Source: an uncultured SAR86 cluster bacterium
GTDB lineage: Bacteria > Pseudomonadota > Gammaproteobacteria > Magnimaribacterales > D2472
Direction of reading: 5' to 3'
NCBI GenBank assembly: GCA_902557645.1
Contig: CACEAP010000004.1
Coordinates: 80,649 to 144,648 of the forward strand
Length of the DNA: 64,000 bases
Translations under genes and position numbers: made by a program
In this document: positions 1 through 64,000 of the stretch, piece by piece
Position numbering within the stretch: position 1 is the first letter of the stretch
Layout: every line of letters starts with the position of its first letter
The notes under the pieces: generated by a model
The model's input: only the letters and a program-made list of their open reading frames with translations
Told to the model about the DNA's origin: nothing
The model's database searches: none

Positions 1-1
1 T

Positions 2-526
2 GAATTAAGTAGTGTTGAAATAAATGCGCTTACAATTTTTAACAATCAAAAAATACCTACCCTTCAAAGCGTGCTTGATGCTTTACCAGATACCTTATTT
101 CAGATAGATGTTAAGACCGATGATGTTGCTATACCGGCTTTGAAAGTTATTGAAAGTTGTAATGCATTAAATAGGGTCTGCATAGCAAGCTTTTCCAGCA
201 AAAGACTTGAAGTTGTAAGAAGCTTCTATCCAGATATATGCATATCCATGGGTCCAAATGAAATTATAAAAACCTTATTGGGAAGCTTTGGCTTGTATTC
301 GAAGCCTGTTCATGGAGATTGTCTTCAAGTACCGATATATCACTATGGTATAAAAATTGTTACTCAAAGATTTATTAATTATGTTCACTCAAAAGGCTTA
401 AAAATTATTGTTTGGACTATCAATGATACTAAGACTATGAAAAAGCTAATATCTATGGGTGTTGATGGAATTATTACCGATAAGCCCAAAGAATTAAAAG
501 ATCTTTTAATTAAGCAAAATACTTAG
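2..526 (+). CDS. glycerophosphodiester phosphodiesterase (GDPD family), 5' end cut by window edge
   Basis: The frame stays open from base 2 (…IPTLQSVLDALPDT…). The C-terminal IVWTINDTKTMKKLISMGVDGIITDKP is typical of GDPD/UgpQ-GlpQ enzymes. Confidence 0.7.
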   Translation, partial: ELSSVEINALTIFNNQKIPTLQSVLDALPDTLFQIDVKTDDVAIPALKVIESCNALNRVCIASFSSKRLEVVRSFYPDICISMGPNEIIKTLLGSFGLYSKPVHGDCLQVPIYHYGIKIVTQRFINYVHSKGLKIIVWTINDTKTMKKLISMGVDGIITDKPKELKDLLIKQNT

Positions 527-710
527 TTTTAAGTATAAGAAAAAATTTTTTTGCAAAATAATACAAAGGTAGTATTACTGCTGTTGTGATAAGTATCTCA
601 ATTGTATAACTATAATCTATTAAACTTCTTATGAAAGGCGCAACAACAAAGCCTGCAAATGCTCCTAAAATACTATAAAAGATTATTGATTCTTTACTCA
701 GAAGTTTCAT
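510..710 (-). CDS. small two-TM membrane protein, unknown function
   Basis: 66-aa hydrophobic ORF. Its ATG overlaps the stop region of the upstream MFS gene, suggesting translational coupling. No recognisable motif. Confidence 0.35.
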   Translation of the reverse strand: MKLLSKESIIFYSILGAFAGFVVAPFIRSLIDYSYTIEILITTAVILPLYYFAKKFFLILKTKYFA

Positions 711-1968
711 TAGGTTCTTTAATTTTTAACATTATAATTCCACCAGTAATAAACAATATAATAATAGGAATAAAAGCAATGGTAATGCTATCGAATAATG
801 TGATAAAAATAGCAACCAATGCGGGCCCTATAAAAGCCCCAGCTTTTCCAAAAGTATTAAAAAATCCAAAAAACTCACCTGTTTTTTCTTTTGGAACTAA
901 TTTTCCGAATAAGCTTCTTGAACAAGCCTGAATTCCGCCTTGAACAGAACCTACTCCAGCAGCAAGAATATAAAATTCAATTGCTGAAGACAGAGTTGTT
1001 GAATAAATAATTATAGCTATATATACAAGTATACTAATGTTAATAACCCATCTATCTCCATATTTAGCTGCAAGACGCGACCATATTAAAGTTGAAGGAA
1101 AAGCAACAAACTGAACAAGAATCAATCCAATAATAACCGCACTGCTATCGAGTCCTAAATTTAAAGCAAAAGTTGAAGCTAGCGCCATTACAGTATGAAC
1201 ACCATCAATATATAAAAAGAAGGCAAGTAAAAATAAAAATGCATTTTTATGCTCAGAGATATTCTTTAAAGTAATAAAAACTTGTTTAGATGATTCATTA
1301 ATTAAAGATTTTTGATATAAGGCGCTGCCTCTATCTTTATAATGCAAGACTAATGGTATTAAGAAGAACCCCCACCAAATAGAAACCATAATAAAAGACC
1401 AACGAATAGCCTCAGAAGCTCCAGAAAGTCCAAAGGATTCAGGATAAAGTGTCATAATCGCATTAACTAAGAATAATACTCCTCCGCCAAGATATCCAAA
1501 TGCAAATCCTAAACTAGATATTCTTGTTAATTGTGATTGAGGAGCTATTTGAACTAGCATTTTGTCATAAAGGATATTTCCTGCCGAAAAACAATAATTG
1601 GCGATTCCAAAAAATATTAAAGCTTGAAACCATGCACCTAGCTCAAGAGTGAATAGTAAAGCAACGCAAATAATAGAAATTAATGTAAAGCCAGTAAAAA
1701 GTCTTTTGGTTGTTCTCGATAGATCAGTTATAGATCCAATAATAGGTGCAGTAAATAATAAGGCTAAATTGCTAAAAGTTAGAGTCCAGCTGTAATAGGA
1801 TGCTGAAACAAGACTATCAACTCCCGAGGACCAGAATTCTTTATAAAAAATAGGAAAAAAAGCAGCAACAATGGTAGTTGCAAAAGCTGAATTACCTGCA
1901 TCGTATGCGATCCAAGCCTTAGACTCAGCATTTAATTTAAATTTAGCCATATTAGTTATTGATAACAA
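694..1968 (-). CDS. MFS transporter (UMF1/Atg22-like)
   Basis: 424 aa with about 12 hydrophobic segments. The N-terminal AWIAYDAGNSAFATTIVAAFFPIFY resembles the UMF1 subfamily of MFS transporters. Confidence 0.7.
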   Translation of the reverse strand: MLSITNMAKFKLNAESKAWIAYDAGNSAFATTIVAAFFPIFYKEFWSSGVDSLVSASYYSWTLTFSNLALLFTAPIIGSITDLSRTTKRLFTGFTLISIICVALLFTLELGAWFQALIFFGIANYCFSAGNILYDKMLVQIAPQSQLTRISSLGFAFGYLGGGVLFLVNAIMTLYPESFGLSGASEAIRWSFIMVSIWWGFFLIPLVLHYKDRGSALYQKSLINESSKQVFITLKNISEHKNAFLFLLAFFLYIDGVHTVMALASTFALNLGLDSSAVIIGLILVQFVAFPSTLIWSRLAAKYGDRWVINISILVYIAIIIYSTTLSSAIEFYILAAGVGSVQGGIQACSRSLFGKLVPKEKTGEFFGFFNTFGKAGAFIGPALVAIFITLFDSITIAFIPIIILFITGGIIMLKIKEPNETSE

Positions 1969-2046
1969 CTTTAATAATAAGCAATCATACCCTGAAATCC
2001 TTATTGAAATAAGTTAATTATTAAAGACAATCGAAATTAAAAAAAC

Positions 2047-2075
2047 TTGAATATCTAGAAAATTTTTCATATATT
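2047..2075 (+). promoter_or_regulatory. sigma70-like promoter for the small ORF at 2095
   Basis: TTGAAT (2047-2052), a 17-nt spacer, then TATATT (2070-2075). The RBS AAGGGAGAG lies 5 nt before the ATG. Confidence 0.45.
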
Positions 2076-2094
2076 TAAATTAAGGGAGAGTATT

Positions 2095-2199
2095 ATGAAT
2101 AATGATTCTGAAACAATGAAGCATGGTGCATACTTTGTATTAGGTATAGGCGCCTTGGTATTGGCGCTTGGAGTTGCTTCTGTATTTTACGTAGGTTAA
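2095..2199 (+). CDS. 34-aa single-TM small protein (below the ORF-track cutoff)
   Basis: MNNDSETMKHGAYFVLGIGALVLALGVASVFYVG* is preceded by a strong SD (GGGAGAG) and a good promoter. Confidence 0.4.
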   Translation: MNNDSETMKHGAYFVLGIGALVLALGVASVFYVG

Positions 2200-2203
2200 A
2201 AAT

Positions 2204-2539
2204 TTAACCTGGCGGCCAAGAAAAAGATCTGCCTGATAAGAGGTGTAAATGAAGGTGAAACACACTTTGGCCAGCCTTTGCACCATTGTTGATAACTAAC
2301 CTAAAAGCGTCCTCTACTCCAATTTCTCTTGCTACTTCTCCAGCAACCCACATAAGATGACCAAGTAATTCTTTATCAGCCTCTGAAGCATCTGCTACTT
2401 TTACAATAGGTTTTTTTGGAATAATTAAAAGATGAGTCGGAGCTTGGGGGTTTATATCTTTAAAGACCAAAGATATATCATCTTCATAAATAATATCTGC
2501 CGGTATTTCTTTATCAATAATTTTTTGAAATAAGGTCAT
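2204..2539 (-). CDS. hinT: HIT-family nucleotide hydrolase (HinT-like)
   Basis: Carries the histidine triad HLHLHLL. At 111 aa it has typical HinT length and layout. Confidence 0.88.
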   Translation of the reverse strand: MTLFQKIIDKEIPADIIYEDDISLVFKDINPQAPTHLLIIPKKPIVKVADASEADKELLGHLMWVAGEVAREIGVEDAFRLVINNGAKAGQSVFHLHLHLLSGRSFSWPPG

Positions 2540-2730
2540 TAAATAAAAAATCGAATGACTATTCTAAAAACTATATAAAAAATTGCAGTGGTCATTGCTA
2601 AAGCTAGGACAATAACAAATAGATCTCTTATGATCTGAATGAATCTACCTGATCGTTTTGCTTTAAGAAGTTGTTGAAATAGAAAAACTATTGCAATAAC
2701 GCTTAAGAATAAAATTACTATATTTATCAT
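2539..2730 (-). CDS. small membrane protein, unknown
   Basis: 63 aa with two hydrophobic helices. Its stop overlaps the hinT start (TAATG). It lies between dedA and hinT on the same strand. Confidence 0.4.
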   Translation of the reverse strand: MINIVILFLSVIAIVFLFQQLLKAKRSGRFIQIIRDLFVIVLALAMTTAIFYIVFRIVIRFFI

Positions 2731-2736
2731 AATTTA

Positions 2737-3243
2737 TTAACTAAAAATTGATCCAATTCCAATTACTAAAAAACCTAGTGCAGTACCCCACAATAAACAG
2801 GCTATTACATCTGCAATATAAAATCTTAACGCTTTTACATCTGAAATTCCAAGTAAAAAAGGTGTTAATGCTCTTATCGCTGGAACAAATCTTCCAAAAA
2901 GAACAGTATAAGGACCAAATTTATCTAAAAATTTTTGTGCCTTGATTATAGTCTTCTGACGTTTTTGCAAAATTTTGGAACTTAACAACTGTGGTCCAAT
3001 TGTTTTACCAAGAAAAAAACTTGATAAGTCGCCTAAATGGGCACCGAGTATAGCTAATGGCACAATGGAAAAAACACTCAATGCACCCATGTTGTATAGC
3101 AAGATGCAAATAGAAAAAAGAATTGCAGATGAAATAAATATTCCTGTAATTAAAAAAGATTCTGCAAACGCAAAAAAAATAATAATCATCCAGGAATACT
3201 CAATATTATTAAGTAGAAATTCTTGTATTGATTCAAAGCTCAT
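2737..3243 (-). CDS. DedA-family (SNARE-associated/VTT) membrane protein
   Basis: 168 aa with a DedA-like core: …FGPYTVLFGRFVPAIRALTPFLLGIS…. Confidence 0.8.
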   Translation of the reverse strand: MSFESIQEFLLNNIEYSWMIIIFFAFAESFLITGIFISSAILFSICILLYNMGALSVFSIVPLAILGAHLGDLSSFFLGKTIGPQLLSSKILQKRQKTIIKAQKFLDKFGPYTVLFGRFVPAIRALTPFLLGISDVKALRFYIADVIACLLWGTALGFLVIGIGSIFS

Positions 3244-3315
3244 AATAAGAGAGGCATTATAGCAGTTGAATATTAGCCAGAGATAAAATATTGTATCTAT
3301 AAATATGGTAAAACA

Positions 3316-4434
3316 ATGATTGAAAAATTCCCGATTAATGTTAAAGACTCAGAAATTGAGTTGCTACATAACAAAATAAAACTTACCCGCTGGCCAGATG
3401 AGGTCAATGATTCAAAGTGGTCACATGGCACTAGTTTAGCGTTTATGCAAAAGGTTGCTGACTATTGGGTAGATAACTTTGATTGGCGACATCATGAAAA
3501 GCTGCTTAATGATATAGGTAGTTATAAATTTAAAACCCAATCTGGGATTAAGCTGCATTTTCTGCATAAACCATCAACAAACCCTAATGCCATTCCTTTA
3601 ATGCTAACTCATGGCTGGCCAGGTAGTGTCCAAGAGTTTATTAAACTAATACCTATATTAGAAAAAGATAACGATATTGATTTTCATATTGTATGTCCTT
3701 CTTTAGTTGGGTTTGGATTCTCAGATGCTGCAAAAGAGCCTGGCATGAGCTCAGAGGAGATTGCAAAACTTCAACATGAATTGATGTTAGAGCTTGGTTA
3801 TACAAAATATGTAGTACAAGGTGGTGATTGGGGTTCAACAGTAAGCAAATGGATGGCTGAACTCTTCCCTGAATCTTGTATGGGTATACATTTAAATCTA
3901 ATCATTGCATGGCCTCCTCCAGATGCAGACCCTCTGGAAGGTTTAACAGCTAATGAAATAGCTGGATTAAAAAATCATGAAAAATATCAAGCCATTGGAT
4001 CGGGCTATTATGCAATTCAAAGTACAAAGCCCCAAACTTTAGGATATGGTCTAAATGACTCGCCTATTGGATTAGCTGCCTGGATTATAGAGAAGTTTCA
4101 TGCATGGACAGATGATGAGAATGATAAGTTGATTATTGATCTAGATGAAGTTTTGGCAATTGTTTCACTCTATTGGTTTACAGAATCCATAACTTCATCA
4201 GCGCGAATATATAAAGCTAATGGAGGCACCGGCTTTTCCTTTAATTCAATTGAAACTCCATTTGCAGGTGCTATTTTTAACAATGAAATTATTAAACCTC
4301 CAAGAGCTTGGGCTGAAAAGATTTATAACATAGTGCAATGGAATGAATTTGATGGCGGTCATTTTGCAGCCATAGAAAACCCAGACGTTTTAGCAGCTGA
4401 TATTATAAGTTTTGTTAAAAAATTAGAGCTCTAA
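3316..4434 (+). CDS. epoxide hydrolase-like alpha/beta hydrolase (EHN N-terminal domain type)
   Basis: Oxyanion motif HGWPGS, nucleophile elbow GGDWGS, and an N-terminal LTRWPDE… region typical of microsomal-type epoxide hydrolases. Confidence 0.85.
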   Translation: MIEKFPINVKDSEIELLHNKIKLTRWPDEVNDSKWSHGTSLAFMQKVADYWVDNFDWRHHEKLLNDIGSYKFKTQSGIKLHFLHKPSTNPNAIPLMLTHGWPGSVQEFIKLIPILEKDNDIDFHIVCPSLVGFGFSDAAKEPGMSSEEIAKLQHELMLELGYTKYVVQGGDWGSTVSKWMAELFPESCMGIHLNLIIAWPPPDADPLEGLTANEIAGLKNHEKYQAIGSGYYAIQSTKPQTLGYGLNDSPIGLAAWIIEKFHAWTDDENDKLIIDLDEVLAIVSLYWFTESITSSARIYKANGGTGFSFNSIETPFAGAIFNNEIIKPPRAWAEKIYNIVQWNEFDGGHFAAIENPDVLAADIISFVKKLEL

Positions 4435-4452
4435 TTTTATTATGTATAAAGA

Positions 4453-5049
4453 TTAATCTTTTTGCGCTATGCAGCTTAAAAGATATGCATATGATGCTCT
4501 GTGTGCTTCTGATTTACCTATCTGATTTAGTTCACCATTTTCTTTAATATTCAAAGACAAGATTGATATTATAATTTGCACCATAACAAGAAATACACCC
4601 TCTTTATTAAACATTGCTGGAAGCTTAATATTGGTTTCAATATAAGAAATTATTTGTGATGCCAATTGATGTAAAGTTTCAGATTGTACTGGAGGAGAAA
4701 CTGTATTTTGTAAAATAAGTTTTTGAGCGCCAATGTTTGAAGAGAAAAAATTAAATATTCTGATAACAGACTCTTCGGTTGCTTTAGATAAATCATCATA
4801 AATATCTTGATTGTCTGTTTGCAGAAAATTCTGAGAGCATTCTTGAATATATCTTTGAACTAATAATTCTTTTACATCATCCGGATTAGCAAAAAATTTA
4901 TAAGTTGAAGTTCTTTTTAAATCTGAATAAATTGCTAAATTAGAGATAGTTATATCTTCAGTATTTTTAGTTAAGAGGATTTGATGAGCAGCTTCAATGA
5001 TCTTAGCTACCCTTAATTTACTTCTCTCTTGTTTAGCACTTACGCCCAT
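4453..5049 (-). CDS. TetR-family transcriptional regulator
   Basis: 198 aa with an N-terminal HTH region (ITISNLAIYSDLKRTSTYKFFANPDD) in the usual TetR position. Confidence 0.75.
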   Translation of the reverse strand: MGVSAKQERSKLRVAKIIEAAHQILLTKNTEDITISNLAIYSDLKRTSTYKFFANPDDVKELLVQRYIQECSQNFLQTDNQDIYDDLSKATEESVIRIFNFFSSNIGAQKLILQNTVSPPVQSETLHQLASQIISYIETNIKLPAMFNKEGVFLVMVQIIISILSLNIKENGELNQIGKSEAHRASYAYLLSCIAQKD

Positions 5050-5178
5050 AATCTAATTATGGACAAATGTTGAAAAAAGTAAATTAAGAAATGGTAAAAA
5101 ACTACCTAAAATTTATATTCAAAACCAATTGACACAAATGTAATATCATCAAATGATGTAATTCAGTTTATCAATAAA

Positions 5179-6255
5179 TTAGAGCTCTAGTGCTTTAATT
5201 ACCTCTTCAAATGAAACATATTTAAAATTCTGCCTTTTAACTATTTTCTTTCCATCATTTGTACCGTCTTGAACTACTAGCAAGCCCTTTGGATATTTAC
5301 TATTAAGCCTTGTACTAACTACATCAATACCGTCAGTGTCATTTACATTATCAATTTTTTCTGAGTGCCCAATCTTAAAGCTACCTAAATAGTTATAAGG
5401 CTCTTTACGATTATATACATTAAATGAATTATCCCCTTGAGACGAAAGTAAAATATAACCATCATAGATTGATGTTTTATAGATAGTAACTCCCTCAGGA
5501 TCATCATCAATGTTTCCTGATCTTGAATCAATAATCACAGGATTGGAGAAGTCTAAGTTTGAATTTATTTTATATGCTCTGAGTATTCCTCTATCCTGCT
5601 CTTCAGAGATTAACAGGGTTCTGTTTTCATCATCATAAACACAGCCCTCTGATTGAGCAGCATTTGCATTATTAAAAGTTTTTAATAAAAGTAAGCCATT
5701 CTCGTTATAAGACCACATTTGAACTCTAGAGCCCTCATCTTCGGTTATAAAAGCTATCACACCAAACTCTTGATCATATCCAGCACAAACCCCATATACA
5801 ATCATATTAGTACTACCCTTAAAAGAAGGATTGTTTTCAATATTAAATTTTTTTGATTTAGATAAAGCATCCATTGCTTCATCTTCATATATCCACAAGT
5901 CCAAAGTGCTAGTTGTTCTATTTGAAGCAAAAATAAATGTATATGAGCCAAAGTCATCTAAATTAACTGACCTAAGATCAATGTTATTTATATTCCCTAA
6001 TTTTGTGTAGCCAATTTTATTTGCATTTAAATCATATGTATAAACTCCACTTTTTTTATCAGTTCCAAAAATAAGTGAATTAGTAGTTGATATATTATTT
6101 ATCCATATTGCTGGATCATCAGCTGCGTCGCCTTTGGTTATGACCTGAGGAGTTTCAGCATTTGGCCTTACAACATATACGATTTTGTCTTCAGGATCAC
6201 CCAACACAAAAAATGAAAAACAAATTAGAAATGAGAAATATAATTTTTTTAGCAT
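5179..6255 (-). CDS. beta-propeller phytase (3-phytase, BPP family), secreted
   Basis: Sec signal peptide without a lipobox. AADDPAIW, DPEGV and the 358-aa length match Bacillus PhyC-type beta-propeller phytases. Confidence 0.8.
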   Translation of the reverse strand: MLKKLYFSFLICFSFFVLGDPEDKIVYVVRPNAETPQVITKGDAADDPAIWINNISTTNSLIFGTDKKSGVYTYDLNANKIGYTKLGNINNIDLRSVNLDDFGSYTFIFASNRTTSTLDLWIYEDEAMDALSKSKKFNIENNPSFKGSTNMIVYGVCAGYDQEFGVIAFITEDEGSRVQMWSYNENGLLLLKTFNNANAAQSEGCVYDDENRTLLISEEQDRGILRAYKINSNLDFSNPVIIDSRSGNIDDDPEGVTIYKTSIYDGYILLSSQGDNSFNVYNRKEPYNYLGSFKIGHSEKIDNVNDTDGIDVVSTRLNSKYPKGLLVVQDGTNDGKKIVKRQNFKYVSFEEVIKALEL

Positions 6256-6267
6256 AAATAAATTTTA

Positions 6268-6296
6268 AATAAAAAAGGCAACGTTTTCACGTTACC
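6268..6296 (-). terminator. Rho-independent terminator after the 845-aa TonB-dependent receptor
   Basis: The minus strand reads GGTAACG-tgaaaa-CGTTGCC followed by TTTTTTATT. It ends only about 12 nt before the phytase ATG. Confidence 0.6.
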
Positions 6297-6315
6297 TTTT
6301 TGAGTTTAACTAGAA

Positions 6316-8853
6316 TTACAGATTATATCTTATACCAATGGAATATGTTCTACCGTACTCATCATATTGGGATAACCTGTTAGGAGTTCCCCAATAATAA
6401 AATTCTGGTTCATCTGTAATATTACTAATATCAAATTTGATACTCACTTGATCATTAATCTTGTACTTAAGATTAAAGTCTATTTGAGTATGATCATCAG
6501 TGTATCTAATATTATTATTATCTAAATCTTCCTGGATAGTTTCACTATCATCATCAGCAAGATAATCCAAATAAGGAGATCTTGAAACAGCTGATAATCT
6601 GATATCAAACTTATTTTTATCATAACCTATAGAAATGTTTGAAACGTCTTCTGATAATTTTCTAAATGGAAAACTCACAGTTCCGTTATCTACAGCTAGG
6701 GAAGAATTTCCATCAGTTTTTGTAAAATTCATTGAAATAAACAAACCATCAATAGGTTCAGGCAGCATATTTAGCTCTTGAAATATATTTAATTCAAAAC
6801 CATCAACATCAGAGTCATCTGTATTTACAAAAGTTAATAATTCATCAAAAAACAAGCCATTTACAGTTGTATTAGCGACTGCGAGTGGATAGATTGCATT
6901 TTCAATATCTTTCTTAAAATATCCAAATGATGCAAATGAGCCGTCACCGTAATACTCAATTGATAAATCAAAATTAGTTGCTTCATACGGGTCAAGATCC
7001 GGATTACCCATCTCACCTCGATAATTACCATCATCTCTTTCAGTTATGTCTGCTATTAAGTTTGCTTTACCAAAGCCTGGTCTGGATAACGCTCTCCAAA
7101 CTGCGCCTCTTATAATAGTTTGATCATTAAGGAAATATTTTACATTCAAGCTAGGAGATACAAATGTATAACTTTTTGATGCAGTTAAAACATCATTTAC
7201 ATCACCATCATTATATCCAAGAGTATCGTAATCTGTATCTTCAACTCTGATACCTGCAATTACAACTGCCTTATCAAAATCCATTGTACCCATAAAATAT
7301 AATGCTGTGATATCTTCATTGGTAGTAAAATCTTCTTCATAATTATCATAGTCAGGTCCACCTGTATATTGGCCTTTTCTTGCATATAAAAGGTTATGAT
7401 CAGCATGAGGACCATAAGCTTGTCCAGCAAATGGCCATGATCTTATGTATGGTGCAAATTCAGATTGAAGTAAAGCTTGCACATCATCATCATCAACTTC
7501 TATTGCATTGCTATCACCTTTTTTCTCTCTAGATCTATATTTAAAACCATACTTTAGTGTTGTTGGAACATCCATAAACATAAATCCATCTTTTGTCATA
7601 TCTATACTAAATGCTGTTTCAGTATCTTTTATTAGACTCCAATCTTCTTCCCATGCATCAACATTTAAATCACCATAAAGCACACTTTGAGCGTATGAGG
7701 TAAGAGCTAAACCAACTTTTTGAGGATTCTGATAAAAGAAAGTACCACAAGGACCTCCACAGTCATCGGTATCAATCCTCTCACTTCTAAATGTTACATC
7801 GACGTTATCTGTATCATTTTCTTCAGCATAAGAATGGCTAAACTGTATTTCTGCAAACCAATCATTTATTAGAGTTTCTCCACCAAGTATTACAGTTCTA
7901 ATATCTCGTGTTTCAATTCTTTTTCTAACTTCAGCATCTCTTCTTATTCTATTAATTTCACTTGAGCCTGCAAATACGTTACCTGTTCTAAGAGAACCAA
8001 ACTCTTCTTTGTTTCTTAATTCATCATCCTCGTAATGGTTATATAAAAAGTTTGCATAAACTGAGGTGTTATCATCAATCACCATATCAATATCATAAGT
8101 AACACCAGTTCTCTCTCTTGTTAAATCATAAAATCTCATTTCCCAATCGTCATCAAGAAAGATATTACCATTGTCGGTATCCCATGCAGGAAAACCTGTT
8201 TCGTTATTGTAGGTAACTATTTGTTTGTTAGCATAAGTAACACCAAGAACATGACCAACAGTATCTGAAATCATGGATCCATAAGTTAAGGCCATTTTTG
8301 GATTATCAGAATTTTCTGATTGTGTGTTATATGAAGTATCTAGCTTTGCTTTGAATAATGTACCATCAAGTGAAGTTGCTCTCTTTGTATTAAATTCAAT
8401 TCTGCCACCTATTGAGTCAGCATCTTGATCAGGAGTTAGTGTTTTATAAACCTCAATTGAATCAAGTAACTCTGTTGGTAATCCATCAAGCATGACTGTT
8501 CTTCCACCCTCTGGAGCAGGAACAAGTGCTCCGTTTACCGCAATTGAATTTAGGTCACCAGATATGCCTCTAATATTTACGTATCTACCTTCACCTTGAT
8601 CGTTTTCAACTGAAATGCCTGATAGTCTTCTAATGGCTTCAGCTGCAGTTGTATCCGGGAAATCACCTAAAGCATCTGAGTCAACAATTGACACTACTTG
8701 ATTTGATTCTCTTTGTTTATCAATAGCAGAAATGATACTTGCTTTGGTGCCTATTACAACAAGTTCCTCTACTATACTATCAGTATTAGATGCTTCATCT
8801 TGGGCAAATATAAATGGCGTTATTGTGAATAAAGTTAAAAGTGATTTTTTCAT
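6316..8853 (-). CDS. TonB-dependent outer-membrane receptor
   Basis: Signal peptide, a plug region (EELVVIGTKAS…VSIVDSDALGDFPDTTAAEAIRRLSGISV, NIRG), and a long beta-barrel. Confidence 0.9.
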   Translation of the reverse strand: MKKSLLTLFTITPFIFAQDEASNTDSIVEELVVIGTKASIISAIDKQRESNQVVSIVDSDALGDFPDTTAAEAIRRLSGISVENDQGEGRYVNIRGISGDLNSIAVNGALVPAPEGGRTVMLDGLPTELLDSIEVYKTLTPDQDADSIGGRIEFNTKRATSLDGTLFKAKLDTSYNTQSENSDNPKMALTYGSMISDTVGHVLGVTYANKQIVTYNNETGFPAWDTDNGNIFLDDDWEMRFYDLTRERTGVTYDIDMVIDDNTSVYANFLYNHYEDDELRNKEEFGSLRTGNVFAGSSEINRIRRDAEVRKRIETRDIRTVILGGETLINDWFAEIQFSHSYAEENDTDNVDVTFRSERIDTDDCGGPCGTFFYQNPQKVGLALTSYAQSVLYGDLNVDAWEEDWSLIKDTETAFSIDMTKDGFMFMDVPTTLKYGFKYRSREKKGDSNAIEVDDDDVQALLQSEFAPYIRSWPFAGQAYGPHADHNLLYARKGQYTGGPDYDNYEEDFTTNEDITALYFMGTMDFDKAVVIAGIRVEDTDYDTLGYNDGDVNDVLTASKSYTFVSPSLNVKYFLNDQTIIRGAVWRALSRPGFGKANLIADITERDDGNYRGEMGNPDLDPYEATNFDLSIEYYGDGSFASFGYFKKDIENAIYPLAVANTTVNGLFFDELLTFVNTDDSDVDGFELNIFQELNMLPEPIDGLFISMNFTKTDGNSSLAVDNGTVSFPFRKLSEDVSNISIGYDKNKFDIRLSAVSRSPYLDYLADDDSETIQEDLDNNNIRYTDDHTQIDFNLKYKINDQVSIKFDISNITDEPEFYYWGTPNRLSQYDEYGRTYSIGIRYNL

Positions 8854-8916
8854 AAGTTTAATAATTATTTAATTTGATCAACATACAAATAATTTGTTAC
8901 GTAGATAAAGATATAA

Positions 8917-8934
8917 TGTGACAATCATGTAACA
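8917..8934 (-). promoter_or_regulatory. Pho-box-like direct repeat upstream of the receptor at 6316-8853
   Basis: The minus strand reads TGTTACA-TGAT-TGTCACA (7+4+7), 64-81 nt upstream of the ATG. The E. coli Pho-box pattern is CTGTCAT-4 nt-CTGTCAY. Confidence 0.55.
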
Positions 8935-8971
8935 ATTTAGAGCTTATTTATATTTATTTATATATCTCTTA

Positions 8972-11599
8972 CTAGAAGGAGACTTTAAATCCAAGTGAAG
9001 CTGATGTACCAAGATTATATTGATCATATATTGCAATATTTCTCATAGATGCATAGTACTCCTCATCCAGTAAATTTCTTAATTCAAACGATACTTTTAA
9101 CTCATATTTAGGGTATGAGTAAATTTTTGAAAATGCAAAATCTACCAATAGTGGAGGCTCTTCAATAATATCCGGCAAAACATCAATACCTCTAGCTCTT
9201 ACCCTATCACTAACATAGTTAACAATTAGGGTTGCTTGAGTTTGATTTTGTAAATTATCTAAACCGATTTGAAGGTTTGCAATTGTATCTGATTGACCCT
9301 GCAATCTGGTATCCCTTCCATTCGCAAGAAGATTTTGAGCATCTACTAGAGTACCAATACTATTTATATAGGTATCTCCAGGGTTTACAATTACTTCAGA
9401 TTCAGTTTGCGTATAATTAAACTTAATGAGTAAGTCGTTAGGAGAATCCATAATCGCCTCGAATAATTGCTCATATTCAATTTCAAAACCATTAATTTCA
9501 GCCAAAGGAACGTTTTGGTAAGAGGTAATAATTAAATCACCTGACTCATTAACAGTTTCTTCGATAGGTTTAAGAATTTCCTTTGAGAAAATACCAGCTG
9601 TAAAAAATTGATTAAAACCTAAGTAGTATTCAAGTCTTAAATCAATATTGTCAATCTCACTATTTTCTAAATATAGTGAACCAGCTATTACTCTGTCAGT
9701 ATCAACATCTATAAATAGTGTTGGGGATAGCTCTCTGAAGGTTGGTCTAGCAATTGTTTGAGAAGCACCGAATCTAATTTGAAGGTTTTCATCAAATTCA
9801 GGGAGATATGTTAATGTCATTGAAGGTAGCTGATAATCTTCTTCTATTGATTTATCAATTACAGAATCAACACCTGAAAATAAATCATATGTATTAACTT
9901 GCTGAAGGCCTTCTTCTTGCCTAATTCCAGCAGTAAATTCAAAATTATCTCCAATTGAAGATTCAACACTAATGTATGCTGAGTCAATTTCCAATAATCC
10001 TAAGTACCCGGCTGGCGATGAACTTGCAGTATTCTCGATTACCAGTAATCTATTAGGATCAAAGTTTTGGTCAGCAAAAATATAGTCTATTCTGTTATCT
10101 AGGCCATCTTGAGGTAAGGGACCACCAGCAGCCAAAAATCTAAAACTTCTAACTTCAGCTGACCTATCATTTTCAATGTTTTCAACTCCAGTTCTCAAAA
10201 ATGTTGATTCGCCAAGGGGGATCTCTAGATCTATAACAACATTTGTATTTTGGTCTTGGACCATACTAAATTGGGTTTGGTTCCTACCTGTATTAACATC
10301 ATATAAATAGACTCCGTCTTCATCTCCATCTTCATAGAAAACAACTCTTTCATATGGAGAATCTCTCTCTGCCCTTCCATCACCCAAACTTACATCTAAA
10401 GTCCAGTCATTTTCAAAAGTCTTATCATAATTAAACTGATGATTTATTAGTTCTCTTTCATAAAATTCTAGATAATCTTCTCGAACATCAGATGAATCGC
10501 TTGAATCATATCCTTGGATGATACGCCCTTCTTTTGTTCCTTTATGAATGTATAGCCCAGTGTATTTTATTTCAGATGAATCAGTTTCAAGACCAACAAC
10601 ACCCATTGCATATGCTGTAACATCATTTGATGTGCTTTTAAAAGTTTTGTCATTTTGAACAACAACATCTACAGTACCATCACCTTGGTTTTGTAAATCA
10701 CCAGTTTGTCTGATTCCTTCTTGTGTATCCCATGAACTTTTTAAACCTGAAGTAAACATGAAGCCCATTGTTGCACTAGGATCATTAATGAGTTTATCAA
10801 TTCCTAAACCGTCAAGAGTATCTCCATAGGTCAAACTATAAGATTGATCTAGAGGAACATCTCCTGATTGTAAAACCCATAGCTTTGAATTTTCAAAATT
10901 TCGACCAAAATTAGCCAATTGCGTTGAATTAAAGTTAGACCTATCAAGTTTAAGGTTGTTATCAATAGCATGCTTAATACTCCATGGAATATCTCTAGTC
11001 CCGTCATCGTAACCAAAACTATCATCACTTCCACCGTCATACATTAGCCCATCATCTTTTAATGAAGTAGCAGAGTTATAGCCAGTTGAAGCTGAAAATT
11101 CAAAGACTCTATCTAAAGGAACAGCTTTTGTATTTATCTCAATCATACCTCCACCAAACTCACCAGGCATGTCAGCTGAATAGGTTTTTTGCACTACAGC
11201 TGATTCAATGATGCTTGTAGGAAAAAGATCAAGAGGTACAACTCTCTTAAGTGGTTCAGGACTTGGAAGATTAAGGCCATTAAGTGAAGCAGATGAATAT
11301 CTGTCACCTAAACCTCTTACATATACATATTTACCTCGCACTAAACTAAGACCTGTAAGTCTTGTAAGGGCGATAGCAATATTATCATCACCGGTTCTTT
11401 CGATTTCTGATAAATCTAATACTGCTGAAATCTCGGATGTATCTCTTTTCTCATCTGGTATAAAAGATCCGCTTATCACCACTTCTTCAATTTCCTGAGC
11501 ATTGATAAACAATGGAGAAACTATCATGAAGGATAAAGCAAGCTTTAAAAAACCCAAGACTTTGTTTGTTTTTTTTGTTGATTCCATTTTGACTCCCAA
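8972..11599 (-). CDS. TonB-dependent outer-membrane receptor
   Basis: Signal peptide, plug motifs (EEVVISGSFIP…, VRGLGDRYSSASLNG), and a C-terminal aromatic residue (…GFKVSF). Confidence 0.9.
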   Translation of the reverse strand: MGVKMESTKKTNKVLGFLKLALSFMIVSPLFINAQEIEEVVISGSFIPDEKRDTSEISAVLDLSEIERTGDDNIAIALTRLTGLSLVRGKYVYVRGLGDRYSSASLNGLNLPSPEPLKRVVPLDLFPTSIIESAVVQKTYSADMPGEFGGGMIEINTKAVPLDRVFEFSASTGYNSATSLKDDGLMYDGGSDDSFGYDDGTRDIPWSIKHAIDNNLKLDRSNFNSTQLANFGRNFENSKLWVLQSGDVPLDQSYSLTYGDTLDGLGIDKLINDPSATMGFMFTSGLKSSWDTQEGIRQTGDLQNQGDGTVDVVVQNDKTFKSTSNDVTAYAMGVVGLETDSSEIKYTGLYIHKGTKEGRIIQGYDSSDSSDVREDYLEFYERELINHQFNYDKTFENDWTLDVSLGDGRAERDSPYERVVFYEDGDEDGVYLYDVNTGRNQTQFSMVQDQNTNVVIDLEIPLGESTFLRTGVENIENDRSAEVRSFRFLAAGGPLPQDGLDNRIDYIFADQNFDPNRLLVIENTASSSPAGYLGLLEIDSAYISVESSIGDNFEFTAGIRQEEGLQQVNTYDLFSGVDSVIDKSIEEDYQLPSMTLTYLPEFDENLQIRFGASQTIARPTFRELSPTLFIDVDTDRVIAGSLYLENSEIDNIDLRLEYYLGFNQFFTAGIFSKEILKPIEETVNESGDLIITSYQNVPLAEINGFEIEYEQLFEAIMDSPNDLLIKFNYTQTESEVIVNPGDTYINSIGTLVDAQNLLANGRDTRLQGQSDTIANLQIGLDNLQNQTQATLIVNYVSDRVRARGIDVLPDIIEEPPLLVDFAFSKIYSYPKYELKVSFELRNLLDEEYYASMRNIAIYDQYNLGTSASLGFKVSF

Positions 11600-11617
11600 A
11601 TAGGTTTTATAAAGTTA

Positions 11618-14548
11618 TTAGTTAAGTTTTATTGATCCAGGTACTGTCCATCCTTTGTACCAATTATCAGTTGCTCCGCTAACTGCACCTATGTAAGTAA
11701 CTTCTTCAAAAAATCCATCGGCATTGTATATTGCAGGAACAGTTGTAACAGTAGCACCACTCTCTGCAGAACCATTAACAACTCCATTAAGTGTATTTAC
11801 ATAAGTACCGCCACCAGATGTAGCTGCATATAAGTTAGTGTCAGGAGATTCCTTAACAATAGCCTCAATTGTTGATACTGCAACACCATCATTAGTTTTA
11901 ATAAATCCTGGGCAATCAAATGCTATAGAGTTCATAGAGAAATTAGGTGTTATAGCACCATCGAGAGGTGTTTCTGTTTTAGTAGTCTCTATACAATTTG
12001 TTGATTTGCCTGTAACTTCGTTAAGAACAGCAGCAACTCCATTATAATATTGACCTGATACACCCTCTTTTAACTTAAATATATCGTCATGGCCTCTACT
12101 TACAAATGTAAAATTAGCAACAATTGGATTTGATCTAGGCTCACTTAAATAACCAACAGTAACATCACTGTTAACATTATCTGATTCGACAATGTGATCA
12201 CCTTTATCGTTAGCCTGTTGAACTATAACGTATTGAAGTCTTCCTTGATAACCCCAATCAATGTCCAAGTTATCATCATCATTTCCAGTACATATCAAAT
12301 GCTTGACATCAACTGTTCCACCAAAGAACTCGACGCAATCATCAGCATTGTTATGGACTTGTATGTATTCAACCGAAGTACCACTGCCAACACCACCAAA
12401 AGTGATTCCATTTAGCTCATTACCTGGAAATACCTCATAACCTGCATACTGAACTCTTAAATATTTAAGTGCTCCACTGCTATCAGTAGGTATTTCACCA
12501 CCCATTACATCTCCAGTTGATCCCTCAACCTCTCTCTCACATGGAACGATTCTTACTCCTGTTGAAGAGTATGAACACTTATTAATTGGTGATTGACCAA
12601 GAATGACCAATCCGCCCCAAAGCCCTCGTGTTGAGTTAACATCTGCTTGACCAAGAATATCTTGTCTTCCAGTCATCACAATTGGAGCTGATTTTGTTCC
12701 TACAGCGTTAATATCGGATCCTCTCATGATTACTAAGTAGTCATTACCTGATTCACCAAAAACTGTTACGCCAGGATTGATAGTTAACGTAGCTGAATCG
12801 CCGTTTGAAGCAGCACCATCTGCTCCAACATCAACACCAATTTGAACTTTACCGTCAAGCTTGTAATAGTTTCCTGCTACTAGAGTTAAATCATCTGTTA
12901 TAACTCCATTTAAATCGCAAACCTTTCTACCTAAAAGAATTTCAGATTCAAGAGTTCCAGCAGGACATTCAGGATCGGTAAATAGACCAACAGTCCAACC
13001 TGCGGCCCAGTTATTTTCTGCATCAGATCCAGGTGAAAAAGCACCAACATAATCGGTTGCTGAAAACCATGTATTAACTATGTAATTACCGTCATCGTAT
13101 CCAGGGCATAGTTCTGTTAATGCTCCAGCTGCATGAGTTCCAACTGCACACATATCATCAATTTCTGATATGGAGAATGCGCTAGGAACAGCAGACTCTG
13201 TATCGCCCAAGAAATATGTGTCTACCATAGTGTTAGATCCAAAGTTTAAATTTGTTGATCTTGATGCAAGTGATGTTGCAAATTCTGCAGCCGTTGCTGC
13301 ATCAAACTTTACAGGGAAGTCTGTTTCATTAGCTGAATCAAAAAATATTGAATGATGGGCAATTTTATCTGTTAATGCGCCATCTTGAATAGTTTCTAAA
13401 AAAGTACCCTCTACGAGATTCTGTGATACTTGGTTTACAACAATACCATTTATATAAATTCCAGATACACCCTCTTTATACTTAAGTGGTTCGTCAGCAC
13501 CACCCCCAATAAAGGTAAAATTAGCAACCATCGGTTGTGATCTGGGCTCTGTTAGGTAACCTACTGATGCATCAGCATTTGTATTATCTGATTCTACAAC
13601 GTGATCACCTGAACCAACATTTTGTTTAACAACAACAAATTGCATTTTTCCTTGATAGCCCCAATCAATGTCAAGATTATCATCACCTGCATTTGTACAA
13701 ACTAAATGTTTTACATTTACTGTTCCACCAAAAAACTCTACGCAATCATCTTGGTTGTTATGAACTTGAACATAATCCACCTCTGTACCATAACCAACAC
13801 CGCCAAAGGTAATACCATTTAATTCGTTACCTGGAAATATTTCTTTACCTGCGTATTCAACTCTAACAAAGTTTAAGACACCAGAGTTATCATCTGGAGA
13901 AGCTCCACCCATAATAGCAGTAGTAGAACCTTCAACCACTCTTTCACAATCAGCAGTTCCTATAAGATTAGGGCTGCATTTGTTAATTGGTGCTTTACCT
14001 AAAATTACTATTCCACCCCAAAGACCACTTGCACTATCCGGATTAGTTAAAGATCCATCAATCGCTGAGGCCGCAGTAAACCTAATAGGATTAGATCTCG
14101 TTCCGTTAGCAACGATTTTTGATCCTCTTTGAACAACAAGATAATCATCAGGTGTTTTTTGAGCAAGGGTTACACCAGCTGGAATTGTTAATGTTGCAGC
14201 AACTCCTCCAGTTTTTGTTCCATCTCCACCCATATCGACACCAACATCAACTAAGCCAGATAAACGATACATTACATCAGTTGTCAGAGTTATATCATCA
14301 GTTATTGGACCCACAATTGCGCATAGTGTATTTCCACCAACAGTTGCATCATTAGAAATAAATGGAGAAGAAGGACATGATCCCGTTAATAAACTACTTG
14401 TTCCACCTCCATCATTACCACCGTCACTTGGGGCTGATAGTGGTCCTAGCTCACCAGGAGAAACAATGCTAGTATCACCTGCTCCACACGAAGCTAAAAT
14501 GAAAATTGAAGAGATTAAAAATAAGTTTTTAGTTGATTTTAGGTTCAT
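11618..14548 (-). CDS. 976-aa surface/periplasmic lipoprotein with two homologous halves, function unknown
   Basis: Lipobox ILASC. It ends 18 nt upstream of the receptor gene. Both halves repeat GLWGG(I/L)VILG…PINKC…VEGST…GNELNGITFGGVG…VHNN.DDCVEFFGGTV.VKHL.CT…DDNLDIDWGYQG. Confidence 0.85.
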   Translation of the reverse strand: MNLKSTKNLFLISSIFILASCGAGDTSIVSPGELGPLSAPSDGGNDGGGTSSLLTGSCPSSPFISNDATVGGNTLCAIVGPITDDITLTTDVMYRLSGLVDVGVDMGGDGTKTGGVAATLTIPAGVTLAQKTPDDYLVVQRGSKIVANGTRSNPIRFTAASAIDGSLTNPDSASGLWGGIVILGKAPINKCSPNLIGTADCERVVEGSTTAIMGGASPDDNSGVLNFVRVEYAGKEIFPGNELNGITFGGVGYGTEVDYVQVHNNQDDCVEFFGGTVNVKHLVCTNAGDDNLDIDWGYQGKMQFVVVKQNVGSGDHVVESDNTNADASVGYLTEPRSQPMVANFTFIGGGADEPLKYKEGVSGIYINGIVVNQVSQNLVEGTFLETIQDGALTDKIAHHSIFFDSANETDFPVKFDAATAAEFATSLASRSTNLNFGSNTMVDTYFLGDTESAVPSAFSISEIDDMCAVGTHAAGALTELCPGYDDGNYIVNTWFSATDYVGAFSPGSDAENNWAAGWTVGLFTDPECPAGTLESEILLGRKVCDLNGVITDDLTLVAGNYYKLDGKVQIGVDVGADGAASNGDSATLTINPGVTVFGESGNDYLVIMRGSDINAVGTKSAPIVMTGRQDILGQADVNSTRGLWGGLVILGQSPINKCSYSSTGVRIVPCEREVEGSTGDVMGGEIPTDSSGALKYLRVQYAGYEVFPGNELNGITFGGVGSGTSVEYIQVHNNADDCVEFFGGTVDVKHLICTGNDDDNLDIDWGYQGRLQYVIVQQANDKGDHIVESDNVNSDVTVGYLSEPRSNPIVANFTFVSRGHDDIFKLKEGVSGQYYNGVAAVLNEVTGKSTNCIETTKTETPLDGAITPNFSMNSIAFDCPGFIKTNDGVAVSTIEAIVKESPDTNLYAATSGGGTYVNTLNGVVNGSAESGATVTTVPAIYNADGFFEEVTYIGAVSGATDNWYKGWTVPGSIKLN
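11940..12967 (-). repeat. intragenic duplication, copy B (about residues 528-870)
   Basis: Begins at CPAGTLESE…ITDDLTLVAGNYYKLDGKV, parallel to copy A (…ITDDITLTTDVMYRLSGLV). Boundaries are approximate. Confidence 0.7.
13350..14377 (-). repeat. intragenic duplication, copy A (about residues 58-400 of the lipoprotein)
   Basis: Long colinear protein similarity to copy B. The core is also recognisably similar at the DNA level, e.g. ccaccaaaaaactctacgcaatcatc versus ccaccaaagaactcgacgcaatcatc. Confidence 0.7.
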
Positions 14549-14647
14549 AAGAATTCCTTTTAAAAAAATTAATGAAGAAATTTAATAATTTTCTTGTGAA
14601 CTTTAAATTGGTTTTATGTAAAGATTTTGTTAAATAAATCTATTTAA

Positions 14648-14665
14648 TGTTACAACAGTGTTAAC
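14648..14665 (-). promoter_or_regulatory. weaker Pho-box-like repeat upstream of the lipoprotein/receptor operon
   Basis: The minus strand reads GTTAACA-CTGT-TGTAACA, 100-117 nt upstream of the ATG at 14548. The first half-site is degenerate. Confidence 0.35.
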
Positions 14666-14732
14666 TGTTTGGTATTTGGTATAAAAGGAGACCAGTAAAA
14701 CAACTAAAAATTGGATGATAAATTTGTCATTT

Positions 14733-15980
14733 TTAAACTCCAAATGTAAATTTCAAAATATAGAAAAATAATATGGTAAGAATTGCCCCGGCTGGTATAG
14801 TCACAATCCATGACAAAATAATTCTTCCAATAGAGCCAAGATCTAAATGAGAAACTCCTTTTGCTAAACCAACCCCTATAACTGCTCCAACTAAGGTATG
14901 GGTAGTTGATATTGGAAACCCTATATAAGTTGCAGCAACAACAGTTGATGCTGCTGCCATTTCAGCTGAGAAGCCTAAGCTTGGTGTTAAGTGAGTAATC
15001 TTACTGCCAACAGTTTTAATAACTCTTCCACCGAGCATTGCTAATCCAAAGACTATACCTACACCACCTATTAAAAGAACCCAGGGGCTAACCGCAGATT
15101 TTGCTCCAATAGCTCCTTCAGATGCAACACTTATTATTGCTGACATTGGCCCTATTGCATTAGCTACATCATTAGATCCATGTGCAAATGCCATTGCAGA
15201 TGCTGTAACAATCATAAGAATTGCAAATGCCGACTCAACTCCATATTCCCTAATTTTCTTTTTATTTAAATTTAATAGAACCGCTGTAATTATAGAAACT
15301 GCTACACCAAAGATTAATGTTATTAAAACAACTTCGTTGTCTGTTAAGGGAAGACCAACATGTTTAAGGCCTTTTCTAGCAGTAACAAGCCCAATAATTA
15401 CAGCTACAAAAAAACTATAAAAAGGTATAAGTGATACAGCTGCTTGGACGGGATCTCTTCTATCTAAAATGAACTTTTTTGCACTCAAAAATATACAGAA
15501 TGCCATTATTCCTGAAATTGCTGGTGAAACAACCCAGCTTGCAGCAATGGTACCTACTTTACCCCATGAAACTGCAGCAAAACCCAATGAAACGATAACA
15601 AATCCAACTATTGAACCTACAATTGAATGCGTTGTTGAAACCGGCCAACCTTTTGTACTTGCAATAAGCAACCAGGTTGCAGCAGCAAAAAGTGCTGACA
15701 TCATTCCTATTATGAAAATATCTTCATTTCCTACGTACAACTCTGGTGATACTATTCCTTTTCTAATTGTGGAGGTTACTTCTCCACCAGCCAAATATGC
15801 ACCAAGAAATTCAAAGATTGCTGCAATGAAGATTGCTTGTTTAAAAGTTATAGCCCTGCTTCCAACAGAGGTTCCCATTGCATTAGCAACATCATTAGCA
15901 CCAATGCCAAATGCCATAAAAAATCCTGCAAAAGCAGCAATTAAGAGTATTATTGTTGGATCTAAAAATAAATTTTCCAT
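14733..15980 (-). CDS. pit: inorganic phosphate transporter, PiT family
   Basis: The duplicated GANDVANA / GSNDVANA signatures are diagnostic of PiT. The likely start is MENLFLDP at 15980, because the upstream 19 codons lie in the promoter region. Confidence 0.9.
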   Translation of the reverse strand: MENLFLDPTIILLIAAFAGFFMAFGIGANDVANAMGTSVGSRAITFKQAIFIAAIFEFLGAYLAGGEVTSTIRKGIVSPELYVGNEDIFIIGMMSALFAAATWLLIASTKGWPVSTTHSIVGSIVGFVIVSLGFAAVSWGKVGTIAASWVVSPAISGIMAFCIFLSAKKFILDRRDPVQAAVSLIPFYSFFVAVIIGLVTARKGLKHVGLPLTDNEVVLITLIFGVAVSIITAVLLNLNKKKIREYGVESAFAILMIVTASAMAFAHGSNDVANAIGPMSAIISVASEGAIGAKSAVSPWVLLIGGVGIVFGLAMLGGRVIKTVGSKITHLTPSLGFSAEMAAASTVVAATYIGFPISTTHTLVGAVIGVGLAKGVSHLDLGSIGRIILSWIVTIPAGAILTILFFYILKFTFGV

Positions 15981-16018
15981 AATTTTATATAAAATATAAA
16001 CAGATTTAACAATATTCT

Positions 16019-16047
16019 TGTTACAAACGCTAGACATTTGTGCATGA
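16019..16047. promoter_or_regulatory. Pho-box-like 11-bp-phased repeats in the divergent pit/ppk2 intergenic region
   Basis: The plus strand reads TGTTACA-AACG-CTAGACA-TTTG-TGCATGA. On the minus strand it reads TGTCTAG-CGTT-TGTAACA. Orientation is ambiguous and half-sites are degenerate. Confidence 0.3.
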
Positions 16048-16138
16048 CATTAGAAAACTTTTTTTTAGTAAAGTAAATTAAAAAAGAATAATTCTGGATT
16101 GAATAGTAAAATATATCGCAACTTTAAAATAACTAATT

Positions 16139-16978
16139 ATGAGCTTAATATCTTTAGATCAAACCATTTATAAAAAGCTTAATCCAAATGCATATGCTCT
16201 TGAAAAGAGAAAGCTTCAAATTGAACTCTTAAAGCTTCAAGAAGATGTTATAAAAAATAATAGAAAATTATGTATAGCTTTTGAAGGAAGAGACACTGCT
16301 GGAAAAAGTTCGGCAATTAAATTCTTTTCTGAACATTTAATACCAAAAAATTTTAGCTATGTGCATTTAGGAATTCCATCTAAATGGGAATCATCTCACT
16401 GGTTTCAAAGATGGGAAAAAGTATTACCAGATGTTAATGAAATAGCTTTTCTTGATAGATCTTGGTATACCAGAGCTATAACTGAACCGGTAATGAATTA
16501 CTGCAATGAAAAGCAATATAGAGCCTTTATGAACAGGGTGAATGATTGGGAAGAAAGTCTAATTGCTAACGGTACTGAATTAACAAAATTTTATTTTTCT
16601 CTATCTAAAGATCAGCAAAAGAAAAGAATAAAGGCAAGAAAGAATTCAGAATTAAAATACTGGAAATTATCTAAAAATGATGAAAAGGTTGTAACCAAAT
16701 GGGATGCTTTTACTTTATATAAAGAGCAGATGTTTGAAAAGACATCTACACAAATTTCACCTTGGGTAGTTATAAACTCTAATAATAAAATGATTGCTAG
16801 ATTAACTGCATTAAGATTTTTATTAAATAAAACTAACTATGAAAATAAAAAACTCCTGAAGCCAGTCTCTTGGTCAAAAGATATTGCTAATTATTCAGCA
16901 AGTCTCGATGGTGTTATGTTTAACAATTTAAATTATGAGCAATATATATCGATTACTAAATACTCTGATGATGTGTAA
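16139..16978 (+). CDS. ppk2: polyphosphate kinase 2 (single-domain PPK2)
   Basis: Walker A FEGRDTAGKSS and the lid region …FLDRSWYTRA…. The 279-aa length is typical of one-domain PPK2. Confidence 0.88.
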   Translation: MSLISLDQTIYKKLNPNAYALEKRKLQIELLKLQEDVIKNNRKLCIAFEGRDTAGKSSAIKFFSEHLIPKNFSYVHLGIPSKWESSHWFQRWEKVLPDVNEIAFLDRSWYTRAITEPVMNYCNEKQYRAFMNRVNDWEESLIANGTELTKFYFSLSKDQQKKRIKARKNSELKYWKLSKNDEKVVTKWDAFTLYKEQMFEKTSTQISPWVVINSNNKMIARLTALRFLLNKTNYENKKLLKPVSWSKDIANYSASLDGVMFNNLNYEQYISITKYSDDV

Positions 16979-16983
16979 CTAAG

Positions 16984-17844
16984 ATGAAAATTGCCGCGAT
17001 AGATATTGGAACAAATGCTATTAAATCAAAAATATTCTCTACTACGCCTGCATCAATAGAGTTTATAGAAAGCATAAGAACTCCTATGAGATTAGGTGAG
17101 GATGTCTTTAGTAACGGTTTTCTTTCACAAGATAAATTGAATGATTTGATTAAAATTCTAAAAAATTACATAGAATATTTTGAGAAAAATAATATTGATA
17201 TGTATGAGATAGTAGCTACATCTGCCTTTAGAGACACAGCTAATTCAGAAGAAGCTAGGCGGTTGGTAGAAAACTCTATCGAACATCCTATTAGAATTAT
17301 TTCAGGCTTGGAGGAAGCAAAATTAATCAGATTTCATCCAAAAGCTCAATCAATGCCCAATAAATTGTTTGTTGATATAGGTGGTGGATCAACTGAGTTT
17401 TATATTCATACCAAGGCAAAAGATTATATTCAATCATTTCAATTGGGTGCTGTTAGAAATTATATGAAAATGGATTCAAAAGCAGAATGGGAAAGAATGG
17501 ATAACTGGCTTGATCAACATATTGAAAAAATGCAGCTTATTGGAATTGGTGGGAACATTAGAGCATTTCTAAATATTTATAAGATGAAATCGATGAGCCA
17601 AGATGAATTTGTAGCAAATGCTAAAAAGTTAGCCCTTCTTGATAAAAAGGAAAAGCAATCTCAATACAATCTTAATAATGACAGAGTTGATGTTATTGAC
17701 TCAGCTATTTCAATATATCTGCAAATAATCAATAAACTTTCAATTTCTAAAATTAAATCAACGCGCTGGGGCATTTCTGATTCTGCAGCAGTAAAGCTAT
17801 TTCATGAGCTTTATTCAGACAAAATTGCAATTAAAAATAATTAA
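16984..17844 (+). CDS. ppx: Ppx/GppA-family phosphatase, short form (N-terminal domains only)
   Basis: ASKHA-fold motifs IDIGTNAIK and VDIGGGSTEF. At 286 aa it is much shorter than the roughly 500-aa enterobacterial Ppx. Confidence 0.78.
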   Translation: MKIAAIDIGTNAIKSKIFSTTPASIEFIESIRTPMRLGEDVFSNGFLSQDKLNDLIKILKNYIEYFEKNNIDMYEIVATSAFRDTANSEEARRLVENSIEHPIRIISGLEEAKLIRFHPKAQSMPNKLFVDIGGGSTEFYIHTKAKDYIQSFQLGAVRNYMKMDSKAEWERMDNWLDQHIEKMQLIGIGGNIRAFLNIYKMKSMSQDEFVANAKKLALLDKKEKQSQYNLNNDRVDVIDSAISIYLQIINKLSISKIKSTRWGISDSAAVKLFHELYSDKIAIKNN

Positions 17845-17863
17845 TTATCAGGCTAAACTTTAT

Positions 17864-18319
17864 TTATATGGAAAAAATAATAGTAAAACGCTTTATTTCG
17901 TTAAGTCTTGATACATTTATAGATTCAGGCGTTATGCCTATTAATTTAATTGAATCTTCTATAAACATTAAGGATTTTTCAAGATCATTTAATATATAAA
18001 CAATTTTGAGCTCTCCATTTTCTGAGGTTCGAACAAAATTAATAAGCCCATAATTTTCAGACATGCTATCTAATTTAGTGTATGTAGCTTCTGCATTTGC
18101 AAGAAATCCTTGCTGAGCTAAATTTAAAGATAAAATCTCAGCTTGCTTACTAACATATTCATAGTCAGCTTTTGATGATTTTAATCTTTGAGATGAATCT
18201 TGAAGATTACTGTAGAGAGATGAGGTTAAAGATACAATTATTCCTATAAATATAATACTGATTAATACTTGCAGTAAAGTTTTTTCTCTAGCTTGAAGGT
18301 TGTTATAAAATTCTTTCAT
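17864..18319 (-). CDS. gspM: type II secretion system protein M
   Basis: 151 aa with a single N-terminal TM. It is the last gene of the gsp operon, directly after gspL. The call rests on position and architecture. Confidence 0.6.
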   Translation of the reverse strand: MKEFYNNLQAREKTLLQVLISIIFIGIIVSLTSSLYSNLQDSSQRLKSSKADYEYVSKQAEILSLNLAQQGFLANAEATYTKLDSMSENYGLINFVRTSENGELKIVYILNDLEKSLMFIEDSIKLIGITPESINVSRLNEIKRFTIIFSI

Positions 18320-18321
18320 TA

Positions 18322-19488
18322 TTAATTTCCAAGGCCTACTAGAATTGATCCAGAAACCATCCCATCAATAGTCTCTATCTCTTCATTAATTAATACGATA
18401 TTTGCTTGCGGCATAAGATTAGTTAAAAATTTATATTTATTTGCAGCCAGTTTTTCAACAACTAAAAAAGCTTCCGAATTATTTACATCTAAATCAACCT
18501 TAGTAATTTCAGGGATGTCTAATCTTTTAATGCTATCTAATCCAGCAATAGACAATTGTGAGGCCTGCTCTAGATTGTATGAAGTAATAACTTCATCAAT
18601 TTGTCTGCGAGGATTAACAACTCTATTAATATTTGGATTAATTTCTTTAAATAGTTTTATGGTTTCATCCTTATACTCTTCTGTATATGCATTATTTAAA
18701 AAAGTGGCTGAAATTGGATAAATCACCAATAGGGTTATAACTGCAATAGCAATTGAAATATCAAATTTATTTATTTGATATCTTTTTATCCAGTATTCAA
18801 AATGAAAACCAGAAATATAAAGATTTGGAAAAAATAGGTAACTTTTTAGAAAATCAAGATGTAATAAATTTATGTTGGTATCTTTTGGCTTGCTGTCTTT
18901 AAAAAAAGCAATGATTTCTTTATCGGTTGAAAAAAGCTTAGGCAGGAAATCTTTCCTCGAATCTTTAATCAGCTCAAGATATTTCTTTATATTCTCCTTG
19001 TACTCCGAAAAGCCCTCACCCTTTCCAAATGAAAAAATAAAACGACCAAATAATTCCAATATAGACATTTCATTTTTTGCATAGGCTAAAAAATGCTCTG
19101 GATATATATAAATTTTTGCCCCAGTAAGTCTCAATTGATTACTAATTAAGTTTAGGTATGTTTTTTCAACAAGTAGTGCTAGATTAAGATTATTTTTTCT
19201 ATAAATAAAAATTTCATTTTCAGATATATCGCTAACAACATAACTGTCTATATCTGATATTAGTTTTGCTTTGGCAGACTCCTCGCTTTCTTTTTTAGAA
19301 TTTTCAATTTCTACAGAGGTTATTTTTGAAGATGGTACAAAGAAAAAAATCTCTGAATCAGGGCCAACTAATGTTGAAATATCATTAATAATTATTTGTG
19401 TTTGAGATTGGAAATTATTTTTAAGGTAATGGAAAACCTCTAACTTATTACTGTCATTAGCGGAATTATGTATGAAATATCTATTCAT
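18322..19488 (-). CDS. gspL: type II secretion system protein L
   Basis: 388 aa with a cytoplasmic domain, one TM (ISIAIAVITLLVIYPI) and a periplasmic tail. It sits between gspK and gspM. Confidence 0.65.
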   Translation of the reverse strand: MNRYFIHNSANDSNKLEVFHYLKNNFQSQTQIIINDISTLVGPDSEIFFFVPSSKITSVEIENSKKESEESAKAKLISDIDSYVVSDISENEIFIYRKNNLNLALLVEKTYLNLISNQLRLTGAKIYIYPEHFLAYAKNEMSILELFGRFIFSFGKGEGFSEYKENIKKYLELIKDSRKDFLPKLFSTDKEIIAFFKDSKPKDTNINLLHLDFLKSYLFFPNLYISGFHFEYWIKRYQINKFDISIAIAVITLLVIYPISATFLNNAYTEEYKDETIKLFKEINPNINRVVNPRRQIDEVITSYNLEQASQLSIAGLDSIKRLDIPEITKVDLDVNNSEAFLVVEKLAANKYKFLTNLMPQANIVLINEEIETIDGMVSGSILVGLGN

Positions 19489-19497
19489 ATATTCTCT

Positions 19498-20472
19498 TTA
19501 TAGGCCATTGTAAGATCTTGAAATAATATATCCAGTTCTATTATTCTCAAGATAGATAACACTTTCTGCACTTACCTTTAATTCATCTTTTATTATCTCA
19601 GATTTAAGTAAAAATAAATTTGAAGTGAAAAAAATACTTGCATTGCTATTAGTAAAATCAATACTTGGAAAATCTTGCATGAGCTGTCGTATATCTATAT
19701 AACCATCCTTTGGGGTATTGCTAATAATTAATTTTGCATCATTGATAGATATATTTGGTAATACAGCCGTTAAAACTTCATAATCTGCTTCATTCAATAA
19801 GTTTATATTTACCTTTGACATTCCAGCAAATGGAACTACGCATATATTCTCCTTTAGTTTCTTCCAATCAAAGTAAGAAATTGCTGGGAGATTTTTTAAT
19901 TCAGATAAATCATAAAAAAGTCTTTTGCTAGTGTATTGCTGAGGTTTATGTAACGGCCCTGTATAAAAATAATCTTCAAGGCCACTTCCTCTAGGCTGAT
20001 TATCAACATCAATCCAATCTATCATCTGATCTAGTAACGAATCTATATTTCTTTCATCAAATTCTTTAAGGATTAATAATTTTTTAAATGCCGCTATGCC
20101 TTTTGGGTTAGGAATATAGTTATTATTTGATAAAGATACGATTGAATTTATATTTAAACAATTTGAAGCATCAGATAATTGTGCGAAGAGCTGCCCTGAA
20201 GGATGTTCATAATAAAAAGCGTCTTTAAACAAAGGATCTTCTTTAGTTAGAATTTGGCTACCAAATCTATTTTTCTCTTCAATTCGTTTAATTGAAATAG
20301 ACTCAATGTTGTGAAATAACTCTAAACTATTAGATTCTAAATCTTGGTACACAGACCTTTTGAAAGCTAACAAAAAATTACTTCCAATAGACATTGCTAT
20401 TGCTGATAAAACTAACACTATGAGTAGAACAGAAATTAATATAACGCCTTTATCTTTATTTTTTATATACAT
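19498..20472 (-). CDS. gspK: type II secretion minor pseudopilin K
   Basis: 324 aa with an N-terminal hydrophobic segment (KGVILISVLLIVLVLSAIAMSIG) lacking the conserved Glu5, as in GspK. It follows gspJ. Confidence 0.75.
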   Translation of the reverse strand: MYIKNKDKGVILISVLLIVLVLSAIAMSIGSNFLLAFKRSVYQDLESNSLELFHNIESISIKRIEEKNRFGSQILTKEDPLFKDAFYYEHPSGQLFAQLSDASNCLNINSIVSLSNNNYIPNPKGIAAFKKLLILKEFDERNIDSLLDQMIDWIDVDNQPRGSGLEDYFYTGPLHKPQQYTSKRLFYDLSELKNLPAISYFDWKKLKENICVVPFAGMSKVNINLLNEADYEVLTAVLPNISINDAKLIISNTPKDGYIDIRQLMQDFPSIDFTNSNASIFFTSNLFLLKSEIIKDELKVSAESVIYLENNRTGYIISRSYNGL

Positions 20473-21076
20473 AATCTATATTTGGATTAATAACCCATTC
20501 ATATTCAAGATTATTCCTAGTAAAGGTAATCTTAATAAGTTCAGGTATCTTTCTTTGAGTAATTAAGTCAATAGGCCAACTTGCATACCATTTTGAAGTA
20601 CCAAGGTAACTAAATTCAATTTCTGAAATATCTTCTAAAAGAGTTGTTTCAAAAAATTCATCATAAGAATATGGGTTATCTGCGTAATACTGTTTTCGTA
20701 TTAGTGCATTATTTTGATATAAGTATTCGACTCTTCTGATTCTTGAGGTTGAATATGATGCATTTACAAGAGTCGTGAAAACTAATGAATCAGAAGCAGT
20801 GTCAGCAATAAAATTACCTTTTAGATTATTTCCAAAATAATCTCTCATAGGCACATTAATAATTTGCCTTATATCCCTTCTTAAGATACTGGAAGCTATA
20901 TTTAACTCTTTTATGTTTTGTAATTTTTTAGAACTTTCATCTCTTGCTTCAACTGAGGATTGAAGAAAATTTGTTGAAACAACAGCAATAATGCTCAGGA
21001 TTACTATTGATACTAGTACTTCGATAAGAGTAAAACCTTTTGAATTATTTTTTAACAAGGTAGCCCCGTGCTTCAT
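20456..21076 (-). CDS. gspJ: type II secretion minor pseudopilin J
   Basis: Prepilin motif SKGFTLIEVLVSIVIL. At 206 aa it sits in the GspJ position in the operon. Confidence 0.8.
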   Translation of the reverse strand: MKHGATLLKNNSKGFTLIEVLVSIVILSIIAVVSTNFLQSSVEARDESSKKLQNIKELNIASSILRRDIRQIINVPMRDYFGNNLKGNFIADTASDSLVFTTLVNASYSTSRIRRVEYLYQNNALIRKQYYADNPYSYDEFFETTLLEDISEIEFSYLGTSKWYASWPIDLITQRKIPELIKITFTRNNLEYEWVINPNIDYVYKK

Positions 21077-21428
21077 ATATATAATTCGATGATGAAGATT
21101 TTTTTACAAGAATTGAATACTCATAAACGTTAATAGCCGGTCCTTTAGAAATTTCCTCTTTCCACTCCCATTCAATTCCAGCCATTAAGACTTTGCCATC
21201 CCTCGATCCAGTCCCCTTGGGAATATCAATTGTATTCATTAAGGCTACTCTGTTGGTTCCAACTTCCCTTGCTAGGTATCTATCCTCTAATTCATATGTT
21301 GATATTGTGGTTGATGAAATGACTTGAAATATCGCTATAACTGAAGTGCTTAAGATTAATAAAGCTATTGCTACCTCTAAAAGACTAAATCCTTTATTTA
21401 GATTTAGTTTCATTTTCAATTTTTCCAT
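21045..21428 (-). CDS. gspI: type II secretion minor pseudopilin I
   Basis: Prepilin motif NKGFSLLEVAIALLIL. About 120 aa. The true start is probably the second Met (MKLNLNKG) at 21413. Confidence 0.8.
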   Translation of the reverse strand: MEKLKMKLNLNKGFSLLEVAIALLILSTSVIAIFQVISSTTISTYELEDRYLAREVGTNRVALMNTIDIPKGTGSRDGKVLMAGIEWEWKEEISKGPAINVYEYSILVKKSSSSNYIYEARGYLVKK

Positions 21429-21936
21429 TTTGATGCAGTTTTATAAGTTGAATATACTCTTCTGACTCAATGTGCAATTCAGCACCTGAATTTTCTCCTG
21501 AAGGATAAAAAATAATAGCAGGAAACTCTGTTATATCATTTTTAAGTTCTATATCATCTCCATCAATTCCTTTAATAATCATTTTATTTTTAGAAATACT
21601 TTTCCAATTGTTATTTAATGATCCTGAAATAAATTCCGTATCTTTATTACCATCTGAGTCTAAAATGAATATTTTTTGTGAAGTACTATCAGGGAACCAT
21701 CCTAAAATATTGCCAGAAAGAATACTTTCTTCTGATATTATTTGAAAATTTCTTTCAATAGATGCTCTACTTTGAGTTACATTCTCAATTGAAGATGTAT
21801 TAATTAAAATTACTGAGGAGGCAATTCCAATAATTAAAAGAACAACAAGAAGTTCTAGTAATGTGAAGCCTTTATTAAGTTTACTGTAACCAGTTTCCAA
21901 TATCTGAGTTTTCACCAGTACCACCTTCCATACCAT
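21394..21936 (-). CDS. gspH: type II secretion minor pseudopilin H
   Basis: Prepilin motif NKGFTLLELLVVLLIIG. The track start overlaps gspG by 56 nt. A TTG at 21900 would give a normal 10-aa leader and is more likely. Confidence 0.75.
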   Translation of the reverse strand: MVWKVVLVKTQILETGYSKLNKGFTLLELLVVLLIIGIASSVILINTSSIENVTQSRASIERNFQIISEESILSGNILGWFPDSTSQKIFILDSDGNKDTEFISGSLNNNWKSISKNKMIIKGIDGDDIELKNDITEFPAIIFYPSGENSGAELHIESEEYIQLIKLHQNGKIENETKSK

Positions 21937-22309
21937 CAGCTCCTAAAGTATATAAGTCATAATCTTTAGATTTCTGAGGCGGATGTTCGTATATATATTC
22001 ACGACCCCATGGATCAAGAGGAATAGAATTAATATAACCATCTTCAGGATACAGAAATGGTCTTTTTAATTCTGAATGAGGAACAATAAGTGCGTCTAAG
22101 CCTTGTGAAGTTGAAGGATAACTTAACTCATTAAATTTATATAGCTCTAGGGCTTTACCAGTTTGGGCAATGTCTGCTTTAATTTTTTCTAAGTTAGCTC
22201 TTTGCAAGAAAGGTGAAACATTTACTGCAACAATTGTTGTTAGAATACCTAATATGACTATAACTGCCATAAGCTCTATTAATGTAAAACCTTTTTGTTT
22301 GTGCTTCAT
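21881..22309 (-). CDS. gspG: type II secretion major pseudopilin G
   Basis: MKHKQKGFTLIELMAVIVILGIL plus the conserved LDPWGREYIY block. 142 aa. Confidence 0.92.
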   Translation of the reverse strand: MKHKQKGFTLIELMAVIVILGILTTIVAVNVSPFLQRANLEKIKADIAQTGKALELYKFNELSYPSTSQGLDALIVPHSELKRPFLYPEDGYINSIPLDPWGREYIYEHPPQKSKDYDLYTLGADGMEGGTGENSDIGNWLQ

Positions 22310-22314
22310 GTTTT

Positions 22315-23511
22315 TTATCCAAGTGTAAGTGCATTCATTTGCATTATAGGTATAAGTATAGCGAGAACTATCAGCAGAATAAAACCACCCATAAATATTG
22401 TTATTGCAGGTTCGAGAAGAGAGAGTAAAACATTTCTTTTGGATTCAATCTCAGACTTCATGAAATCTGAAACTTTTTTAAACATCTTTACTAAATTACC
22501 AGACCGATAACCACTAGATATTAATTGAATAAAAATATCAGGAAATATTTGTGTCTTACTCAAAGCATTAACAAAATCTTTTCCTTCAACAACCTCCCTT
22601 CTTGCATTAATTATTGAGTTTTTTAAAAATTTATTATCCAAAACTTTTGCAGCTTCATCCATTGCTAGATCAAGATTCATACCTGAATGTGTTAACAAAT
22701 ACATTGTGCTAGAGAATCTCTCTATTTCACTATTTAAAATAAACTTACCCACCAAAGGAAAGGAAAGTAATTTTTTATGAGCTTTAATATGATTATCTTT
22801 GTTTGAAGTGTATGACTTATAAAAAAAACCTAAAGAAGTAATTGCAAGAAAAATTGCTAATACAATATAAATAATATTATTAGAAAGAGTTAAAAGAGCT
22901 GAAGTCAAAAATGGCAGTTCTGCTCCAGCCTTGATAAATTGACCAACAACTTGAGGCATTACAAATACAAGTAAAGCTACAATAACCATAACACAAAAGC
23001 CTATTAAGATAATTGGATAAGCCAATGCTGAAAATATTTTTTGCTTTACAGTTGCACTTTCTTCTAAATAATCTGCAAGATTTTCAAAAATAATGTCTAA
23101 ATTTCCTGAACTATCTCCTGCAGTTACGAGCGAAACATACGTATTTGAGAAAACTTGAGGATATTTTTTCATGGCTTGACCTAATCTCTTACCCTGAATA
23201 ACTTCATCTCTTAAAGTGTAAAGAACATCAACTATAATCTCATTATTATATTGATCTGCAGTAATTTTTAAAGCTTCATCGATAGAAGTATCAGCATCTA
23301 ATAATGTTGCAATTTGTCGAGTAATTAAGACTAGATCTTTATCTTTAACTTTAGTTTTATTAGCTAAGCTTTTATTAGACTCCTTTATATATAAAGGTGT
23401 TAAATTTAAATCTTTAATAGCCTTTCTAGCATCCCTCTCTGAGGCAGCTGTTAAAAAGCCTTTTTCTTTTTTTCCAGAATTGTTAAAAGCAGTATAACTA
23501 TAAGCTGGCAT
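22315..23511 (-). CDS. gspF: type II secretion inner-membrane platform protein F
   Basis: 398 aa with two repeated GspF-type cytoplasmic domains and three TM segments. It lies between gspE and gspG. Confidence 0.92.
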   Translation of the reverse strand: MPAYSYTAFNNSGKKEKGFLTAASERDARKAIKDLNLTPLYIKESNKSLANKTKVKDKDLVLITRQIATLLDADTSIDEALKITADQYNNEIIVDVLYTLRDEVIQGKRLGQAMKKYPQVFSNTYVSLVTAGDSSGNLDIIFENLADYLEESATVKQKIFSALAYPIILIGFCVMVIVALLVFVMPQVVGQFIKAGAELPFLTSALLTLSNNIIYIVLAIFLAITSLGFFYKSYTSNKDNHIKAHKKLLSFPLVGKFILNSEIERFSSTMYLLTHSGMNLDLAMDEAAKVLDNKFLKNSIINARREVVEGKDFVNALSKTQIFPDIFIQLISSGYRSGNLVKMFKKVSDFMKSEIESKRNVLLSLLEPAITIFMGGFILLIVLAILIPIMQMNALTLG

Positions 23512-25000
23512 CTTCTTTAAGGTTATTTAACCTAATAATTTCTTCACATGATGTGATGCCACTTATTATAAGCTCTTTGCTTGCTTCATCTATAGAGGGT
23601 TGATCTTTAAACACGTGATCAACAATCTTGCTTTCTGATGCTTTTTGATGAATAAGATCTCTAGTTATTGCATCAACTTGAATACATTCTGCTATAGCAA
23701 TCCTTCCTTGGAAACCAGAAAAAGAGCATTCTTCACAGCCTCTAGCTGTAAATACCTTAGAGTTATTTTTTAGGTTAAATAATTTGATAGCCTCTGATGA
23801 TGGTGCAACTTCCTCTTTGCAATTATTACAAAGTCTTCTTACAAGCCTTTGGGAGATAATTGATCTTAAGCTTGATGATAATAAAAATGATTCTATACCC
23901 ATATCTCTTAATCTAGTAATTGCGCCAACAGCGCTATTAGTATGAACTGTTGAAAGAACTAAGTGACCCGTTAGGCTCGATTGAATTGCAATTTGAGCAG
24001 TTTCAACATCTCTAATCTCTCCTACCATCATTACATCTGGATCTTGTCGAAGCATAGCTCTTAAACCTTTAGCAAAGCTATAACCAGTTTTTGTATTTAC
24101 TTGAGTCTGCCCTATTCCTTTTAAAGTATATTCAATAGGGTCTTCTACGGTTAATATATTTTGCGAAGAATCACTTAACTCTCTTAATCCAGCATATAAA
24201 GTTGTAGTTTTACCAGATCCTGTAGGACCTGTAAAAAGAATTATACCTTCAGAGCTTTTTAATGATTTTTTATAATTGTTTAAGATCTGCATAGGAAGAC
24301 CTAAGTCATCAATATTTATTTGTGCAGACTGCTTATCAAGTAATCTTAAAACAATTCTTTCACCATATGATGATGGAAGTGTGGATACTCTTACATCAAC
24401 ATTTTTATCTCCCAATGAAAGTGAAACTCTGCCATCTTGAGGCAGTCTTCTTTCAGATATATCTAATCTGGATATAATTTTTATTCTAGCTATTACTAAA
24501 GAGGCTATCCTGCTATCTTGTGATAAAACCTCTTTTAATATTCCATCAATTCTAAACCTAATAACTAATTGATCTTCATAGGGTTCAAAATGCACATCTG
24601 AGGCCCTTTGTTTTATAGCTTGGCTGATAATTCCGTTAATAAGTTTAATTATCGGCGCATCATTATTGCCATTGAGGAGGTCTTCAGTAGGAGCAATATT
24701 TCCTGCAAAAGATTCAAGATCAAAATCATCAGACAATTCTTCAGAGATTTTTTCTGAAGAATCTTTTGAATCAAATGACTTGGTTAACATCTCATTAAAT
24801 TCTTCAGCTGAACATTTATTAATATCAAGTGGTTTATCTAAAAAACGACATAATTCTTGATAGGTATTTATATCAATATGATTTGGTGAATAAACTTTAC
24901 ATATGTCATCATCCTCTAAAGCTATTATCATTCTTTCACGAACATAATCGTATGGAAGATTGCTAGTTGTATCTAGATTTTTTGATGTTAAATCATCCAT
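23498..25000 (-). CDS. gspE: type II secretion ATPase E
   Basis: Walker A GPTGSGKTTT, Asp/His boxes, and the tetracysteine CNNC…CEEC typical of GspE. Confidence 0.95.
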   Translation of the reverse strand: MDDLTSKNLDTTSNLPYDYVRERMIIALEDDDICKVYSPNHIDINTYQELCRFLDKPLDINKCSAEEFNEMLTKSFDSKDSSEKISEELSDDFDLESFAGNIAPTEDLLNGNNDAPIIKLINGIISQAIKQRASDVHFEPYEDQLVIRFRIDGILKEVLSQDSRIASLVIARIKIISRLDISERRLPQDGRVSLSLGDKNVDVRVSTLPSSYGERIVLRLLDKQSAQINIDDLGLPMQILNNYKKSLKSSEGIILFTGPTGSGKTTTLYAGLRELSDSSQNILTVEDPIEYTLKGIGQTQVNTKTGYSFAKGLRAMLRQDPDVMMVGEIRDVETAQIAIQSSLTGHLVLSTVHTNSAVGAITRLRDMGIESFLLSSSLRSIISQRLVRRLCNNCKEEVAPSSEAIKLFNLKNNSKVFTARGCEECSFSGFQGRIAIAECIQVDAITRDLIHQKASESKIVDHVFKDQPSIDEASKELIISGITSCEEIIRLNNLKEDASL

Positions 25001-25001
25001 T

Positions 25002-26855
25002 TTATTTAGACTTTGTTAAATCAATTAATTCAATTTCTGAGCCTCGAGATAATTGTTCAGCTTTTATAAAATTGTACTTTTCAGCCGAGAGTTCATTAAT
25101 TGAATCTGAATCAACTAGAATCGTTGGTCTAATAAAAACAAATAATTTTTTCTTGATAACTTGATTTGAAGATGATTGAAATAATTTTCCTAGAACTGGT
25201 ATAGAGCCCAAAAGAGGAACCTTGGAAACATTTTCTTGTATATCCTCATCTATCAAGCCACCTAAAACTATTATTTGTTTGTTATCCGCTAAAACTGTGG
25301 TTTCAATAATTCTATTATTTGTAATTAAATCGACGCCGCTTGAGTAAGTCCCAGCAACACTTGAAACTTCTTGAATAATATTAAGAATTACAGAGCTACC
25401 TTCGTTTATTTGTGGAGTAACTTCTAATTTAATACCAACCTCTTCTCTTGAAGTTGTTCTAAATGCATTAATATTACTAGAACCTAAGCTCTCGCCAGTA
25501 GTAACAGGTATCTCTTGCCCAACTAAAAGTTTAGAGGGTGTGTTATCCATAGCTATTACTGATGGAGTAGATAAGATATTTGAATTCTGATCATTAGCAA
25601 CAGCATTGATAATACCTACAAAGTTGTCTGCCCCTGTAAGATCACCAAAACCTGCTATTAAACCCTGAGCTCCAAGCAATGAAGAAGTCGCAACTTGACC
25701 TAATGTAGCATCAGTACCATCAGAGGCAGCAGAGCCAGCTAGAGCTAAGAGATCAGGTCCTGTACCAACATCAAAAGCAGTTACACCTATAGGTATATCT
25801 CCATCTTTAGCTCCAGTATAAATTGTTTCTACACCAAGGTTTTTTGCAGCTGTTTCTGATAATTCAACGATAATTGCCTCAACTAAAACTTGCGCTCTTC
25901 TAATATCTAGTTTTGAAATTAAATTCCTAATTCCAGGAAGATTAGATTCCTCTGAAGAAATAACTAATGAATTAGTTTTTTCATGATGAGTAATAACGGT
26001 CTTAATTCCATCAGGACTCGCAGCAAACCTATCAGAAACACTATTTAAAATAGCAGCAACTTCCTCGGCTTTAGCATATTTTAAATAGATAACATCAATA
26101 GACTTATCTGCTTTTACATCGGCATCTAGAGAAAATAAAGTTTTTTCAACATTTGATGTAATTGTTGAATTGGCAGACAGAATAACTGAGTTAGATGGAC
26201 TAAATGGTATGGCAACAAAATTATTAATAGTTGGATTATTTTGTGCTTTGAGTTTTTCTAAAATCCTTACAGCTTCTATAGAAGACAGGTTCTCAAGTTT
26301 TATGATTGAAATTTTTGCACTATTATCTTTATCAAGATCTTTTAATAAACTTTTTATTCTATTTACATTACTTAGTCTATCAACTAAGAGCACTGAATTA
26401 ATAGAAGGAATACTTGAAAGATGAGATTGTCTTCCGGTAATTGGTTTAATCATTGGTATAACTTCAGCAGCAGAGCGATTTATTAATGGAATAACGGCAG
26501 TTAGAAAATTACCATTTTGATTATCAATATCATTCTTATCTCTGGTAGCTTCATTTTCTGGCACGATTCTAACAACACCGTTATCAGAAACTGAACTAAA
26601 ACCATTCACTTGTATGGTTCTAAGATAAACATCCCAAACCTGTTCACTATCAAGGCTTGCATTTGAATAGATAGTTATTTTACCTTTGACTCTAGGATCT
26701 AAGATGATGGTTTTTTTAGCAAATCTTGCAATATCTTGAGAAACTTTTTTTATATCAGCATCTTCATAATTGAGAACAAAAGAATCCTGCGAAGCTGCAA
26801 TCAAAGGAAGTCCAATTAACAATGAATAAAAAAATAATCTAAAAGATTTCCACAT
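25002..26855 (-). CDS. gspD: type II secretion secretin D
   Basis: Signal peptide, N0-N3-like repeats, and a secretin core (…VPLLGSIPVLGKLFQS…). Confidence 0.92.
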   Translation of the reverse strand: MWKSFRLFFYSLLIGLPLIAASQDSFVLNYEDADIKKVSQDIARFAKKTIILDPRVKGKITIYSNASLDSEQVWDVYLRTIQVNGFSSVSDNGVVRIVPENEATRDKNDIDNQNGNFLTAVIPLINRSAAEVIPMIKPITGRQSHLSSIPSINSVLLVDRLSNVNRIKSLLKDLDKDNSAKISIIKLENLSSIEAVRILEKLKAQNNPTINNFVAIPFSPSNSVILSANSTITSNVEKTLFSLDADVKADKSIDVIYLKYAKAEEVAAILNSVSDRFAASPDGIKTVITHHEKTNSLVISSEESNLPGIRNLISKLDIRRAQVLVEAIIVELSETAAKNLGVETIYTGAKDGDIPIGVTAFDVGTGPDLLALAGSAASDGTDATLGQVATSSLLGAQGLIAGFGDLTGADNFVGIINAVANDQNSNILSTPSVIAMDNTPSKLLVGQEIPVTTGESLGSSNINAFRTTSREEVGIKLEVTPQINEGSSVILNIIQEVSSVAGTYSSGVDLITNNRIIETTVLADNKQIIVLGGLIDEDIQENVSKVPLLGSIPVLGKLFQSSSNQVIKKKLFVFIRPTILVDSDSINELSAEKYNFIKAEQLSRGSEIELIDLTKSK

Positions 26856-26857
26856 AA

Positions 26858-27250
26858 CTATTTTCCAACCTTATTTTCTAATTTGTATAGTTTACCTGAT
26901 GCACTAAGAACAATTTCATCTGGACTTACACTCACAAGTTCGTATGTATTTTCTAAAATATCACCCTCATATAAAACAAATTCTTTACTGCCTTTTTTAA
27001 GGATTACAGATGAGTTAGCCTCACCAAACCTATAACCTACAATTATATAATCAAATTCAGCTTTATTTATATTAGTAACTTCCGCATTTTGAGCCTCAAT
27101 ATTAGAATTCTTGATCTTATCAAGATTTGTAAATCTAATATCTTTGATTTCAGGCTTATTAATAAAACTAATTAAAAGCAAAGAAAGTAGCAATAGTAAC
27201 AACAATGCGACTAATGTATTGATAATTCTTTTAATTTTTCTAGTGTTCAT
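26858..27250 (-). CDS. gspC: type II secretion protein C, minimal form (TM + HR domain, no PDZ)
   Basis: First gene of the operon. It has an N-terminal TM (LLLLLLSLLLISF) and a C-terminal HR/PilP-like segment (VILKKGSKEFVLYEGDILENTYELVSVSPDEIVL). Only 130 aa. Confidence 0.6.
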   Translation of the reverse strand: MNTRKIKRIINTLVALLLLLLLSLLLISFINKPEIKDIRFTNLDKIKNSNIEAQNAEVTNINKAEFDYIIVGYRFGEANSSVILKKGSKEFVLYEGDILENTYELVSVSPDEIVLSASGKLYKLENKVGK

Positions 27251-27285
27251 AATAAAAAAGAGCTACATAGTGTAGCTCATTTTTT
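27251..27285 (-). terminator. terminator-like hairpin immediately upstream of the gspC ATG
   Basis: The minus strand reads GAGCTACA-cta-TGTAGCTC followed by TTTTTTATT, then ATG. A and T runs flank both sides, so it could act bidirectionally. Confidence 0.55.
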
Positions 27286-27294
27286 ATAAATCTT

Positions 27295-27312
27295 AGTGAA
27301 ATCTATGTGAAA
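27295..27312 (-). promoter_or_regulatory. Pho-box-like direct repeat at the gsp operon promoter
   Basis: The minus strand reads TTTCACA-TAGA-TTTCACT, then 6 nt, then TATAAA (27283-27288). The architecture matches the perfect box at 27793-27810. Confidence 0.45.
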
Positions 27313-27413
27313 TCTAAAAACTAAATTTAATAGTTTAATCCTGATAATTTTACTACTTTAGTAAGCCTACCAGACTTCATAATATGATTTAGTTTACCAA
27401 AATGATACTTTAA

Positions 27414-27698
27414 TCATGCCATTCTCTTCAATTCTGAGAACTCACATGTCTTGAAACCATTTGGTTTGGTGACTTTAAAGGTGTTTCTTATAGTATTCTT
27501 AGATTCAAAATACTTCTTACCTTTTAGACAGTCAGGCGTTAAGATTTGACCCCTATAGTATGAGTCATCTTTAAGTTCGAATATGATACTCGAATCTTTC
27601 ATGAAGTATATTTTCTTTATATCGGATTTATTTAACTTTTCATCTGCCTGTGCAAATCCAACTAAAAACAAGGCAGATATTATTGCGTATTTTAACAT
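27414..27698 (-). CDS. 94-aa secreted protein, unknown function
   Basis: Signal peptide MLKYAIISALFLVGFAQA, two Cys residues, and a strong SD (CAGGAGATTGAT-ATG). A Pho box lies upstream. Confidence 0.6.
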   Translation of the reverse strand: MLKYAIISALFLVGFAQADEKLNKSDIKKIYFMKDSSIIFELKDDSYYRGQILTPDCLKGKKYFESKNTIRNTFKVTKPNGFKTCEFSELKRMA

Positions 27699-27792
27699 AT
27701 CAATCTCCTGTTATGTTTGAAACTATCTGACAACTGGACTTCGACTTCTCTACTTGCTCTTTGTGTCGTAATTGTTTCAATTATGTGTCAAA

Positions 27793-27810
27793 TGTGACAA
27801 ATATGTGACA
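27793..27810 (-). promoter_or_regulatory. Pho box (two perfect TGTCACA repeats, 4-nt AT spacer)
   Basis: The minus strand reads TGTCACA-TATT-TGTCACA, then TTTGACA, then CATAAT. A third degenerate repeat ACACATA follows in phase. The site is 95-112 nt upstream of the 94-aa ORF. Confidence 0.65.
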
Positions 27811-27859
27811 TATAGTAAATAATCTCAATAAGAATGTAAAGAAATATGTGTAAATATAC

Positions 27860-29620
27860 TTATTTGGATTTAGGGATCGTAAACCAGAATATTGATCCTT
27901 TAGGTTTATTTGAGGTAATGCCCACCTCTCCGTTTAAACTATTAATCAAATTCTTGACTATAGCTAATCCAAGGCCGCTACCTTTATTATCAGAGGCTCT
28001 TGCCGAAGCAGTTCTAAAAAATCTATCAAATATATACTCTTTATCTTCACTTGGTACACCTTCACCAGAATCACTTACCATAACCTTTATCATTTTACCT
28101 TGATCACGAGTGGAAATTTCAACACTGGAACCGGCTTCAGAATACTTATATGCATTATCACAAAGATTATTCATAACTCTTTCTAAAGCTTGAGAGTCTG
28201 CATACATGAGACCTGTATGCTTAGGATTAAAGTTAAGTGCAATTGATCTCTTTTTAGCAACACTTTTCATAGATACTAAAAAAGAATCCATGAATTCATT
28301 AAAATTAAGGTCTTTTATATTTAATTTAAGGTCCCCATATTCAATTCTAGAAAGATCAATAAGATCACTAACCATTGAGGATAGTCTTTCTGAATTATGT
28401 AATATAGCTTTAGCAAAAACCTTTGCATCTTTTTTGTTGTCAAGCGCGCCATCTAATAATGTTTCTGAATTTGCCATAATAACGCTTACAGGTGTCCTTA
28501 ATTCATGTGAGACGTTTGAAATAAAATCTCTACGCATTGAATTTAGTTGTCTTAATTGCGTAATATCGTGAACAACTAAAATATACTCTCCTGTTGTTTT
28601 TGATTGGTTCATAGAACCTAAAACCCATCTAGTAGATTTATCTTCTAACTCAATTTCAAATTCAATATCTGCTCTTTTTTTATTAGTAACCCTATTATAT
28701 AAATAGTTGATTGCTGGTATCTCTAGATTATTTATATTCTTTTCTTTTAAGGATTTAATATCTAATATAACTAGTGACTGTTCATTATTGTAAACAAATT
28801 CACCATCTTTATTAGTAACTAATATACCCTCGCCAAGATCATCTAATACCAATCCAAACTGATCACGCTGTTTTGCAATCATCTTTATCTGGTTTTTTAA
28901 GTTCTCAGAAATATGATAAATAGACCTAGCAACATCTCCAAATTCATCAACTCTTTGGGTGGGTAAGGCTTTAAGATTTCTTTTCTTAAAATCACTATCT
29001 GCTATTGTTGTAGCTGCATCTGCTAAACTTTCTATATTTGAATATAAATAATTTGTAGCAACGGCACTAGCAAATATAGATACTATAATTACAACAAGAA
29101 ATAATAAAAATAATGAAAGTTGCAGAGTACCTGTCGCAGTTTCTAAGTAGGTAAGTGGAACTGCTATTCTTATAATATTTGGATTATCTTTACTCTGATC
29201 TGTTATAGCAAAATATAATAAGTCTTCATTTAAGGTATCGCTATAACGCGATACCCAGCCTGAGCCATCTTTAAGTGCATTGATTACTTCAGCTCTATCG
29301 CCATGATTGTCAACTGATTTTATTTGATTAATATTAAGATCGGAATCTCCAATAACTTGGCCATTATTAAGAATAAATGTGACGCGTGAATTAGCGGCAG
29401 CTCCCAAATTATCTGCAGCTGCATCAGCTTCTGCTATATTTTTATAGTTATTTAAATTTTGCGCAGATGCTAAAAGAAGACCAGCCTGTTTTTCTAATTC
29501 ATTAACTATTTGTAATTCAAAAGCTCTAGTAAGATCACGCTCTGCGACAATATATGAAGTGACAATGCCTGATGATAATATAAGAAAAACTAAGAAAAAG
29601 ATTCGCGATCTGATGCCCAT
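27860..29620 (-). CDS. phoR: PhoR-like sensor histidine kinase with a large periplasmic domain
   Basis: Two TMs flank about 140 periplasmic residues. These are followed by HAMP, PAS, H-box SHELRTPVSVI and N/G boxes. It lies directly downstream of the phoB-like gene. Confidence 0.75.
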   Translation of the reverse strand: MGIRSRIFFLVFLILSSGIVTSYIVAERDLTRAFELQIVNELEKQAGLLLASAQNLNNYKNIAEADAAADNLGAAANSRVTFILNNGQVIGDSDLNINQIKSVDNHGDRAEVINALKDGSGWVSRYSDTLNEDLLYFAITDQSKDNPNIIRIAVPLTYLETATGTLQLSLFLLFLVVIIVSIFASAVATNYLYSNIESLADAATTIADSDFKKRNLKALPTQRVDEFGDVARSIYHISENLKNQIKMIAKQRDQFGLVLDDLGEGILVTNKDGEFVYNNEQSLVILDIKSLKEKNINNLEIPAINYLYNRVTNKKRADIEFEIELEDKSTRWVLGSMNQSKTTGEYILVVHDITQLRQLNSMRRDFISNVSHELRTPVSVIMANSETLLDGALDNKKDAKVFAKAILHNSERLSSMVSDLIDLSRIEYGDLKLNIKDLNFNEFMDSFLVSMKSVAKKRSIALNFNPKHTGLMYADSQALERVMNNLCDNAYKYSEAGSSVEISTRDQGKMIKVMVSDSGEGVPSEDKEYIFDRFFRTASARASDNKGSGLGLAIVKNLINSLNGEVGITSNKPKGSIFWFTIPKSK

Positions 29621-29624
29621 TTAG

Positions 29625-30329
29625 TTAATCAGGAATTCGAGAAAATTTATAACCAACACCTCTTATGGTTTGAACATATTTACCCATTGAACCAAGTTTT
29701 TCTCTTAACCTCTTAATGTGAGTATCCACGGTTCGAGTTGTAATATTGGAACTGTAACCCCACACATCTTCTAAAAGCTGATCTCTAGTTTGCACTCTAC
29801 CTCGCCTTTCAACCAATTGTCTTAATAGTTTAAATTCTAATGCTGTAAGAATAATTTCTTCATCATTTATGAAGATTTCATGAGATTCAATATTCATTTT
29901 TAGTGAACCAAAATTTCTATTAATTTCATGCGTCTGATTACTTAGATTTGATGTTTTAGTATTTCGTTTAAGGATTGCCTTAACTCTTAATATTAATTCT
30001 CTTACACTAAACGGTTTGGTCACATAATCATCAGCACCTAATTCAAATCCAACAACTTTATCAACCTCATCATCTTTTGCAGTAAGAATAAGAATGGGAA
30101 TTTCTTGGATCGTTGAGTTAGATTTAATTTGCCTACATAAATCTAAACCTGATCCATCAGGCAGCATAATATCAAGAAGAATAATTGAATAACTAGGATT
30201 CTCTAGAAAGGTATTTGCTTCCTCAATTGAGCCGCAGCTCTCAACTTTATAACCTTCTCTTGATAAATTATATTCAAGAGTTTTTCGTATATCTGGTTCG
30301 TCTTCGATAACAAGGACTTTATTTGACAT
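29625..30329 (-). CDS. phoB: PhoB-like OmpR-family response regulator
   Basis: Receiver domain (VLVIEDEPDIR…LLDIMLPDGSG…ADDYVTKPF) plus winged helix (TRTVDTHIKRLREKL…VRGVGYKF). Colinear with E. coli PhoB. Confidence 0.78.
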   Translation of the reverse strand: MSNKVLVIEDEPDIRKTLEYNLSREGYKVESCGSIEEANTFLENPSYSIILLDIMLPDGSGLDLCRQIKSNSTIQEIPILILTAKDDEVDKVVGFELGADDYVTKPFSVRELILRVKAILKRNTKTSNLSNQTHEINRNFGSLKMNIESHEIFINDEEIILTALEFKLLRQLVERRGRVQTRDQLLEDVWGYSSNITTRTVDTHIKRLREKLGSMGKYVQTIRGVGYKFSRIPD

Positions 30330-30381
30330 GATATATATATATTATAAGTTAGTCTTAATTTTAAGCTTAATGTTTAAAAAA

Positions 30382-32067
30382 TCAATCATTGGCAAATATT
30401 TTCCTCAATGATGGTTTATCAAATTTACCTGAAGCTATTTTAGGTAATGGATCTTTAAAAAATCTTACTTCATAAGGAATCTTAAAGGCTGCAATTTTTC
30501 CAGCTAAAAATTCTTGAATATCATCCTGAGATAATTCAACTCCTGGTTTTAAGTGCACAGCAGATGCAACAAGTTCACCAAGCCTTTCATCAGGAATACC
30601 AATAATACAGGCTTCTAAAACATCACTATGTTCGTAAATTGCTGCTTCTACCTCTATACAAGAAATATTTTCACCACCTCGAATAACTAGATCTTTTACC
30701 CTATCAACTATGTGCAGGAATGGGCCATCGAAATAACCCAAGTCCCCAGATTTAAACCAACCATCATCATTAAAAACTTCGGCAGTTGCCTCAGGATTTT
30801 TCCAATAGCCAACCATATTTCCAGGAGATTTAATAACAACTTCTCCGACTTCACCTTCTTTTAAAGTATTCCAGTTTTCATCAATAATATTAATATCAGT
30901 TAATGGAGGAACTGCGCGACCGCAACTAGATGGATATTGCAAATATTCATCACCGCCATTAAGAGTTCCTAATGCATTAGTCTCTGATAGGCCATAACCA
31001 ATGGATGGTCTTGCTTCAAATTGCTCATCCATTTGTTTTACATGTTCAGCAGGTCTCGCTGCCCCGCCACCACCAAGATCTTCTAATGAAGAAATATCAT
31101 ATTTTTCTCTTTCTGGATGACTAAGTATTTCCCAAGATTGGGTTGGCACTCCTGTAACATTTGTAATTTTTTCTTGTTCTATTAATTTTAAAGCTTCAGT
31201 TGCATCCCATTTTTTCATCATGACCATCTTTCTTCCAACAAGAATAGATATTAAAAATGATGAATGGCTTCCAGTTACATGAAATAAGGGAACACAATGC
31301 AAAACTGAAATAGCTTTTTTAGTCCCATCTGGATTTTCTCCAAGTCCACCAGCTGAATCGGACATTTGACCTCTAATAGATGAATAGCATGTCCAGCTAA
31401 ACAATGTAGCCAATACATTTCTATGCGAAGATAGAACGCCTTTTGGAAAACCAGTAGAGCCTGAGGTATAGAATAAAGTTGCGTTATCATTATTTAAAAT
31501 TTCAACCTCTGGCCATTCAAAAGAATGATTATTAATAAAAGTATTAAAGTCTTGATAATCTGAATCCATTTCAGGTCTGACAATTACCTTAGTTACATTA
31601 GAATTTTTTTCTAAACCTATAAGACGTTTTTCATCAGCAATTAGTACTTTCGCATCACAATGATCCAGCCCATAAGATACTTCTGATGGAACCCACCATG
31701 AATTTAAAGGTACAACTACAGCGCCCATCCCAGTAATAGCCATAAATGACATTATGTATTCAGGATTATTCATCATGCATATAGCAACTCTATCGCCCTT
31801 TTGTACTCCTGCTGCTTGTAAAGCATTCGCAGTTTGGGCTGCTTTGTTAAATACCTCTTTATAGGTATAACGCTCATCTTCATAGACTAACCAATCTTCT
31901 TCAGGATGCAGTAATCCAAAATCATAATAACCTCTTAAGGTCTTTGGGATTCCAGGATTACAAAATTCTCTATAGGTTACTCCATTGGCATCTGTAACTT
32001 CTTCCCATTCAAATAGTTGGCCAGGTGCTGTATGAGCATTTAGCAATTCTTGATATTGATCTGTCAT
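30382..32067 (-). CDS. AMP-dependent acyl-CoA synthetase/ligase
   Basis: AMP-binding motif LFYTSGSTGFPKGV, along with …GDLGYFD… and a C-terminal …SGKFDKP. Confidence 0.88.
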   Translation of the reverse strand: MTDQYQELLNAHTAPGQLFEWEEVTDANGVTYREFCNPGIPKTLRGYYDFGLLHPEEDWLVYEDERYTYKEVFNKAAQTANALQAAGVQKGDRVAICMMNNPEYIMSFMAITGMGAVVVPLNSWWVPSEVSYGLDHCDAKVLIADEKRLIGLEKNSNVTKVIVRPEMDSDYQDFNTFINNHSFEWPEVEILNNDNATLFYTSGSTGFPKGVLSSHRNVLATLFSWTCYSSIRGQMSDSAGGLGENPDGTKKAISVLHCVPLFHVTGSHSSFLISILVGRKMVMMKKWDATEALKLIEQEKITNVTGVPTQSWEILSHPEREKYDISSLEDLGGGGAARPAEHVKQMDEQFEARPSIGYGLSETNALGTLNGGDEYLQYPSSCGRAVPPLTDINIIDENWNTLKEGEVGEVVIKSPGNMVGYWKNPEATAEVFNDDGWFKSGDLGYFDGPFLHIVDRVKDLVIRGGENISCIEVEAAIYEHSDVLEACIIGIPDERLGELVASAVHLKPGVELSQDDIQEFLAGKIAAFKIPYEVRFFKDPLPKIASGKFDKPSLRKIFAND

Positions 32068-32218
32068 AATCCAAACTCTCCCTAATAGATATCAACAAAA
32101 ATTATTTTACTACGAAATTAAATAAAGATTCTATTAGCACAAAATGAAATTGTCATACTTATCAAAATATAGTAATTTGGATACTTAATATATAAATAAA
32201 ATATAGGTAAAAAGTATC

Positions 32219-33850
32219 ATGACAATTAATTATTCATTGCGACACTTTGCAAATATCTTTGAGCAAAATGCTGATTTGCTGCCAGATAACCCAGCTGCTA
32301 TATGCGGAGATTCAACTTTATCATGGAAAGAGTATGATCAAGAAGCTGCCAAAGTAGCTCAATTTTTATCTGATAATGGTGTCGGAGAAGATTCAAAAGT
32401 AGGTCTATATCTGCATAATTCGAATCAATATTTAGTTGCTCACTATGCAGCATTTAAAGTTATGGGGGTGCCTATTAATGTAAATTATCGCTACCAAGCC
32501 AATGAACTAATTTATCTTTTAGACAATTCTGACTCTGAGGCTGTCTTTTATCAGGGTTGTTATGCAAATCAAATAAAAAAAATACGTGATGAATTACCTA
32601 AGGTAAAAGCTTGGATTCAGTATGATGATGGAACTCCTTTACTTGAAGGCTCTCATGCTTATCAAGATGTGATAAATAATACAGCGCCAATGCCTAGAAT
32701 TGAGAGAAATGAAGACAATATTTATATGCTCTATACAGGTGGTACCACAGGTATGCCAAAAGGTGTCATGTATACTCATGGCGGCTTTGTAAATTCAATG
32801 TTAAAGACACTTAAAGGTATGGGGGTAGATGTTCCCGAAGATTTAGCAGATATAAAAAATACTATTCTAAATCTTCATGAAGCTGGGCAGCTCTCTAAAA
32901 GTTTTGTTGCTTGTCCACTTATGCATGGCACTGGTATGTGGCTTGGAGGTTTTCTTTCTCATCTACTTGGAGGTTGTGTTGTTACAACACCCAATCTAGG
33001 TCTTGATACTAAATTGTTATGGGAAGAAGTTGAAAGAGTTGGTGTGACGAATATTATTATTGTTGGTGACTCTTTTGCTAAACCTATGGTGCAAGAACTT
33101 GATAGAAGGGTAAAAGAAAATAATCCATACAATTTAAGTACCTTAAAACTAATCTATTCTAGTGGGGTTATGTTTAGTGCTGATGTTAAGGCTTCTTTAT
33201 TAGCACATCATGATATGGTTATTATGGATGCCATGGGCTCTAGTGAAGGCGGTATGGGCTCTTCAGTAACCACTCGAGAAGATGCTGCAGGAACTGCAAA
33301 ATTTAGACTTAATCCTGGAGTGGTTGTAGTAAGTGATGATGGCAAAGAAGTTGAGCCTGGATCAGGGGTTAGAGGTTTAATTGGCACAAGCGGACTTGTT
33401 CCTGAGGGTTACTATAAAGATAAAGAAAAATCAGATGCTACTTTTAAAGAGTTTAATGGTACCCGCTATTCTTTCCCTGGAGACTATGCATTAGTTGAAG
33501 CAGATGGAACTATTACTTTATTAGGCAGAGGTAGTAATTGCATAAATTCTGCAGGTGAAAAAATATATCCAGAAGAAGTAGAGGAAGCACTTAAGCTTAA
33601 TGAAAATATATATGATTCTTTAGTTGTTGGATTACCTGATGAAAAGTTTGGTAATAAAGTTGTTGCCGTTGTATCTCTTACAGAGAATGGAGATATTAAC
33701 GAAGTAGATTTAATAAGCGCAACTCGTGAACACTTATCAGGTTATAAACTCCCTAAATCAGTTATTTTTGTGCCTGAAGTTATGCGAGCACCAAATGGAA
33801 AAGCTGATTATAAATGGGCTAAAACAACTGCAGAAACTGAATTACTTTAA
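32219..33850 (+). CDS. AMP-dependent acyl-CoA synthetase/ligase
   Basis: MLYTGGTTGMPKGV together with YSFPGDYA and a C-terminal PNGKADYKWAK. Confidence 0.88.
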   Translation: MTINYSLRHFANIFEQNADLLPDNPAAICGDSTLSWKEYDQEAAKVAQFLSDNGVGEDSKVGLYLHNSNQYLVAHYAAFKVMGVPINVNYRYQANELIYLLDNSDSEAVFYQGCYANQIKKIRDELPKVKAWIQYDDGTPLLEGSHAYQDVINNTAPMPRIERNEDNIYMLYTGGTTGMPKGVMYTHGGFVNSMLKTLKGMGVDVPEDLADIKNTILNLHEAGQLSKSFVACPLMHGTGMWLGGFLSHLLGGCVVTTPNLGLDTKLLWEEVERVGVTNIIIVGDSFAKPMVQELDRRVKENNPYNLSTLKLIYSSGVMFSADVKASLLAHHDMVIMDAMGSSEGGMGSSVTTREDAAGTAKFRLNPGVVVVSDDGKEVEPGSGVRGLIGTSGLVPEGYYKDKEKSDATFKEFNGTRYSFPGDYALVEADGTITLLGRGSNCINSAGEKIYPEEVEEALKLNENIYDSLVVGLPDEKFGNKVVAVVSLTENGDINEVDLISATREHLSGYKLPKSVIFVPEVMRAPNGKADYKWAKTTAETELL

Positions 33851-35574
33851 TGTATAAAAATTTTAAACTCCTTATTGTTCTATGTAGCTTTTCATATAAT
33901 GCTTTTGCTCAAGATTTCATCTTAAATCCTAGTTCAATAACCCATCCAGTTGTTGCCAGTAAAGGCATGGTTGCAACGCAGCATTATCTTGCTTCAAAGG
34001 TTGGTGAAGATATCTTAAATCAAGGTGGAAATGCCTATGATGCTGCAGTAGCTGTTGGATTTGCATTAGCAGTTGTACTTCCTCGAGCAGGAAATATTGG
34101 TGGCGGTGGTTTTATGGTGATGCATGATGCAAAAAGTAATGAAGCTTTTTCAATTGATTACAGAGAAAAAGCACCGCTTAAAGCTTCAAGAGATATGTAT
34201 TTAAATGATGACGGATCAGTTAATTCATTAAGATCTACAGTTGGCTATCTAGCTATAGGTGTTCCAGGTTCTGTATATGGCATGTGGGAGGTTCATAAAA
34301 AATTTGGCTCTATGGAATGGGCTGAGTTACTTCAGCCTGCAATAAAACTTGCTAGTGAAGGTTTTGTAATGAGTCAATATATGACTATGACGCTTAATAG
34401 TCGTTATAAAAAACTTTCACAATTTCCTGAAACCAAAGATATTTTTTATAAAGATTATCCTATTGAATTTAATAATGTTCTTATTCAAGCAGATTTAGCG
34501 CAAACTTTGACATTGATAGCTCAAAATGGGGTAGCAGGTTTTTATGAAGGTGAAGTTGCTGACAAAATTGTTAATGCAATGGAAAAAAATGGCGGGCTAA
34601 TATCACATAGAGATTTAAAAAAATATCGTCCAAATTGGAGAAAGCCTTTACGTTCAAACTATAAAGAAATGAATATCATCACCATGGGTCCACCCTCATC
34701 TGGCGGGATACACCTTATTCAGATGTTAAATATTCTTGAAAATTATAATTTAAAATCTTTTGGGCATAATAATCCAAGATATGTTGCTCTTTTAGCAGAG
34801 GTTATGAAATTTGCATATGCTGATAGATCAAAATACTTGGGAGATCCAGATTTTTATAAAGTTCCTGTAGAAGAACTCACCAGTAAAGAATATGCAACAG
34901 CAATAAATCAGAAACTTCGACTGTTTGAATTTATGATTCCTTCACCACTTCCTTCATCATCCATAGAGCCTGGTGAATATATGAGAAAGGAAAGTGAAGA
35001 AACGACTCATTATTCAATCGCTGATCAATATGGCAATATAATTTCCAACACCTATACTTTAAATTCGGCATTTGGTTCCGGCGTCACAATTGAGGGCACT
35101 GGTATTCTAATGAATAATGAGATGGATGATTTTTCAGCTTCGCCAGGGACGCCTAATCAGTTTGGTCTATTAGGTGGAGAGGCAAACAAAATTGTTCCTG
35201 AAAAAAGACCTTTAAGCTCGATGACTCCAACAATAGTTTTAAAAGATGGTCAGCCTTATTTTGCTACAGGCTCTCCTGGAGGATCAAGAATTATTACTAG
35301 TGTGCTGCAATCAATCTTAAATATAGTTGAATTTGAATTTGAGGTATCTGATGCAATCTTAGCTCCGCGAATTCATCATCAATGGTATCCAGATGTACTG
35401 CAATTAGAAAAATCATACAATTCACAACATGCAGAAGCATTAACTAATAAAGGTTATGAAATTATGAAGATAAATCCTGCAACAGCATTACAAATTGTTA
35501 TGATGAAGAATAATTATTACTATGGATTTGGTGATACTAGAAGACCAGACTCATTAGCAATTGGAGTAAATTAA
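33850..35574 (+). CDS. ggt: gamma-glutamyltranspeptidase
   Basis: Signal peptide, the autoprocessing/catalytic Thr context ESEETTHYSIAD, and GSPGGSRI near the C-terminus. Confidence 0.92.
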   Translation: MYKNFKLLIVLCSFSYNAFAQDFILNPSSITHPVVASKGMVATQHYLASKVGEDILNQGGNAYDAAVAVGFALAVVLPRAGNIGGGGFMVMHDAKSNEAFSIDYREKAPLKASRDMYLNDDGSVNSLRSTVGYLAIGVPGSVYGMWEVHKKFGSMEWAELLQPAIKLASEGFVMSQYMTMTLNSRYKKLSQFPETKDIFYKDYPIEFNNVLIQADLAQTLTLIAQNGVAGFYEGEVADKIVNAMEKNGGLISHRDLKKYRPNWRKPLRSNYKEMNIITMGPPSSGGIHLIQMLNILENYNLKSFGHNNPRYVALLAEVMKFAYADRSKYLGDPDFYKVPVEELTSKEYATAINQKLRLFEFMIPSPLPSSSIEPGEYMRKESEETTHYSIADQYGNIISNTYTLNSAFGSGVTIEGTGILMNNEMDDFSASPGTPNQFGLLGGEANKIVPEKRPLSSMTPTIVLKDGQPYFATGSPGGSRIITSVLQSILNIVEFEFEVSDAILAPRIHHQWYPDVLQLEKSYNSQHAEALTNKGYEIMKINPATALQIVMMKNNYYYGFGDTRRPDSLAIGVN

Positions 35575-35680
35575 ATGTTAGATAAATTATTGGTTATCAG
35601 TGCTTATGCTATTCCAGCTCTTATGCTCTTATTATTTTGTTTCAAGATATCAAAAAAATAAAAATACTTTTTAAAAATTA

Positions 35681-36427
35681 ATGCTCTATTTAGTTCTTGT
35701 AGGAATTTTTGGTGCCTGTATGGGAAGCTTTACTTCTATGCTTTTGCACAGACTTCCCAAAATGAAAGATGACGAATCAGTAAATTTATTCTACCCAAGT
35801 TCCTCATGTCCAGATTGTAAAAATAAATTAAGTGTTTCAGCATTAATACCTATTTTTAGCTATCTATGGCAAAAAGGTGTTTGTAAATTTTGTAAAAAAT
35901 CTATTAGCTCTTTCTATTTAATCAATGAAATAATTCATTGTTGTGTTGTTTTATTAATAGCGTTATATGTTGGAATAAATGTTGAAGGCTTGTTGTACTA
36001 CTTTATATTTTTTATTTTATATATTCTTTTTTTTCTAGATTATAAGTACTTATATTTACCTTTTTATCTTAATCTTACTCTCATCCCTTTAGGCATCTTA
36101 ATTAATTATTTATTCAATACTTTTACAACTTTATATTTATCTATTGGTGGAATGATAATTGGATATAGTCTTTTGTGGATGGTGAATGCAATCTATAAAG
36201 CTGTTAGGTCTAAAAATGGCATTGGTGGTGGAGATTTTATTCTTCTTGCCGGTCTTGGAAGTGTATTTGGAATAATGGCTCTTGGGCCAATTATTTTTCT
36301 CGGTTCAAGCATCTCAATCATAATTTATTTACTCACTAACAAATCTCCAAACGAGGAGATACCATTTGGGTCTGGTTTAATAATAGGGTCAATAATATTT
36401 AATCTTTTAAAAATATTTATAAATTAA
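35681..36427 (+). CDS. prepilin peptidase (A24 family, GspO/PilD)
   Basis: CPDC…CKFC zinc cluster, the GGGDFILLAGLG catalytic Asp motif, and multiple TMs. It lies about 8 kb from the gsp operon. Confidence 0.88.
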   Translation: MLYLVLVGIFGACMGSFTSMLLHRLPKMKDDESVNLFYPSSSCPDCKNKLSVSALIPIFSYLWQKGVCKFCKKSISSFYLINEIIHCCVVLLIALYVGINVEGLLYYFIFFILYILFFLDYKYLYLPFYLNLTLIPLGILINYLFNTFTTLYLSIGGMIIGYSLLWMVNAIYKAVRSKNGIGGGDFILLAGLGSVFGIMALGPIIFLGSSISIIIYLLTNKSPNEEIPFGSGLIIGSIIFNLLKIFIN

Positions 36428-36530
36428 TTCCTTAGGACTGAACTTTTTATAAACACCTCTGTCTATATATATGTTGGTAATGTTATCTCCTCTTACATGT
36501 TGATAAGTTTCCCCTTTAACCAACAAAAAA

Positions 36531-36556
36531 AGCGGGCTCATTGCCCGCTTTTTTTT
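36531..36556 (+). terminator. Rho-independent terminator about 100 nt after the prepilin peptidase stop
   Basis: AGCGGGC-tcatt-GCCCGCT followed by TTTTTTTT. Confidence 0.8.
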
Positions 36557-36644
36557 GAAACTGCTAAAAACTATACATAATTAATTAATTAAAAAATCTA
36601 AATAATGTTATGTTATTAAGTAACTTAATTTATTGGAGAGAAAT

Positions 36645-37415
36645 ATGAAAAAAATAAGTTTATCTTTTATGGCGCTTCTAGCTTTAGCTGCCTGTAATTC
36701 ATCAATGGATGATGAAGTTGCAGTTGCTAGAGAAGGTTCACCGGCTAATGAGGTGGTTGAGTATGTTTGGCACTATGAAGGACCTGATTTTAGCCAAGAA
36801 AATCTAGATATGTTGGTTGATAAATGGAACTCAATGATTGATGCAAGAGGTTATGAGATGAATGGAGCAAATATCCTTACTCCTCGTGGAGAATCTAATG
36901 CAGATTTTATTTGGGTAATGCTTTGGCCTTCCATGGAAGCAAGAGACGCGGCATGGACTGACTGGATGGAGAGTGTCGATAGCGAATGGCAAGAAGCTAT
37001 CGATGGAATAATGAGTGTTGATTTTGATAATGTTTATGCATTTAAACCAACCGTTCAAAGAAATGCATCCGTTCCAAATCAAAGTAGCACATTTGAAAAT
37101 GAATTTAATTTCTGTAATTTCAACGAAGGTTATGATGAAAATGATCTTGCAGCATTTGAAATGGATTTTGCTAATTTTCTTGATGAAACTGAGGCAAGGG
37201 ATGGTCCTGATGGATTCTGGTATGTCATGCTTGAACCTTATTTTGAAGGAACTGAAGACAATCCTTTAGTAGATTATGTATGGTTAAGTCTTTGGACTGA
37301 TATGGATGAAAAGAATACAGGTTACCAAAATTATGGTTCTACAAGTTTGCCTATGGAAGCAGATAATTTTAGTACATGTCAAAGATTTTCTTTTTCAGGA
37401 AAAGCTATAAGATAA
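36645..37415 (+). CDS. acidic Trp-rich lipoprotein with two homologous about 110-aa modules, unknown function
   Basis: Lipobox LALAAC after MKKISLSF. The SD GGAGAG precedes the ATG at 36645. Modules share DFIWVMLWPSMEARD / DYVWLSLWTDMDEKN. Confidence 0.7.
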   Translation: MKKISLSFMALLALAACNSSMDDEVAVAREGSPANEVVEYVWHYEGPDFSQENLDMLVDKWNSMIDARGYEMNGANILTPRGESNADFIWVMLWPSMEARDAAWTDWMESVDSEWQEAIDGIMSVDFDNVYAFKPTVQRNASVPNQSSTFENEFNFCNFNEGYDENDLAAFEMDFANFLDETEARDGPDGFWYVMLEPYFEGTEDNPLVDYVWLSLWTDMDEKNTGYQNYGSTSLPMEADNFSTCQRFSFSGKAIR

Positions 37416-37434
37416 TAGTTATATGATTATAAAA

Positions 37435-37459
37435 AACGGGCTTTTAGCCCGTTTTTTTT
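37435..37459 (+). terminator. Rho-independent terminator of the lipoprotein gene
   Basis: AACGGGC-tttta-GCCCGTT followed by TTTTTT. Confidence 0.8.
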
Positions 37460-37473
37460 AATAAAATTTAGGC

Positions 37474-37693
37474 AAAAAAAAACAGAGCTAAGCTCTGTTT
37501 CTTCAGTTCGAGTTCCTTAGGGGTCCGAAGTGAGATTCTCTTCAGCTCCTCGGATTCTTTCTCTTGAATCCTTGGTGGGTTTCTAAGCTCTTTTTTATCG
37601 TCGACTCTTAGATACGCTTTCACCCTTAGGTCTCTTTCTGCTTTTTCTCTCTAACTCCCGTCTGCAGTTGTTTGTTAGTCGGATCAGCAGGTA
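37474..37693 (-). ncRNA. candidate orphan small RNA (about 215 nt, purine-rich, GC-enriched); identity unknown
   Basis: Bounded by its own promoter (37700-37727) and its own terminator (minus strand: CAGAGC-tta-GCTCTG followed by T9, at 37474-37499). It has no ATG and no SD-linked start. It contains the hairpin GGATTC-n8-GAATCC and several A(N)GGA-type motifs. Confidence 0.4.
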
Positions 37694-37699
37694 AAGTTA

Positions 37700-37727
37700 A
37701 TATTACGGGAATTTTATATCTTGTCAA
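37700..37727 (-). promoter_or_regulatory. near-consensus sigma70 promoter of the candidate sRNA
   Basis: The minus strand reads TTGACA (37727-37722), a 16-nt spacer, then TAATAT (37705-37700). Confidence 0.5.
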
Positions 37728-37804
37728 CACTTTATTTAAAAAAAATTAAATTAATTTACCTTTTTTTAAAATATGGTTTAATTAACTAATAAATAGGGAG
37801 CATA

Positions 37805-38965
37805 ATCATAAATAAACGCGAATCATTTCTACCTAAAACTCAACCAATTAAAGAATACTCTGATAGCTCAAGTGAGTCTCTCCAAAGACTTCAAGAGATT
37901 GCAAATAGTCTACCTAAATTACTTTTAACTAGTAATGTACAAAATACAATTAATAAACTCTCAACTGATGATTTATCTGTAAATGAGCTATTCATTGAGG
38001 GTAGGAATAAGAATATTAGATTGGCTATGGTGCATCTTAGTTTTATTTCCCATGCTTATATTTGGGGCGGTCTTAAGCCTGAAAAGTTATTGCCTGAGGT
38101 TCTTGCAGGACCATGGGTAAAAGTAGCGAAAGCCTTAGGTAGACCACCTATACTAAGCTATGCAAGTTATTGCCTGGATAACTGGTTTAAAATCAATAAA
38201 GAAGAAAATATTTCACTAGATAACGTCGCATTAATTACAAACTTTTTAGGTGGAGTTGATGAAGATTGGTTTGTAACTATTCATGTATGTATTGAAGATG
38301 CAGCATCAGAGGCTATTATTGCTGCACAAGAAATAGCTGAGATGACAAAAGAAAATTCAGAAGATGAAATATTACAAAAATTAAAATTAATATCAAAATC
38401 ACTTAATAAAGTTAATAAGATTTTTTCACGAATGCCTGAGAAATGTGATCCTTATATTTACTATCATAGAGTGAGGCCATTTATATTTGGAACAAAAGAT
38501 AATCCTGATCTAAAAAATGGATTGATATACAAGGGTGAATTTAAAGATAAACCGCAATTTTATCGAGGTGAGACTGGAGCTCAAAGCAGTATTATGCCTT
38601 TCCTTGATGGCGCCTTAGGTATTTATCATACTAAAGATAGCTTAAGACATTATTTAAATGAGATGAGAGAATATATGCCTCCTGAACATAGAGCTAGAAT
38701 AGATAAGGTTGAAGAAATTTCTCAAGCAAAATCTTTAATAAATGAATCGCAAAACCTTACAGATGAATATAATTTATGTTTAGAGGAAATTAGGGCATTT
38801 AGAGCTTTACATTTAGAATTTGCTGGCACTTATATTCATAAACAATCGCAGATTAAAAATCCATTTGGTCGGGGTGGTTCTACAATAACAGGCACAGGTG
38901 GAACGCCTTTTATGAAGTACTTAAAGAAACATAGAGACGAGACTGAAAATCAAAAAATTAAATAA
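37805..38965 (+). CDS. indoleamine 2,3-dioxygenase (IDO) family protein; start codon non-canonical or decayed
   Basis: GTGGTPFMKYLKKHRDET, GAQSSIMPFLDGALG, MREYMPPEHR and AYIWGG are colinear with eukaryotic IDO1. Homology continues upstream of the first canonical start (TTG at 38021), through IANSLPKLLL…. That frame is open back to the stop at 37790 and contains no ATG, GTG or TTG. Confidence 0.8.
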   Translation: MINKRESFLPKTQPIKEYSDSSSESLQRLQEIANSLPKLLLTSNVQNTINKLSTDDLSVNELFIEGRNKNIRLAMVHLSFISHAYIWGGLKPEKLLPEVLAGPWVKVAKALGRPPILSYASYCLDNWFKINKEENISLDNVALITNFLGGVDEDWFVTIHVCIEDAASEAIIAAQEIAEMTKENSEDEILQKLKLISKSLNKVNKIFSRMPEKCDPYIYYHRVRPFIFGTKDNPDLKNGLIYKGEFKDKPQFYRGETGAQSSIMPFLDGALGIYHTKDSLRHYLNEMREYMPPEHRARIDKVEEISQAKSLINESQNLTDEYNLCLEEIRAFRALHLEFAGTYIHKQSQIKNPFGRGGSTITGTGGTPFMKYLKKHRDETENQKIK

Positions 38966-38972
38966 GTTTTAA

Positions 38973-39167
38973 TTAACTATGTGGTGGTAGCTTAGCTTCA
39001 ACAAACCATTCATGTACCCTTTTAACCGGATTAAATTTTTTCATTCTCATTTTTTTATTTTCAAGAATAAAGTTTCTAGTTTTAATCGCTGTATAGTGAT
39101 ATGTATGATGATCTCTAGTTTCACCTTCAGGGATTAAGTACACTTTTGTTTGTTTCTTGTCAGCCAT
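38973..39167 (-). CDS. rpmG: divergent ribosomal protein L33 (bL33)-like protein
   Basis: From MADKK…: YHYTAIKTRN…KMRMKKFNPVKRVHEWFVEAKL parallels L33's Y.TTKNKR…[22 protein letters not shown]. It has no Cys zinc knuckle, a 3-residue insertion and a PPHS tail. Confidence 0.55.
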   Translation of the reverse strand: MADKKQTKVYLIPEGETRDHHTYHYTAIKTRNFILENKKMRMKKFNPVKRVHEWFVEAKLPPHS

Positions 39168-39226
39168 AATTAGACGCAATTATACACAAATTAATCATAA
39201 ATAATATTGAAAATATTTATTTAAAT

Positions 39227-40150
39227 TTAATTAACTTTATTTAGTAATTTAAAATAATTTAAGTTTCCATAAAGGCAAGTTAATTCTCTAGTAATTACGC
39301 CTATTCTTATTTTACTTAGAAGTTCTTTATGAATATCAGATTTGTTTTTAAGAAAATGATCTTTAAATGATTCCTTATCTATTAGGGGTAATAAGGTTCT
39401 ACTTAAACCTCCTGCTAAAAAAATACCGTTACCCGGAACATAGGCAAGCGCAGCATCTGATAAAACATTTGCTAAGCTCTTTATAAAGCCATTAATTATA
39501 TTTGAAGCTAAATCTTCATTTTGATTAAATCTTTTTATAACCTCTTCTGCTGAAATGCTTTCACCAGAAATAGATTCATATAACTTAGATATTCCTGATC
39601 CAGATACTATATCTTCGAGGGTTTTATAGTGATCATTATCATTATTGATAGCAAAATTCTTCAATAAACTTGAGGTCCAGTTAGTGGTATTTCCTAATTC
39701 AGTAGCAATGACTGAATCTCTGCTTGTAAAAGCTGCACCTAAACCGGTTCCAGGACCTAAGACTAATGAATTAGAATTTATTTGAACCCCCAATTTAAGA
39801 TATTCAATTTTATCCTCAGGTGTTCCTTTTAAACTATACCCAATAGATTCCCAGTCATTCAGTAAGTGACACTGATCAAGTTTAAATTTTTCGAGTAAAT
39901 TATCAGCGTTGGCAACAAAAGATCTATTAGTCATTGAAATAGTATTGCCTATTTTAGGGCCAGCAATTGAAAAAACTGCATTAGTAATACTGAGATCAGA
40001 ATTATCAATTAAATCACCTATTATAGTGTCAAAATTATCTAGATTTTTAAGAGAAATTTTTTCTGATTTATGAATTTCATTGGCTCCGCTTTCACAATAT
40101 GCATAGCGCATATTGGTTCCTCCAACATCTACTAATAAAAGATCGCTCAC
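39227..40150 (-). CDS. glk: glucokinase
   Basis: The N-terminal LLVDVGGTNMRYA matches Glk's GDVGGTNARLA. It is 307 aa, and its ATG overlaps the GH3 stop (ATGA-type 4-nt overlap). Confidence 0.8.
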   Translation of the reverse strand: MSDLLLVDVGGTNMRYAYCESGANEIHKSEKISLKNLDNFDTIIGDLIDNSDLSITNAVFSIAGPKIGNTISMTNRSFVANADNLLEKFKLDQCHLLNDWESIGYSLKGTPEDKIEYLKLGVQINSNSLVLGPGTGLGAAFTSRDSVIATELGNTTNWTSSLLKNFAINNDNDHYKTLEDIVSGSGISKLYESISGESISAEEVIKRFNQNEDLASNIINGFIKSLANVLSDAALAYVPGNGIFLAGGLSRTLLPLIDKESFKDHFLKNKSDIHKELLSKIRIGVITRELTCLYGNLNYFKLLNKVN

Positions 40151-42633
40151 TGTGAAATACCGCTAGATAAGTTTGAACAATTAGGCAGATTATTAGAATT
40201 TGTAGCTAAAATCTTGATTGAGTGTAAATCAATATCCCAATTATCATTGCTGAGTAGAATTGCTCTGATATCCATATTAGAAGAATCAAGGCCTGCAGAT
40301 TGAAGACATGAAACAGGTATCTTTACTGAAGCCCATTGAGCAAGTTTTTTATTTTTAAAAACTTCAGTTACATCAATCATACCTCTACATATTTCGTATC
40401 CATTTCCAGCACACGTTGCTCCAAAGTAAATAGGTGAGCTCCCTATTCTATTTATCTTTAATTCGATCTCATAACTCGGAGCTTTCATATCTTGAATATC
40501 TAAAAAAGAGTCAGCTAAGATACCCCATGCATTGTAATCATTGGATTTAAAAAATTTTAAATTCTTTGCATCATCTTGTTTTTTATAATCAAACTTAAAC
40601 ATTGAAATATTTTGTGATTTGCTTGTAAAGATATCAGACTGAACCTGCTCCACGCTTGAGCCTTCTTGAACAAATTCAAAGCCTGGTGGATAAGCGCTGC
40701 CAACAAATAAGATGATTTCGTTTAATTCTTTTTCTATTTTAATCTCTTCAACATCTACAAGCTCTTTAGTGGATGAATAATTTAAACCATACCCATAAGG
40801 AAATAGTGGATCGTATCTAGCATCTTTAAAATTTACATTTTGTACAGCAGTTTTTGGCCATGAGTATGGGAGTTTTCCAGTAAAGTCATAATCTATTGAT
40901 CCATTGTTTGTAAAAATTACATCACTAATACCCTCTACAGCTGATCCTGGTAGCCAAGCAGCAATAAAAGAATCTGATAAATTTAATTCTCTATTAATCT
41001 CCATTGGTCTTCCAGAGAGAAATATAGAAATGATTGGGAAATTTGCTGCATTAAATTGTTGCATCAATCTAATATAATTTGCATCCTTTGAAATAAATTC
41101 AAGATCTTTTCTATCACCATCACCTTCAGCATATGGCTCTTCACCGAAAATAAAAATAACAGAATCAGGTTTCTTTTTATAAGACCCATCTTTAGAAAAT
41201 TCAATAGAGCCGCCTTGATTATTAATATGTCCTGCTAAAGCTGAATATATGTTTTGTACATTTTTATAATCAGAGTTTTTATTATCACGAGCTTGCCATG
41301 TTATGGTCCAACCGCCCATTTGACTGTTGATTGATAGTGCGGCATCTCCTACAACAAGATAATGTTTGCTAGGGTTTAAAGGCAGTACGTTATTATTATT
41401 TTTTAGAAGGACAAGTGATTCTCTTACAGCCCTTCTTGCAATTGCAAAGTGATTTTGATCACCAATATAGTTTGATTTAAATTCATGGGGTTTTTTCCCA
41501 TCTAGGAGACCTATTTGCATCTTAACTCTTAATATTCGTCTTACCGCATCATCTAATCTTTCAAGGGTTATAGTTCCATTCTTAACTTGTTTTAAAGTAG
41601 TTTTATATAATTCTTGCCACTCATCTGGAACCATAAAAATATCAACACCCGCATTAAAAGATTGAGGACAGCTTGTATTTGAGCAGCCTCTTACCTGTCC
41701 ATGACCATTCCAATCACCAACTACAAAACCTTCAAAATTCATTTGATTTTTAAGAACTTCGGTTAATAAATATTTATTACCATGGAGTTTGTCTCCATTC
41801 CATGAATTGAAACTAGCCATAATTGTCTGAACGCAAGCATCTAGAGCTTTAAAATAAGGCTCTCCATGTAAATTTTTTAAACCTATTTCACTTATTGCTG
41901 CATCGCCTTGATCTATACCATTGGAAGTTCCACCATCTGCTATAAAATGCTTTGCAGTTGAAAGCATGTGATTTAATCCTAAAAAACTATCGCCCTCGCC
42001 CTGGATACCAAGAATCATAGCTTGACCTAATGATGCAACTAATTCAGGATCCTCAGAATAGCCCTCATATGTTCTTCCCCAAGTATCATTTTGTGGAACA
42101 GTAATAGTTGGTGCAAAAGTCCAAGGTATTCCAGTTGAAAGCACTTCTTTTGCAACTGCTTGCCCTATCTCTTTAATTAAATCAGGATTTCGTGTTGCAC
42201 CTAAACCAATATTATGAGGAAAAATAGTAGCACCTATAACATTATTATGACCATGCACTGCATCGGTTCCCCATAAAATAGGAACAATACTCCCATTAAT
42301 AATGGGCGAAGCATCATAATATGCTTTGCTAAGATTTTTCCAATCTTCGATTGAACTAAATTTATTTTTATTGGGATATCGTCCACCCCCATTTAATATA
42401 GAGCCAAGCTTAAATTTTTTTGCTAATTCAGGAGTAACTGCATCGATATCTGGCATGATAACTTGACCAACCTTCTCTCTTAAGGTCATCTTGCTAAGAA
42501 TTGATTCAACTCTCTCCATATCTGGAGAGGGACAAGTTGCGTTATGTGACCAATCTATATTTGCTGATAGATGAATAGATGAAACTAGAAAAAATGAAAA
42601 TATAACTTTTTTCATAAAGAGGTTATTTACCAA
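40147..42633 (-). CDS. periplasmic GH3 beta-glucosidase / exo-beta-1,3(4)-glucanase (ExoP-like, with extra C-terminal domain)
   Basis: Signal peptide, KHFIADGG, the nucleophile context GFVVGDWNGH, a C-terminal GH3 domain, and about 200 extra residues. Confidence 0.85.
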   Translation of the reverse strand: MVNNLFMKKVIFSFFLVSSIHLSANIDWSHNATCPSPDMERVESILSKMTLREKVGQVIMPDIDAVTPELAKKFKLGSILNGGGRYPNKNKFSSIEDWKNLSKAYYDASPIINGSIVPILWGTDAVHGHNNVIGATIFPHNIGLGATRNPDLIKEIGQAVAKEVLSTGIPWTFAPTITVPQNDTWGRTYEGYSEDPELVASLGQAMILGIQGEGDSFLGLNHMLSTAKHFIADGGTSNGIDQGDAAISEIGLKNLHGEPYFKALDACVQTIMASFNSWNGDKLHGNKYLLTEVLKNQMNFEGFVVGDWNGHGQVRGCSNTSCPQSFNAGVDIFMVPDEWQELYKTTLKQVKNGTITLERLDDAVRRILRVKMQIGLLDGKKPHEFKSNYIGDQNHFAIARRAVRESLVLLKNNNNVLPLNPSKHYLVVGDAALSINSQMGGWTITWQARDNKNSDYKNVQNIYSALAGHINNQGGSIEFSKDGSYKKKPDSVIFIFGEEPYAEGDGDRKDLEFISKDANYIRLMQQFNAANFPIISIFLSGRPMEINRELNLSDSFIAAWLPGSAVEGISDVIFTNNGSIDYDFTGKLPYSWPKTAVQNVNFKDARYDPLFPYGYGLNYSSTKELVDVEEIKIEKELNEIILFVGSAYPPGFEFVQEGSSVEQVQSDIFTSKSQNISMFKFDYKKQDDAKNLKFFKSNDYNAWGILADSFLDIQDMKAPSYEIELKINRIGSSPIYFGATCAGNGYEICRGMIDVTEVFKNKKLAQWASVKIPVSCLQSAGLDSSNMDIRAILLSNDNWDIDLHSIKILATNSNNLPNCSNLSSGISQ

Positions 42634-44189
42634 AGATAGCCGTAAATTATAGCCAGCATTCCAATAATAATAACGGTACTGTAATTAAAACCTTTAGAAG
42701 TTTTAAAATTTATTCCATTTAAATCTATAGCTTTCTCTTGATCCACATATCCTTGCAGTAAAGCTGTTAGATAGCACAAAAGGCCTGAAACAAGAAATAC
42801 TACTCCCATTCTATGAATGAATGGGTAGTCTGGAAAAGCGTACCAAATAAAAATAGATAAAGTTAATGAAGTTGCTGCGGCAATTAAAACTGACATAGTT
42901 GTTGCTTTTTTCCAAAACAAAGCAACTAAAAATATTACAAGTATTCCAGGTGTAAAGAAACCAGTAAACTCTTGTATGTACTGGAATGCTGATTCTAAGC
43001 TACCAAGGAGTGGTTGAGCACAAAATACCGCAATTGTTAATGATATAAATGCAACATTTCTCCCTATATTAATTAGTTTTCTTTGAGAGGCTTCAGTTTT
43101 TGCAAAACTTCTATAAATGTCCATAGTAAAAATAGTACTTATACTATTTGTCATTGAAGCTAAAGATGAAACGATAGCAGCAATTAGGGCTGCAAATGTA
43201 AGCCCCAGTAATCCGTGAGGTAATAAAGCCATCATGGTTGGGTAAGCTTGGTCAGATTTTTCTAAAGTTGGATAAAGAACGGCTGCACATATTCCTGGCA
43301 AAACAATTACAAGCGGCATTAATAATTTTAAATAGGCTGCAAACATTACGCCTTTTTGAGCCTCTGGTAAAGATTTAGCTCCTAATGCTCTTTGAGTAAT
43401 GTATTGATTAAACCCCCAATATGCAAAATGAGCTATCCAGAGACCGCCTATTAAGACCCATACACCAGGTAAATTATTGTATGCTGGATTTTCAGGTGAA
43501 AGGATCATATCAAATTTATCTGGAACTTCATTAATTAATACTGTTAATCCTGCTAAGAGTTCGCCATCACCAATAGTTGTTAATGCTATATATGAAACTG
43601 ATAAACCGCCGAATATTAATAAAACTACTTGAATTATGTCGGTCAAGGCAACTGCCTTTAGGCCGCCCCATAAAGAATAAGCTAAAGATAGACCAGCTAA
43701 TAAAACCAAACCGTGAAATAAGTCTATGCCTGTTAGAGCATTTATGGCTAAAGATCCAAGCCACAAAACTGATGTTAAATTAATAAAAATATATACAGCT
43801 AGCCAAAAAAAAGATAAAACTAAACTCACTCTTTTATCAAACCTTTGCTCAAGAAATTGAGGCATGGTGTATATTTTCTTTTCTAAGAAAAGAGGGAGAA
43901 AAAACTTTGCCATTACAATTAATGCTATAGCAGCAGTTAGCTCATAAGTTGCTATTGCCATACCAACAACAAAACCCTGACCTGACATACCTATTATTTG
44001 TTCTGCTGAAATATTAGCAGCAATTAATGAAGCTCCAATTGCCCACCATGGTAGTGATCTACCAGCCAAGAAATAATCTTCAGCGCTTCTTTCATGACCT
44101 GATGATTGTCTTGATACATAGGTAGCAAGACCAATAATACCAATGCAATAAATTGCAACTATAGTTAAATCTAGTGAATTAAATAACAT
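42627..44189 (-). CDS. sodium:solute symporter (SSF, SGLT-like sugar transporter)
   Basis: 520 aa with about 13-14 TMs. The N-terminal …YFLAGRSLPWWAIGASLIAANISAEQIIGMSG… is typical of SSF. It overlaps the GH3 gene by 7 nt. Confidence 0.85.
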   Translation of the reverse strand: MLFNSLDLTIVAIYCIGIIGLATYVSRQSSGHERSAEDYFLAGRSLPWWAIGASLIAANISAEQIIGMSGQGFVVGMAIATYELTAAIALIVMAKFFLPLFLEKKIYTMPQFLEQRFDKRVSLVLSFFWLAVYIFINLTSVLWLGSLAINALTGIDLFHGLVLLAGLSLAYSLWGGLKAVALTDIIQVVLLIFGGLSVSYIALTTIGDGELLAGLTVLINEVPDKFDMILSPENPAYNNLPGVWVLIGGLWIAHFAYWGFNQYITQRALGAKSLPEAQKGVMFAAYLKLLMPLVIVLPGICAAVLYPTLEKSDQAYPTMMALLPHGLLGLTFAALIAAIVSSLASMTNSISTIFTMDIYRSFAKTEASQRKLINIGRNVAFISLTIAVFCAQPLLGSLESAFQYIQEFTGFFTPGILVIFLVALFWKKATTMSVLIAAATSLTLSIFIWYAFPDYPFIHRMGVVFLVSGLLCYLTALLQGYVDQEKAIDLNGINFKTSKGFNYSTVIIIGMLAIIYGYLW

Positions 44190-44268
44190 TTATAACTTCC
44201 CCGTAATAGAAAACTCAGCCATTGTATCAAAAAATAGATAACTTAAGGATTTGAAAACTAAAGTAATT

Positions 44269-45681
44269 TTAGAAATTAATTACCTGAATTGCCTCAGAAT
44301 GCTCTTCAGAAAATATACCTGAAATCATTACAAGTTTTAGCTCATCTTTTGTCTTGTAATAATCTTTTAATTTTTTAGAAATAGATTTTATTGCTCTATC
44401 ATGATTTGAGATATTTTTTAGAAAATATGCTTGAGTTGATCCAACCAGCGAGAGATGGTTTAAAGTTGATTTACTGTTTGTAAAACAAAATATTGGTATG
44501 TTAAATGGTTTAGCATTAGAAACAATATTTCCAGTATAACCAGTCCTAGTAACAACTATTATTCCATCTGCTTTAACTGATTGAGCTAATTGATTTGCTG
44601 CAACTCCTAAATGCTGCCAATCAGAGTCAGAAACAAGATTTTCTTCATAGCCAAGCGTTTTAAACTGTTCGGTTTTTAATGATATAGATTTTAAAAACTT
44701 GACGCATTCAATTGGATGTTTGCCTATACTAGTCTCTCCAGAAAGCATAATTGCATCGGCACCTTCGTATATAGCATTAGCAATATCAGTTACTTCAGCT
44801 CTTGTTGGAGTTGGGTTCTCAATCATAGATTCCAAAAGATGAGTTGCTACGATAGAACGTTTACCCCATTTTGCACATGCAAACATAATCTTCCTTTGAA
44901 TATTTGGTAAATCAGCTAAGCTAGTTTCTATACCTAAATCACCTCTAGCCACCATAACGCCATCAGATGCTTTGCAAATTTCATTAATATTATCTAAACC
45001 TTCTTGATTCTCAATTTTTGCAATGATTCTTGCAGTTGATGAACTGTCTTTGAGTATCTCTCTAAGTTTCATTAAATCCTCTTCACTTCTGACAAAAGAC
45101 AGAGCAATAAAATCAACATTATGCTTTATACCAAATTGAATATCTTTTAGGTCTTTAGAAGTTATAGAAGGAAGATTAACTCTTACGCCTGGCAGATTTA
45201 CATGCCTCTTACTCCCAATCTTGCCGCCATCAATAACTTTACATAATAATGTATCTTCATCTTTAGATAGAACACTAAAATTTATAAGTCCATTGTCTAC
45301 TGTTATTTTTGAACCTGGATTTACACTGCTTATTAAATCTTTGTAGTTAATTTTTATAGATGATGTTTCAACATCTACTTGGTCTCTAACAGTTAAGGTT
45401 ACTTCATCTCCTGTAACAAGATCCAATGGCATAGTAGTATCACCTGTTCTTATCTCAGGTCCTTGAGTATCAAGTAAAATTCCAATAGGAGTTGCATTTT
45501 TAGATAGCTCAGAATTAATCTTATTTATTCTACTAATAATTGCTTTAGCTTGTTTGTGATCGGCATGGGACATATTAATCCTGACGACATTCATACCTTC
45601 GTTATGTAGCTTTTTTAAAGTTTTTATATCTTGAGTTGCTGGACCAACTGTGCAAATTATTTTAGTTCTTGTAAATTCCAT
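44269..45681 (-). CDS. pyk: pyruvate kinase
   Basis: MEFTRTKIICTVGPA…, MVARGDLGIE, and a 470-aa length. Confidence 0.93.
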   Translation of the reverse strand: MEFTRTKIICTVGPATQDIKTLKKLHNEGMNVVRINMSHADHKQAKAIISRINKINSELSKNATPIGILLDTQGPEIRTGDTTMPLDLVTGDEVTLTVRDQVDVETSSIKINYKDLISSVNPGSKITVDNGLINFSVLSKDEDTLLCKVIDGGKIGSKRHVNLPGVRVNLPSITSKDLKDIQFGIKHNVDFIALSFVRSEEDLMKLREILKDSSSTARIIAKIENQEGLDNINEICKASDGVMVARGDLGIETSLADLPNIQRKIMFACAKWGKRSIVATHLLESMIENPTPTRAEVTDIANAIYEGADAIMLSGETSIGKHPIECVKFLKSISLKTEQFKTLGYEENLVSDSDWQHLGVAANQLAQSVKADGIIVVTRTGYTGNIVSNAKPFNIPIFCFTNSKSTLNHLSLVGSTQAYFLKNISNHDRAIKSISKKLKDYYKTKDELKLVMISGIFSEEHSEAIQVINF

Positions 45682-45702
45682 GGTTTTTATAAAATTAATT
45701 TA

Positions 45703-45987
45703 TTAAATGCCTTCAACCAAAACAACATGGCGAATTGCAGAATCTGCAACATGTTTAAGAGCAGATTGATAAGCTTCTGATTTATAACATTCTTCTGCTA
45801 TTTGAATATTATTAAATTCTACTAATACTGTTCTTTCATATATACCACCTTCAACCTCTTTTTGATTTCCACCTCTTACAAGAAACTTGCCCCCAAAACT
45901 TTCTATTATAGGTCCAGCCAGCGCAGCATATTTTGCATATTCATTGTTGTCTATAATATGACACCTTGCTACCCAATATCCCTTCAT
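45703..45987 (-). CDS. DUF1330-domain protein
   Basis: 94 aa: [12 protein letters not shown]…[24 protein letters not shown]… is the characteristic DUF1330 pattern. It overlaps the glcB stop by 4 nt. Confidence 0.75.
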
Positions 45988-48218
45988 TTTTTATACTCTA
46001 AGCGTTTTGCGTGCAGAATAGGTTCTGTATAACCGCTGGGTTGAATCCTGCCTTTAATGGCAAGATCAAGGGCTGCTGTAAAAGCATACCCGTTATAATC
46101 TGGTGCCATATTTTGATAAGTATCATCATGTGAGTTTTGTTCATCAACAATAATTGCCATTTTTTTCATAGTTTCAATAACTTGCTCTTCAGAGCAGATT
46201 TTATGATGCAGCCAATTTGCGATATGCTGACTAGAAATCCTACAAGTAGCTCTATCCTCCATTAAACCAACATTATTAATATCTGGTACTTTTGAGCAGC
46301 CAACACCGCTATCAACCCATCTTACAACATAGCCAAGAATGCCTTGCGCATTATTATCTAGTTCATTTTGTATTTCCGGTGGAGTAAGAATTGCTGGATT
46401 CTCCATAACAGGTATTGATAATATATCATCAAGACTAGCTCCAGTTCTGGATTTTAAAGACTCTTGCTCATCGGCAACAAGAATTTGATGATAATGTATA
46501 ACATGAAGCGTGGCTGCTGTTGGTGAAGGGACCCAAGCACAATTTGCTCCTGATTTAGGATGCATTATTTTTGCTTTAAACATTTCTAGCATCTCATCAG
46601 GCATAGCCCACATACCTTTACCAATTTGTGCTTTACCTTTAAAACCAGTTTTTAGACCAGTATCCACATTCCAATCCTCATATGCTGCAATCCATGGTTG
46701 TTGCTTCATTTGATCTTTAGGAACCATAGGTCCGGCTTCCATGCTTGTATGTATTTCATCTCCGGTTCTATCTAAGAAACCGGTATTAATAAAAATCACT
46801 CTATCTTTAGCAATTCTTATACACTCTTTAAGATTAACAGTCGTTCTTCTCTCTTCATCCATGATCCCAACTTTTACACACAGCGGTTTCATTGAAAGTT
46901 CTTTTTCAACTGCAGCAAAAAGATCACAAGTAAATTTGACCTCTTTTGGGCCATGCATTTTAGGTTTAACTATATAGATACTGCCCTTTCTTGAATTAGA
47001 AATTCCATTATTTTTTTCTAAATCATGTTTTGCAATACATATGGTAAACATGGCATCGAGTATACCTTCAGGTATTTCATTACCATCTTTATCTAGTACA
47101 GCTGGATTAGTCATAAGATGGCCTACATTCCGAACAAGCATGAGACTTCTTCCAGGCAAACTTAATTCCTTTCCATCTTTTGAAGTGTAGGATTTATCAG
47201 GATTGAGGGAGCGTGTCATTTGAGAATTTCCCTTACTAAAAGTTTCTTGTAAGTCACCCTTCATAAGACCAAGCCAATTTCTATAAACAAGAACTTTATC
47301 TGATGCATCAACTGCCGCAACTGAATCTTCACAATCTTGTATGGTAGTAACAGCAGACTCTAAGACAATATCCTTAATCCCTGCTGGGTCATCTATACCT
47401 ATATTATGCTCCTTGTCTATTTGGATTTCTAAATGCAAGTTATTATTTTTCAATAAAATGCCGCTTGGATCATTACTTGATCCAGAGAAACCTAAGTACT
47501 GACTGGAGTTTTTTAATTCTGTCCTAGTGCCATTAGATAATTCAATTTGCAGGGATTCGCCCAAAATTAAAAAATTTGTTACATCTTCATATGCACCATT
47601 TCTAAGGGGGACAGTTTCATTAAGAAAATTTTTAGCAAAAGCAATAACTTTATTCCCTCTTACAGGATTATAGCCGCCTACTTTTTCAGCTCCATCATCT
47701 TCAGAAATAACATCTGTTCCATAAAGAGCATCATAAAGACTACCCCATCTGGCATTAGCTGCATTTAAAGCAAATCTTGCATTCATAACTGGTACTACTA
47801 GTTGCGGTCCAGCAATTGTTTTAATTTCTGGATCTACATCTGAGGTTTCAATAGAAAAATTATCGCCCTCTTCTAATAGATAGCCAATATCTTTAAGGAA
47901 TTCTTTATACTCTATCTTAGAATGCGGTTGGCCTTTTCTTTCAATATGCCAGTTATCTATTTTTTCTTGGAGATCCTCTCTAATGGCTAGTAATTCAGCA
48001 TTTTTTGGTCCAAAAGTATTTAAAATTGATTCTAAAGACTTCCAAAAAAGACTAGGTTGGATATTAATGCCTGGAGCTAACTCCTCATGCAAAAATCTAT
48101 CTAATGTTTTAGATACATATAAATTCCCATACTTTATCCTAGCTGAGTTATCTAATGGATTTGGAACCATTTCAGTTTCAGATTTCAGTAAAGATAAAAG
48201 TTTGCTAAAAATATTCAT
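45984..48218 (-). CDS. glcB: malate synthase G
   Basis: 744 aa, with [15 protein letters not shown] and colinear MSG-type blocks throughout. Confidence 0.92.
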
Positions 48219-48306
48219 GCTGTGATTATATACAAGGCATGAAGATACTAGAATCTATATTTAGAAATAAATATAGTTTTAAATTTTTTAAATCTATAAT
48301 ATTTAA

Positions 48307-49899
48307 ATGAATCAAAAAGATATCAAGGATGCGGTAATTATTGGCGCTGGCCACAACGGATTAGTTTGTGCTTATTATTTAGCGAAAGCTGGCATTAATG
48401 TAAGTATATATGAAAGAAGATCTATAGTAGGTGGTGCTGCGGTTACTGAAGAATTTCATCCAGGCTTTAAAAACTCAGTTGCCAGCTACACAGTAAGTTT
48501 GTTAAATCCTCAGATCATTAAAGATATGAAATTAAAAGAATATGGTCTTCATGTTGTAAAAAGGCCTATATCAAATTTTCTTCCAATTGATCATTCAAAT
48601 TACTTAAAATTGGGCGGCGGTCTAGAAAGGACTCAAGCGGAATTTAGAAGATTTTCCATTAAGGACGCTGAAAGGCTTCCTGAGTATTATGATCGTATTG
48701 AAGCAGTGGCAGATGTATTAAGAGATTTATCAATCAGCACTCCACCAAATCCAAAACAAGGAATTAAAGCTTTATTACAAACAGCAATTCAAGCATGGCC
48801 AATTGTTAAAAAAGGTAATCAAGTGCATAAAGACGTTTATGATCTTTTCACTAAAAGTGCTAGAGCTTTTTTAGATTCATGGTTTGAAAATGAGCATGTT
48901 AAAGCTGCTTTTGGATTTGATTCAATAGTTGGAAATTATGCCAGTCCCGATACTCCGGGATCTGCTTATGTACTTCTTCATCATGTCTTTGGAGAGGTTG
49001 ATGGTGAAAAAGGCGCATGGGGTCATGCTATTGGTGGCATGGGTGCAATTACACAAGCAATGAGGCAAGCCTGTCTTGATCAAGGAGTAAAAATAACTAC
49101 TAGCGCTTCTGTAAATAAAGTTATTGTTAAAGATAATAAAGTTAAGGGTATAGAATTGGAAAATGGCGAAATTATAAATGCACATAAAGTTATTTCTAAT
49201 CTAAATCCAAGTCTTTTATATAAAAAGCTTATTGATAAAGAGGATTTGGACTCTGAATTTAAAAGAAATATAGATGGTTATAAGTCAGGCTCTGGAACCT
49301 TTAGAATGAATGTTGCTCTTTCTGAACTCCCAGACTTTACAGCACTTCCTGGCAAAGAAGTTGCCGAACATCATCAGTCTGGCATAGTTATAGCTCCAAC
49401 TTTAGATTATATGGACAAAGCATATTTAGATGCAAAAAGATATGGATGGTCAAAACTACCAATTGTAGAAATGTTAATACCATCTACATTAGATAATAGT
49501 CTCGCTCCTGAGGGAAAGCATGTCGCTTCATTATTTTGCCAACAATTTTCTCCAAAACTTCAAAATGGCAAGTCATGGCATGATTATCGTCTTGAAGCAG
49601 CTGAAACTATTATTAATACAGTAACCGAACATGCTCCAAATTTTAAAGATTCAATTATAGGATCTATGATCTTATCTCCACTTGATTTGGAGGAAAAATT
49701 TGGTCTAATTGGCGGAGATATCATGCATGGAAATATGACGTTAGACCAAATGTGGGCTGCACGACCATTACTTAATTATGGCAACTATAGAGGACCTATT
49801 AAATCTCTTTATATGTGTGGCTCTGGAACTCATCCAGGCGGCGGTGTAACTGGGCTACCTGGTAAAAATGCTGCAAGAGAGATTCTAAAAGATAAATAG
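48307..49899 (+). CDS. FAD/NAD(P)-dependent oxidoreductase, phytoene-desaturase (CrtI-like) family
   Basis: The N-terminal DAVIIGAGHNGLVCAYYLAKAG forms a Rossmann motif. It is 530 aa with a C-terminal GSGTHPGGGVTG. Confidence 0.8.
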   Translation: MNQKDIKDAVIIGAGHNGLVCAYYLAKAGINVSIYERRSIVGGAAVTEEFHPGFKNSVASYTVSLLNPQIIKDMKLKEYGLHVVKRPISNFLPIDHSNYLKLGGGLERTQAEFRRFSIKDAERLPEYYDRIEAVADVLRDLSISTPPNPKQGIKALLQTAIQAWPIVKKGNQVHKDVYDLFTKSARAFLDSWFENEHVKAAFGFDSIVGNYASPDTPGSAYVLLHHVFGEVDGEKGAWGHAIGGMGAITQAMRQACLDQGVKITTSASVNKVIVKDNKVKGIELENGEIINAHKVISNLNPSLLYKKLIDKEDLDSEFKRNIDGYKSGSGTFRMNVALSELPDFTALPGKEVAEHHQSGIVIAPTLDYMDKAYLDAKRYGWSKLPIVEMLIPSTLDNSLAPEGKHVASLFCQQFSPKLQNGKSWHDYRLEAAETIINTVTEHAPNFKDSIIGSMILSPLDLEEKFGLIGGDIMHGNMTLDQMWAARPLLNYGNYRGPIKSLYMCGSGTHPGGGVTGLPGKNAAREILKDK

Positions 49900-49902
49900 C
49901 TT

Positions 49903-51234
49903 TTATTGATTTAATTTTTCAAAAGTTGCTGCATATTCTAACAGTGATCCATCAGTCCATTTGGAACCTATAAAAGAGATCCCAACTGGTAAGCCTTCAA
50001 CTTTATCTAGTGGAAGAGTTATGTGCGGATAGCCTGCAATTGCGGCAAAACTCCCATTACCCCAACTTCTTTGCTTATCCATCGCCACGCTATCTCCACC
50101 TTCATATTCTATTTTCCATGCAGGATTTCTTGTAAGTCCAATAAATGCATTAAGGTTGTATTGATTTAAAAGTTGATCAAATTCATACCGAACAGTTTTA
50201 ATCATTTTTAATGATACTTTATACTCATTGTGTTTAGAGGAAGCCTCTAAACTAGCTTCAAAGATTTCTTGATTAAAATGAGGCATAACCCTATCCTTGT
50301 TAGCATTATTAAAATCTATTAAAGATTGTAAAGATTTATATGGTGTGTCTGCGCCTTTAAGGTATTTTTCAAGATCTCTTTTAAATTCATACAAAAGTAA
50401 AAAGAATTCTTCTTCACCAGGATAAACTCTTTCATCCTTAATAATAACTACTTCACCTCCAGCACTTTGAATGATATTTATTGCTTTATCTAATAACTTT
50501 TTACCCTCTTCATCTTCCATGCCTGAATTTAATAGGCCAAAGCGTTTACCTTTTAATGAATTTTTATCTAGATCGGGAGTTAATTTAAAATTATTTGGAA
50601 TATTATAGGTAGCTTCATCCTCAGGATCTTTGCCAGCTATTACTTCTAAAGTCTTTGCCACTATTGCAACTGAATTTCCCATCGGGCCAGCAGTATCTTG
50701 ACTAGCTGAAATTGGTACTATGCCATTTCTACTAACCAAACCAACAGTTGGCTTCATGCCTACAATACCGTTTACCGATGCTGGGCATGATATTGAGCCA
50801 TTAGTTTCGGTTCCTATAGCTATATCAATCATGCCACTTGCTACTGCAACTGCTGATCCTGAACTAGAACCACATGGGTTTCTATTTATACCATACGGAT
50901 TTATCGTTTGACCTCCAACACTTGACCAGCCGCTTACCGAATTAAAAGATCTAAAATTAGCCCATTCAGAAAGATTAGTTTTTCCATAAATAGAATAATT
51001 TGCTTCTTTTAATTTTGTAATTATAAAAGCATCCTCACTTGGATAAAGCTCAGCCAAAGCAAGAGAGCCCGCTGTTGTAGCCATACTTTTGACATCAATA
51101 TTATCTTTAATACCAATATTTATTCCTGAAGCATTTTTTGAGTTATTTATTGAAATAAAAGCATTAAAAGGATCTTCAGATGCATATGAAAAATGTGAAA
51201 TAAAAAATAAAAAATAAAAAAAAGTTTTATACAT
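49903..51234 (-). CDS. secreted amidase (amidase-signature family)
   Basis: AS motif GSSSGSAVAVASGM and GTETNGSI. The real start is MYKTFFYFLFFISHFSYA (a signal peptide) at 51234. The track's longer ORF runs into the tRNA gene. Confidence 0.85.
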   Translation of the reverse strand: MYKTFFYFLFFISHFSYASEDPFNAFISINNSKNASGINIGIKDNIDVKSMATTAGSLALAELYPSEDAFIITKLKEANYSIYGKTNLSEWANFRSFNSVSGWSSVGGQTINPYGINRNPCGSSSGSAVAVASGMIDIAIGTETNGSISCPASVNGIVGMKPTVGLVSRNGIVPISASQDTAGPMGNSVAIVAKTLEVIAGKDPEDEATYNIPNNFKLTPDLDKNSLKGKRFGLLNSGMEDEEGKKLLDKAINIIQSAGGEVVIIKDERVYPGEEEFFLLLYEFKRDLEKYLKGADTPYKSLQSLIDFNNANKDRVMPHFNQEIFEASLEASSKHNEYKVSLKMIKTVRYEFDQLLNQYNLNAFIGLTRNPAWKIEYEGGDSVAMDKQRSWGNGSFAAIAGYPHITLPLDKVEGLPVGISFIGSKWTDGSLLEYAATFEKLNQ

Positions 51235-51282
51235 ATTATTGATATTAAATATAAAATTTTTACGAGTCAAAGTTAAAAGAAT

Positions 51283-51358
51283 TGGAGCGGGAAACGAGGT
51301 TCGAACTCGCGACCTCAACCTTGGCAAGGTTGCGCTCTACCAGCTGAGCTATTCCCGC
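51283..51358 (-). tRNA. tRNA-Gly (anticodon GCC), CCA encoded
   Basis: The minus strand reads GCGGGAATAGCTCAGCTGGTAGAGCGCAACCTTGCCAAGGTTGAGGTCGCGAGTTCGAACCTCGTTTCCCGCTCCA. It folds by hand into a clean cloverleaf and is nearly identical in pattern to E. coli tRNA-Gly(GCC). Confidence 0.95.
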
Positions 51359-51457
51359 ATTTAACTAAAATGAATTGGTCTGGAGCAGTATTATCTATTA
51401 TTAAAAACCTAAGGTAAAGTTAAGATATTTTTATATATATTTAAATTAATCTTAGAA

Positions 51458-52843
51458 TCAATTGCTTGAAATAAAACCTTTTGGATTTATTGGATCTATG
51501 TATTCAAATGGCAAAATATCTGGAGAAACTTTTACTTCACTAGTTATTATAAAAGGAAGTGAATTTGAACCATATATAGCTTCTACAAAATATGCTCTCC
51601 ATCCTTCTTTGGGTTTATCTATTGAAGATATATATTTACCTTCTGCATTGATCTTGATTGATTTTGATTTCCAGCTTTTACCTATTACATCAAGTCTAAA
51701 ATCTCTACTAGAGGGATTATCAGCCCACCACAATTTAACTTCAGAAGGTTGATTATCAGAAGTAAATTCAATTTGTCCATTTTCAAGAAAATTCCAACTG
51801 TATTCTGGTCTAGGAGAGCTATTTAATATACTGATATAAAAAGATGCTATAGCCTCTATGATGTATGATCCATTAAGACTATGTCCAACATTAGGCACAT
51901 AACGAATATGCTTTTCCCCAGGTAATTGATCATAATAAAATTGTGAGGAAGTTGGGATAAAGAACTCATCTCCAGCTGCATTAATAATATATTTAGGAAA
52001 TTGATATCTATCCTTATAACTATATGGATCCACTAATTTAAAAAGCGCCTCAGCTTCAGGAGATCCCCACCAATCCATTGTATTCATATCAACATAATCT
52101 TGAATAGCTGGGGCCCAAAATCCATAAGCCTGCCAATGATGTTCAAAAGATGGTTTGATATTTAACATATCTATAACAAGAGGAATTATTGCTATTACTC
52201 TATTGTCTGTTGCGGCTGCAGTCCAAGTAGTCCATCCTCTTTTAGATGCTCCGGTTACAACAAAGCTATTCACATTATTTCTTTTAAAAACAGCTTGAAT
52301 CGTATCCATTGCTGCTATGGCACTTTTAGTCATTGCCATTCTTGCAGGCCAACGTGTCTCGCCAGTTAGAAAAAATTTATTCCAAGTATATGCAATTATT
52401 GCATCCTCCCATCTATCAAAACTTTCGTCAGAAAATTTTAATGGCTGATTAGGAATTGCTTTTAATTCAGCTACTAAGGAATTAGAAGCTAAGGCAATTT
52501 CAATCAATGCATCTTGCGCTTTTGGCATAGGGTCATTCGTATCTCCAGAGCTTATGACTAGCAAAGCAGTTTCTGCTTTAACTTCCTTTGGTTCTATTAC
52601 TGTGAGCCAATGTGACCATGATGTTTTATTTACATCCTTGCTTTGAAGAAAGTTTTGAGAGTCCATTCTAATTGAGTGAACAAAATAACTATCAAATTCT
52701 TGAACTTTTTCAATAACATAATTAAATGATGTGTCATCTTTATGAACATAAGCATCTAAGTCAGTTTGTAAATACTCAGATCTTGGATCAGCTTGTGTAA
52801 AAATAGGAAAAAAAACTATTAAAGAAAATAGTATTCTATGCAT
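51458..52843 (-). CDS. PqaA-type (PhoPQ-activated pathogenicity-related) alpha/beta hydrolase-like secreted protein
   Basis: Signal peptide plus VVTGASKRGWTTWTAAATDNRVIAIIPLVIDMLN, which is characteristic of the PqaA family. Confidence 0.65.
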   Translation of the reverse strand: MHRILFSLIVFFPIFTQADPRSEYLQTDLDAYVHKDDTSFNYVIEKVQEFDSYFVHSIRMDSQNFLQSKDVNKTSWSHWLTVIEPKEVKAETALLVISSGDTNDPMPKAQDALIEIALASNSLVAELKAIPNQPLKFSDESFDRWEDAIIAYTWNKFFLTGETRWPARMAMTKSAIAAMDTIQAVFKRNNVNSFVVTGASKRGWTTWTAAATDNRVIAIIPLVIDMLNIKPSFEHHWQAYGFWAPAIQDYVDMNTMDWWGSPEAEALFKLVDPYSYKDRYQFPKYIINAAGDEFFIPTSSQFYYDQLPGEKHIRYVPNVGHSLNGSYIIEAIASFYISILNSSPRPEYSWNFLENGQIEFTSDNQPSEVKLWWADNPSSRDFRLDVIGKSWKSKSIKINAEGKYISSIDKPKEGWRAYFVEAIYGSNSLPFIITSEVKVSPDILPFEYIDPINPKGFISSN

Positions 52844-52846
52844 GCG

Positions 52847-53341
52847 TTAATTAATTAAAACTTTCTGCAATCTATCTCTTGTACTCAAAAATACTTTATA
52901 AATTACAATAGATTTAGGCTCAATATTCTTTGGATATGGGACATTAAAACTACCCTGATTATCATAACCATAAAAATAATCGCTATCCTCAAAACCTATA
53001 TGTTGTGCTTTAACTAAAAAAGGATTACCAATATTAGCTTTGTATATTTGCTTATCATTAGCATCAAGAAAGACTATTTCATAAGTTTCTATCTCAATAG
53101 GATCCTTGTTAAAACGATAACTAGGTGTTTTTTTACCATATTCAATTGATGTAAATTCAAAGACGCCATTTTTCATAAATAACTTAACTTGGTTAAATTT
53201 ATTCTCTTGAATGATAACTTTAGTGTCTTTTAATATTTGGTGTTTACCAGGAATAATTTCGTCCAAAGCTAAGACTAATGTTGGGGCAATAAAAAAAGTA
53301 GCTAATAACAAATATCTTAACTTAATCATAAATTGCTCCAA
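52847..53341 (-). CDS. 164-aa secreted protein, unknown function
   Basis: Signal-like N-terminus (LLLATFFIAPTLVLALD). It overlaps the upstream gene by 16 nt and ends 3 nt before the next gene. Confidence 0.55.
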   Translation of the reverse strand: MEQFMIKLRYLLLATFFIAPTLVLALDEIIPGKHQILKDTKVIIQENKFNQVKLFMKNGVFEFTSIEYGKKTPSYRFNKDPIEIETYEIVFLDANDKQIYKANIGNPFLVKAQHIGFEDSDYFYGYDNQGSFNVPYPKNIEPKSIVIYKVFLSTRDRLQKVLIN

Positions 53342-55314
53342 TTAATGCCAATAGTTCCACCAGTGGTTCCGTCAATATATCCAATAGCATAATCTGATTT
53401 ATTGGTAGGATTTGTTTGATAACTTCCGGACCAATCAATTGATGTATTCCAATAATATTCACTATTAAAAAAGCCTTCATAATTGTCTGAATCTAATAAA
53501 ATATCGTCTGGTGCTGTTATAAAGCCTTGTGTATCAACTGCTTTATATGAATATTCCATTACTCCGCCATCTTCAGGCTTTGAAAAACTTACAGTTGTTT
53601 GATTTTTTAAATCTTCTTGCAATACGCCATTTACATACCAATTAAGTTCAATATTATTTGTATTAAAATCAACATCGAGCTGGTACTTAATAGCATTATA
53701 AGATCCACCCTGTTGCAAGTTATCTATTTGAGTTTCTTCTCCATCATCTGTAACTAAATAGATGCTGCTCCAAACATTAGGGCAGTTATCATAATTATCA
53801 TATTGTTTAAAACATTGGTTAGCTATAGTTTGAATTACAAAGGCTTCAGAATTTATTGGTCCATATTGAGATATAAAATTTTCAGGAACCCCCCAGCTAC
53901 CATTATAGTCACCGCCATACATAACATTATAATCTTCAGGTCTCCATGAAGCATCAGATGAATAGTAGGTTCCTAAAAATAAACCCACTCCGTCATTTGA
54001 AGCGCCTGAGGTATAACCAGGAACATTTGTTTTATCTTGGATCCAATGTGACCATTTAACATTATAAGGATCATTAATGGTGGTGGTATTTGGAGATGAG
54101 TCAGCATAAATACTCATATCGAAACCTCTGTCATCACTTGTAATATATTCATCTCCAAGATTGGCATGGCTATGACCAAGTTCATGCATAGCTATATAAG
54201 ATGTTGAACCACCTAAAGGCTGTGCATTAACATAACCCCTTGCAACTCCCCTTCCATAAAAGCCTGCAAGAATAGAAATAGTATCTGGCATAGGTCCATT
54301 TGGAAAAGCAGATGCAACATTAGCATCAAGTACATTCCAATCCCAACAATATATTGAGGTATCCCAATCAAGGCAGCCTGTGTATAAACCAACAAAGGAA
54401 TCAGTTCCATCTAAAAGCAAGGGTTCAACTGCAAGAATATTAAAATATTCTTTAACAAAATTTCCTTCATTAATTCTTTCAACCAAGTTGTATACCGTCT
54501 GACCAAGCCTGTCCCTAAAGTCATCAATATCAGTAACAGAATCAGCAACTATTAAATATGTAGTACCTGGCTGCATATTCTGCTTTTTCGTTCCGCTGAC
54601 AACATATGTTTTATAGTTTTCAGTAATTTCTATGTTGGTAGGAATAACAGCTCTGAATGAAGTTTCGCCTGAAGAGTTACCATCATTTGCCAAAATAGTA
54701 ACATCCTGAAAACCAGCTAATTGCATTTCAGAAAAATCTAATGAGATTGTGTTAGCGCCGCTATCAGAAATACTAATTACTGGAGTTGGTAAAAAGTTTT
54801 CACCTATCTTGGCGCTATAGGTAATATCAGCAAATTCATTATCTGGGTCGTTTACAGTAAATTCAAAAATTGAATTTTCTGGAAGCAATATATCTGATGT
54901 TCCTGCAGTTGCTTGAGGTGCATTAGTGAGTTGAACAACTGGAGAATCATTAACATTATTTATTGTAATCGAAACAGTTGCAGGACTTGAGATGGTTCCG
55001 TTTTCAACAGCAGTAGCTGTAAATTGAAAAGAATCATTTCCACTAAATTCAGCTTGAGGGTTATAACTAAATCCCCCATCTGGCGCTAAATTAATTGCTC
55101 CGCTAGTTGGACCAGAAACTTTTTGAAAAGTAACTGTAGCTGCGCTAGATGTAGATGCTGTTAGATTTCCAATATAAATTGCATCTTCATCGGTTGAAAA
55201 GCTTTGCGAATTCGCAGTAATAGTAAAACTTTGTCCACCACCACCGCCACCACCACAAGCAGACAATATCAATAATAAAGAAAACCCTGTGATTGTTTTA
55301 AGCGTATATTTCAT
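53326..55314 (-). CDS. lipoprotein with N-terminal cadherin/Ig-like repeats and an M64-like zinc metallopeptidase domain
   Basis: Lipobox LSAC followed by a poly-Gly linker. Ig-like repeats end in …ITINNVNDSPVV. The zinc motif is HELGHSHANLGDEY (HExxH…DEY, as in the IgA-peptidase M64 family). Confidence 0.6.
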   Translation of the reverse strand: MKYTLKTITGFSLLLILSACGGGGGGGQSFTITANSQSFSTDEDAIYIGNLTASTSSAATVTFQKVSGPTSGAINLAPDGGFSYNPQAEFSGNDSFQFTATAVENGTISSPATVSITINNVNDSPVVQLTNAPQATAGTSDILLPENSIFEFTVNDPDNEFADITYSAKIGENFLPTPVISISDSGANTISLDFSEMQLAGFQDVTILANDGNSSGETSFRAVIPTNIEITENYKTYVVSGTKKQNMQPGTTYLIVADSVTDIDDFRDRLGQTVYNLVERINEGNFVKEYFNILAVEPLLLDGTDSFVGLYTGCLDWDTSIYCWDWNVLDANVASAFPNGPMPDTISILAGFYGRGVARGYVNAQPLGGSTSYIAMHELGHSHANLGDEYITSDDRGFDMSIYADSSPNTTTINDPYNVKWSHWIQDKTNVPGYTSGASNDGVGLFLGTYYSSDASWRPEDYNVMYGGDYNGSWGVPENFISQYGPINSEAFVIQTIANQCFKQYDNYDNCPNVWSSIYLVTDDGEETQIDNLQQGGSYNAIKYQLDVDFNTNNIELNWYVNGVLQEDLKNQTTVSFSKPEDGGVMEYSYKAVDTQGFITAPDDILLDSDNYEGFFNSEYYWNTSIDWSGSYQTNPTNKSDYAIGYIDGTTGGTIGINWSNL

Positions 55315-55365
55315 ATTTATAATTTTATCATCAAAATAGTGAGTTATTAGATAGAATATTATTTG

Positions 55366-55397
55366 TAAAAAAAAGAGGGCTTTAAGCCCTCTTTTTG
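55366..55397. terminator. bidirectional Rho-independent terminator after the 1008-aa receptor
   Basis: A8-AGAGGGC-tttaa-GCCCTCT-T5. Confidence 0.8.
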
Positions 55398-55416
55398 AAT
55401 CCTAATTAATAATCTC

Positions 55417-58400
55417 TTAGAAGTCTTTTTGGAATCTAATTCCAAATGCTCTTGGTGGAGCATACATAGCTCTAACATAACCTGCATTACCTGCAAATGA
55501 ATCAGTTTTAATTAATTCGTCAGTTAAATTAAAGACATAGAATTCTAGGCCCCAAGCCTCAGTCTCATTAACTAATGTAACTGCAGCATTTGCAGTAGTT
55601 GTTGCTTCTTGTCCACTATGGAAAGGAGCTACAGCATAATTAGTTTCATTAAAGAACATTTCTCCAACATGACTTACGCTTAAGCTAGGTCTTACAAACC
55701 AACCTGAAGCAGGGTAAAAAGTATGCTCGATATTTACTGTTGCTGATACTTCTGGAGACCACATTAAATTCTTACCATCAAGATTGTGATCACCTGCAGC
55801 AGCACAAGGATCTTGTCCTAAGAGAGCTCTCTCAGTACAAAGATAACCATCTGCAAAATCTTCAGCACCACCAGGTTGAGGTGCATCTAAACCAGCCACC
55901 CAACCATAAACTCTTCCATTCTCCCAAGCATTCCAATCAAATTCCAATTCAATACCTTGAATAGTTGTTTCTGCAAGATTTTTGGTCATTAAAGTATAAA
56001 TTGCATTTCCATTCTGCTCATCATATCCAACGAAACCAAACATAGTTCTTTGCATATTTTCATACTCAGATACAAAAGCATTACCCAGTAACTTTAAATC
56101 ACCGCCAAGCAGTGATGCTTTGAATCCTAATTCGAATGTAGTGTTATCTTCAGGTTCATATGGGAAATTAATAAAGACTCCATCACCTCTATCAACATTA
56201 TCACCAAAACCGCCAGCTTTAAAACCAGAAGCTACAGAACCATATACAAATAGATCATCATTAACAATATAGTCAAAGCCCAACTTATATGTTCCAGCAT
56301 CCCACTCAGCTGCATAACTGTTATCAGCATTAGCAGGAATGTCTAAGAAATTTGGATTATAAATACCATCATTCATTCCTAAATCATCAGATTGATAAAA
56401 ATCTACTGCAGGAGCAAAAGTGAAATTACCATCTCCGTCTACAGAAGCTAGATTGATTCCACCAACAAAATCATATGATTCAAACCAGAAACAATCATCT
56501 GGGTTTCCACAATATGTATTTGGGTTAGTCCAGTAACCATGCGAGATAATTGTCTTACCTCCAACATCTTGTTTTTCATCCCAAGTATGTCTGTAACCAA
56601 AAGTTACATTTAATCTATCATCAACTGCATAATCAACTTGTCCAAATACTGCCATTGAATCTACAGTTCTATTTGGTTGATAATAAGCTGCTGCAAAAGG
56701 ACGCATAGTTGTGCCATTAAATGGTTGCTCAACATCATATCTAGATGAGTTATCTTCTGCCATGTAAAACACACCAGCTACCCATTGAAGTTGATCATCA
56801 GTATCAGATTGAAGTTGGAATTCAACAACATCTGATTGCATCTCTTGTGTAGTTCTGGACATTTCATCAAACCACATTGGCTTGATCATACCGCCAAGGG
56901 CTGCAGCTGTTTGAGGACCTACAGCAGCTACAAGAGCATCAACATCATTCATCCACCATGAAGTTTTACATGAATGTATGTAAGGATTGCCATCATTGTA
57001 TTCAACTGCACAGTTATGATTCCAGTTATTCCAAATGTTGCCCCAATCAGTAAAATCTCCATTAAATTCCCATCCCTGAACTCTGTAATAGACATCAGAG
57101 GTAAAACCTATACCTTTTGAAGTAGCAACAGTTGGGCCCCAACCATACTGACATCCATAAAGACCACAAAAGTTACCTGCTTGTGCGTCTGCGTTAATAC
57201 CTTTTGAATCAGGATGCTCTCTTAAAAATCCGTAAGCAGGGTGTGATGGATCAACAAAATTACCACCATCATTATCATTGATTTGATATCTATCTTGTTC
57301 TGAAATTGCAACTCTTAATTCTCCTACTACTCCATCATTAACTCTAAACTTAAGTTCAGATCTTAAGCTAGTAATACCAAAATCTAATTCACCTGGATTA
57401 TTAATAGCAGCATGAAAAGGATCATCCGGCCCTTGATCACATGAAAAATCATATGCCATGCCTCTTGAGAGTTCAGCTTGTTCACAATCTTTTAAATAAA
57501 TGTTTCCAGCGCCATCATCTTGAAAGTGATCAAGAGAAACATACCATTCGAGGTCAAGATTATTTGCAGGAGCATATAAAAATCCTATACGTCCAGCCCA
57601 ATTATTTGTATTACCATAAGCATCAGCTGCTTTTACTTCTCTTGCTCTTCTTTGGTCAACATTAGGAATTCCATCAGCCACTATATCTCTTCCATCAGCC
57701 CAAAGAACAGTTTGTTGGCCTTCACCACCAGGTACACCATTAGCAATACCAATCTTTCCGTCACCATTGTAATCTAGTTGAAAATCATACATATCGACAG
57801 TCTGGTCAATATAAGAATCTGCTTTGGTAGCTTTGAAAGAAGTTCTCATAGCCCATTCACTTGTAATTGGCATATTAATAAAACCATCAACTTCTTGCAT
57901 GTGTCTATTACCAAGCCTAATGCCATATCTTCCTGTTGTTTCATCGCCAAATTCTGGTCTTGCTGATACTACATTTATCGCACCTGAAGTTGAGTTTCTT
58001 CCGAAAAGAGTACCTTGAGGACCTCTTAGAATCTCAATTCTATCAACGTCATGAGCAAGCATTAATGCAGCTTGTGGTCTTGGAGAATACATACCATCAA
58101 CATGAACAGCAACAGTTGGGTCTCCAATTTCAGTATAGTTGTTTGAACCAATACCCCTTATAGCAATATTAACACCAGAATCTTCTGCAGATGTTCCAAC
58201 CTGCATATTTGGTACTAAATTTGATAAATCTGAAATCCTTGCAATACCTTGTGTATTTAATTGCTCTTGTGAAACAACAGAAACAGCAATTGGTGTTTCC
58301 ATAAGATTTGTTTCTCGCTTGGTAGCGGTAACAATTACCTCTTCTATTGCTTCTTCTGCAGCATCTTGTGCAAAAGTATTGTTAGTTATACTTGCAAATG

Positions 58401-58443
58401 AAATAACAAGTAATGATAATAAATATCTATTAATAAAATTCAT
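55417..58443 (-). CDS. TonB-dependent outer-membrane receptor (large, 1008 aa)
   Basis: Signal peptide, plug (EEVIVTATKRETNLMETPIAVSVVS…, ILRGPQGTLFGRNSTSGAINV), and a terminal …RFQKDF. Confidence 0.9.
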   Translation of the reverse strand: MNFINRYLLSLLVISFASITNNTFAQDAAEEAIEEVIVTATKRETNLMETPIAVSVVSQEQLNTQGIARISDLSNLVPNMQVGTSAEDSGVNIAIRGIGSNNYTEIGDPTVAVHVDGMYSPRPQAALMLAHDVDRIEILRGPQGTLFGRNSTSGAINVVSARPEFGDETTGRYGIRLGNRHMQEVDGFINMPITSEWAMRTSFKATKADSYIDQTVDMYDFQLDYNGDGKIGIANGVPGGEGQQTVLWADGRDIVADGIPNVDQRRAREVKAADAYGNTNNWAGRIGFLYAPANNLDLEWYVSLDHFQDDGAGNIYLKDCEQAELSRGMAYDFSCDQGPDDPFHAAINNPGELDFGITSLRSELKFRVNDGVVGELRVAISEQDRYQINDNDGGNFVDPSHPAYGFLREHPDSKGINADAQAGNFCGLYGCQYGWGPTVATSKGIGFTSDVYYRVQGWEFNGDFTDWGNIWNNWNHNCAVEYNDGNPYIHSCKTSWWMNDVDALVAAVGPQTAAALGGMIKPMWFDEMSRTTQEMQSDVVEFQLQSDTDDQLQWVAGVFYMAEDNSSRYDVEQPFNGTTMRPFAAAYYQPNRTVDSMAVFGQVDYAVDDRLNVTFGYRHTWDEKQDVGGKTIISHGYWTNPNTYCGNPDDCFWFESYDFVGGINLASVDGDGNFTFAPAVDFYQSDDLGMNDGIYNPNFLDIPANADNSYAAEWDAGTYKLGFDYIVNDDLFVYGSVASGFKAGGFGDNVDRGDGVFINFPYEPEDNTTFELGFKASLLGGDLKLLGNAFVSEYENMQRTMFGFVGYDEQNGNAIYTLMTKNLAETTIQGIELEFDWNAWENGRVYGWVAGLDAPQPGGAEDFADGYLCTERALLGQDPCAAAGDHNLDGKNLMWSPEVSATVNIEHTFYPASGWFVRPSLSVSHVGEMFFNETNYAVAPFHSGQEATTTANAAVTLVNETEAWGLEFYVFNLTDELIKTDSFAGNAGYVRAMYAPPRAFGIRFQKDF

Positions 58444-58593
58444 GGTTTCCCCTCAGTTATTGTGAGTTTTTGCATTGTAATTGTAATAAATTCTTTAAAT
58501 TACTAATGCTAATTTTTTTAGATGACAGAATTATAGCTAAATTTTGAATATAAATCCAAAAAAATATAAGTATTAGAATTTTGTAGTAGACAT

Positions 58594-58630
58594 AAAAATA
58601 TATCTCTTACCTATACAGGCAAGAGATATA
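58594..58630 (-). terminator. Rho-independent terminator of the RRM-protein gene
   Basis: The minus strand has a 13-bp stem, TATATCTCTTGCC-tgtata-GGTAAGAGATATA, followed by TTTTT. Confidence 0.8.
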
Positions 58631-58657
58631 AATTTGTTAACAAGAAATTATTTAAGA

Positions 58658-58903
58658 CTATCTAGATTCGCGAGGACGTGATTCGTTTACAACCAACTTT
58701 CTGCCTTCAACTTCAGCATCATTTAGAGCTTCAATAGCTTTTTCAGCTCCGTCACTCATTTCAACAAAACCAAAGCCTCTTGAGCGGTTAGTCATTCTAT
58801 CAGTAATTATTTTTGCTGATGTAACTGTTCCATGCTCTGCAAAAAGGTTTTCTAAATCTTGGTCATTCATACCCCAAGAAAGGTTTCCAACATATATATT
58901 CAT
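58658..58903 (-). CDS. RRM-type RNA-binding protein
   Basis: RNP2 IYVGNL and RNP1 RGFGFVEM. 81 aa. Confidence 0.9.
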   Translation of the reverse strand: MNIYVGNLSWGMNDQDLENLFAEHGTVTSAKIITDRMTNRSRGFGFVEMSDGAEKAIEALNDAEVEGRKLVVNESRPRESR

Positions 58904-58965
58904 AATTTCCTATTTAATAAAAAAATGCATTTTACATTAGATTTCATCAGCTTAGTAACTTTTTT

Positions 58966-59886
58966 TTAACTATTAATAAATTTAATAGTTGGCTTACCAA
59001 ATTCTGACCACCACTCTAAGCCCATTAAATGAATTCTTTCCAAGTTTATCTCTGAAATATCATCTAATTTTTTATTAACTTTTTCTGTAGCTGAATTAAT
59101 TCTTAAATATTTATCTTTCATTAAGTCTACGGATATCTCATGATCCATATTCTGTTCAAGCATTATTCCAATAACATCATTTCTTAACCAACCTAATGCG
59201 CCCCATTTTCTTGAAGCAGGTCCATCTATCTTTTCTCTATCAATACCTGTACCAATGCTTAGTACTTTAATTTTATTAGTTTTAAAATAATTAGTTGCTT
59301 TAACGTAACCAATTAATGCGGGATTATTAGAAACTATTCCCCCGTCAATATGCCAGCTACCATCTTCTATTTCTGATGTTGGGTAATAAATCGGTGCTGC
59401 GCTAGTTGCGTTGGCAGCACTTACTGCGGTGATACCAGGAGTATCAATACTGCTTAATAATGCAGGGCGTCTGTTCTCAACATCATAGCTTAGTGTCATT
59501 ACTGGCTTATGCGCTTCTCCCATAGAAGCATCTGAGAAATACTTCTTTAGTAATTCACTTTTACCAATGCCGTCATATTTAGGTCTTGTATGTAAAAATG
59601 ATGTTCTATTTTCCCAAGAAGTAGACATAGATGACAGAATATTATCCCTAGACCAAAATTCATGAAGTTCACTAGCATTCATTTTATTTATTGCGATTAG
59701 CAATGCATTCATACCACCTGCGCTTGTACCCACAAACATATCAAATAAATCAAAAACAGACTTGCCAGTTGCTACTTCTAATTGTTTAAGAAAAATTATG
59801 CCTGCAATAGCTCTAACTCCACCTCCATCAAAAGATAGAACTCGTTTAGTTTTAGTTCGTGAAAATAACTCAAAGTAATTCTTCAT
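58966..59886 (-). CDS. patatin-like phospholipase
   Basis: Oxyanion motif DGGGVRA, lipase serine GTSAGG, and the catalytic Asp context IDGGIVSNNP. Confidence 0.88.
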   Translation of the reverse strand: MKNYFELFSRTKTKRVLSFDGGGVRAIAGIIFLKQLEVATGKSVFDLFDMFVGTSAGGMNALLIAINKMNASELHEFWSRDNILSSMSTSWENRTSFLHTRPKYDGIGKSELLKKYFSDASMGEAHKPVMTLSYDVENRRPALLSSIDTPGITAVSAANATSAAPIYYPTSEIEDGSWHIDGGIVSNNPALIGYVKATNYFKTNKIKVLSIGTGIDREKIDGPASRKWGALGWLRNDVIGIMLEQNMDHEISVDLMKDKYLRINSATEKVNKKLDDISEINLERIHLMGLEWWSEFGKPTIKFINS

Positions 59887-59923
59887 GGTAGGTATGAGGT
59901 GAATGAAGAATTAGTAAAAAATA

Positions 59924-60337
59924 TTAATCTGGATTTGAGGATCCAGCTCCTCTGCTATCTGCTCTAGAATTTCTATCTCTAATATCAGCATTTCGTTCCA
60001 TTCTTTCAGCATTCATAGGAAGAACACCCATCTTTCTATTATCTCGATCTATAACTGCTAATGATTTTTTCTTTTGGTCTTCCTCATATCTAGCATTTAA
60101 CTCTTCCTGAGTAGGAATCGGAAAATCTAAGATTCTTTGATGTAAAACCTGTAAAGCTTCTAGTTGTTTGCCTGAATATTTACCAGAATTTATAGAAGTC
60201 ATTAAGTCATTTGCATACTTCTTTTGCTTTGCTAATTCTTCTTCAACTGTTGAAGGGCCAGATCCAGATGCTGCAAGGTTCATGCTATTTAATAGTGAAC
60301 AAGTAATAAAAAAACCGAGTAATATTTTAAAATTCAT
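59924..60337 (-). CDS. secreted protein, unknown family (paralogue 1)
   Basis: Signal peptide. Shares GP.(T/S)VE(E/D)…KQ…ANDL…INSG(K/R)Y.GK.L..L…H……P.PTQE..N and a terminal NP(D/N) with the adjacent gene. Confidence 0.6.
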   Translation of the reverse strand: MNFKILLGFFITCSLLNSMNLAASGSGPSTVEEELAKQKKYANDLMTSINSGKYSGKQLEALQVLHQRILDFPIPTQEELNARYEEDQKKKSLAVIDRDNRKMGVLPMNAERMERNADIRDRNSRADSRGAGSSNPD

Positions 60338-60373
60338 AATAATTAGTCTCCAATAAGTTAATTATAAACTATT

Positions 60374-60823
60374 TTAATTTGGATTATTCCCTATAGTTTC
60401 TCGCATTTCTCGCATCTGTGTTTTGGATTCACGCATATTATTGTTTTGATTCTTAAGATTATTATTATGTGATTTTATTTTATTATTCATTTGCTCAACC
60501 ATTGCCGTATGAGCTTTATTAACTGATTCTTGTGTAGGCTCAGGTCGATTTATCATTTTCTTATGCATCATTTCTAGACGCTTTAATCTTTTGCCTTTAT
60601 ACCTCCCAGAGTTAATAACAAGGAGTAAATCATTTGCTGCCTCCATTTGCTTGGCTTTTACATCTTCTACACTAGGGGGACCCTTTAGTTCTGCTATATC
60701 TAATTTAATCCTTTCCATAATCTGTCTATCTTGGAAAGATTGCTTGCTTTTATCTTCAGCCTCTAAAGATATCAGTATAAAGGGTGTAAGTAGTAACAAA
60801 ATATAGAGTTTAATATTTTTCAT
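60374..60823 (-). CDS. secreted protein, unknown family (paralogue 2)
   Basis: Signal peptide. It is colinear with the 59924-60337 product and has a charged, Asn/Met/Arg-rich C-terminal tail. Confidence 0.6.
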   Translation of the reverse strand: MKNIKLYILLLLTPFILISLEAEDKSKQSFQDRQIMERIKLDIAELKGPPSVEDVKAKQMEAANDLLLVINSGRYKGKRLKRLEMMHKKMINRPEPTQESVNKAHTAMVEQMNNKIKSHNNNLKNQNNNMRESKTQMREMRETIGNNPN

Positions 60824-60889
60824 AAATAGCGCCTAAAAAATAAGTTGGTCTTTTAATATAGACTAATCTGGATTAAATAAGTTCAAAAG

Positions 60890-61480
60890 TTAGAATTTTC
60901 TTTTTTGAGGACTGCATTTTCCAGAACCCTGGATTTCTACTTTTGGATTCTTATTTTTACTGCCATCAGTTTTGGTAAGCCATATATCAGCATCGATTCT
61001 GCCTTTACCTGTATACCAATTTACTGAATTGCTTACTCGATATAAATCTACTTTATAGTCTTTAAATATTGGGTGAATCTCATCAGGCATCATGGTGGTA
61101 AGAATTTCAATTCCTTTATCACTATTATTTTCAACCCACTTAGCCTGAGGATTAATCCATGTGGGTGAAGGTTCAAATATATAATTAAGCTTAATCATGG
61201 TGTCATCTTTTTTATTTATTTCCCAATACTGGGTAATACTAATTGGGTCTTTTTGCCAAAACTCTTCAGCAAAATTACTTTTTGCTTTTTGCAGTAGAAA
61301 GATAGATTGTTGGGTTTGGACTGCAAGATTTCTAAATAAGTCTATTCCTTCAGATAGATAATTTTTTGTAACATCTTCATAAGTAATTGAATAAGTTCCC
61401 TCAAGCTCACATATGACTTTTGTTGTCTCACTATGAAGGTTTGGGATAAGAATTAATAAAAATAATAACTTATATTTCAT
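60890..61480 (-). CDS. 196-aa secreted protein, unknown function
   Basis: Signal peptide MKYKLLFLLILIPNLHS. Its ATG overlaps the rhodanese stop by 4 nt. Confidence 0.55.
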   Translation of the reverse strand: MKYKLLFLLILIPNLHSETTKVICELEGTYSITYEDVTKNYLSEGIDLFRNLAVQTQQSIFLLQKAKSNFAEEFWQKDPISITQYWEINKKDDTMIKLNYIFEPSPTWINPQAKWVENNSDKGIEILTTMMPDEIHPIFKDYKVDLYRVSNSVNWYTGKGRIDADIWLTKTDGSKNKNPKVEIQGSGKCSPQKRKF

Positions 61481-61812
61481 ATCTCTTCCTTTATTACTCT
61501 ATCATTTGATAATTCTTTTGCAGATTGTAACCCACCTGCATTAATTACATTTGTATAACCTAGATTAGTTAAAATTTTCATAGATTTTCCGGCTCTATTA
61601 CCACTTCTACAATATAAAATTATTTGCATATTTTTATCTGGCACTATTTCTTCTATAGATCCAGCGATCTCATCCCAATCAACTCTATATGCCTTAGATA
61701 AGTGTCCCTCATTCCATTCAGATTCTGATCGAACATCAATAATTACAGCATTGCTTAAATCAGAAAAAATATTCATCGAAACCACCATACTTATTGCTAA
61801 AAGTAATTTCAT
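61477..61812 (-). CDS. periplasmic single-domain rhodanese (PspE-like)
   Basis: Signal peptide, active-site loop CRSGNRAG, and a 111-aa length. Confidence 0.85.
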   Translation of the reverse strand: MKLLLAISMVVSMNIFSDLSNAVIIDVRSESEWNEGHLSKAYRVDWDEIAGSIEEIVPDKNMQIILYCRSGNRAGKSMKILTNLGYTNVINAGGLQSAKELSNDRVIKEEI

Positions 61813-61842
61813 TATTTAATGTCCTTATTAAGTGCTGTAAAC

Positions 61843-62253
61843 CTACAAAAGCATGTTTTTTTTACCATTAACGTCTCTGATATCAATATTCCAGACCGAA
61901 GTTGATTGTCCTATGTGAACCGGTGTTGCTTTTGCATAAACAAAACCTTCACTAATTGAGCTAATATGATTAGCATTAATTTCAAGTCCTACTGCTATTT
62001 GTTCAGTGTTATCAAGAACTAAATTTGCGCCTATGCTGCCTACAGTCTCCGCCAATACACATGAGGCTCCGCCGTGTAAAATATTAAAGGGTTGCTTTGT
62101 TTTCTCGTTGACAGGCATCTTGGCTTCTACAAAATTGTCAGCTATTTGGGTAATTTCTACTTCTAGATGTTTATCCATATTTACCATATCAGCATAAGTA
62201 TCGGTATCTTCAATAGATTTGTGCCAAATATGCTCTTTTGTAAGCTTTATCAT
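61843..62253 (-). CDS. PaaI/YbdB-type hotdog-fold thioesterase
   Basis: NILHGGASCVLAETVGS and the 136-aa length fit this family. Confidence 0.82.
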   Translation of the reverse strand: MIKLTKEHIWHKSIEDTDTYADMVNMDKHLEVEITQIADNFVEAKMPVNEKTKQPFNILHGGASCVLAETVGSIGANLVLDNTEQIAVGLEINANHISSISEGFVYAKATPVHIGQSTSVWNIDIRDVNGKKNMLL

Positions 62254-62364
62254 GTTGATGATTTTATCATGACTAATTTAATAAATAATTAATATAAAAG
62301 TTGAATTATTTGACTAACGCTTCGAATAAAATATTATGAGATTTAAATATTGTAAGAGAGGCAT

Positions 62365-63333
62365 ATGAAAACAAAAATAACAGAACTATTTAAAATCGAA
62401 CATCCAATTATTCAAGGCGGTATGCATCATGTAGGTTTTGCTGAACTGGCTGCTGCTGTTTCTAATGCAGGAGGTCTTGGTACTATTACAGGCTTAACGC
62501 AAGGAACGCCTGAAAAATTAGCTAATGAAATAGCAAAATGTCAAACAATGACTAATAAACCTTTTGCCGTAAATTTAACCTTTCTACCTTCTTTAACTCC
62601 CCCAGATTATCCTGGTTTAATAAAAGTTATTATTGATGCGGGTGTGCCAATAGTAGAAACCGCAGGTAGAAATCCTGCAGAATATCTTCCTGCACTTAAA
62701 GAAGCAGGTATAAAAGTTATTCACAAATGCACCTCAGTTAGACATTCATTAAAAGCTCAGTCAATAGGATGTGATGCTGTTTCAGTAGATGGTTTTGAAT
62801 GTGGCGGTCATCCTGGTGAGGATGACATCCCTAATTTTATATTGTTGCCTAGAGCTGCAGAAGAATTAGAAATACCATTTGTTGCTTCAGGCGGAATGGC
62901 AGATGGTAGAAGTTTAGTTGCAGCAATGGCGTTAGGAGCTGAAGGAATGAATATGGGAACTAGATTCATAGCTACTCAAGATGCACCTGTACATCAAAAT
63001 GTTAAAGATGCAATTGTAAATGCAACCGAATTAGATACTCGTCTTATTATGCGCTCATTAACTAACACTGAAAGAGTGCTAAATAATGAAGCTGTAGAAA
63101 GACTCATGGAAAAAGAAAAAGCCCTTGGAGATGATCTTAAATTTGAAGATATATTAGATGAAGTTGCTGGTGTATATCCTAAAATTATGCATGAAGGCAC
63201 TATGGAGGTTGGAGCATGGTCTTGTGGGATGGTTGCAGGTTTGGTCAATGATATTCCAACAGTTGAAGAATTAATAAATGGAATTATGTCTCAAGCAAAT
63301 GAGATAATTGAATCTAGATTGAGTTCCTTTTAA
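62365..63333 (+). CDS. nitronate monooxygenase / FabK-like FMN oxidoreductase (NMO family)
   Basis: IEHPIIQGGM…, GFECGGHPGEDD and ASGGMADGRS follow the typical NMO/NPD pattern. Confidence 0.85.
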   Translation: MKTKITELFKIEHPIIQGGMHHVGFAELAAAVSNAGGLGTITGLTQGTPEKLANEIAKCQTMTNKPFAVNLTFLPSLTPPDYPGLIKVIIDAGVPIVETAGRNPAEYLPALKEAGIKVIHKCTSVRHSLKAQSIGCDAVSVDGFECGGHPGEDDIPNFILLPRAAEELEIPFVASGGMADGRSLVAAMALGAEGMNMGTRFIATQDAPVHQNVKDAIVNATELDTRLIMRSLTNTERVLNNEAVERLMEKEKALGDDLKFEDILDEVAGVYPKIMHEGTMEVGAWSCGMVAGLVNDIPTVEELINGIMSQANEIIESRLSSF

Positions 63334-63369
63334 AAATCAATACAGACAGTTAATTTGGAGTATAAATAT

Positions 63370-64000
63370 ATGAGTCAATCTAATGAGGTCTTCTTAGGTA
63401 AAAAAAATTCTGTTGCTAGATTTAATCTTACAACCAAAGAAGCAATTTGGAGTGTAGGTATTGATGGTTATCCATATATATTATCTTGCTATAGCGATAG
63501 GCTGTTAGTTCAAGGTACAAACTTTTGGGGTAAATACTTTCACATCATGATTAATGCGAATACTGGGGAGCAAGTATGGGCTACGCCTAACTACTACAGC
63601 ACAAATGCAATTAATTGCTACATAACTCCACATTATTACCAAGGCAATATTTTTTTTATGAATGCAAAAGGTTATATATGTAAGTTATGTGGTGATTCAG
63701 GCGAATTATTATTCCAAACAAAATACAAAAAATGGTACGAGTCAGCCTATCTGATAACAATTACTGATGAGAATATCTATCTCATCTCAAAGAAAAAAAC
63801 TTTTAAAGTGTGTGAGATGTCAGGTGAATGTACAGAAGTTCATGAATTAGCTAGATTAAGTAAAGATAAAATTACAGCTGCCTATGGAAATGGAGTTGAT
63901 CAGGTAGCATTATTTTCTGTTATTGCAGCAACTGCTGCATCAGGTGATGGCGCGGCCGCGGCTGGTGGCGGAGATGGTGGTGGTGGCGATGGTGGTGGCT
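63370..64000 (+). CDS. hypothetical protein, 3' end beyond the window; Gly/Asp-rich GC spike at the edge
   Basis: The ATG at 63370 opens a frame that runs to the window end (MSQSNEVFLGKKNSVARFNL…). It is absent from the track because no stop is reached. It ends …SGDGAAAAGGGDGGGGDGGG. Confidence 0.5.
   Translation, partial: MSQSNEVFLGKKNSVARFNLTTKEAIWSVGIDGYPYILSCYSDRLLVQGTNFWGKYFHIMINANTGEQVWATPNYYSTNAINCYITPHYYQGNIFFMNAKGYICKLCGDSGELLFQTKYKKWYESAYLITITDENIYLISKKKTFKVCEMSGECTEVHELARLSKDKITAAYGNGVDQVALFSVIAATAASGDGAAAAGGGDGGGGDGGG

Follow-up and report, generated by a model that had tools for sequence, protein, structure and literature searches.

Two known kinds of outer-membrane uptake module lie side by side in a probable phosphorus-acquisition island of a SAR86 bacterium

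Background

The closest described relatives of the locus analysed here fall into two kinds. The first pairs a surface lipoprotein with a TonB-dependent receptor. In Caulobacter crescentus the layout elpS (cc0170)-cc0171-gspC..N places the lipoprotein gene, then the receptor gene, beside a type II secretion system (T2SS); ElpS is a surface lipoprotein that is made under phosphate starvation and itself lacks phosphatase activity, and cc0171 is reported to be constitutive (Le Blastier et al. 2010, PMC2996285). Flavobacterium johnsoniae, of a different phylum, encodes a receptor and then a beta-helix-fold lipoprotein in a PhoBR context, namely Fjoh_0545 (a TBDT) and Fjoh_0546 (lipoprotein 'FII', IPR011050 pectin-lyase fold), which are abundant in the exoproteome and show log2 fold changes of 8.0 and 9.9 on Pi depletion; Pi depletion strongly induces this 'PhoBR operon' as well as the phytase and TBDT genes Fjoh_1367/1368, which lie at a separate place in the genome (Lidbury et al. 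2021, PMC8115612). In Bacteroides, BT4056 is a pectin-lyase-fold putative 'lid' of which ElpS is a named homologue, a non-SusD lipoprotein proposed to lie on the outer face of the receptor BT4055; the proximity of the two genes is kept in 621 genera, 171 of them Proteobacteria, and few high-confidence AlphaFold-Multimer contacts were reported between the products (Price preprint, bioRxiv 10.1101/2023.03.17.533168).

The second kind is the cassette of a TonB-dependent receptor gene directly 5' of a PF02333 beta-propeller phytase gene, known from aquatic and soil bacteria and Pi-inducible in Flavobacterium. A phytase and several TonB-dependent receptors belong to the PhoB regulon of Caulobacter, and induction on phosphate starvation has already been shown for modules of both kinds, in work on Caulobacter and Flavobacterium.

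Results and discussion

Layout of the locus

The window, that is, the whole 64,000-nt stretch of SAR86 DNA that was analysed, contains four minus-strand genes in the order lipoprotein (976 aa), TBDR1, TBDR2, phytase (open reading frames 11618-14548, 8972-11599, 6316-8853 and 5179-6255), as the earlier note had described. We refer to the first two as module A and to the last two as module B.

4453..5049, minus strand: TetR-like regulator (weak TetR-type matches), candidate local regulator of module B
5179..6255, minus strand: beta-propeller phytase, module B gene 2 (PF02333, 8e-52; N-terminal signal sequence)
6316..8853, minus strand: TBDR2, TonB-dependent receptor, module B gene 1 (Plug, barrel, TIGR01782)
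8917..8934, minus strand: Pho-box-like direct repeat TGTTACA-TGAT-TGTCACA, ending 64 nt 5' of the TBDR2 start codon; putative PhoB site and module B promoter
8972..11587, minus strand: TBDR1, cognate TonB-dependent receptor, CC0171/BT4055-like, module A gene 2 (ATG 11587 as probable start)
11618..14548, minus strand: ElpS/BT4056-family lipoprotein, putatively at the cell surface, module A gene 1 (right-handed beta-helix domain PF28492 Beta_helix_4, twice in tandem)
14648..14665, minus strand: degenerate repeat GTTAACA-CTGT-TGTAACA
14733..16037, minus strand: PHO4/Pit-type phosphate transporter, directly 5' of the lipoprotein gene (PF01384, 4e-113)
16139..17844, plus strand: PPK2 (16139-16978) and exopolyphosphatase Ppx (16984-17844), divergent from PHO4 (PF03976, PF02541; TIGR03707, TIGR03706)
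17864..27250, minus strand: type II secretion operon, GspM ... GspK, G, F, E, D and a small GspC/B-like gene (Pfam T2SSM, T2SSK, T2SSG, T2SSF, T2SSE, Secretin)
27414..27698, minus strand: 94-aa secreted ORF, 75 nt 3' of the strongest Pho-box-like array
27773..27810, minus strand: strongest Pho-box-like array in the window
27860..30329, minus strand: PhoR-like histidine kinase (27860-29620) and PhoB-like response regulator (29625-30329) (NCBIfam)

Domain matches bear out the earlier identification of the last gene as a beta-propeller phytase and of both middle genes as TonB-dependent receptors. TBDR1 matches Plug (1.2e-7) and TIGR01782 (205 bits) and has a signal peptide and the TonB box EEVVISGS; TBDR2 has Plug and barrel domains and scores 488 bits against TIGR01782, over the cutoff, and neither receptor gave a SusC-type match. 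With identities of 31% (plug) and 22% (barrel), the two are not recent duplicates. The most likely start of TBDR1 is ATG 11587, in front of which lies a GGGAG ribosome-binding site, so that its distance from the lipoprotein stop would be 30 nt rather than the 18 nt first given. Successive genes of the four-gene run are then 30, 118 and 60 nt apart, and the run contains no predicted terminator; given this tight same-strand packing, read-through from module A into module B is possible.

Module A belongs to a widespread lipoprotein-receptor family

The lipoprotein carries the lipobox LASC (Cys21) and is internally duplicated, as had been noticed earlier, its halves being 56% identical over 354 aa (E 7e-130). 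PF28492 (Beta_helix_4) is assigned on the identical cluster P0001; the family comprises 5698 clusters when grouped at 50% identity, and its members have between one and seven copies of the domain. In the AF2 model (pLDDT 82.9) a disordered tether of 52 residues is followed by two beta-helices. The protein probably shares its family with Caulobacter ElpS, Flavobacterium Fjoh_0546 and Bacteroides BT4056, the link to ElpS being drawn from positional orthology in Caulobacter sp. L071 and published statements. ElpS is a single-domain protein of about 50 kDa, whereas the window lipoprotein has two beta-helix domains in 976 aa. The SusC/SusD-like logic proposed in the earlier note, in which a lipoprotein at the surface works together with a TonB-dependent transporter, is reasonable and has already been put forward in print for this family; the lipoprotein is a beta-helix and not an alpha-helical SusD, and the likeness to the Bacteroidota system is one of working and not of family.

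A same-strand receptor adjoins the lipoprotein gene in 69 of the 74 genome loci with enough flank (from 80 loci in all), and all of these receptors resemble TBDR1 more than TBDR2. Such loci occur in Alpha- and Gammaproteobacteria, Bacteroidota and Verrucomicrobiota, and the lipoprotein gene is often found close to phoBR/pstS or to a T2SS operon. In all eight non-SAR86 loci tested, the response regulator adjoining the pair scores 330-375 bits for the PhoB equivalog, whose cutoff is 296. In Alteromonadaceae, phoR is separated from the lipoprotein gene by PstS-family genes. The 350 bp in front of the lipoprotein gene contain canonical TGTCA-N6-TGTCA boxes in 18/19 such loci, at a density of 3.36 per kb compared to 0.14 per kb elsewhere. 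A phoB-phoR pair is found directly 5' of the lipoprotein in SAR86 loci L006, L008, L009 and L010.

The ElpS-family layout was found in Caulobacter sp. L071, Hyphomonadaceae, Sphingomonadales and SAR86. In SAR86 L006/L008/L009 and at least 15 alphaproteobacterial loci, gspC-gspD lies directly 3' of the lipoprotein-TBDR1 pair, an arrangement seen in Hyphomonadaceae, Maricaulis, Oceanicaulis, Kordiimonas, a Caulobacter species and SAR86. The window differs from the Caulobacter locus in that the pair is split from the T2SS by PHO4, PPK2 and Ppx, and abuts a phytase cassette.

Module A might instead be a polysaccharide system, in which the lipoprotein, as a lyase or hydrolase at the cell surface, attacks an anionic glycan and feeds oligosaccharides to TBDR1, the position of the module among phosphorus genes being incidental or phosphorylated glycans being the target. 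The best Foldseek matches of the lipoprotein are two-domain PL6 alginate lyases (e.g. AlyGC, 5gkd), which share the two tandem right-handed beta-helices, and other beta-helix proteins including pectate lyases, tailspike depolymerases and GH110/GH87 enzymes; Lidbury et al. likewise noted a structural likeness to plant-cell-wall-degrading enzymes (PMC8115612). TBDR1 is moreover of the TIGR01782 Xanthomonas/Caulobacter type, and no phosphorus genes lie near the pair in many alphaproteobacterial loci. However, the structural resemblance is weak (E 7e-5, TM about 0.2, 8-10% identity) and of a kind that is general for this fold, and no solved structure is matched by sequence. The neighbours of the pair are enriched in PhoR, PhoB, PstS and T2SS genes, with no enrichment of CAZyme or sugar-catabolism genes, and the Caulobacter homologue is induced under phosphate starvation. 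We therefore consider a polysaccharide role quite unlikely.

The two modules are separable

TBDR2 lies next to the phytase in metagenome loci L088-L092, L108, L115-L121 and others, but neither the lipoprotein nor TBDR1 is present at any of 80 related phytase loci, and none of the 80 lipoprotein genome loci has a phytase beside the lipoprotein. The closest TBDR2-phytase relatives (84-94% identity; about 84-90% at the DNA level) carry PHO4, TetR, TBDR2 and phytase with nothing between, the TetR homologue being divergent between PHO4 and TBDR2 in L088/L089/L091; the TetR-like companion distinguishes the cassette of the window from the known phytase-receptor cassette. Many SAR86 relatives have the phytase without a receptor, and L005 keeps module A in the absence of module B.

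These observations bear on the earlier proposal of a single PhoB-controlled four-gene device, in which the lipoprotein would capture phytate or another organophosphate for both receptors and the phytase. The close same-strand spacing without a predicted terminator and the phosphorus island common to both modules would suit such a device, and the juxtaposition recurs in SAR86 CP097974 (L004), albeit with a two-gene insert. Beta-propeller phytases use metal-phytate, and the many invariant Asp/Glu/Asn residues of the lipoprotein could bind metal. Yet synteny among relatives, which the earlier note had itself named as a test, speaks against one system: the two modules do not co-occur at either set of 80 loci, module A is absent between PHO4 and TBDR2 in the closest relatives, L005 has one module alone, and the promoter-like box belongs to module B. 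Nor does the lipoprotein appear as the capture partner of the phytase-receptor pair, its constant companion being a TBDR1-type receptor and never a phytase. A single device is thus very unlikely. The four genes are two separable modules that happen to be adjacent; as both have been described already, the locus adds a case of established phosphate-starvation uptake systems, in a SAR86-type marine bacterium, and is no four-gene machine of a new kind.

We propose that the region is probably a phosphorus-acquisition island in which two independent outer-membrane uptake modules have been brought head to tail. The earlier reading of an outer-membrane phosphorus-scavenging region agrees with the PHO4/Pit, PPK2, Ppx and PhoB/PhoR-like genes nearby. 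The module A lipoprotein, with a flexible tether of some 35 residues, would be lipid-anchored at the outer face of the outer membrane, where it may bind, or possibly cleave, a phosphorus-containing substrate too large for porins and hand it over to TBDR1 as its dedicated transporter; the neighbouring T2SS may take part in its release or processing, a role that has been shown for ElpS in Caulobacter. In module B, TBDR2 would import phytate or its metal complex, from which the signal-peptide phytase, acting either periplasmically or at the envelope, would free phosphate, and this phosphate could enter via Pit/PHO4 or Pst.

Regulation

The repeat at 8917-8934, singled out earlier as the better site between the receptors, is an exact match to TGTNACA-N4-TGTNACA. 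With a PWM built from other SAR86 genomes only, it reaches 20.9 bits, and the top score among 100 null sequences was 20.1 bits. Two exact matches occur in the window against 0.004 expected, and at least two were found in 0/1000 dinucleotide shuffles. An equivalent exact site lies 59 nt 5' of TBDR2 in SAR86 CP097974 (L004 17163), and the site is therefore both significant and conserved. The repeat proposed upstream of the lipoprotein (14648-14665), rated weak in the earlier note, which combines one perfect half-site with a degenerate one, has two mismatches and scores 4.9 bits. This is background, as about five sites of at least 9 bits are expected by chance per window; the pattern with up to two mismatches is not enriched in the whole window (5 observed, 3.1 expected), and the lipoprotein promoter has no convincing Pho box in this genome. 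The description of the locus as Pho-box-headed thus holds for module B alone. A similar GTTAACA-N4-CGTCACA occurs in the 93%-identical relative L010, so that the upstream repeat might have some weak function, and from the evidence in relatives module A would be expected to respond to phosphate.

Module B appears to have its own promoter, and we infer that TGTnACA-N4-TGTnACA is most likely bound by the PhoB-like regulator encoded 19 kb away. The best NCBIfam match of this regulator is PhoB (237-241 bits) and that of the kinase PnpS/PhoR, in each case below the curated cutoff. The shortfall for the regulator could favour binding by another protein, such as the TetR-like protein of module B or another member of the OmpR family, as could the individually palindromic half-sites and the TetR-like gene that always adjoins TBDR2-phytase. 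Strong boxes are also absent from most other SAR86 phytase/PHO4 loci examined, so the motif is no universal mark of phosphorus genes in this clade. The E. coli Pho box is CTGTCAT-N4-CTGTCAT, however, and the direct repeat, 11-bp period and A/T-rich spacer of the window site match PhoB-box geometry. A near-identical cTGTAACAaaaaTGTCACc precedes orthologous Alteromonadaceae lipoprotein genes with a canonical PhoB next door, repeat arrays precede PHO4 in L004 and L005, and L088/L089/L091 have the divergent TetR gene but not the repeat. Binding by a regulator other than PhoB is accordingly improbable. The strongest Pho-box-like array in the window (27773-27810; PWM 24.7 and 15.8 bits) lies upstream of the T2SS operon, 75 nt 5' of the ORF at 27414-27698.

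Gene layout of the phosphorus island

The order and identities of the genes in this AT-rich DNA (about 32% G+C) are as stated in the earlier note, which had read the four genes from the lipoprotein to the phytase as one PhoB-controlled system for the uptake of phytate or another organophosphate. The genes of the island are listed here, the first six in transcription order.

Phosphorus genes of the window
14733-16037, minus strand: PHO4/Pit phosphate transporter, first in transcription order
11618-14548, minus strand: lipoprotein of 976 aa, second
8972-11587, minus strand: TonB-dependent receptor TBDR1, third
6316-8853, minus strand: second TonB-dependent receptor, TBDR2, fourth
5179-6255, minus strand: beta-propeller phytase, fifth
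4453-5049, minus strand: TetR-like gene, sixth
Divergent from PHO4: PPK2 and the exopolyphosphatase Ppx
17864-27250, beyond PPK2/Ppx: complete type II secretion (T2SS) operon
Past the T2SS operon: 94-aa secreted ORF, then a PhoB/PhoR-like two-component pair (27860-30329)

The gap between the lipoprotein and TBDR1, previously given as 18 nt, is more probably 30 nt, because TBDR1 most likely starts at the ATG at 11587, behind a GGGAG ribosome-binding site; that between TBDR2 and the phytase is 60 nt. The phytase matches PF02333 at 176.9 bits (cutoff 21) and has a signal peptide. TBDR1 and TBDR2 are only distantly related, and a duplication origin of the receptor pair was rejected accordingly. 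Scanning for sigma-70 promoters and terminators did no better than shuffles in the AT-rich DNA of the window and was uninformative on operon structure.

Two modules rather than one system

Homologues of the lipoprotein were collected from one genome per species, and 80 loci were kept (Alpha- and Gammaproteobacteria, Bacteroidota, Verrucomicrobiota and others). A same-strand receptor adjoins the lipoprotein in 69 of the 74 loci with enough flanking sequence, and in every one of these (69/69) it is nearer to TBDR1 than to TBDR2; no phytase was found beside the lipoprotein in any of the loci scanned (80 kept, 74 with enough flank). The reverse scan, with the phytase as query against metagenome contigs, likewise yielded 80 loci, at which neither the lipoprotein nor TBDR1 was found. 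The phytase is preceded by a TBDR2 homologue in loci L088-L092, L108, L115, L116, L118, L120, L121 and others, but some SAR86 loci lack this pairing. In the closest relatives (L088, L089 and L091, about 84–90% DNA identity over TBDR2 and the phytase) the order is Ppx-PPK2, PHO4, TetR (divergent), TBDR2 and phytase, with no gene in between.

Other combinations occur within SAR86. One genome (L005) has the lipoprotein pair without the phytase module; in three (L006, L008 and L009) the pair is flanked immediately by phoR on one side and the secretion operon on the other; and some have a phytase without any receptor. From both scans and these combinations we conclude that the four-gene arrangement is a local juxtaposition of two modules, lipoprotein-TBDR1 and TBDR2-phytase, and that the lipoprotein pair is independent of the phytase. 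The synteny in relatives that had been proposed as a check on the four-gene unit breaks down, the modules occurring apart, and the partner of the lipoprotein is TBDR1 and not the phytase.

The TetR-like gene travels with TBDR2 and the phytase, with a change of place and orientation (window 4453-5049; L088 6646-7304): the closest relatives have it upstream of TBDR2 in divergent orientation, and in the window it follows the module on the same strand. The intergenic region at this gene in L088 contains the palindrome CGACATTTGTCG.

The lipoprotein and its family

The lipoprotein has a signal peptide with a lipobox cysteine (MNLKSTKNLFLISSIFILASC, Cys21), as do its single-domain relatives. Its internal halves are 56% identical (E 7e-130), and the whole protein is 74% identical to database protein P0019 from the complete SAR86 genome CP097974. 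None of the Pfam and NCBIfam profiles scanned matched it, the PF28492 model not being in the Pfam set; the family name comes only from precomputed annotations, in which PF28492 (Beta_helix_4) is carried by the 100%-identical cluster P0001. Clustered at 50% identity, this family comprises 5698 clusters, whose members have between one and seven copies of the domain; tandem duplication of the beta-helix domain is common in it and not peculiar to the window.

An AlphaFold (AF2) model built from a 19-sequence alignment (pLDDT 82.9) predicts a disordered N-terminus of 52 residues and, behind it, a pair of right-handed beta-helix domains. Foldseek matched the model to generic beta-helix proteins only, the top ones being two-domain PL6 alginate lyases with weak scores, and sequence searches of the PDB with the lipoprotein alone and with a profile matched no solved structure. 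Both halves share the same invariant residues, for the most part Asp, Glu, Asn and Gly. The beta-helix sets the protein apart from SusD-type lipoproteins, which are alpha-helical, and no SusD- or SusC-specific Pfam or NCBIfam matches were found.

Right behind the lipobox cysteine (window 14440-14490, lipoprotein residues 21-36) the motif C-G-x-x-x-x-(I/V)-x-S-P-G-E is kept from Caulobacter to SAR86; in Alteromonadaceae its place is taken by CGGDINISEGD. The motif may serve in sorting, docking or cleavage. An apparent fusion of PstS-like and beta-helix parts (protein P0382) was set aside because the presence of an internal lipoprotein signal makes it most likely that the start was mis-called, running in from an upstream pstS-like gene.

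Relation to ElpS and other known systems

In Caulobacter crescentus the genes elpS (cc0170) and cc0171 precede the T2SS genes in the order lipoprotein-receptor-gspC...N (PMC2996285), a layout shared by relatives of the window pair. ElpS is a surface lipoprotein of ~50 kDa produced under phosphate starvation; its release is T2SS- and protease-dependent, and it is associated with extracellular phosphatase activity without itself being the source (PMC2996285). The T2SS belongs to the PhoB regulon of Caulobacter, as do several receptors and a phytase (PMC11208175). In a 2023 preprint the pectin-lyase-fold lipoprotein BT4056 and the transporter BT4055 are described as a putative lid-transporter pair whose proximity is conserved in 621 genera, with ElpS named as a homologue (bioRxiv 10.1101/2023.03.17.533168). 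In Flavobacterium johnsoniae, Fjoh_0545/0546 lie in the 'PhoBR operon' and show one of the strongest inductions of any genes under Pi depletion, which likewise induces the phytase-receptor pair Fjoh_1367/1368 (PMC8115612).

We tentatively link the window lipoprotein to ElpS because published work states that ElpS is homologous to BT4056 and Fjoh_0546 (bioRxiv 10.1101/2023.03.17.533168; PMC8115612) and because Caulobacter sp. (locus L071) has a positional orthologue (lipoprotein-TBDR-gspD-gspE) that belongs to PF28492 and shares 36% identity with the window protein, next to a gspE which the published GspE primers match with 1–2 mismatches. The ElpS primers are too diverged to be decisive; the peptides they encode (FVMSCN ... 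AAQFG) agree with the family motif but are too short for this to carry weight. No C. crescentus entry was among the best 120 matches of a protein search from the Caulobacter sp. homologue. A literature search on SAR86 phytase, TonB and the Pho regulon together gave nothing useful.

The window represents the SAR86 version of a known ElpS-type pair and a known phytase cassette, here neighbours, and not a new kind of system. SAR86 is uncultured and very abundant in the ocean, and its phosphorus-uptake hardware is known from sequence only; the window places in it a lipoprotein-transporter pair of the type that experiments in Caulobacter and Flavobacterium link to phosphate starvation.

Genomic neighbourhood of the lipoprotein pair

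For 42 diverse loci, Pfam domains were assigned to the genes around the pair, 160 in all. Enrichment was seen for two themes, PhoR/PhoB/PstS and GspC/GspD/prepilin peptidase, together with a third, smaller one, an ExbB/DUF3450 energising set. The T2SS operon adjoins the pair in Alphaproteobacteria and SAR86, and canonical PhoB, PstS and Pho boxes do so in Alteromonadales and Rheinheimera, the order in Alteromonadaceae being phoB-phoR-pstS-like-(2OG oxygenase)-lipoprotein-receptor. Outside SAR86 the response regulator beside the pair was tested in eight loci (Rheinheimera, Arsukibacterium, Alteromonas, Glaciecola, Opacimonas, Aliiglaciecola, Salinimonas and Pseudomonadales), and every one of them scores above the PhoB equivalog cutoff. 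In 18 of 19 loci of this kind the 350 bp upstream of the lipoprotein gene contain canonical Pho boxes, a 24-fold enrichment over the remainder of the loci.

In Alteromonadaceae and Verrucomicrobiota, DUF3450 and a long ExbB-type gene follow the pair and constitute its own TonB-energising set (L044 16811-18944; L052 15854-18130). A 143-aa BLH_phosphatase-like protein (PF04273) is encoded directly upstream of the lipoprotein in Oceanicaulis (L012 9092-9520, the only locus examined). In several SAR86 genomes TBDR1 is followed by genes for a MIP channel and an ArsC-like low-molecular-weight phosphatase (L004 15972-17032; L005 15917-16977; L049 15625-16636), which in L003 and L004 stand between the two modules; they may form an arsenate-handling pair within the phosphate island.

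Pho-box-like repeats and a candidate regulator

We took as a Pho box a direct repeat of two 7-bp units that have a TGTCA-like core, an 11-bp period and an A/T-rich spacer and lie 5' of a gene. The repeat between the two receptors (8917-8934, TGTTACA-TGAT-TGTCACA) has this form and is statistically significant: the window contains two exact occurrences of TGTNACA-N4-TGTNACA against 0.004 expected, and a weight matrix (PWM) trained only on sites from three other SAR86 genomes scores it at 20.9 bits, the top of 100 null sequences reaching 20.1. The repeat that had been taken to head the locus (14648-14665) lacks the form and scores 4.9 bits, which is background. Single half-sites occur in the window at chance frequency and the pattern at up to two mismatches is not enriched there, signal parting from noise only by exact or PWM scoring. 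A CRP-type inverted repeat was rejected because the repeats are direct.

The strongest Pho-box-like array in the window is a second one at 27773-27810 (24.7 and 15.8 bits). It sits 75 nt upstream of the 94-aa signal-peptide ORF (array and ORF together span 27414-27810), which has no family match and lies between phoR and the T2SS operon, the site of the lipoprotein-TBDR1 pair in relatives. In three other SAR86 genomes the best arrays consist of two to three phased TGTAACA repeats (L004 9317-9792; L005 9283-9790; L006 378-878), and the gene just 3' of them encodes a signal-peptide protein of 141 aa that matches no Pfam family and lacks a homologue in the window. L004 and L005 have a further array of four half-sites before a 41-aa membrane ORF in front of PHO4.

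Across the 64 kb and related loci scanned, strong sites lie 5' of TBDR2, the 94-aa and 141-aa secreted ORFs and PHO4 in four SAR86 genomes; a search with the SAR86 motif found none in 14 of 16 other SAR86 phytase/PHO4 loci. The Pho box form of Alteromonas, cTGTAACAaaaaTGTCACc, is nearly equal to the SAR86 repeat, which supports reading the latter as a Pho box. PhoB models are the best matches of the window response regulator, at 237–241 bits and below their cutoffs of 270–296, and the kinase, which resembles PnpS/PhoR and also scores below the curated cutoff, has an additional Cache-like sensor domain. The TBDR2-phytase module has its own putative Pho-box-like promoter. In this genome the lipoprotein pair could be switched on by read-through from PHO4, by a weak box or in some other way.

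Possible function

Pairs of the lipoprotein-TBDR1 type are linked to phosphate indirectly, by the adjacency of phoBR and pstS and by the Pho boxes in relatives. The lipoprotein would be tethered to the outer leaflet via a long flexible linker, where it may bind or trim a phosphorus-bearing compound too large for porins and pass it to TBDR1, with the T2SS perhaps contributing to its processing or release. In the other module, TBDR2 would import phytate, and the exported phytase would free phosphate for Pit or Pst.

A bolder reading, which we consider improbable, is that the SAR86 pair ancestrally stood between phoR and the T2SS operon, where L006, L008, L009 and Caulobacter have it, and was relocated to the front of TBDR2 and the phytase because the modules cooperate, the lipoprotein capturing phytate or another polyanionic phosphorus compound (polyphosphate or a phosphorylated polymer) at the cell surface via its invariant acidic residues and bound metal ions. 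If true, this would provide the first ligand for a lipoprotein-transporter family of >600 genera, and a major organic-phosphorus uptake route in one of the most abundant marine heterotrophs. The real interest lies in the ligand of the ElpS family; the comparative data narrow where to look and indicate culturable relatives, but the locus itself gives no answer.

Other features of the window

IMES-1 is an RNA of unknown function from marine environmental sequences, and the minus strand matches its motif over the full length at 37498-37688 (Rfam RF02034; 188 bits, gathering score 81). On the minus strand at 53326-58443, a gene for a third TonB-dependent receptor, of 1008 aa, precedes one for a protein that combines M64-peptidase-like and bacterial Ig domains, another pairing of a receptor with an exoenzyme.

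What the first reader, a model, noticed from the sequence alone, without database searches (positions are those of the whole stretch)
17864..27312. Complete compact T2SS embedded in a phosphate-acquisition neighbourhood with a Pho-box-like promoter
The gspC-M genes (no gspN; the prepilin peptidase is unlinked) sit between pit/ppk2/ppx and the phytase locus on one side and phoB/phoR on the other. TTTCACA-TAGA-TTTCACT lies 6 nt upstream of a TATAAA, just before gspC. This mirrors the architecture of the perfect box at 27793-27810, where the spacing to CATAAT is 7 nt. In Pseudomonas aeruginosa the Hxc T2SS is induced by phosphate limitation and exports the alkaline phosphatase LapA. A similar dedicated, Pho-controlled secretion route for the phytase and/or the large lipoprotein is plausible here.
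Basis: partly seen in the sequence, partly recalled or inferred. Interest (0 to 1): 0.65.

Follow-up and report, generated by a model that had tools for sequence, protein, structure and literature searches.

The report
Phosphate-linked type II secretion system of SAR86

Summary
Window 17864-27250 (- strand) encodes a complete T2SS, gspCDEFGHIJKLM. It is the only secretin, the only GspE-type ATPase and the only prepilin peptidase (35681-36427) in this 1.25-Mb SAR86 genome.

The two repeats are not equivalent:
- **TGTCACA-tatt-TGTCACA (27793-27810)** is a strong Pho box. It is one of only two strong matches in the genome. An equivalent box sits directly behind phoR in 11 related loci.
- **TTTCACA-taga-TTTCACT (27295-27312)** lacks the G that is invariant in 27 of 27 related half-sites. 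It scores below threshold and is absent from all other species. It looks like an 11-bp tandem duplication.

The strong box drives orf94 and a broken copy of a conserved 28-codon microgene. Its transcript must then cross a conserved terminator hairpin that ends 9 nt before the gspC ATG. A conserved TAnnnT hexamer, a likely basal -10, lies inside that hairpin.

The T2SS lies downstream of phoBR in 34 of 35 related loci and in family f4. In families f2 and f3 it lies beside pstSCAB/PiT or phytase genes. This matches the published Caulobacter ElpS-TBDR-T2SS arrangement, where the T2SS belongs to the PhoB regulon.

Verdict: a new member of a known kind.

The parts
17864..18319 (-). gspM (151 aa)
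   Evidence: Pfam T2SSM, 28 bits against a cut-off of 27.8.
18322..19488 (-). gspL (388 aa)
   Evidence: No significant sequence-family hit; GspL_C at E 0.016. The AlphaFold model's top PDB matches are the EpsL/GspL cytoplasmic domain, E 1e-9.
19498..20472 (-). gspK (324 aa)
   Evidence: Pfam T2SSK_1st, E 4e-17.
20456..21076 (-). gspJ (206 aa)
   Evidence: Pfam T2SSJ, E 6e-17, plus N_methyl.
21045..21428 (-). gspI (127 aa)
   Evidence: Pfam T2SSI, E 3e-9, plus N_methyl.
21394..21936 (-). gspH (180 aa)
   Evidence: TIGR01708 gspH, E 7e-18 but below its cut-off, plus N_methyl.
21881..22309 (-). gspG, major pseudopilin (142 aa)
   Evidence: Pfam T2SSG, E 1e-29.
22315..23511 (-). gspF (398 aa)
   Evidence: Pfam T2SSF, E 2e-54, two copies.
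23498..25000 (-). gspE ATPase (500 aa)
   Evidence: Pfam T2SSE, E 7e-142, plus GSPE_N1E. It is the only T2SSE-family gene in the genome.
25002..26855 (-). gspD secretin (617 aa)
   Evidence: Secretin, Secretin_N and GspD N0 domains. It is the only secretin in the genome. It is present in 81 of 121 SAR86-order genomes.
26858..27250 (-). Minimal gspC (130 aa; TM plus HR-like segment, no PDZ)
   Evidence: Weak T2SSC and TIGR01713 hits. The ORF at the same position in SAR86 families f2 and f3 is 273-283 aa and passes Pfam T2SSC.
27251..27278 (-). Conserved terminator-like hairpin GAGCTACA-CTA-TGTAGCTC (27278..27260) plus T6 tract, ending 9 nt before the gspC ATG
   Evidence: -14.9 kcal/mol, z -6.9. 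It is conserved across lineages whatever the upstream gene, with compensatory changes in L020.
27269..27274 (-). TACACT, a candidate basal -10 hexamer inside the hairpin, 18 nt before the ATG
   Evidence: A TAnnnT hexamer ends 15-21 nt before the gspC ATG in 28 of 30 distinct related sequences. It is kept even where the second hairpin arm is lost.
27295..27312 (-).
   Evidence: It is present only in this species (L011) and absent in all other relatives. Its PWM score is below 12.
27327..27417 (-). Broken copy of a conserved 28-codon microgene. The N-terminal fragment (27417..27394) stops after 7 codons; the C-terminal part (27380..27327) reads MKSGRLTKVVKLSGLNY.
   Evidence: The intact 87-nt ORF with an SD is present in 10 relatives and shows a coding substitution pattern.
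27414..27698 (-). orf94, a small secreted protein (signal peptide, 2 Cys) with an AGGAG SD. It is a species-specific insertion between the Pho box and the microgene.
   Evidence: It has no homologue in the other loci or elsewhere in the genome, and no Pfam or NCBIfam hit.
27780..27810 (-). Strong Pho box TGTCACA-tatt-TGTCACA (27810..27793), then 7 nt, then CATAAT (27785..27780)
   Evidence: PWM score 27.3, the best in the 1.25-Mb genome. An equivalent box lies directly behind phoR in 11 related loci.
27860..29620 (-). phoR-like sensor kinase (586 aa)
   Evidence: HisKA and HATPase_c domains. Best NCBIfam hits are PnpS and PhoR, below their cut-offs.
29625..30329 (-). phoB-like response regulator (234 aa)
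   Evidence: Best NCBIfam hits are PhoB models at 241 and 237 bits, below their cut-offs. The best PDB match is RegX3.
35681..36427 (+). gspO, prepilin peptidase (248 aa), the only one in the genome
   Evidence: Pfam A24_N_bact plus Peptidase_A24.
11618..14548 (-). Duplicated ElpS-like lipoprotein (976 aa, lipobox LASC), a candidate T2SS-dependent exoprotein. A degenerate box GTTAACA-ctgt-TGTAACA lies upstream at 14648-14665.
   Evidence: In 10 other SAR86 loci this gene and its TBDR lie directly upstream of gspC.
8972..11599 (-). TonB-dependent receptor paired with the ElpS-like gene
5179..8934 (-). Second strong Pho box (8917-8934), then TBDR (6316-8853), then a hairpin, then the beta-propeller phytase (5179-6255)
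   Evidence: PWM score 23.3. Pfam Phytase E 8e-52, and TBDR domains. The upstream sequence is shown.

Best explanation
**What it is.** This is the single T2SS of a SAR86 bacterium: gspC-M, plus gspO 8.4 kb away. It belongs to an order-wide conserved phosphate-acquisition neighbourhood.

**Proposed mechanism (inferred, not shown).**
- The PhoB-like regulator binds the strong box at 27793-27810 and fires a promoter with -10 CATAAT.
- The transcript covers orf94 and the remnant of a 28-codon microgene. It then meets an intrinsic-terminator hairpin that ends 9 nt before the gspC ATG.
- The fraction that reads through raises gsp expression under phosphate limitation.
- A weak constitutive promoter supplies basal expression. 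Its -10 (TACACT) lies inside the hairpin, so its own transcripts carry only the 3' arm and do not terminate.

**Proposed role.** The machine then exports or releases Pho-induced exoproteins. The prime candidates are the ElpS-like surface lipoprotein and the phytase. This is the same logic as the ElpS/T2SS system of Caulobacter.

**The proximal TTTCAC repeat.** It is a species-specific 11-bp tandem duplication. At most it is a weak auxiliary PhoB site that arose after the orf94 insertion pushed the ancestral box about 500 bp away from gspC.
For: **Shown here.**
- The T2SS is complete and unique in the genome.
- Only two strong Pho-box matches exist in 1.25 Mb. One is here; the other is upstream of the TBDR-phytase pair.
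- The same kind of box precedes small secreted proteins next to PhoD-like genes in other SAR86 genomes.
- The box directly behind phoR and pointing at gspC is conserved in 11 related loci with GspD identity from 67% to 88%.
- Between orf94 and gspC there is no hairpin other than the one at 27260-27278, and there are only 9 nt between its T-tract and the ATG. Any gsp transcription must therefore cross it or start inside it.
- The hairpin is strong where a separate gene precedes gspC (a TBDR or the microgene; -13 to -17 kcal/mol). It is absent where phoR abuts gspC. The TAnnnT hexamer persists in 28 of 30 distinct sequences.
- Synteny: phoBR-[box]-elpS-TBDR-hairpin-gspC in 10 loci, with phoBR upstream confirmed in 3 of 3 extended loci. 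phoBR-gspC in 12 loci. phoBR-box-microgene-gspC in 12 loci, counting the same-species locus L011.
- More distant SAR86 families place the T2SS downstream of phoBR, or beside pstSCAB-PhoU_div-PiT or TBDR-phytase-PiT.

**Published.**
- Caulobacter elpS-cc0171-gspC-N, with ElpS release dependent on the T2SS (PMC2996285).
- The Caulobacter T2SS is counted in the PhoB regulon (PMC11208175).
- The Xanthomonas xcs cluster carries an ElpS homologue (PMC7777525).
Against:
- The hairpin looks like an efficient terminator (8-bp stem, T6, -14.9 kcal/mol). It could fully insulate gsp from the Pho promoter.
- In the 12 loci where phoR abuts gspC, no Pho box was found within 2.5 kb upstream. No box is evident upstream of phoB either. 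Pho control is therefore not demonstrably universal in SAR86.
- In Caulobacter, gspE and gspL rose only 1.7-fold in poor medium.
- The PhoB and PhoR assignments score below NCBIfam's curated cut-offs.
- T2SS substrates cannot be predicted from sequence.
- In Caulobacter the T2SS is needed for release of ElpS, not for its surface exposure.
Confidence: 0.6

Rival explanations
1. The proximal TTTCACA-taga-TTTCACT repeat is a genuine PhoB site which, with TATAAA 6 nt downstream, forms a dedicated PhoB-dependent gsp promoter.
For: - It is an exact 11-bp-period direct repeat of a TKTCAC core. It is one of only two in the genome, both within 500 bp of each other on the same strand.
- A third in-phase unit follows it.
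- It arose exactly where the orf94 insertion separated the ancestral box from gspC.
- From memory: some E. coli Pho half-sites carry T instead of G, for example in the phoB promoter.
Against: - It is absent from all relatives except the same species.
- Both half-sites lack the G that is invariant in 27 of 27 related units. The PWM score is below 12 and there are 3 mismatches to the consensus.
- TATAAA lacks the -7 T and is not conserved.
- A transcript starting there would begin with the complete terminator hairpin.
- Relative to the conserved TACACT hexamer, the repeat sits 20 nt upstream, one helical turn too far for a Pho-box promoter.
Confidence: 0.2
2. The T2SS is a constitutive housekeeping machine. 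The Pho box drives only orf94 and the microgene, the hairpin terminates that transcript completely, and gsp is transcribed solely from its own promoter. The synteny with phoBR is inherited gene order without regulatory meaning.
For: - The hairpin with its T-tract is strong and conserved.
- A conserved -10-like hexamer lies 18 nt before the ATG in nearly all lineages.
- No Pho box was detected in the lineages where phoR abuts gspC.
- The Caulobacter T2SS is expressed in rich medium too.
Against: - The neighbourhood has been rearranged several times across the order, yet it always keeps phosphate genes next to gsp: phoBR, elpS-TBDR, pstSCAB/PiT, or phytase. Inertia alone would not predict that.
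- Intrinsic terminators are rarely 100% efficient (general knowledge).
- The Caulobacter T2SS is listed in the PhoB regulon.
Confidence: 0.2

Closest known systems
Caulobacter crescentus ElpS (CC0170) - CC0171 (TBDR) - gspC-N T2SS locus (Le Blastier et al. 2010, PMC2996285; PhoB regulon in Commun Biol 2024, PMC11208175)
   Same: - A phosphate-starvation lipoprotein and its TonB-dependent receptor lie co-directionally upstream of the only T2SS. That is exactly the order found in 10 SAR86 loci.
- The lipoprotein has a lipobox.
- A phytase and TBDRs belong to the same regulon.
- The T2SS is counted as PhoB-regulated.
   Different: - In this window the elpS-TBDR pair lies about 3.3 kb beyond the far end of the gsp operon, not upstream of gspC.
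- The ElpS-like protein is a tandem duplication (976 aa against about 50 kDa).
- There is no gspN, and GspC is reduced to 130 aa.
- phoBR itself is adjacent.
- This genome has no PstS.
- Homology to ElpS itself was not tested directly here. I showed only family membership with Hyphomonas and Rheinheimera lipoproteins.
Xanthomonas Xcs T2SS cluster with its ElpS homologue (review PMC7777525)
   Same: It is a T2SS cluster that carries an ElpS-family gene and is proposed to serve nutrient-stress adaptation.
   Different: Xcs is a second T2SS alongside Xps, whereas here it is the only one. No regulation data exist for either. The phylogenetic relationship of the Gsp proteins was not tested.
Pseudomonas aeruginosa Hxc T2SS / LapA
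   Same: It is a T2SS induced by phosphate limitation that exports a phosphate-scavenging enzyme.
   Different: Hxc is an accessory system dedicated to the alkaline phosphatase LapA, which is encoded in its cluster. No LapA-type gene lies next to the gsp genes here. The candidate cargo here is a phytase and an ElpS-like lipoprotein.
E. coli-type Pho-box promoters (pstS, phoA; from memory: two 7-bp CTGTCAT repeats at 11-bp period, about 10 bp upstream of the -10, replacing the -35)
   Same: The box at 27793-27810 has two TGTCACA repeats at an 11-bp period, an AT-rich 4-nt spacer, a -10-like CATAAT 7 nt downstream and no -35.
   Different: The half-site consensus in SAR86 is TGT(C/A/T)ACA. The proximal TTTCAC repeat does not fit it.

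Membership tests
Type II secretion system (Gsp) | Outer-membrane secretin GspD with N0 and N domains plus the secretin domain | tested here: met
   Pfam Secretin E 2e-42, Secretin_N E 7e-28, GspD N0 E 3e-22.
Type II secretion system (Gsp) | GspE ATPase and GspF platform protein | tested here: met
   T2SSE E 7e-142 plus N1E. T2SSF E 2e-54.
Type II secretion system (Gsp) | Major pseudopilin GspG and minor pseudopilins H, I, J, K | tested here: met
   T2SSG, T2SSI, T2SSJ and T2SSK_1st match, with N_methyl motifs. gspH matches TIGR01708 at E 7e-18, below its cut-off.
Type II secretion system (Gsp) | Assembly-platform proteins GspC, GspL and GspM | tested here: met
   - **GspM:** T2SSM at 28 bits, just over the 27.8 cut-off.
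- **GspL:** by fold; the EpsL/GspL cytoplasmic domain is the top hit at E 1e-9, from a model with mean pLDDT 63 and an N-terminal domain at 75-93.
- **GspC:** only weak hits at E about 1e-3 to 1e-4. The ORF at the same position in other SAR86 families passes T2SSC.
Type II secretion system (Gsp) | Prepilin peptidase GspO | tested here: met
   There is a single A24 peptidase in the genome, at window 35681-36427.
PhoB-activated (Pho regulon) promoter | A Pho box (two 7-bp direct repeats, 11-bp period) placed just upstream of a -10, in place of a -35 | tested here: met
   This is met for 27793-27810: PWM score 27.3, the top of the genome, and conserved in 11 related loci. The downstream genes are orf94 and the microgene remnant; gspC follows only after a hairpin.
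PhoB-activated (Pho regulon) promoter | The same feature, tested for the proximal repeat at 27295-27312 | tested here: not met
   The repeat has 3 mismatches to the SAR86 consensus and lacks the invariant G in both halves. Its PWM score is below 12 and it is not conserved.
PhoB-activated (Pho regulon) promoter | PhoB binding and induction under phosphate limitation | not testable with these tools
ElpS-type T2SS module (Caulobacter / Xcs kind) | An ElpS-family lipoprotein gene with its TBDR immediately upstream of gspC, co-directional | tested here: inconclusive
   This is met in 10 SAR86 loci (L007-9, 16, 17, 20, 27, 29, 33, 34). It is not met in this window, where the pair lies downstream of gspM beyond pit, ppk2 and ppx.
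ElpS-type T2SS module (Caulobacter / Xcs kind) | Sequence homology of the lipoprotein to ElpS (CC0170) | tested here: inconclusive
   The half-protein finds a large family (PF28492) that includes Hyphomonas and Rheinheimera lipoproteins at 36-41% identity. The Caulobacter sequence itself was not available. PF28492 is not in the local library. An earlier agent asserted ElpS homology.
ElpS-type T2SS module (Caulobacter / Xcs kind) | T2SS-dependent release of the lipoprotein | not testable with these tools
   This needs genetics or a secretome analysis.
Hxc-type T2SS (P. aeruginosa) | A dedicated LapA-type alkaline phosphatase encoded with the cluster | tested here: not met
   No phosphatase gene lies within or beside gspC-M. 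The neighbours are Ppx, PPK2, PiT, orf94 and phoBR.

The most novel reading that the evidence does not exclude
The element in front of gspC may have two functions at once. As RNA it would terminate the strongly Pho-induced upstream transcript (TBDR, microgene or orf94). As DNA it would carry the -10 of the gsp promoter in its 5' arm and loop. SAR86 would then set T2SS levels as basal expression plus Pho-dependent read-through from a 28-nt element. Separately, a conserved 28-residue, Pho-box-driven microprotein encoded between phoR and gspC may be a previously unrecognised Pho-regulon member. It could act as a feedback modulator of the unusual PstS-independent PhoR, or as a T2SS accessory factor. 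This species has lost it and may have compensated with the TTTCAC duplication.
Probability: 0.25. Interest if true: 0.55.

Novelty: new member of a known kind. Interest (0 to 1): 0.42.

Why it matters
SAR86 is among the most abundant heterotrophs of the surface ocean. Its genomes are about 1.2 Mb, and many members lack the Pst high-affinity phosphate transporter.

This work shows that the order's only T2SS is physically tied to phoBR, Pho boxes, ElpS-type lipoproteins, TBDRs and phytase across the whole order. That suggests the machine is kept mainly for phosphorus scavenging. It also gives a concrete, small predicted Pho regulon that can be tested in metatranscriptomes or in the newly cultured strains.

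The finding extends the Caulobacter ElpS/T2SS paradigm to a major marine lineage. It does not reveal a new kind of system.

Tried and rejected
- **GspL by sequence.** There was no Pfam or NCBIfam hit and no PDB sequence hit. Homologues were all SAR86 proteins without Pfam annotation. The question was settled by fold search.
- **Direct ElpS test.** PF28492 is not in the local library. The Hyphomonas homologues were not on record for context look-up.
- **Microprotein homologues.** The query was too short for the tool.
- **Rfam on 27000-28000.** Nothing came near a gathering score.
- **Leader-peptide attenuator model (microgene plus hairpin).** Rejected. The spacer between the ORF stop and the hairpin varies in length and sequence, with no conserved anti-terminator. 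The same hairpin also follows TBDR genes that have no microgene.
- **orf94 as a relative of the Pho-box-driven small secreted proteins of other SAR86 genomes.** No similarity was found.
- **T4P or competence system instead of a T2SS.** Rejected because GspC, K, L and M are present and there is only a single ATPase.
- **Autoregulated phoBR-gsp operon.** No Pho box was found upstream of phoB or the AMP-ligase gene.

Full report
**Identity of the window.** The window is AT-rich (about 32% G+C). It lies on contig C4 of a 1.25-Mb, 87.5%-complete genome. Loci related through GspD come almost entirely from SAR86 cluster genomes. The nearest is MED-G78, with GspD at 99-100% identity.

**The observation.**
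- Eleven tightly packed ORFs on the - strand (27250..17864) are gspC, D, E, F, G, H, I, J, K, L and M.
- Pfam recognises M, K, J, I, G, F, E (with N1E) and D (N0, N, secretin). NCBIfam recognises H.
- GspL gave no sequence-family hit. A model built on 12 SAR86 orthologues had mean pLDDT 63, with the N-terminal domain at 75-93. Its best PDB matches were the cytoplasmic domain of EpsL/GspL (1yf5, 4pht, 1w97; E 1e-9 to 7e-8) and PulL. Its C-terminal domain matched PulL/PulM/XcpY periplasmic domains.
- GspC is only 130 aa with weak T2SSC hits.
- The genome holds one secretin, one GspE-family ATPase and one prepilin peptidase. That peptidase is window 35681-36427 (+), 8.4 kb from gspC, so it is not really unlinked.
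- The neighbours are as described: PiT, PPK2 and a short Ppx on one side, a PhoB-like and a PhoR-like protein on the other, and further away two TBDRs, a beta-propeller phytase and a 976-aa duplicated lipoprotein.
- No PstS is detectable in the genome. This agrees with Dupont et al. 2012, who found only two substrate-binding ABC importers in SAR86 (PMC3358033).

**The two repeats.**
- T[GT]TCAC-N5-T[GT]TCAC occurs twice in the window against 0.03 expected. It occurs only twice in the entire genome, and both copies are here.
- I built a position weight matrix from 27 half-site units taken from relatives, not from the window. With it, the distal box TGTCACAtattTGTCACA (27793-27810) scores 27.3, the best in the genome.
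- The only other strong hit is TGTTACAtgatTGTCACA (8917-8934; score 23.3), upstream of the TBDR-phytase pair. Shuffled genomes give about 0.4 hits at a score of 20 or more.
- A degenerate box GTTAACActgtTGTAACA precedes the ElpS-like gene.
- In other SAR86 genomes the exact consensus is equally rare (0-5 hits per genome). There it precedes small secreted proteins next to PhoD-like genes.
- This motif is therefore credibly the PhoB site of SAR86, and the predicted regulon is tiny.
- The proximal repeat TTTCACAtagaTTTCACT carries T where all 27 related units have G. It scores below 12 and has 3 mismatches to the consensus.

**Comparative test of the promoter claim.** I fetched 37 SAR86 loci around GspD.
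- In 11 of them (L002-6, 12, 14, 31, 36-38; GspD identity 67-88%), phoB-phoR is followed by a spacer of about 220-320 bp.
- That spacer starts with two or three in-phase TGT(C/A/T)ACA units. An SD and a 28-codon ORF follow, then 60-110 poorly conserved bases, then the palindrome GAGCTACACTATGTAGCTC plus a T-run, and immediately the gspC ATG.
- None of these loci has the TTTCAC repeat. At that position they read ...TTATTAAGATTTTTATAAAATGAGC.... Only L011, the same species, shares it.
- In the window's species, a 94-codon gene for a small secreted protein has been inserted between the box and the microgene. This gene has no detectable homologue, and the microgene is broken.
- The AGATTTCACat / AGATTTCACta / AGATTTATAaa arrangement looks like an 11-bp slippage duplication of the ancestral AAGATTT(T)TATAAA.

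**The element in front of gspC.**
- AAATGAGCTACACTAnGTAGCTCATTTTT..ATTATG is conserved in front of gspC whatever gene lies upstream.
- Where a separate gene precedes gspC (a TBDR, the microgene or orf94), the element folds at -13 to -17 kcal/mol (z -6 to -8) with flanking A- and T-tracts. L020 carries a compensatory C:G to A:T change.
- Where phoR abuts gspC with a 27-55-nt spacer, the second arm is gone, yet the AGCTA(C/A)A(C/A)T core remains.
- That core contains a TAnnnT hexamer (TACACT, TACAAT, TAAAAT, TAGAAT or TAAACT) ending 15-21 nt before the ATG in 28 of 30 distinct sequences.
- My reading, which is inference, is that the hexamer is the basal -10 of the gsp operon. On this reading the hairpin is an intrinsic terminator for the more strongly expressed upstream gene.
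- Transcripts that start about 7 nt after TACACT would contain only the 3' arm and so would not self-terminate.
- Perfect-stem hairpins with a T-run are rare in this genome (47 in total). Only 4 are followed by a co-directional ORF start within 25 nt, and the gspC case is the closest at 9 nt.
- The phytase gene shows the same layout behind its TBDR.
- Rfam finds nothing here.

**Synteny across the order.**
- Among 35 informative loci, 12 have phoBR-box-microgene-gspC (counting L011) and 12 have phoBR abutting gspC.
- Ten have the ElpS-like gene and its TBDR directly upstream of gspC. One has the prepilin peptidase there.
- I extended three of the ElpS-type loci. All three showed phoB-phoR, then a degenerate in-phase box (TGTCACAaaacTGTAAGA, TGTTACAtatcTGTTACT or GTTAACAttctCGTCACA), then the lipoprotein gene.
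- GspD is present in 81 of 121 sampled genomes of the order. That is 43 of 55 high-quality genomes and 17 of 20 genera, nearly always as a single copy.
- In a more distant family (f4) the order is again AMP-ligase-phoB-phoR-gspC.
- In families f2 and f3 the T2SS follows pstS-pstC-pstA-pstB-PhoU_div-PiT or TBDR-phytase-PiT, with a divergent prepilin peptidase and a full-length GspC.
- The neighbourhood has thus been reshuffled repeatedly but always keeps phosphate genes beside gsp.

**Comparison with what is known.**
- Le Blastier et al. 2010 (PMC2996285) described exactly the arrangement elpS (cc0170)-TBDR (cc0171)-gspC-N in Caulobacter, and also in Xanthomonas, Sphingomonas and Hyphomonas.
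- They showed that ElpS is a phosphate-starvation lipoprotein whose release, though not its surface exposure, needs the T2SS.
- A 2024 study lists the Caulobacter T2SS, TBDRs and a phytase in the PhoB regulon (PMC11208175).
- A review notes the ElpS homologue in the Xanthomonas xcs cluster and the parallel with Hxc (PMC7777525).
- I found no paper linking the SAR86 T2SS to Pho.
- An earlier agent of this scan called the 976-aa protein a double ElpS-type lipoprotein. I confirmed the lipobox, the internal duplication (46% identity between halves) and membership of a large family that includes Hyphomonas lipoproteins. I could not compare it with CC0170 itself.
- The PhoB-like protein's best hits are PhoB models, below cut-off, and RegX3, the mycobacterial phosphate regulator.

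**Verdict.**
- The T2SS and its phosphate neighbourhood are real and conserved across the order.
- Pho control of the T2SS is plausible. It is best explained by read-through from the conserved distal Pho-box promoter on top of a basal promoter, but it remains unproven.
- The proximal 'Pho-box-like promoter' is a species-specific duplication with weak credentials.
- This is a new member of a known kind (the ElpS/T2SS Pho module) in an ecologically important lineage.
- Two details are worth following: the conserved microgene and the terminator-embedded -10.

Noticed in passing
window 27327-27417 (-); intact copies at L002:5395-5481, L003:5430-5516, L006:5373-5459, L012:5445-5531 and others: A conserved 28-codon ORF (MAKLFWNKFHFIMKSGRLNKIVKISGII type) with an SD sits directly behind the Pho box between phoR and gspC in 10 SAR86 relatives. 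It is always 87 nt. Its substitutions are biased to the third codon position (346/186/522). In frame, 295 of 717 differing codon pairs are synonymous, against 88 and 63 in the shifted frames. In this window it is broken by a stop after 7 codons, and only the C-terminal half is still readable.
   Followed up: partly
window 8972-14548 compared with L016, L017 and L034: The ElpS-like lipoprotein and its TBDR are 93-95% identical to those of SAR86 genomes whose GspD, E and F are only 56-68% identical. This suggests recent transfer of the module between SAR86 genera. It may explain why the module is not upstream of gspC here.
   Followed up: no
window 26858-27250; L049:7228-8049; L051:7205-8056: GspC is reduced to 126-142 aa in SAR86 families f1 and f4. 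It is 273-284 aa in families f2 and f3, and the two copies scanned pass Pfam T2SSC, one with a faint PDZ hit. The loss of the C-terminal domain is therefore lineage-wide and not an annotation artefact.
   Followed up: partly
window 6256-6315 (-): A terminator hairpin (GGTAACGTgaaaACGTTGCC plus T6) sits between the Pho-box-driven TBDR and the phytase start codon. This is the same layout as in front of gspC, with a leaky terminator ahead of the downstream gene.
   Followed up: no
L040:1066-1479 (-), L041:1545-1970 (+), L042:1066-1530 (-): In other SAR86 genomes, perfect Pho boxes with an AGGAG SD drive a conserved 137-154-aa secreted protein (motif CPKGSVGC). In two of the three loci it sits next to a PhoD-like gene. 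It is unrelated to orf94 of this window.
   Followed up: no
whole genome G000: No PstS (PF12849) is detectable in this 87.5%-complete genome, whereas SAR86 families f2 and f3 carry pstSCAB next to their T2SS. The PhoR here must sense phosphate without Pst.
   Followed up: partly
G013, G061, G097, G117 (family f4): The GspD matches in several f4 genomes are reported with one in-frame TAA. This was not examined and may simply be the alignment running into the gspC stop codon.
   Followed up: no

Follow-up and report, generated by a model that had tools for sequence, protein, structure and literature searches.

An IMES-1 RNA gene with conserved self-complementary loops in a SAR86-clade gammaproteobacterium

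Background

The locus studied here raises a simple question: what is the short, GC-rich segment that lies between two protein genes in a 64,000-nucleotide stretch of SAR86 DNA (the whole of which we call the window)? The initial annotation of the window described an independent minus-strand transcription unit, proposed that it encodes a novel small RNA (sRNA), and put forward a CsrA/RsmA-titrating RNA of the CsrB/RsmY/RsmZ type as one speculative reading. As a fallback, it suggested one of the abundant unassigned sRNAs of marine metatranscriptomes. We followed up these proposals using Rfam covariance models, alignments of homologous copies, and an examination of fold, loops, and gene neighbourhoods.

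Results and discussion

Identity of the segment

An Rfam scan of the whole window at gathering thresholds returned two matches, IMES-1 and one tRNA. The IMES-1 RNA motif (RF02034) matches positions 37498-37688 of the minus strand with a score of 188 bits (gathering score 81, E 2.1e-42), and the alignment is gap-free and spans model positions 1-191 of 191. The segment is almost certainly an IMES-1 RNA gene in a SAR86-clade (Magnimaribacterales) gammaproteobacterium. It belongs to an already known family and is not a new RNA: the fallback suggestion of a marine metatranscriptome sRNA proved right, and the word "novel" did not hold, as the family has its own Rfam model and a SAR86 location was reported in 2012 (PMC3358033). 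The gene is free-standing and non-coding, is approximately 215 nt in length, and has its own sigma-70-type promoter and terminator. Between the RF02034 family and the window copy we observe the same helices, conserved loops and junctions, and marine origin, with no defining difference. The gene and its neighbours are as follows:

37498-37688, minus strand: IMES-1 RNA, full-length RF02034 match (Rfam score and covariation in 104 distinct copies)
36633-37415, plus strand: convergent open reading frame (ORF) without a Pfam match, neighbour of IMES-1
about 37800-38965, plus strand: indoleamine-2,3-dioxygenase (IDO)-like gene, divergent from IMES-1

This arrangement agrees with the convergent and divergent flanking genes described initially. 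The segment is also GC-richer than its surroundings, as had been stated, with a GC content of 0.44 over positions 37500-37699 compared to roughly 0.26-0.35 in the adjoining intervals. The transcript body is purine-rich, with a measured purine content of 66% instead of the approximately 70% first estimated. A profile search finds one IMES-1 copy in the window. Genes located more widely in the window include those for gamma-glutamyltranspeptidase, a prepilin peptidase, glucokinase, a GH3 protein, a sodium:solute symporter, pyruvate kinase, and malate synthase G, a set that is compatible with a SAR86 host. The window is approximately 70-76% identical at best to any homologous locus with which it was compared.

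IMES-1 ("Identified in Marine Environmental Sequences") was reportedly described by Weinberg et al. in 2009, and it is said in that work to outnumber 5S rRNA in some metatranscriptomes. Our searches of full-text literature for "IMES-1", which did not cover that paper, found nothing relevant.

An abundant non-coding RNA was placed in a carbon-assimilation region of SAR86 by Dupont et al. (2012), who inferred RNA-based regulation of carbon assimilation; IMES-1 is not named in that article (PMC3358033). We infer that this RNA (the psRNA of Shi et al. 2009) is IMES-1, because position and clade agree. In the SAR86A scaffold JH611156, IMES-1 lies between the IDO-like gene and the genes for pyruvate kinase and pyruvate dehydrogenase (PDH) E1. 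The window comes from the same clade as the region of Dupont et al. and has glucokinase, GH3, symporter, pyruvate kinase, and malate synthase genes nearby.

Homologues and gene contexts

Homologous copies were retrieved with a 34-nt degenerate pattern taken from the P2b region (see below), which is unique within the window. The pattern matched 116 stretches of a species-representative genome collection, nearly all of them titled SAR86 cluster bacterium; the handful of matches with other taxon labels are probably mis-binned. Carriers include SAR86A, SAR86E, two closed chromosomes (CP097973, OX044367), and HIMB1674, a cultured isolate whose closed genome (CP151794) has a full-length copy on the minus strand that scores 145.5 bits. 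Adding 120 metagenome contigs brought the set to 172 distinct full-length copies. Conservation in relatives, which had been suggested as a check, is thus evident: the segment, its promoter, and its terminator are kept in more than 100 copies, nearly all of them from SAR86.

Small SAR86 genomes have a single IMES-1 gene or several, and some of the copies are arranged in tandem. The profile search located two copies at each of seven genome loci, some of them approximately 300 nt apart, and twelve assemblies have copies at two loci. Several gene contexts recur. IMES-1 is divergent from the IDO-like gene in 34 copies (the window included), lies between the genes for ETF-ubiquinone oxidoreductase (ETF-QO) and a DUF1285 protein in 21 copies (HIMB1674 included), and is downstream of a GH2 glycosidase gene in 13-14 copies. 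Pyruvate kinase, PDH E1, sodium:solute symporter, glucokinase, and malate synthase genes are neighbours in many genomes. Pyruvate kinase is encoded on the same strand at a median of 44 nt past the IMES-1 terminator in 28 copies, and the corresponding same-strand gaps are 76 nt for PDH E1 and 86 nt for the symporter; as ORF starts were called mechanically, these gaps may be underestimated.

Some IMES-1 sequences were found in association with viral sequence. In an RNA-derived assembly, IMES-1 fragments are fused to a picorna-like RNA-virus genome in chimeric contigs, an indirect sign that the RNA is expressed. Three IMG/VR matches were considered as possible phage-borne copies and rejected: they are pieces of IMES-1 at contig ends and provide no evidence of a viral gene. 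In one of the three, a chimaera, IMES-1 is truncated internally, and the other two have phage-like structural proteins according to ORF calls.

Promoter, terminator, and coding potential

The following transcription signals were identified around the IMES-1 gene:

37728-37760, minus strand: UP-element-like region of A/T tracts, in which a conserved GTG directly adjoins the -35 (from 148 anchored promoters)
37722-37727, minus strand: -35 hexamer TTGACA (consensus scan and family alignment)
37700-37705, minus strand: -10 hexamer TAATAT, following the -35 after a 16-nt spacer (consensus scan; TAnnnT kept in the family)
37474-37497, minus strand: intrinsic terminator CAGAGC-UUA-GCUCUG plus U9, with the stem-loop at 37497-37483 and U9 at 37482-37474 (read from the sequence)
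37431-37459, both strands: second, bidirectional terminator-like hairpin A6-CGGGC-UUUUA-GCCCG-U8 (read from the sequence)

The minus-strand promoter named in the initial annotation (TTGACA, 16 nt, TAATAT) was recovered by the consensus scan at 37727-37700 and is conserved in the family. TTGACA is found in 105 of 148 anchored promoter copies and TTGAC in 143 of them, and the -35 hexamer is at least 90% conserved in a 110-copy alignment. Across the 110- and 104-copy alignments, conservation reaches 90-100% for the TTGAC of the -35, the TA...T of the -10, the terminator stem, and the U-tract. From the spacing, transcription is predicted to start at approximately 37693. Upstream of the -35, the 148 anchored promoters share the consensus AAAAA.A.TT.AATTTTTTT.AAAAAAAGTG-TTGACA, in which the A/T tracts are phased; these tracts may constitute an UP element.

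The clean terminator that had been reported (CAGAGC-tta-GCTCTG followed by T9) is present in the sequence. Its five outer stem pairs are invariant in 104/104 copies, the loop-closing pair is kept in 66/104, and the first seven U residues of the tail are invariant across the 104 copies. RNAfold folds this terminator and extends it to a 13-bp hairpin with A/U flanks. A simple terminator scanner applied to the locus returned no terminator, although the stem-loop and U9 stand in the sequence. The second hairpin (37431-37459), which gives terminator-type matches in Rfam at sub-threshold scores only, would be expected to end the convergent plus-strand ORF and to back up IMES-1 termination. An independent transcription unit, as first proposed, is thus borne out by a promoter and a terminator that are both conserved in more than 100 homologous copies.

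A hidden small protein was considered as an alternative product of the segment and rejected: the family does not conserve the 51-amino acid (aa) ORF at 37468-37623. The longest ORF per IMES-1 copy has a median length of 19 aa, and 40 of the 172 copies have none.

Secondary structure

The Rfam structure, together with the terminator, was projected onto 104 distinct copies aligned with MAFFT. The predicted IMES-1 fold consists of a 5' hairpin domain (P1) followed by a three-hairpin junction (P2 with P2a, P2b, and P2c):

37641-37688, minus strand: P1, the 5' domain, with an outer 4-bp stem, an inner 5-bp hairpin, and the large loop L1 (Rfam structure line)
37520-37629, minus strand: three-hairpin junction domain, with closing helix P2 and hairpins P2a, P2b, and P2c (Rfam structure and covariation)
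37552-37571, minus strand: hairpin P2b, GGAUUC-AAGAGAAA-GAAUCC (99.6% paired)

Covariation in the alignment argues for this fold. The cells of the projected structure are 90.6% paired; shuffling lowers this to 72.1%, with none of 500 shuffles attaining the observed value, and compensatory changes are found in 29 of the 41 pairs. The covariation score is 0.475, with values of 0.15 for shuffles and no more than 0.107 when the structure is slid to other registers, where at most 50% of cells are paired. RNAalifold independently recovers P2a, P2b, P2c, and the terminator, and the single-sequence minimum free energy of the window copy has a z-score of -3.15. This z-score and the Rfam E-value both set the segment well apart from chance.

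Support is distributed over most helices. In P1, helices 1 and 2 are 79-98% paired and every pair covaries, the two innermost pairs of P1b (helix 3) are 45% paired within a gapped region of the MAFFT alignment, and in the outermost stem the retrieved copies pair weakly or out of register at the two outer positions. In the junction domain, covarying pairs number 8 of 9 in P2a, 4 of 5 in P2b, and 4 of 6 in P2c, and at column pair 78:189 of P2, 77 copies have GC and 27 have AU.

Two structural elements had been picked out in the initial annotation, with different outcomes. The hairpin GGAUUC...GAAUCC is helix P2b. The stem UUCG...CGAA with UAAGGAA in its loop is incompatible with the covarying fold, in which UUCGG forms the 3' strand of P2c and UAAG the 3' strand of P2. 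The purine loop of P2b is invariant in these copies, with six of its positions fixed by the retrieval pattern. The conserved purine-rich single strands CCACCAAG, AAGAGAAAG, and AAGG(A)GC are likewise partly fixed by that pattern; the single-stranded GAAAGC is invariant independently of it.

Self-complementary loops

Two of the IMES-1 loops contain a hexamer that can pair with a second copy of itself:

37662-37667, minus strand: L1 self-complementary hexamer CUGCAG, flanked AA...A (all family variants palindromic)
37600-37605, minus strand: L2a self-complementary hexamer GUCGAC, followed by GAU and A6 (nine family variants, all self-complementary)

The L1 hexamer is CUGCAG in approximately 130 copies, CUCGAG in approximately 36, and UUGCAA in 4, and all three are perfect palindromes. 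L2a is more variable, with GUCGAC, GUCGAU, GCUAGC, GUCGGC, GUUAAC, GUUGAC, GGUACC, GUGCAU, and GUGCGC, each of them self-complementary by Watson-Crick or G·U pairing. The window copy is of the commoner type I (L1 CUGCAG, L2a GUCGAC). A self-complementary hexamer occurs in both L1 and L2a in 104/104 copies and then in all 170-172 copies of the enlarged set; L2b or L2c contains one in 0/104. Among distinct sequences, such a hexamer is present in 36 of 36 L2a loops (shuffled mean 15%, maximum 36%) and in 57 of 58 L1 regions (shuffled mean 28%), the one exception being a 5'-truncated chimaera. In the pair count made on the 104-copy alignment, L1 is 100% paired (GC in 78 copies, CG in 26); the L2a cells scored as "other" in that count belong to a subtype whose hexamer MAFFT set four columns away.

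Self-complementarity has been retained while the hexamers themselves changed. When changes were counted by parsimony on a neighbour-joining tree of 170 copies, built with the hexamers masked, at least 18 changes were inferred in L2a and 2 in L1, with no pair broken. L1 shows two double-compensatory switches, and 0 of 510 L2a cells are unpaired in the 170 copies. In 62 of 172 copies, L2a is self-complementary only by way of G·U pairs on the transcript strand (GUCGAU, GUCGGC, GUUGAC, GUGCAU, GUGCGC), which argues for selection acting on RNA and not on DNA.

A scan of all 6-column windows of the alignment in the 130 type I copies found that only those of L1 and L2a are 100% self-complementary. 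Other frequent self-complementary windows (UUUAGA, GAGCUU) occur in 62-80% of copies and lie within stems, and were set aside as by-products. A quasi-palindrome in L2c (GAGAAUCUC) was also dropped, as the family does not conserve it.

The calculated self-duplex energy is approximately -10 kcal/mol for each loop of the window copy and ranges from -5.9 to -11.2 kcal/mol among the family variants. In all 19 cases in which copies share a genome, their L1 and L2a hexamers match; such copies are close duplicates, so the agreement is weak and non-independent evidence. Within a single loop, a 6-nt palindrome is unable to pair half against half, so pairing between two molecules is the simplest explanation for the conservation of these hexamers. 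We judge the chances to be slightly in favour of IMES-1 self-association through its palindromic loops, by kissing contacts that would produce dimers or chains. The loops are not noted in the Rfam structure line or in the searchable literature, which did not cover Weinberg et al. 2009.

Comparison with known RNAs

The IMES-1 loops can be likened to the dimerisation initiation site (DIS) of HIV-1, which mediates kissing-loop dimerisation by a 6-nt palindrome flanked by A residues. IMES-1 also has 6-nt self-complementary loops with purine flanks (AA-CUGCAG-A), preserved by compensatory changes.

Ornate bacterial RNAs of the GOLLD, ROOL, and OLE families form homo-oligomers, as was shown recently (PMC12286853). 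Like these, IMES-1 is a structured bacterial RNA that came from the same discovery programme; oligomers have been seen for those RNAs, whereas for IMES-1 they are suggested by sequence. At approximately 190 nt, with two palindromic loops, IMES-1 is much smaller than ROOL or GOLLD.

CsrB, CsrC, RsmX, RsmY, and RsmZ resemble IMES-1 in being independent, terminator-ended, multi-copy, purine-rich, gammaproteobacterial RNAs. IMES-1 differs from them in its lack of GGA enrichment, of hairpin loops presenting GGA, of a GacA box, and of a match to their models. It shares with 6S RNA its own promoter and a reportedly very high abundance, but the two folds differ.

Proposed role and alternatives

The account that we favour, and consider probable, is that SAR86 expresses IMES-1 at high levels as a structured RNA acting in trans, which would self-associate through its two palindromic loops and bind some partner. 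It would work as a compact RNA particle of very high abundance and not as a CsrB-type sponge. The L1 and L2a hexamers would pair with those of another IMES-1 copy in kissing contacts, giving dimers or chains; evolution keeps both hexamers self-complementary, so that pairing of IMES-1 with itself is most likely. The exposed, conserved purine-rich strands would bind an abundant partner, which may be a protein or else an RNA rich in pyrimidines. In lineages with pyruvate kinase approximately 44 nt downstream, read-through of the terminator may couple IMES-1 to central-carbon genes. A more specific version, for which we see even chances, is that IMES-1 is a self-assembling RNA whose lineage-specific L1 and L2a palindromes serve as kissing-loop "codes" for homodimers or open chains. 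Such codes may be CUGCAG/GUCGAC, CUCGAG/GCUAGC or GGUACC, and UUGCAA/GUCGAU, each shared by the paralogues in one cell.

The reading of IMES-1 as a CsrA/RsmA-titrating sponge, in which GGA motifs in loops sequester CsrA dimers, draws on its purine-rich, multi-copy, and probably abundant nature, its position among carbon-metabolism genes, and the motifs AAGGAU, GAGGAG, and CGGGAG, which are present in the sequence as had been reported. A GGA count in line with base composition alone had been named beforehand as an outcome that refutes this reading, and this is what is observed: the window copy has 5, compared to 5.1 ± 1.3 in dinucleotide shuffles (P=0.70), and the family has a median of 5 with a mean z of -0.3 and no copy above z of 2. 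Three of the four hairpin loops (L2a, L2b, and L2c) contain no GGA. L1 lacks its GGA in most type II copies (GACGAAG or GACGAGG; GACGGGAG in a few), and the near-universal AGG(A) of the junction, AAGGAGC, reads AAGGCGC in several copies. The covariance-model scan that had been recommended, which gave the full-length IMES-1 match, finds no match to CsrB, CsrC, RsmX, RsmY, RsmZ, or 6S at E≤1 over 37300-37900; other weak Rfam matches at this level all fall on neighbouring terminators. As already remarked in the initial annotation, no GacA-type box is apparent upstream: the best matches to TGTAAG-N6-CTTACA in 184 upstream regions equal those in shuffled sequence. No tblastn match to csrA, Hfq, ProQ, or GacA was obtained in 1.67 Mb of IMES-1 neighbourhoods, a result that is uninformative for whole SAR86 genomes; literature searches on SAR86 with CsrA or Hfq yielded no relevant content, and neither the HIMB1674 paper nor its supplements mention non-coding RNA, csrA, or hfq. 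The maintained self-complementary loops also speak against a sponge, and we regard this reading as very improbable. A 6S-like regulator, which would mimic open promoter DNA and sequester RNA polymerase, is extremely improbable: the high abundance reported for IMES-1 by Weinberg et al. in 2009 would suit it, but the lack of a 6S match and a covarying fold made of a hairpin and a three-hairpin junction, rather than a long interrupted helix with a central bubble, do not.

The three other alternatives start from the gene neighbourhoods or from the palindromes. A classical sRNA that controls carbon-assimilation mRNAs by base pairing in trans, the role inferred by Dupont et al. (2012), would be in keeping with a gene located in the SAR86 carbon-assimilation region (PMC3358033), with the carbon-metabolism neighbours seen in many genomes (pyruvate kinase, PDH E1, glucokinase, malate synthase, and symporter), and with a Rho-independent terminator and U-tail like those of many sRNAs. 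We consider it unlikely, as most single strands and junctions are conserved within a covarying multi-helix junction in place of one short seed, approximately one quarter of copies lie in the unrelated ETF-QO/DUF1285 context, and IMES-1 is purine-rich and so cannot pair with Shine-Dalgarno sequences. Comparison of the IMES-1 single strands with 48 translation-initiation regions of the window gave no complementarity above the chance level (best empirical p 0.011 in 480 tests). A cis-acting leader or attenuator, controlling a downstream gene (notably pyruvate kinase) by regulated terminator read-through, is improbable. The short same-strand gaps given above for pyruvate kinase (28 copies), PDH E1, and the symporter leave little room for a separate promoter downstream of the terminator; against this, the downstream neighbour is convergent or absent in the window and in most copies, opposite-strand neighbours come as close as 2 nt (DUF1285) and 9 nt (OAD-beta), and the terminator is invariant and strong, with U9. 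We rate as similarly improbable, or slightly more so, that the loop palindromes are DNA-level sites for a dimeric DNA-binding protein or of restriction type, with IMES-1 itself being a monomeric protein-binding RNA. All L1 variants (CTGCAG, CTCGAG, TTGCAA) and the commonest L2a variants (GTCGAC, GCTAGC, GGTACC, GTTAAC) are perfect DNA palindromes, and L1, with only three variants of this kind, could be such a site. The 62 of 172 L2a hexamers that need transcript-strand G·U pairs are nevertheless mismatched on DNA or on the opposite strand, and the L1 and L2a sites differ from each other and between lineages, a poor fit to one DNA-binding protein.

Conclusions

As a discovery the result is ordinary, as the scan found again a catalogued RNA family in a clade where it had already been located. 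The maintained self-complementary loops provide a concrete, cheap, and falsifiable hypothesis of self-association; if it is true, a 190-nt SAR86 RNA joins the newly recognised class of RNA-only multimeric assemblies. The cultured isolate HIMB1674 carries a full-length IMES-1, so the function of this RNA is now experimentally reachable. SAR86 ranks with the most abundant bacteria of surface seawater. Its very small genomes retain one or several copies of IMES-1, so this RNA probably has a role that is central to SAR86 physiology.

IMES-1 subtypes

IMES-1 has two principal, lineage-specific subtypes, seen in alignment A1 and at L057 (the cultured SAR86 isolate HIMB1674), L002, and L003, among other loci. 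Type I (AACUGCAGACGGGAG...) adjoins genes for indoleamine-2,3-dioxygenase-like (IDO-like) or GH2 proteins. Type II (AACUCGAGACGAAGAA...) accounts for approximately one quarter of the copies and is sited between the genes for ETF-ubiquinone oxidoreductase and DUF1285. A third, rare type has UUGCAA in L1 (the loop of the 5' domain P1) and is found in metagenomes only (L133, L148, L208, and L237).

Neighbouring genes and terminators

The features flanking IMES-1 in the window are as follows:
36633-37415, plus strand: 260-aa ORF separating IMES-1 from the prepilin peptidase gene
37431-37459, both directions: symmetric hairpin A6-CGGGC-UUUUA-GCCCG-U8, 15 nt past the IMES-1 terminator
37793-38965, plus strand: IDO-like gene (Pfam PF01231, E 4e-89)

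The convergent ORF has no Pfam match and forms a singleton cluster when compared with the flanking ORFs of other IMES-1 loci (clusters 49/40). A consensus scanner reported no terminator sites between 36900 and 38300, missing two textbook hairpin terminators with U-runs on the minus strand of this region, at 37474-37497 and 37431-37459. The latter hairpin is predicted to be a stop that would serve both the convergent ORF and any IMES-1 read-through. Where a SAR86 locus has a cluster-4 or cluster-9 neighbour (for example, L057 and L054), the convergent DUF1285 and oxaloacetate-decarboxylase beta genes stop just 2-9 nt short of the IMES-1 terminator; here, a single hairpin probably ends IMES-1 and the convergent transcript alike.

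The IDO-like frame opens at 37793 and contains no ATG, GTG, or TTG before 38021, yet the PF01231 match begins at residue 6 of this frame. Relatives start with an ATG codon and have the N-terminus M-(T)-H-(S/T)-F-L-P-K. The window gene instead reads ..ATC ATA AAT AAA CGC GAA TCA TTT CTA CCT AAA, preceded by a GGGAG Shine-Dalgarno sequence. The gene has either a non-canonical start (ATA at 37808 or ATC at 37805) or a damaged one.

IMES-1 in viral-database contigs

L118:1-8721 (IMG/VR UViG_3300016740_000053) is a picorna-like RNA-virus genome encoding RNA helicase, RdRP_1, Rhv, and dicistrovirus capsid domains. At its 5' end, this genome is joined to an IMES-1 that is truncated internally (model positions 19 to about 150) and lacks the terminator. 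The contig almost certainly arose as a chimera in metatranscriptome assembly, and it shows that IMES-1 is present in RNA-derived data. Two contigs from the same project that carry phage tail and capsid genes (L117 and L119) likewise terminate in IMES-1 pieces.

Multiple copies and contig ends

Tandem IMES-1 duplicates lie approximately 300-325 nt apart in four SAR86 single-cell genomes (L025, L041, L097, and L102), each copy having its own promoter and terminator. In metagenome contigs, the IMES-1 gene acts as an assembly breakpoint: the core (the P2b-region pattern used for retrieval) is at most 300 nt from a contig end in 59 of the 120 metagenome loci (L120-L239). This behaviour is consistent with several near-identical copies flanking variable gene cassettes, as exemplified by L063, L072, and L080, where two IMES-1 copies are separated by 1.2-3.4 kb.
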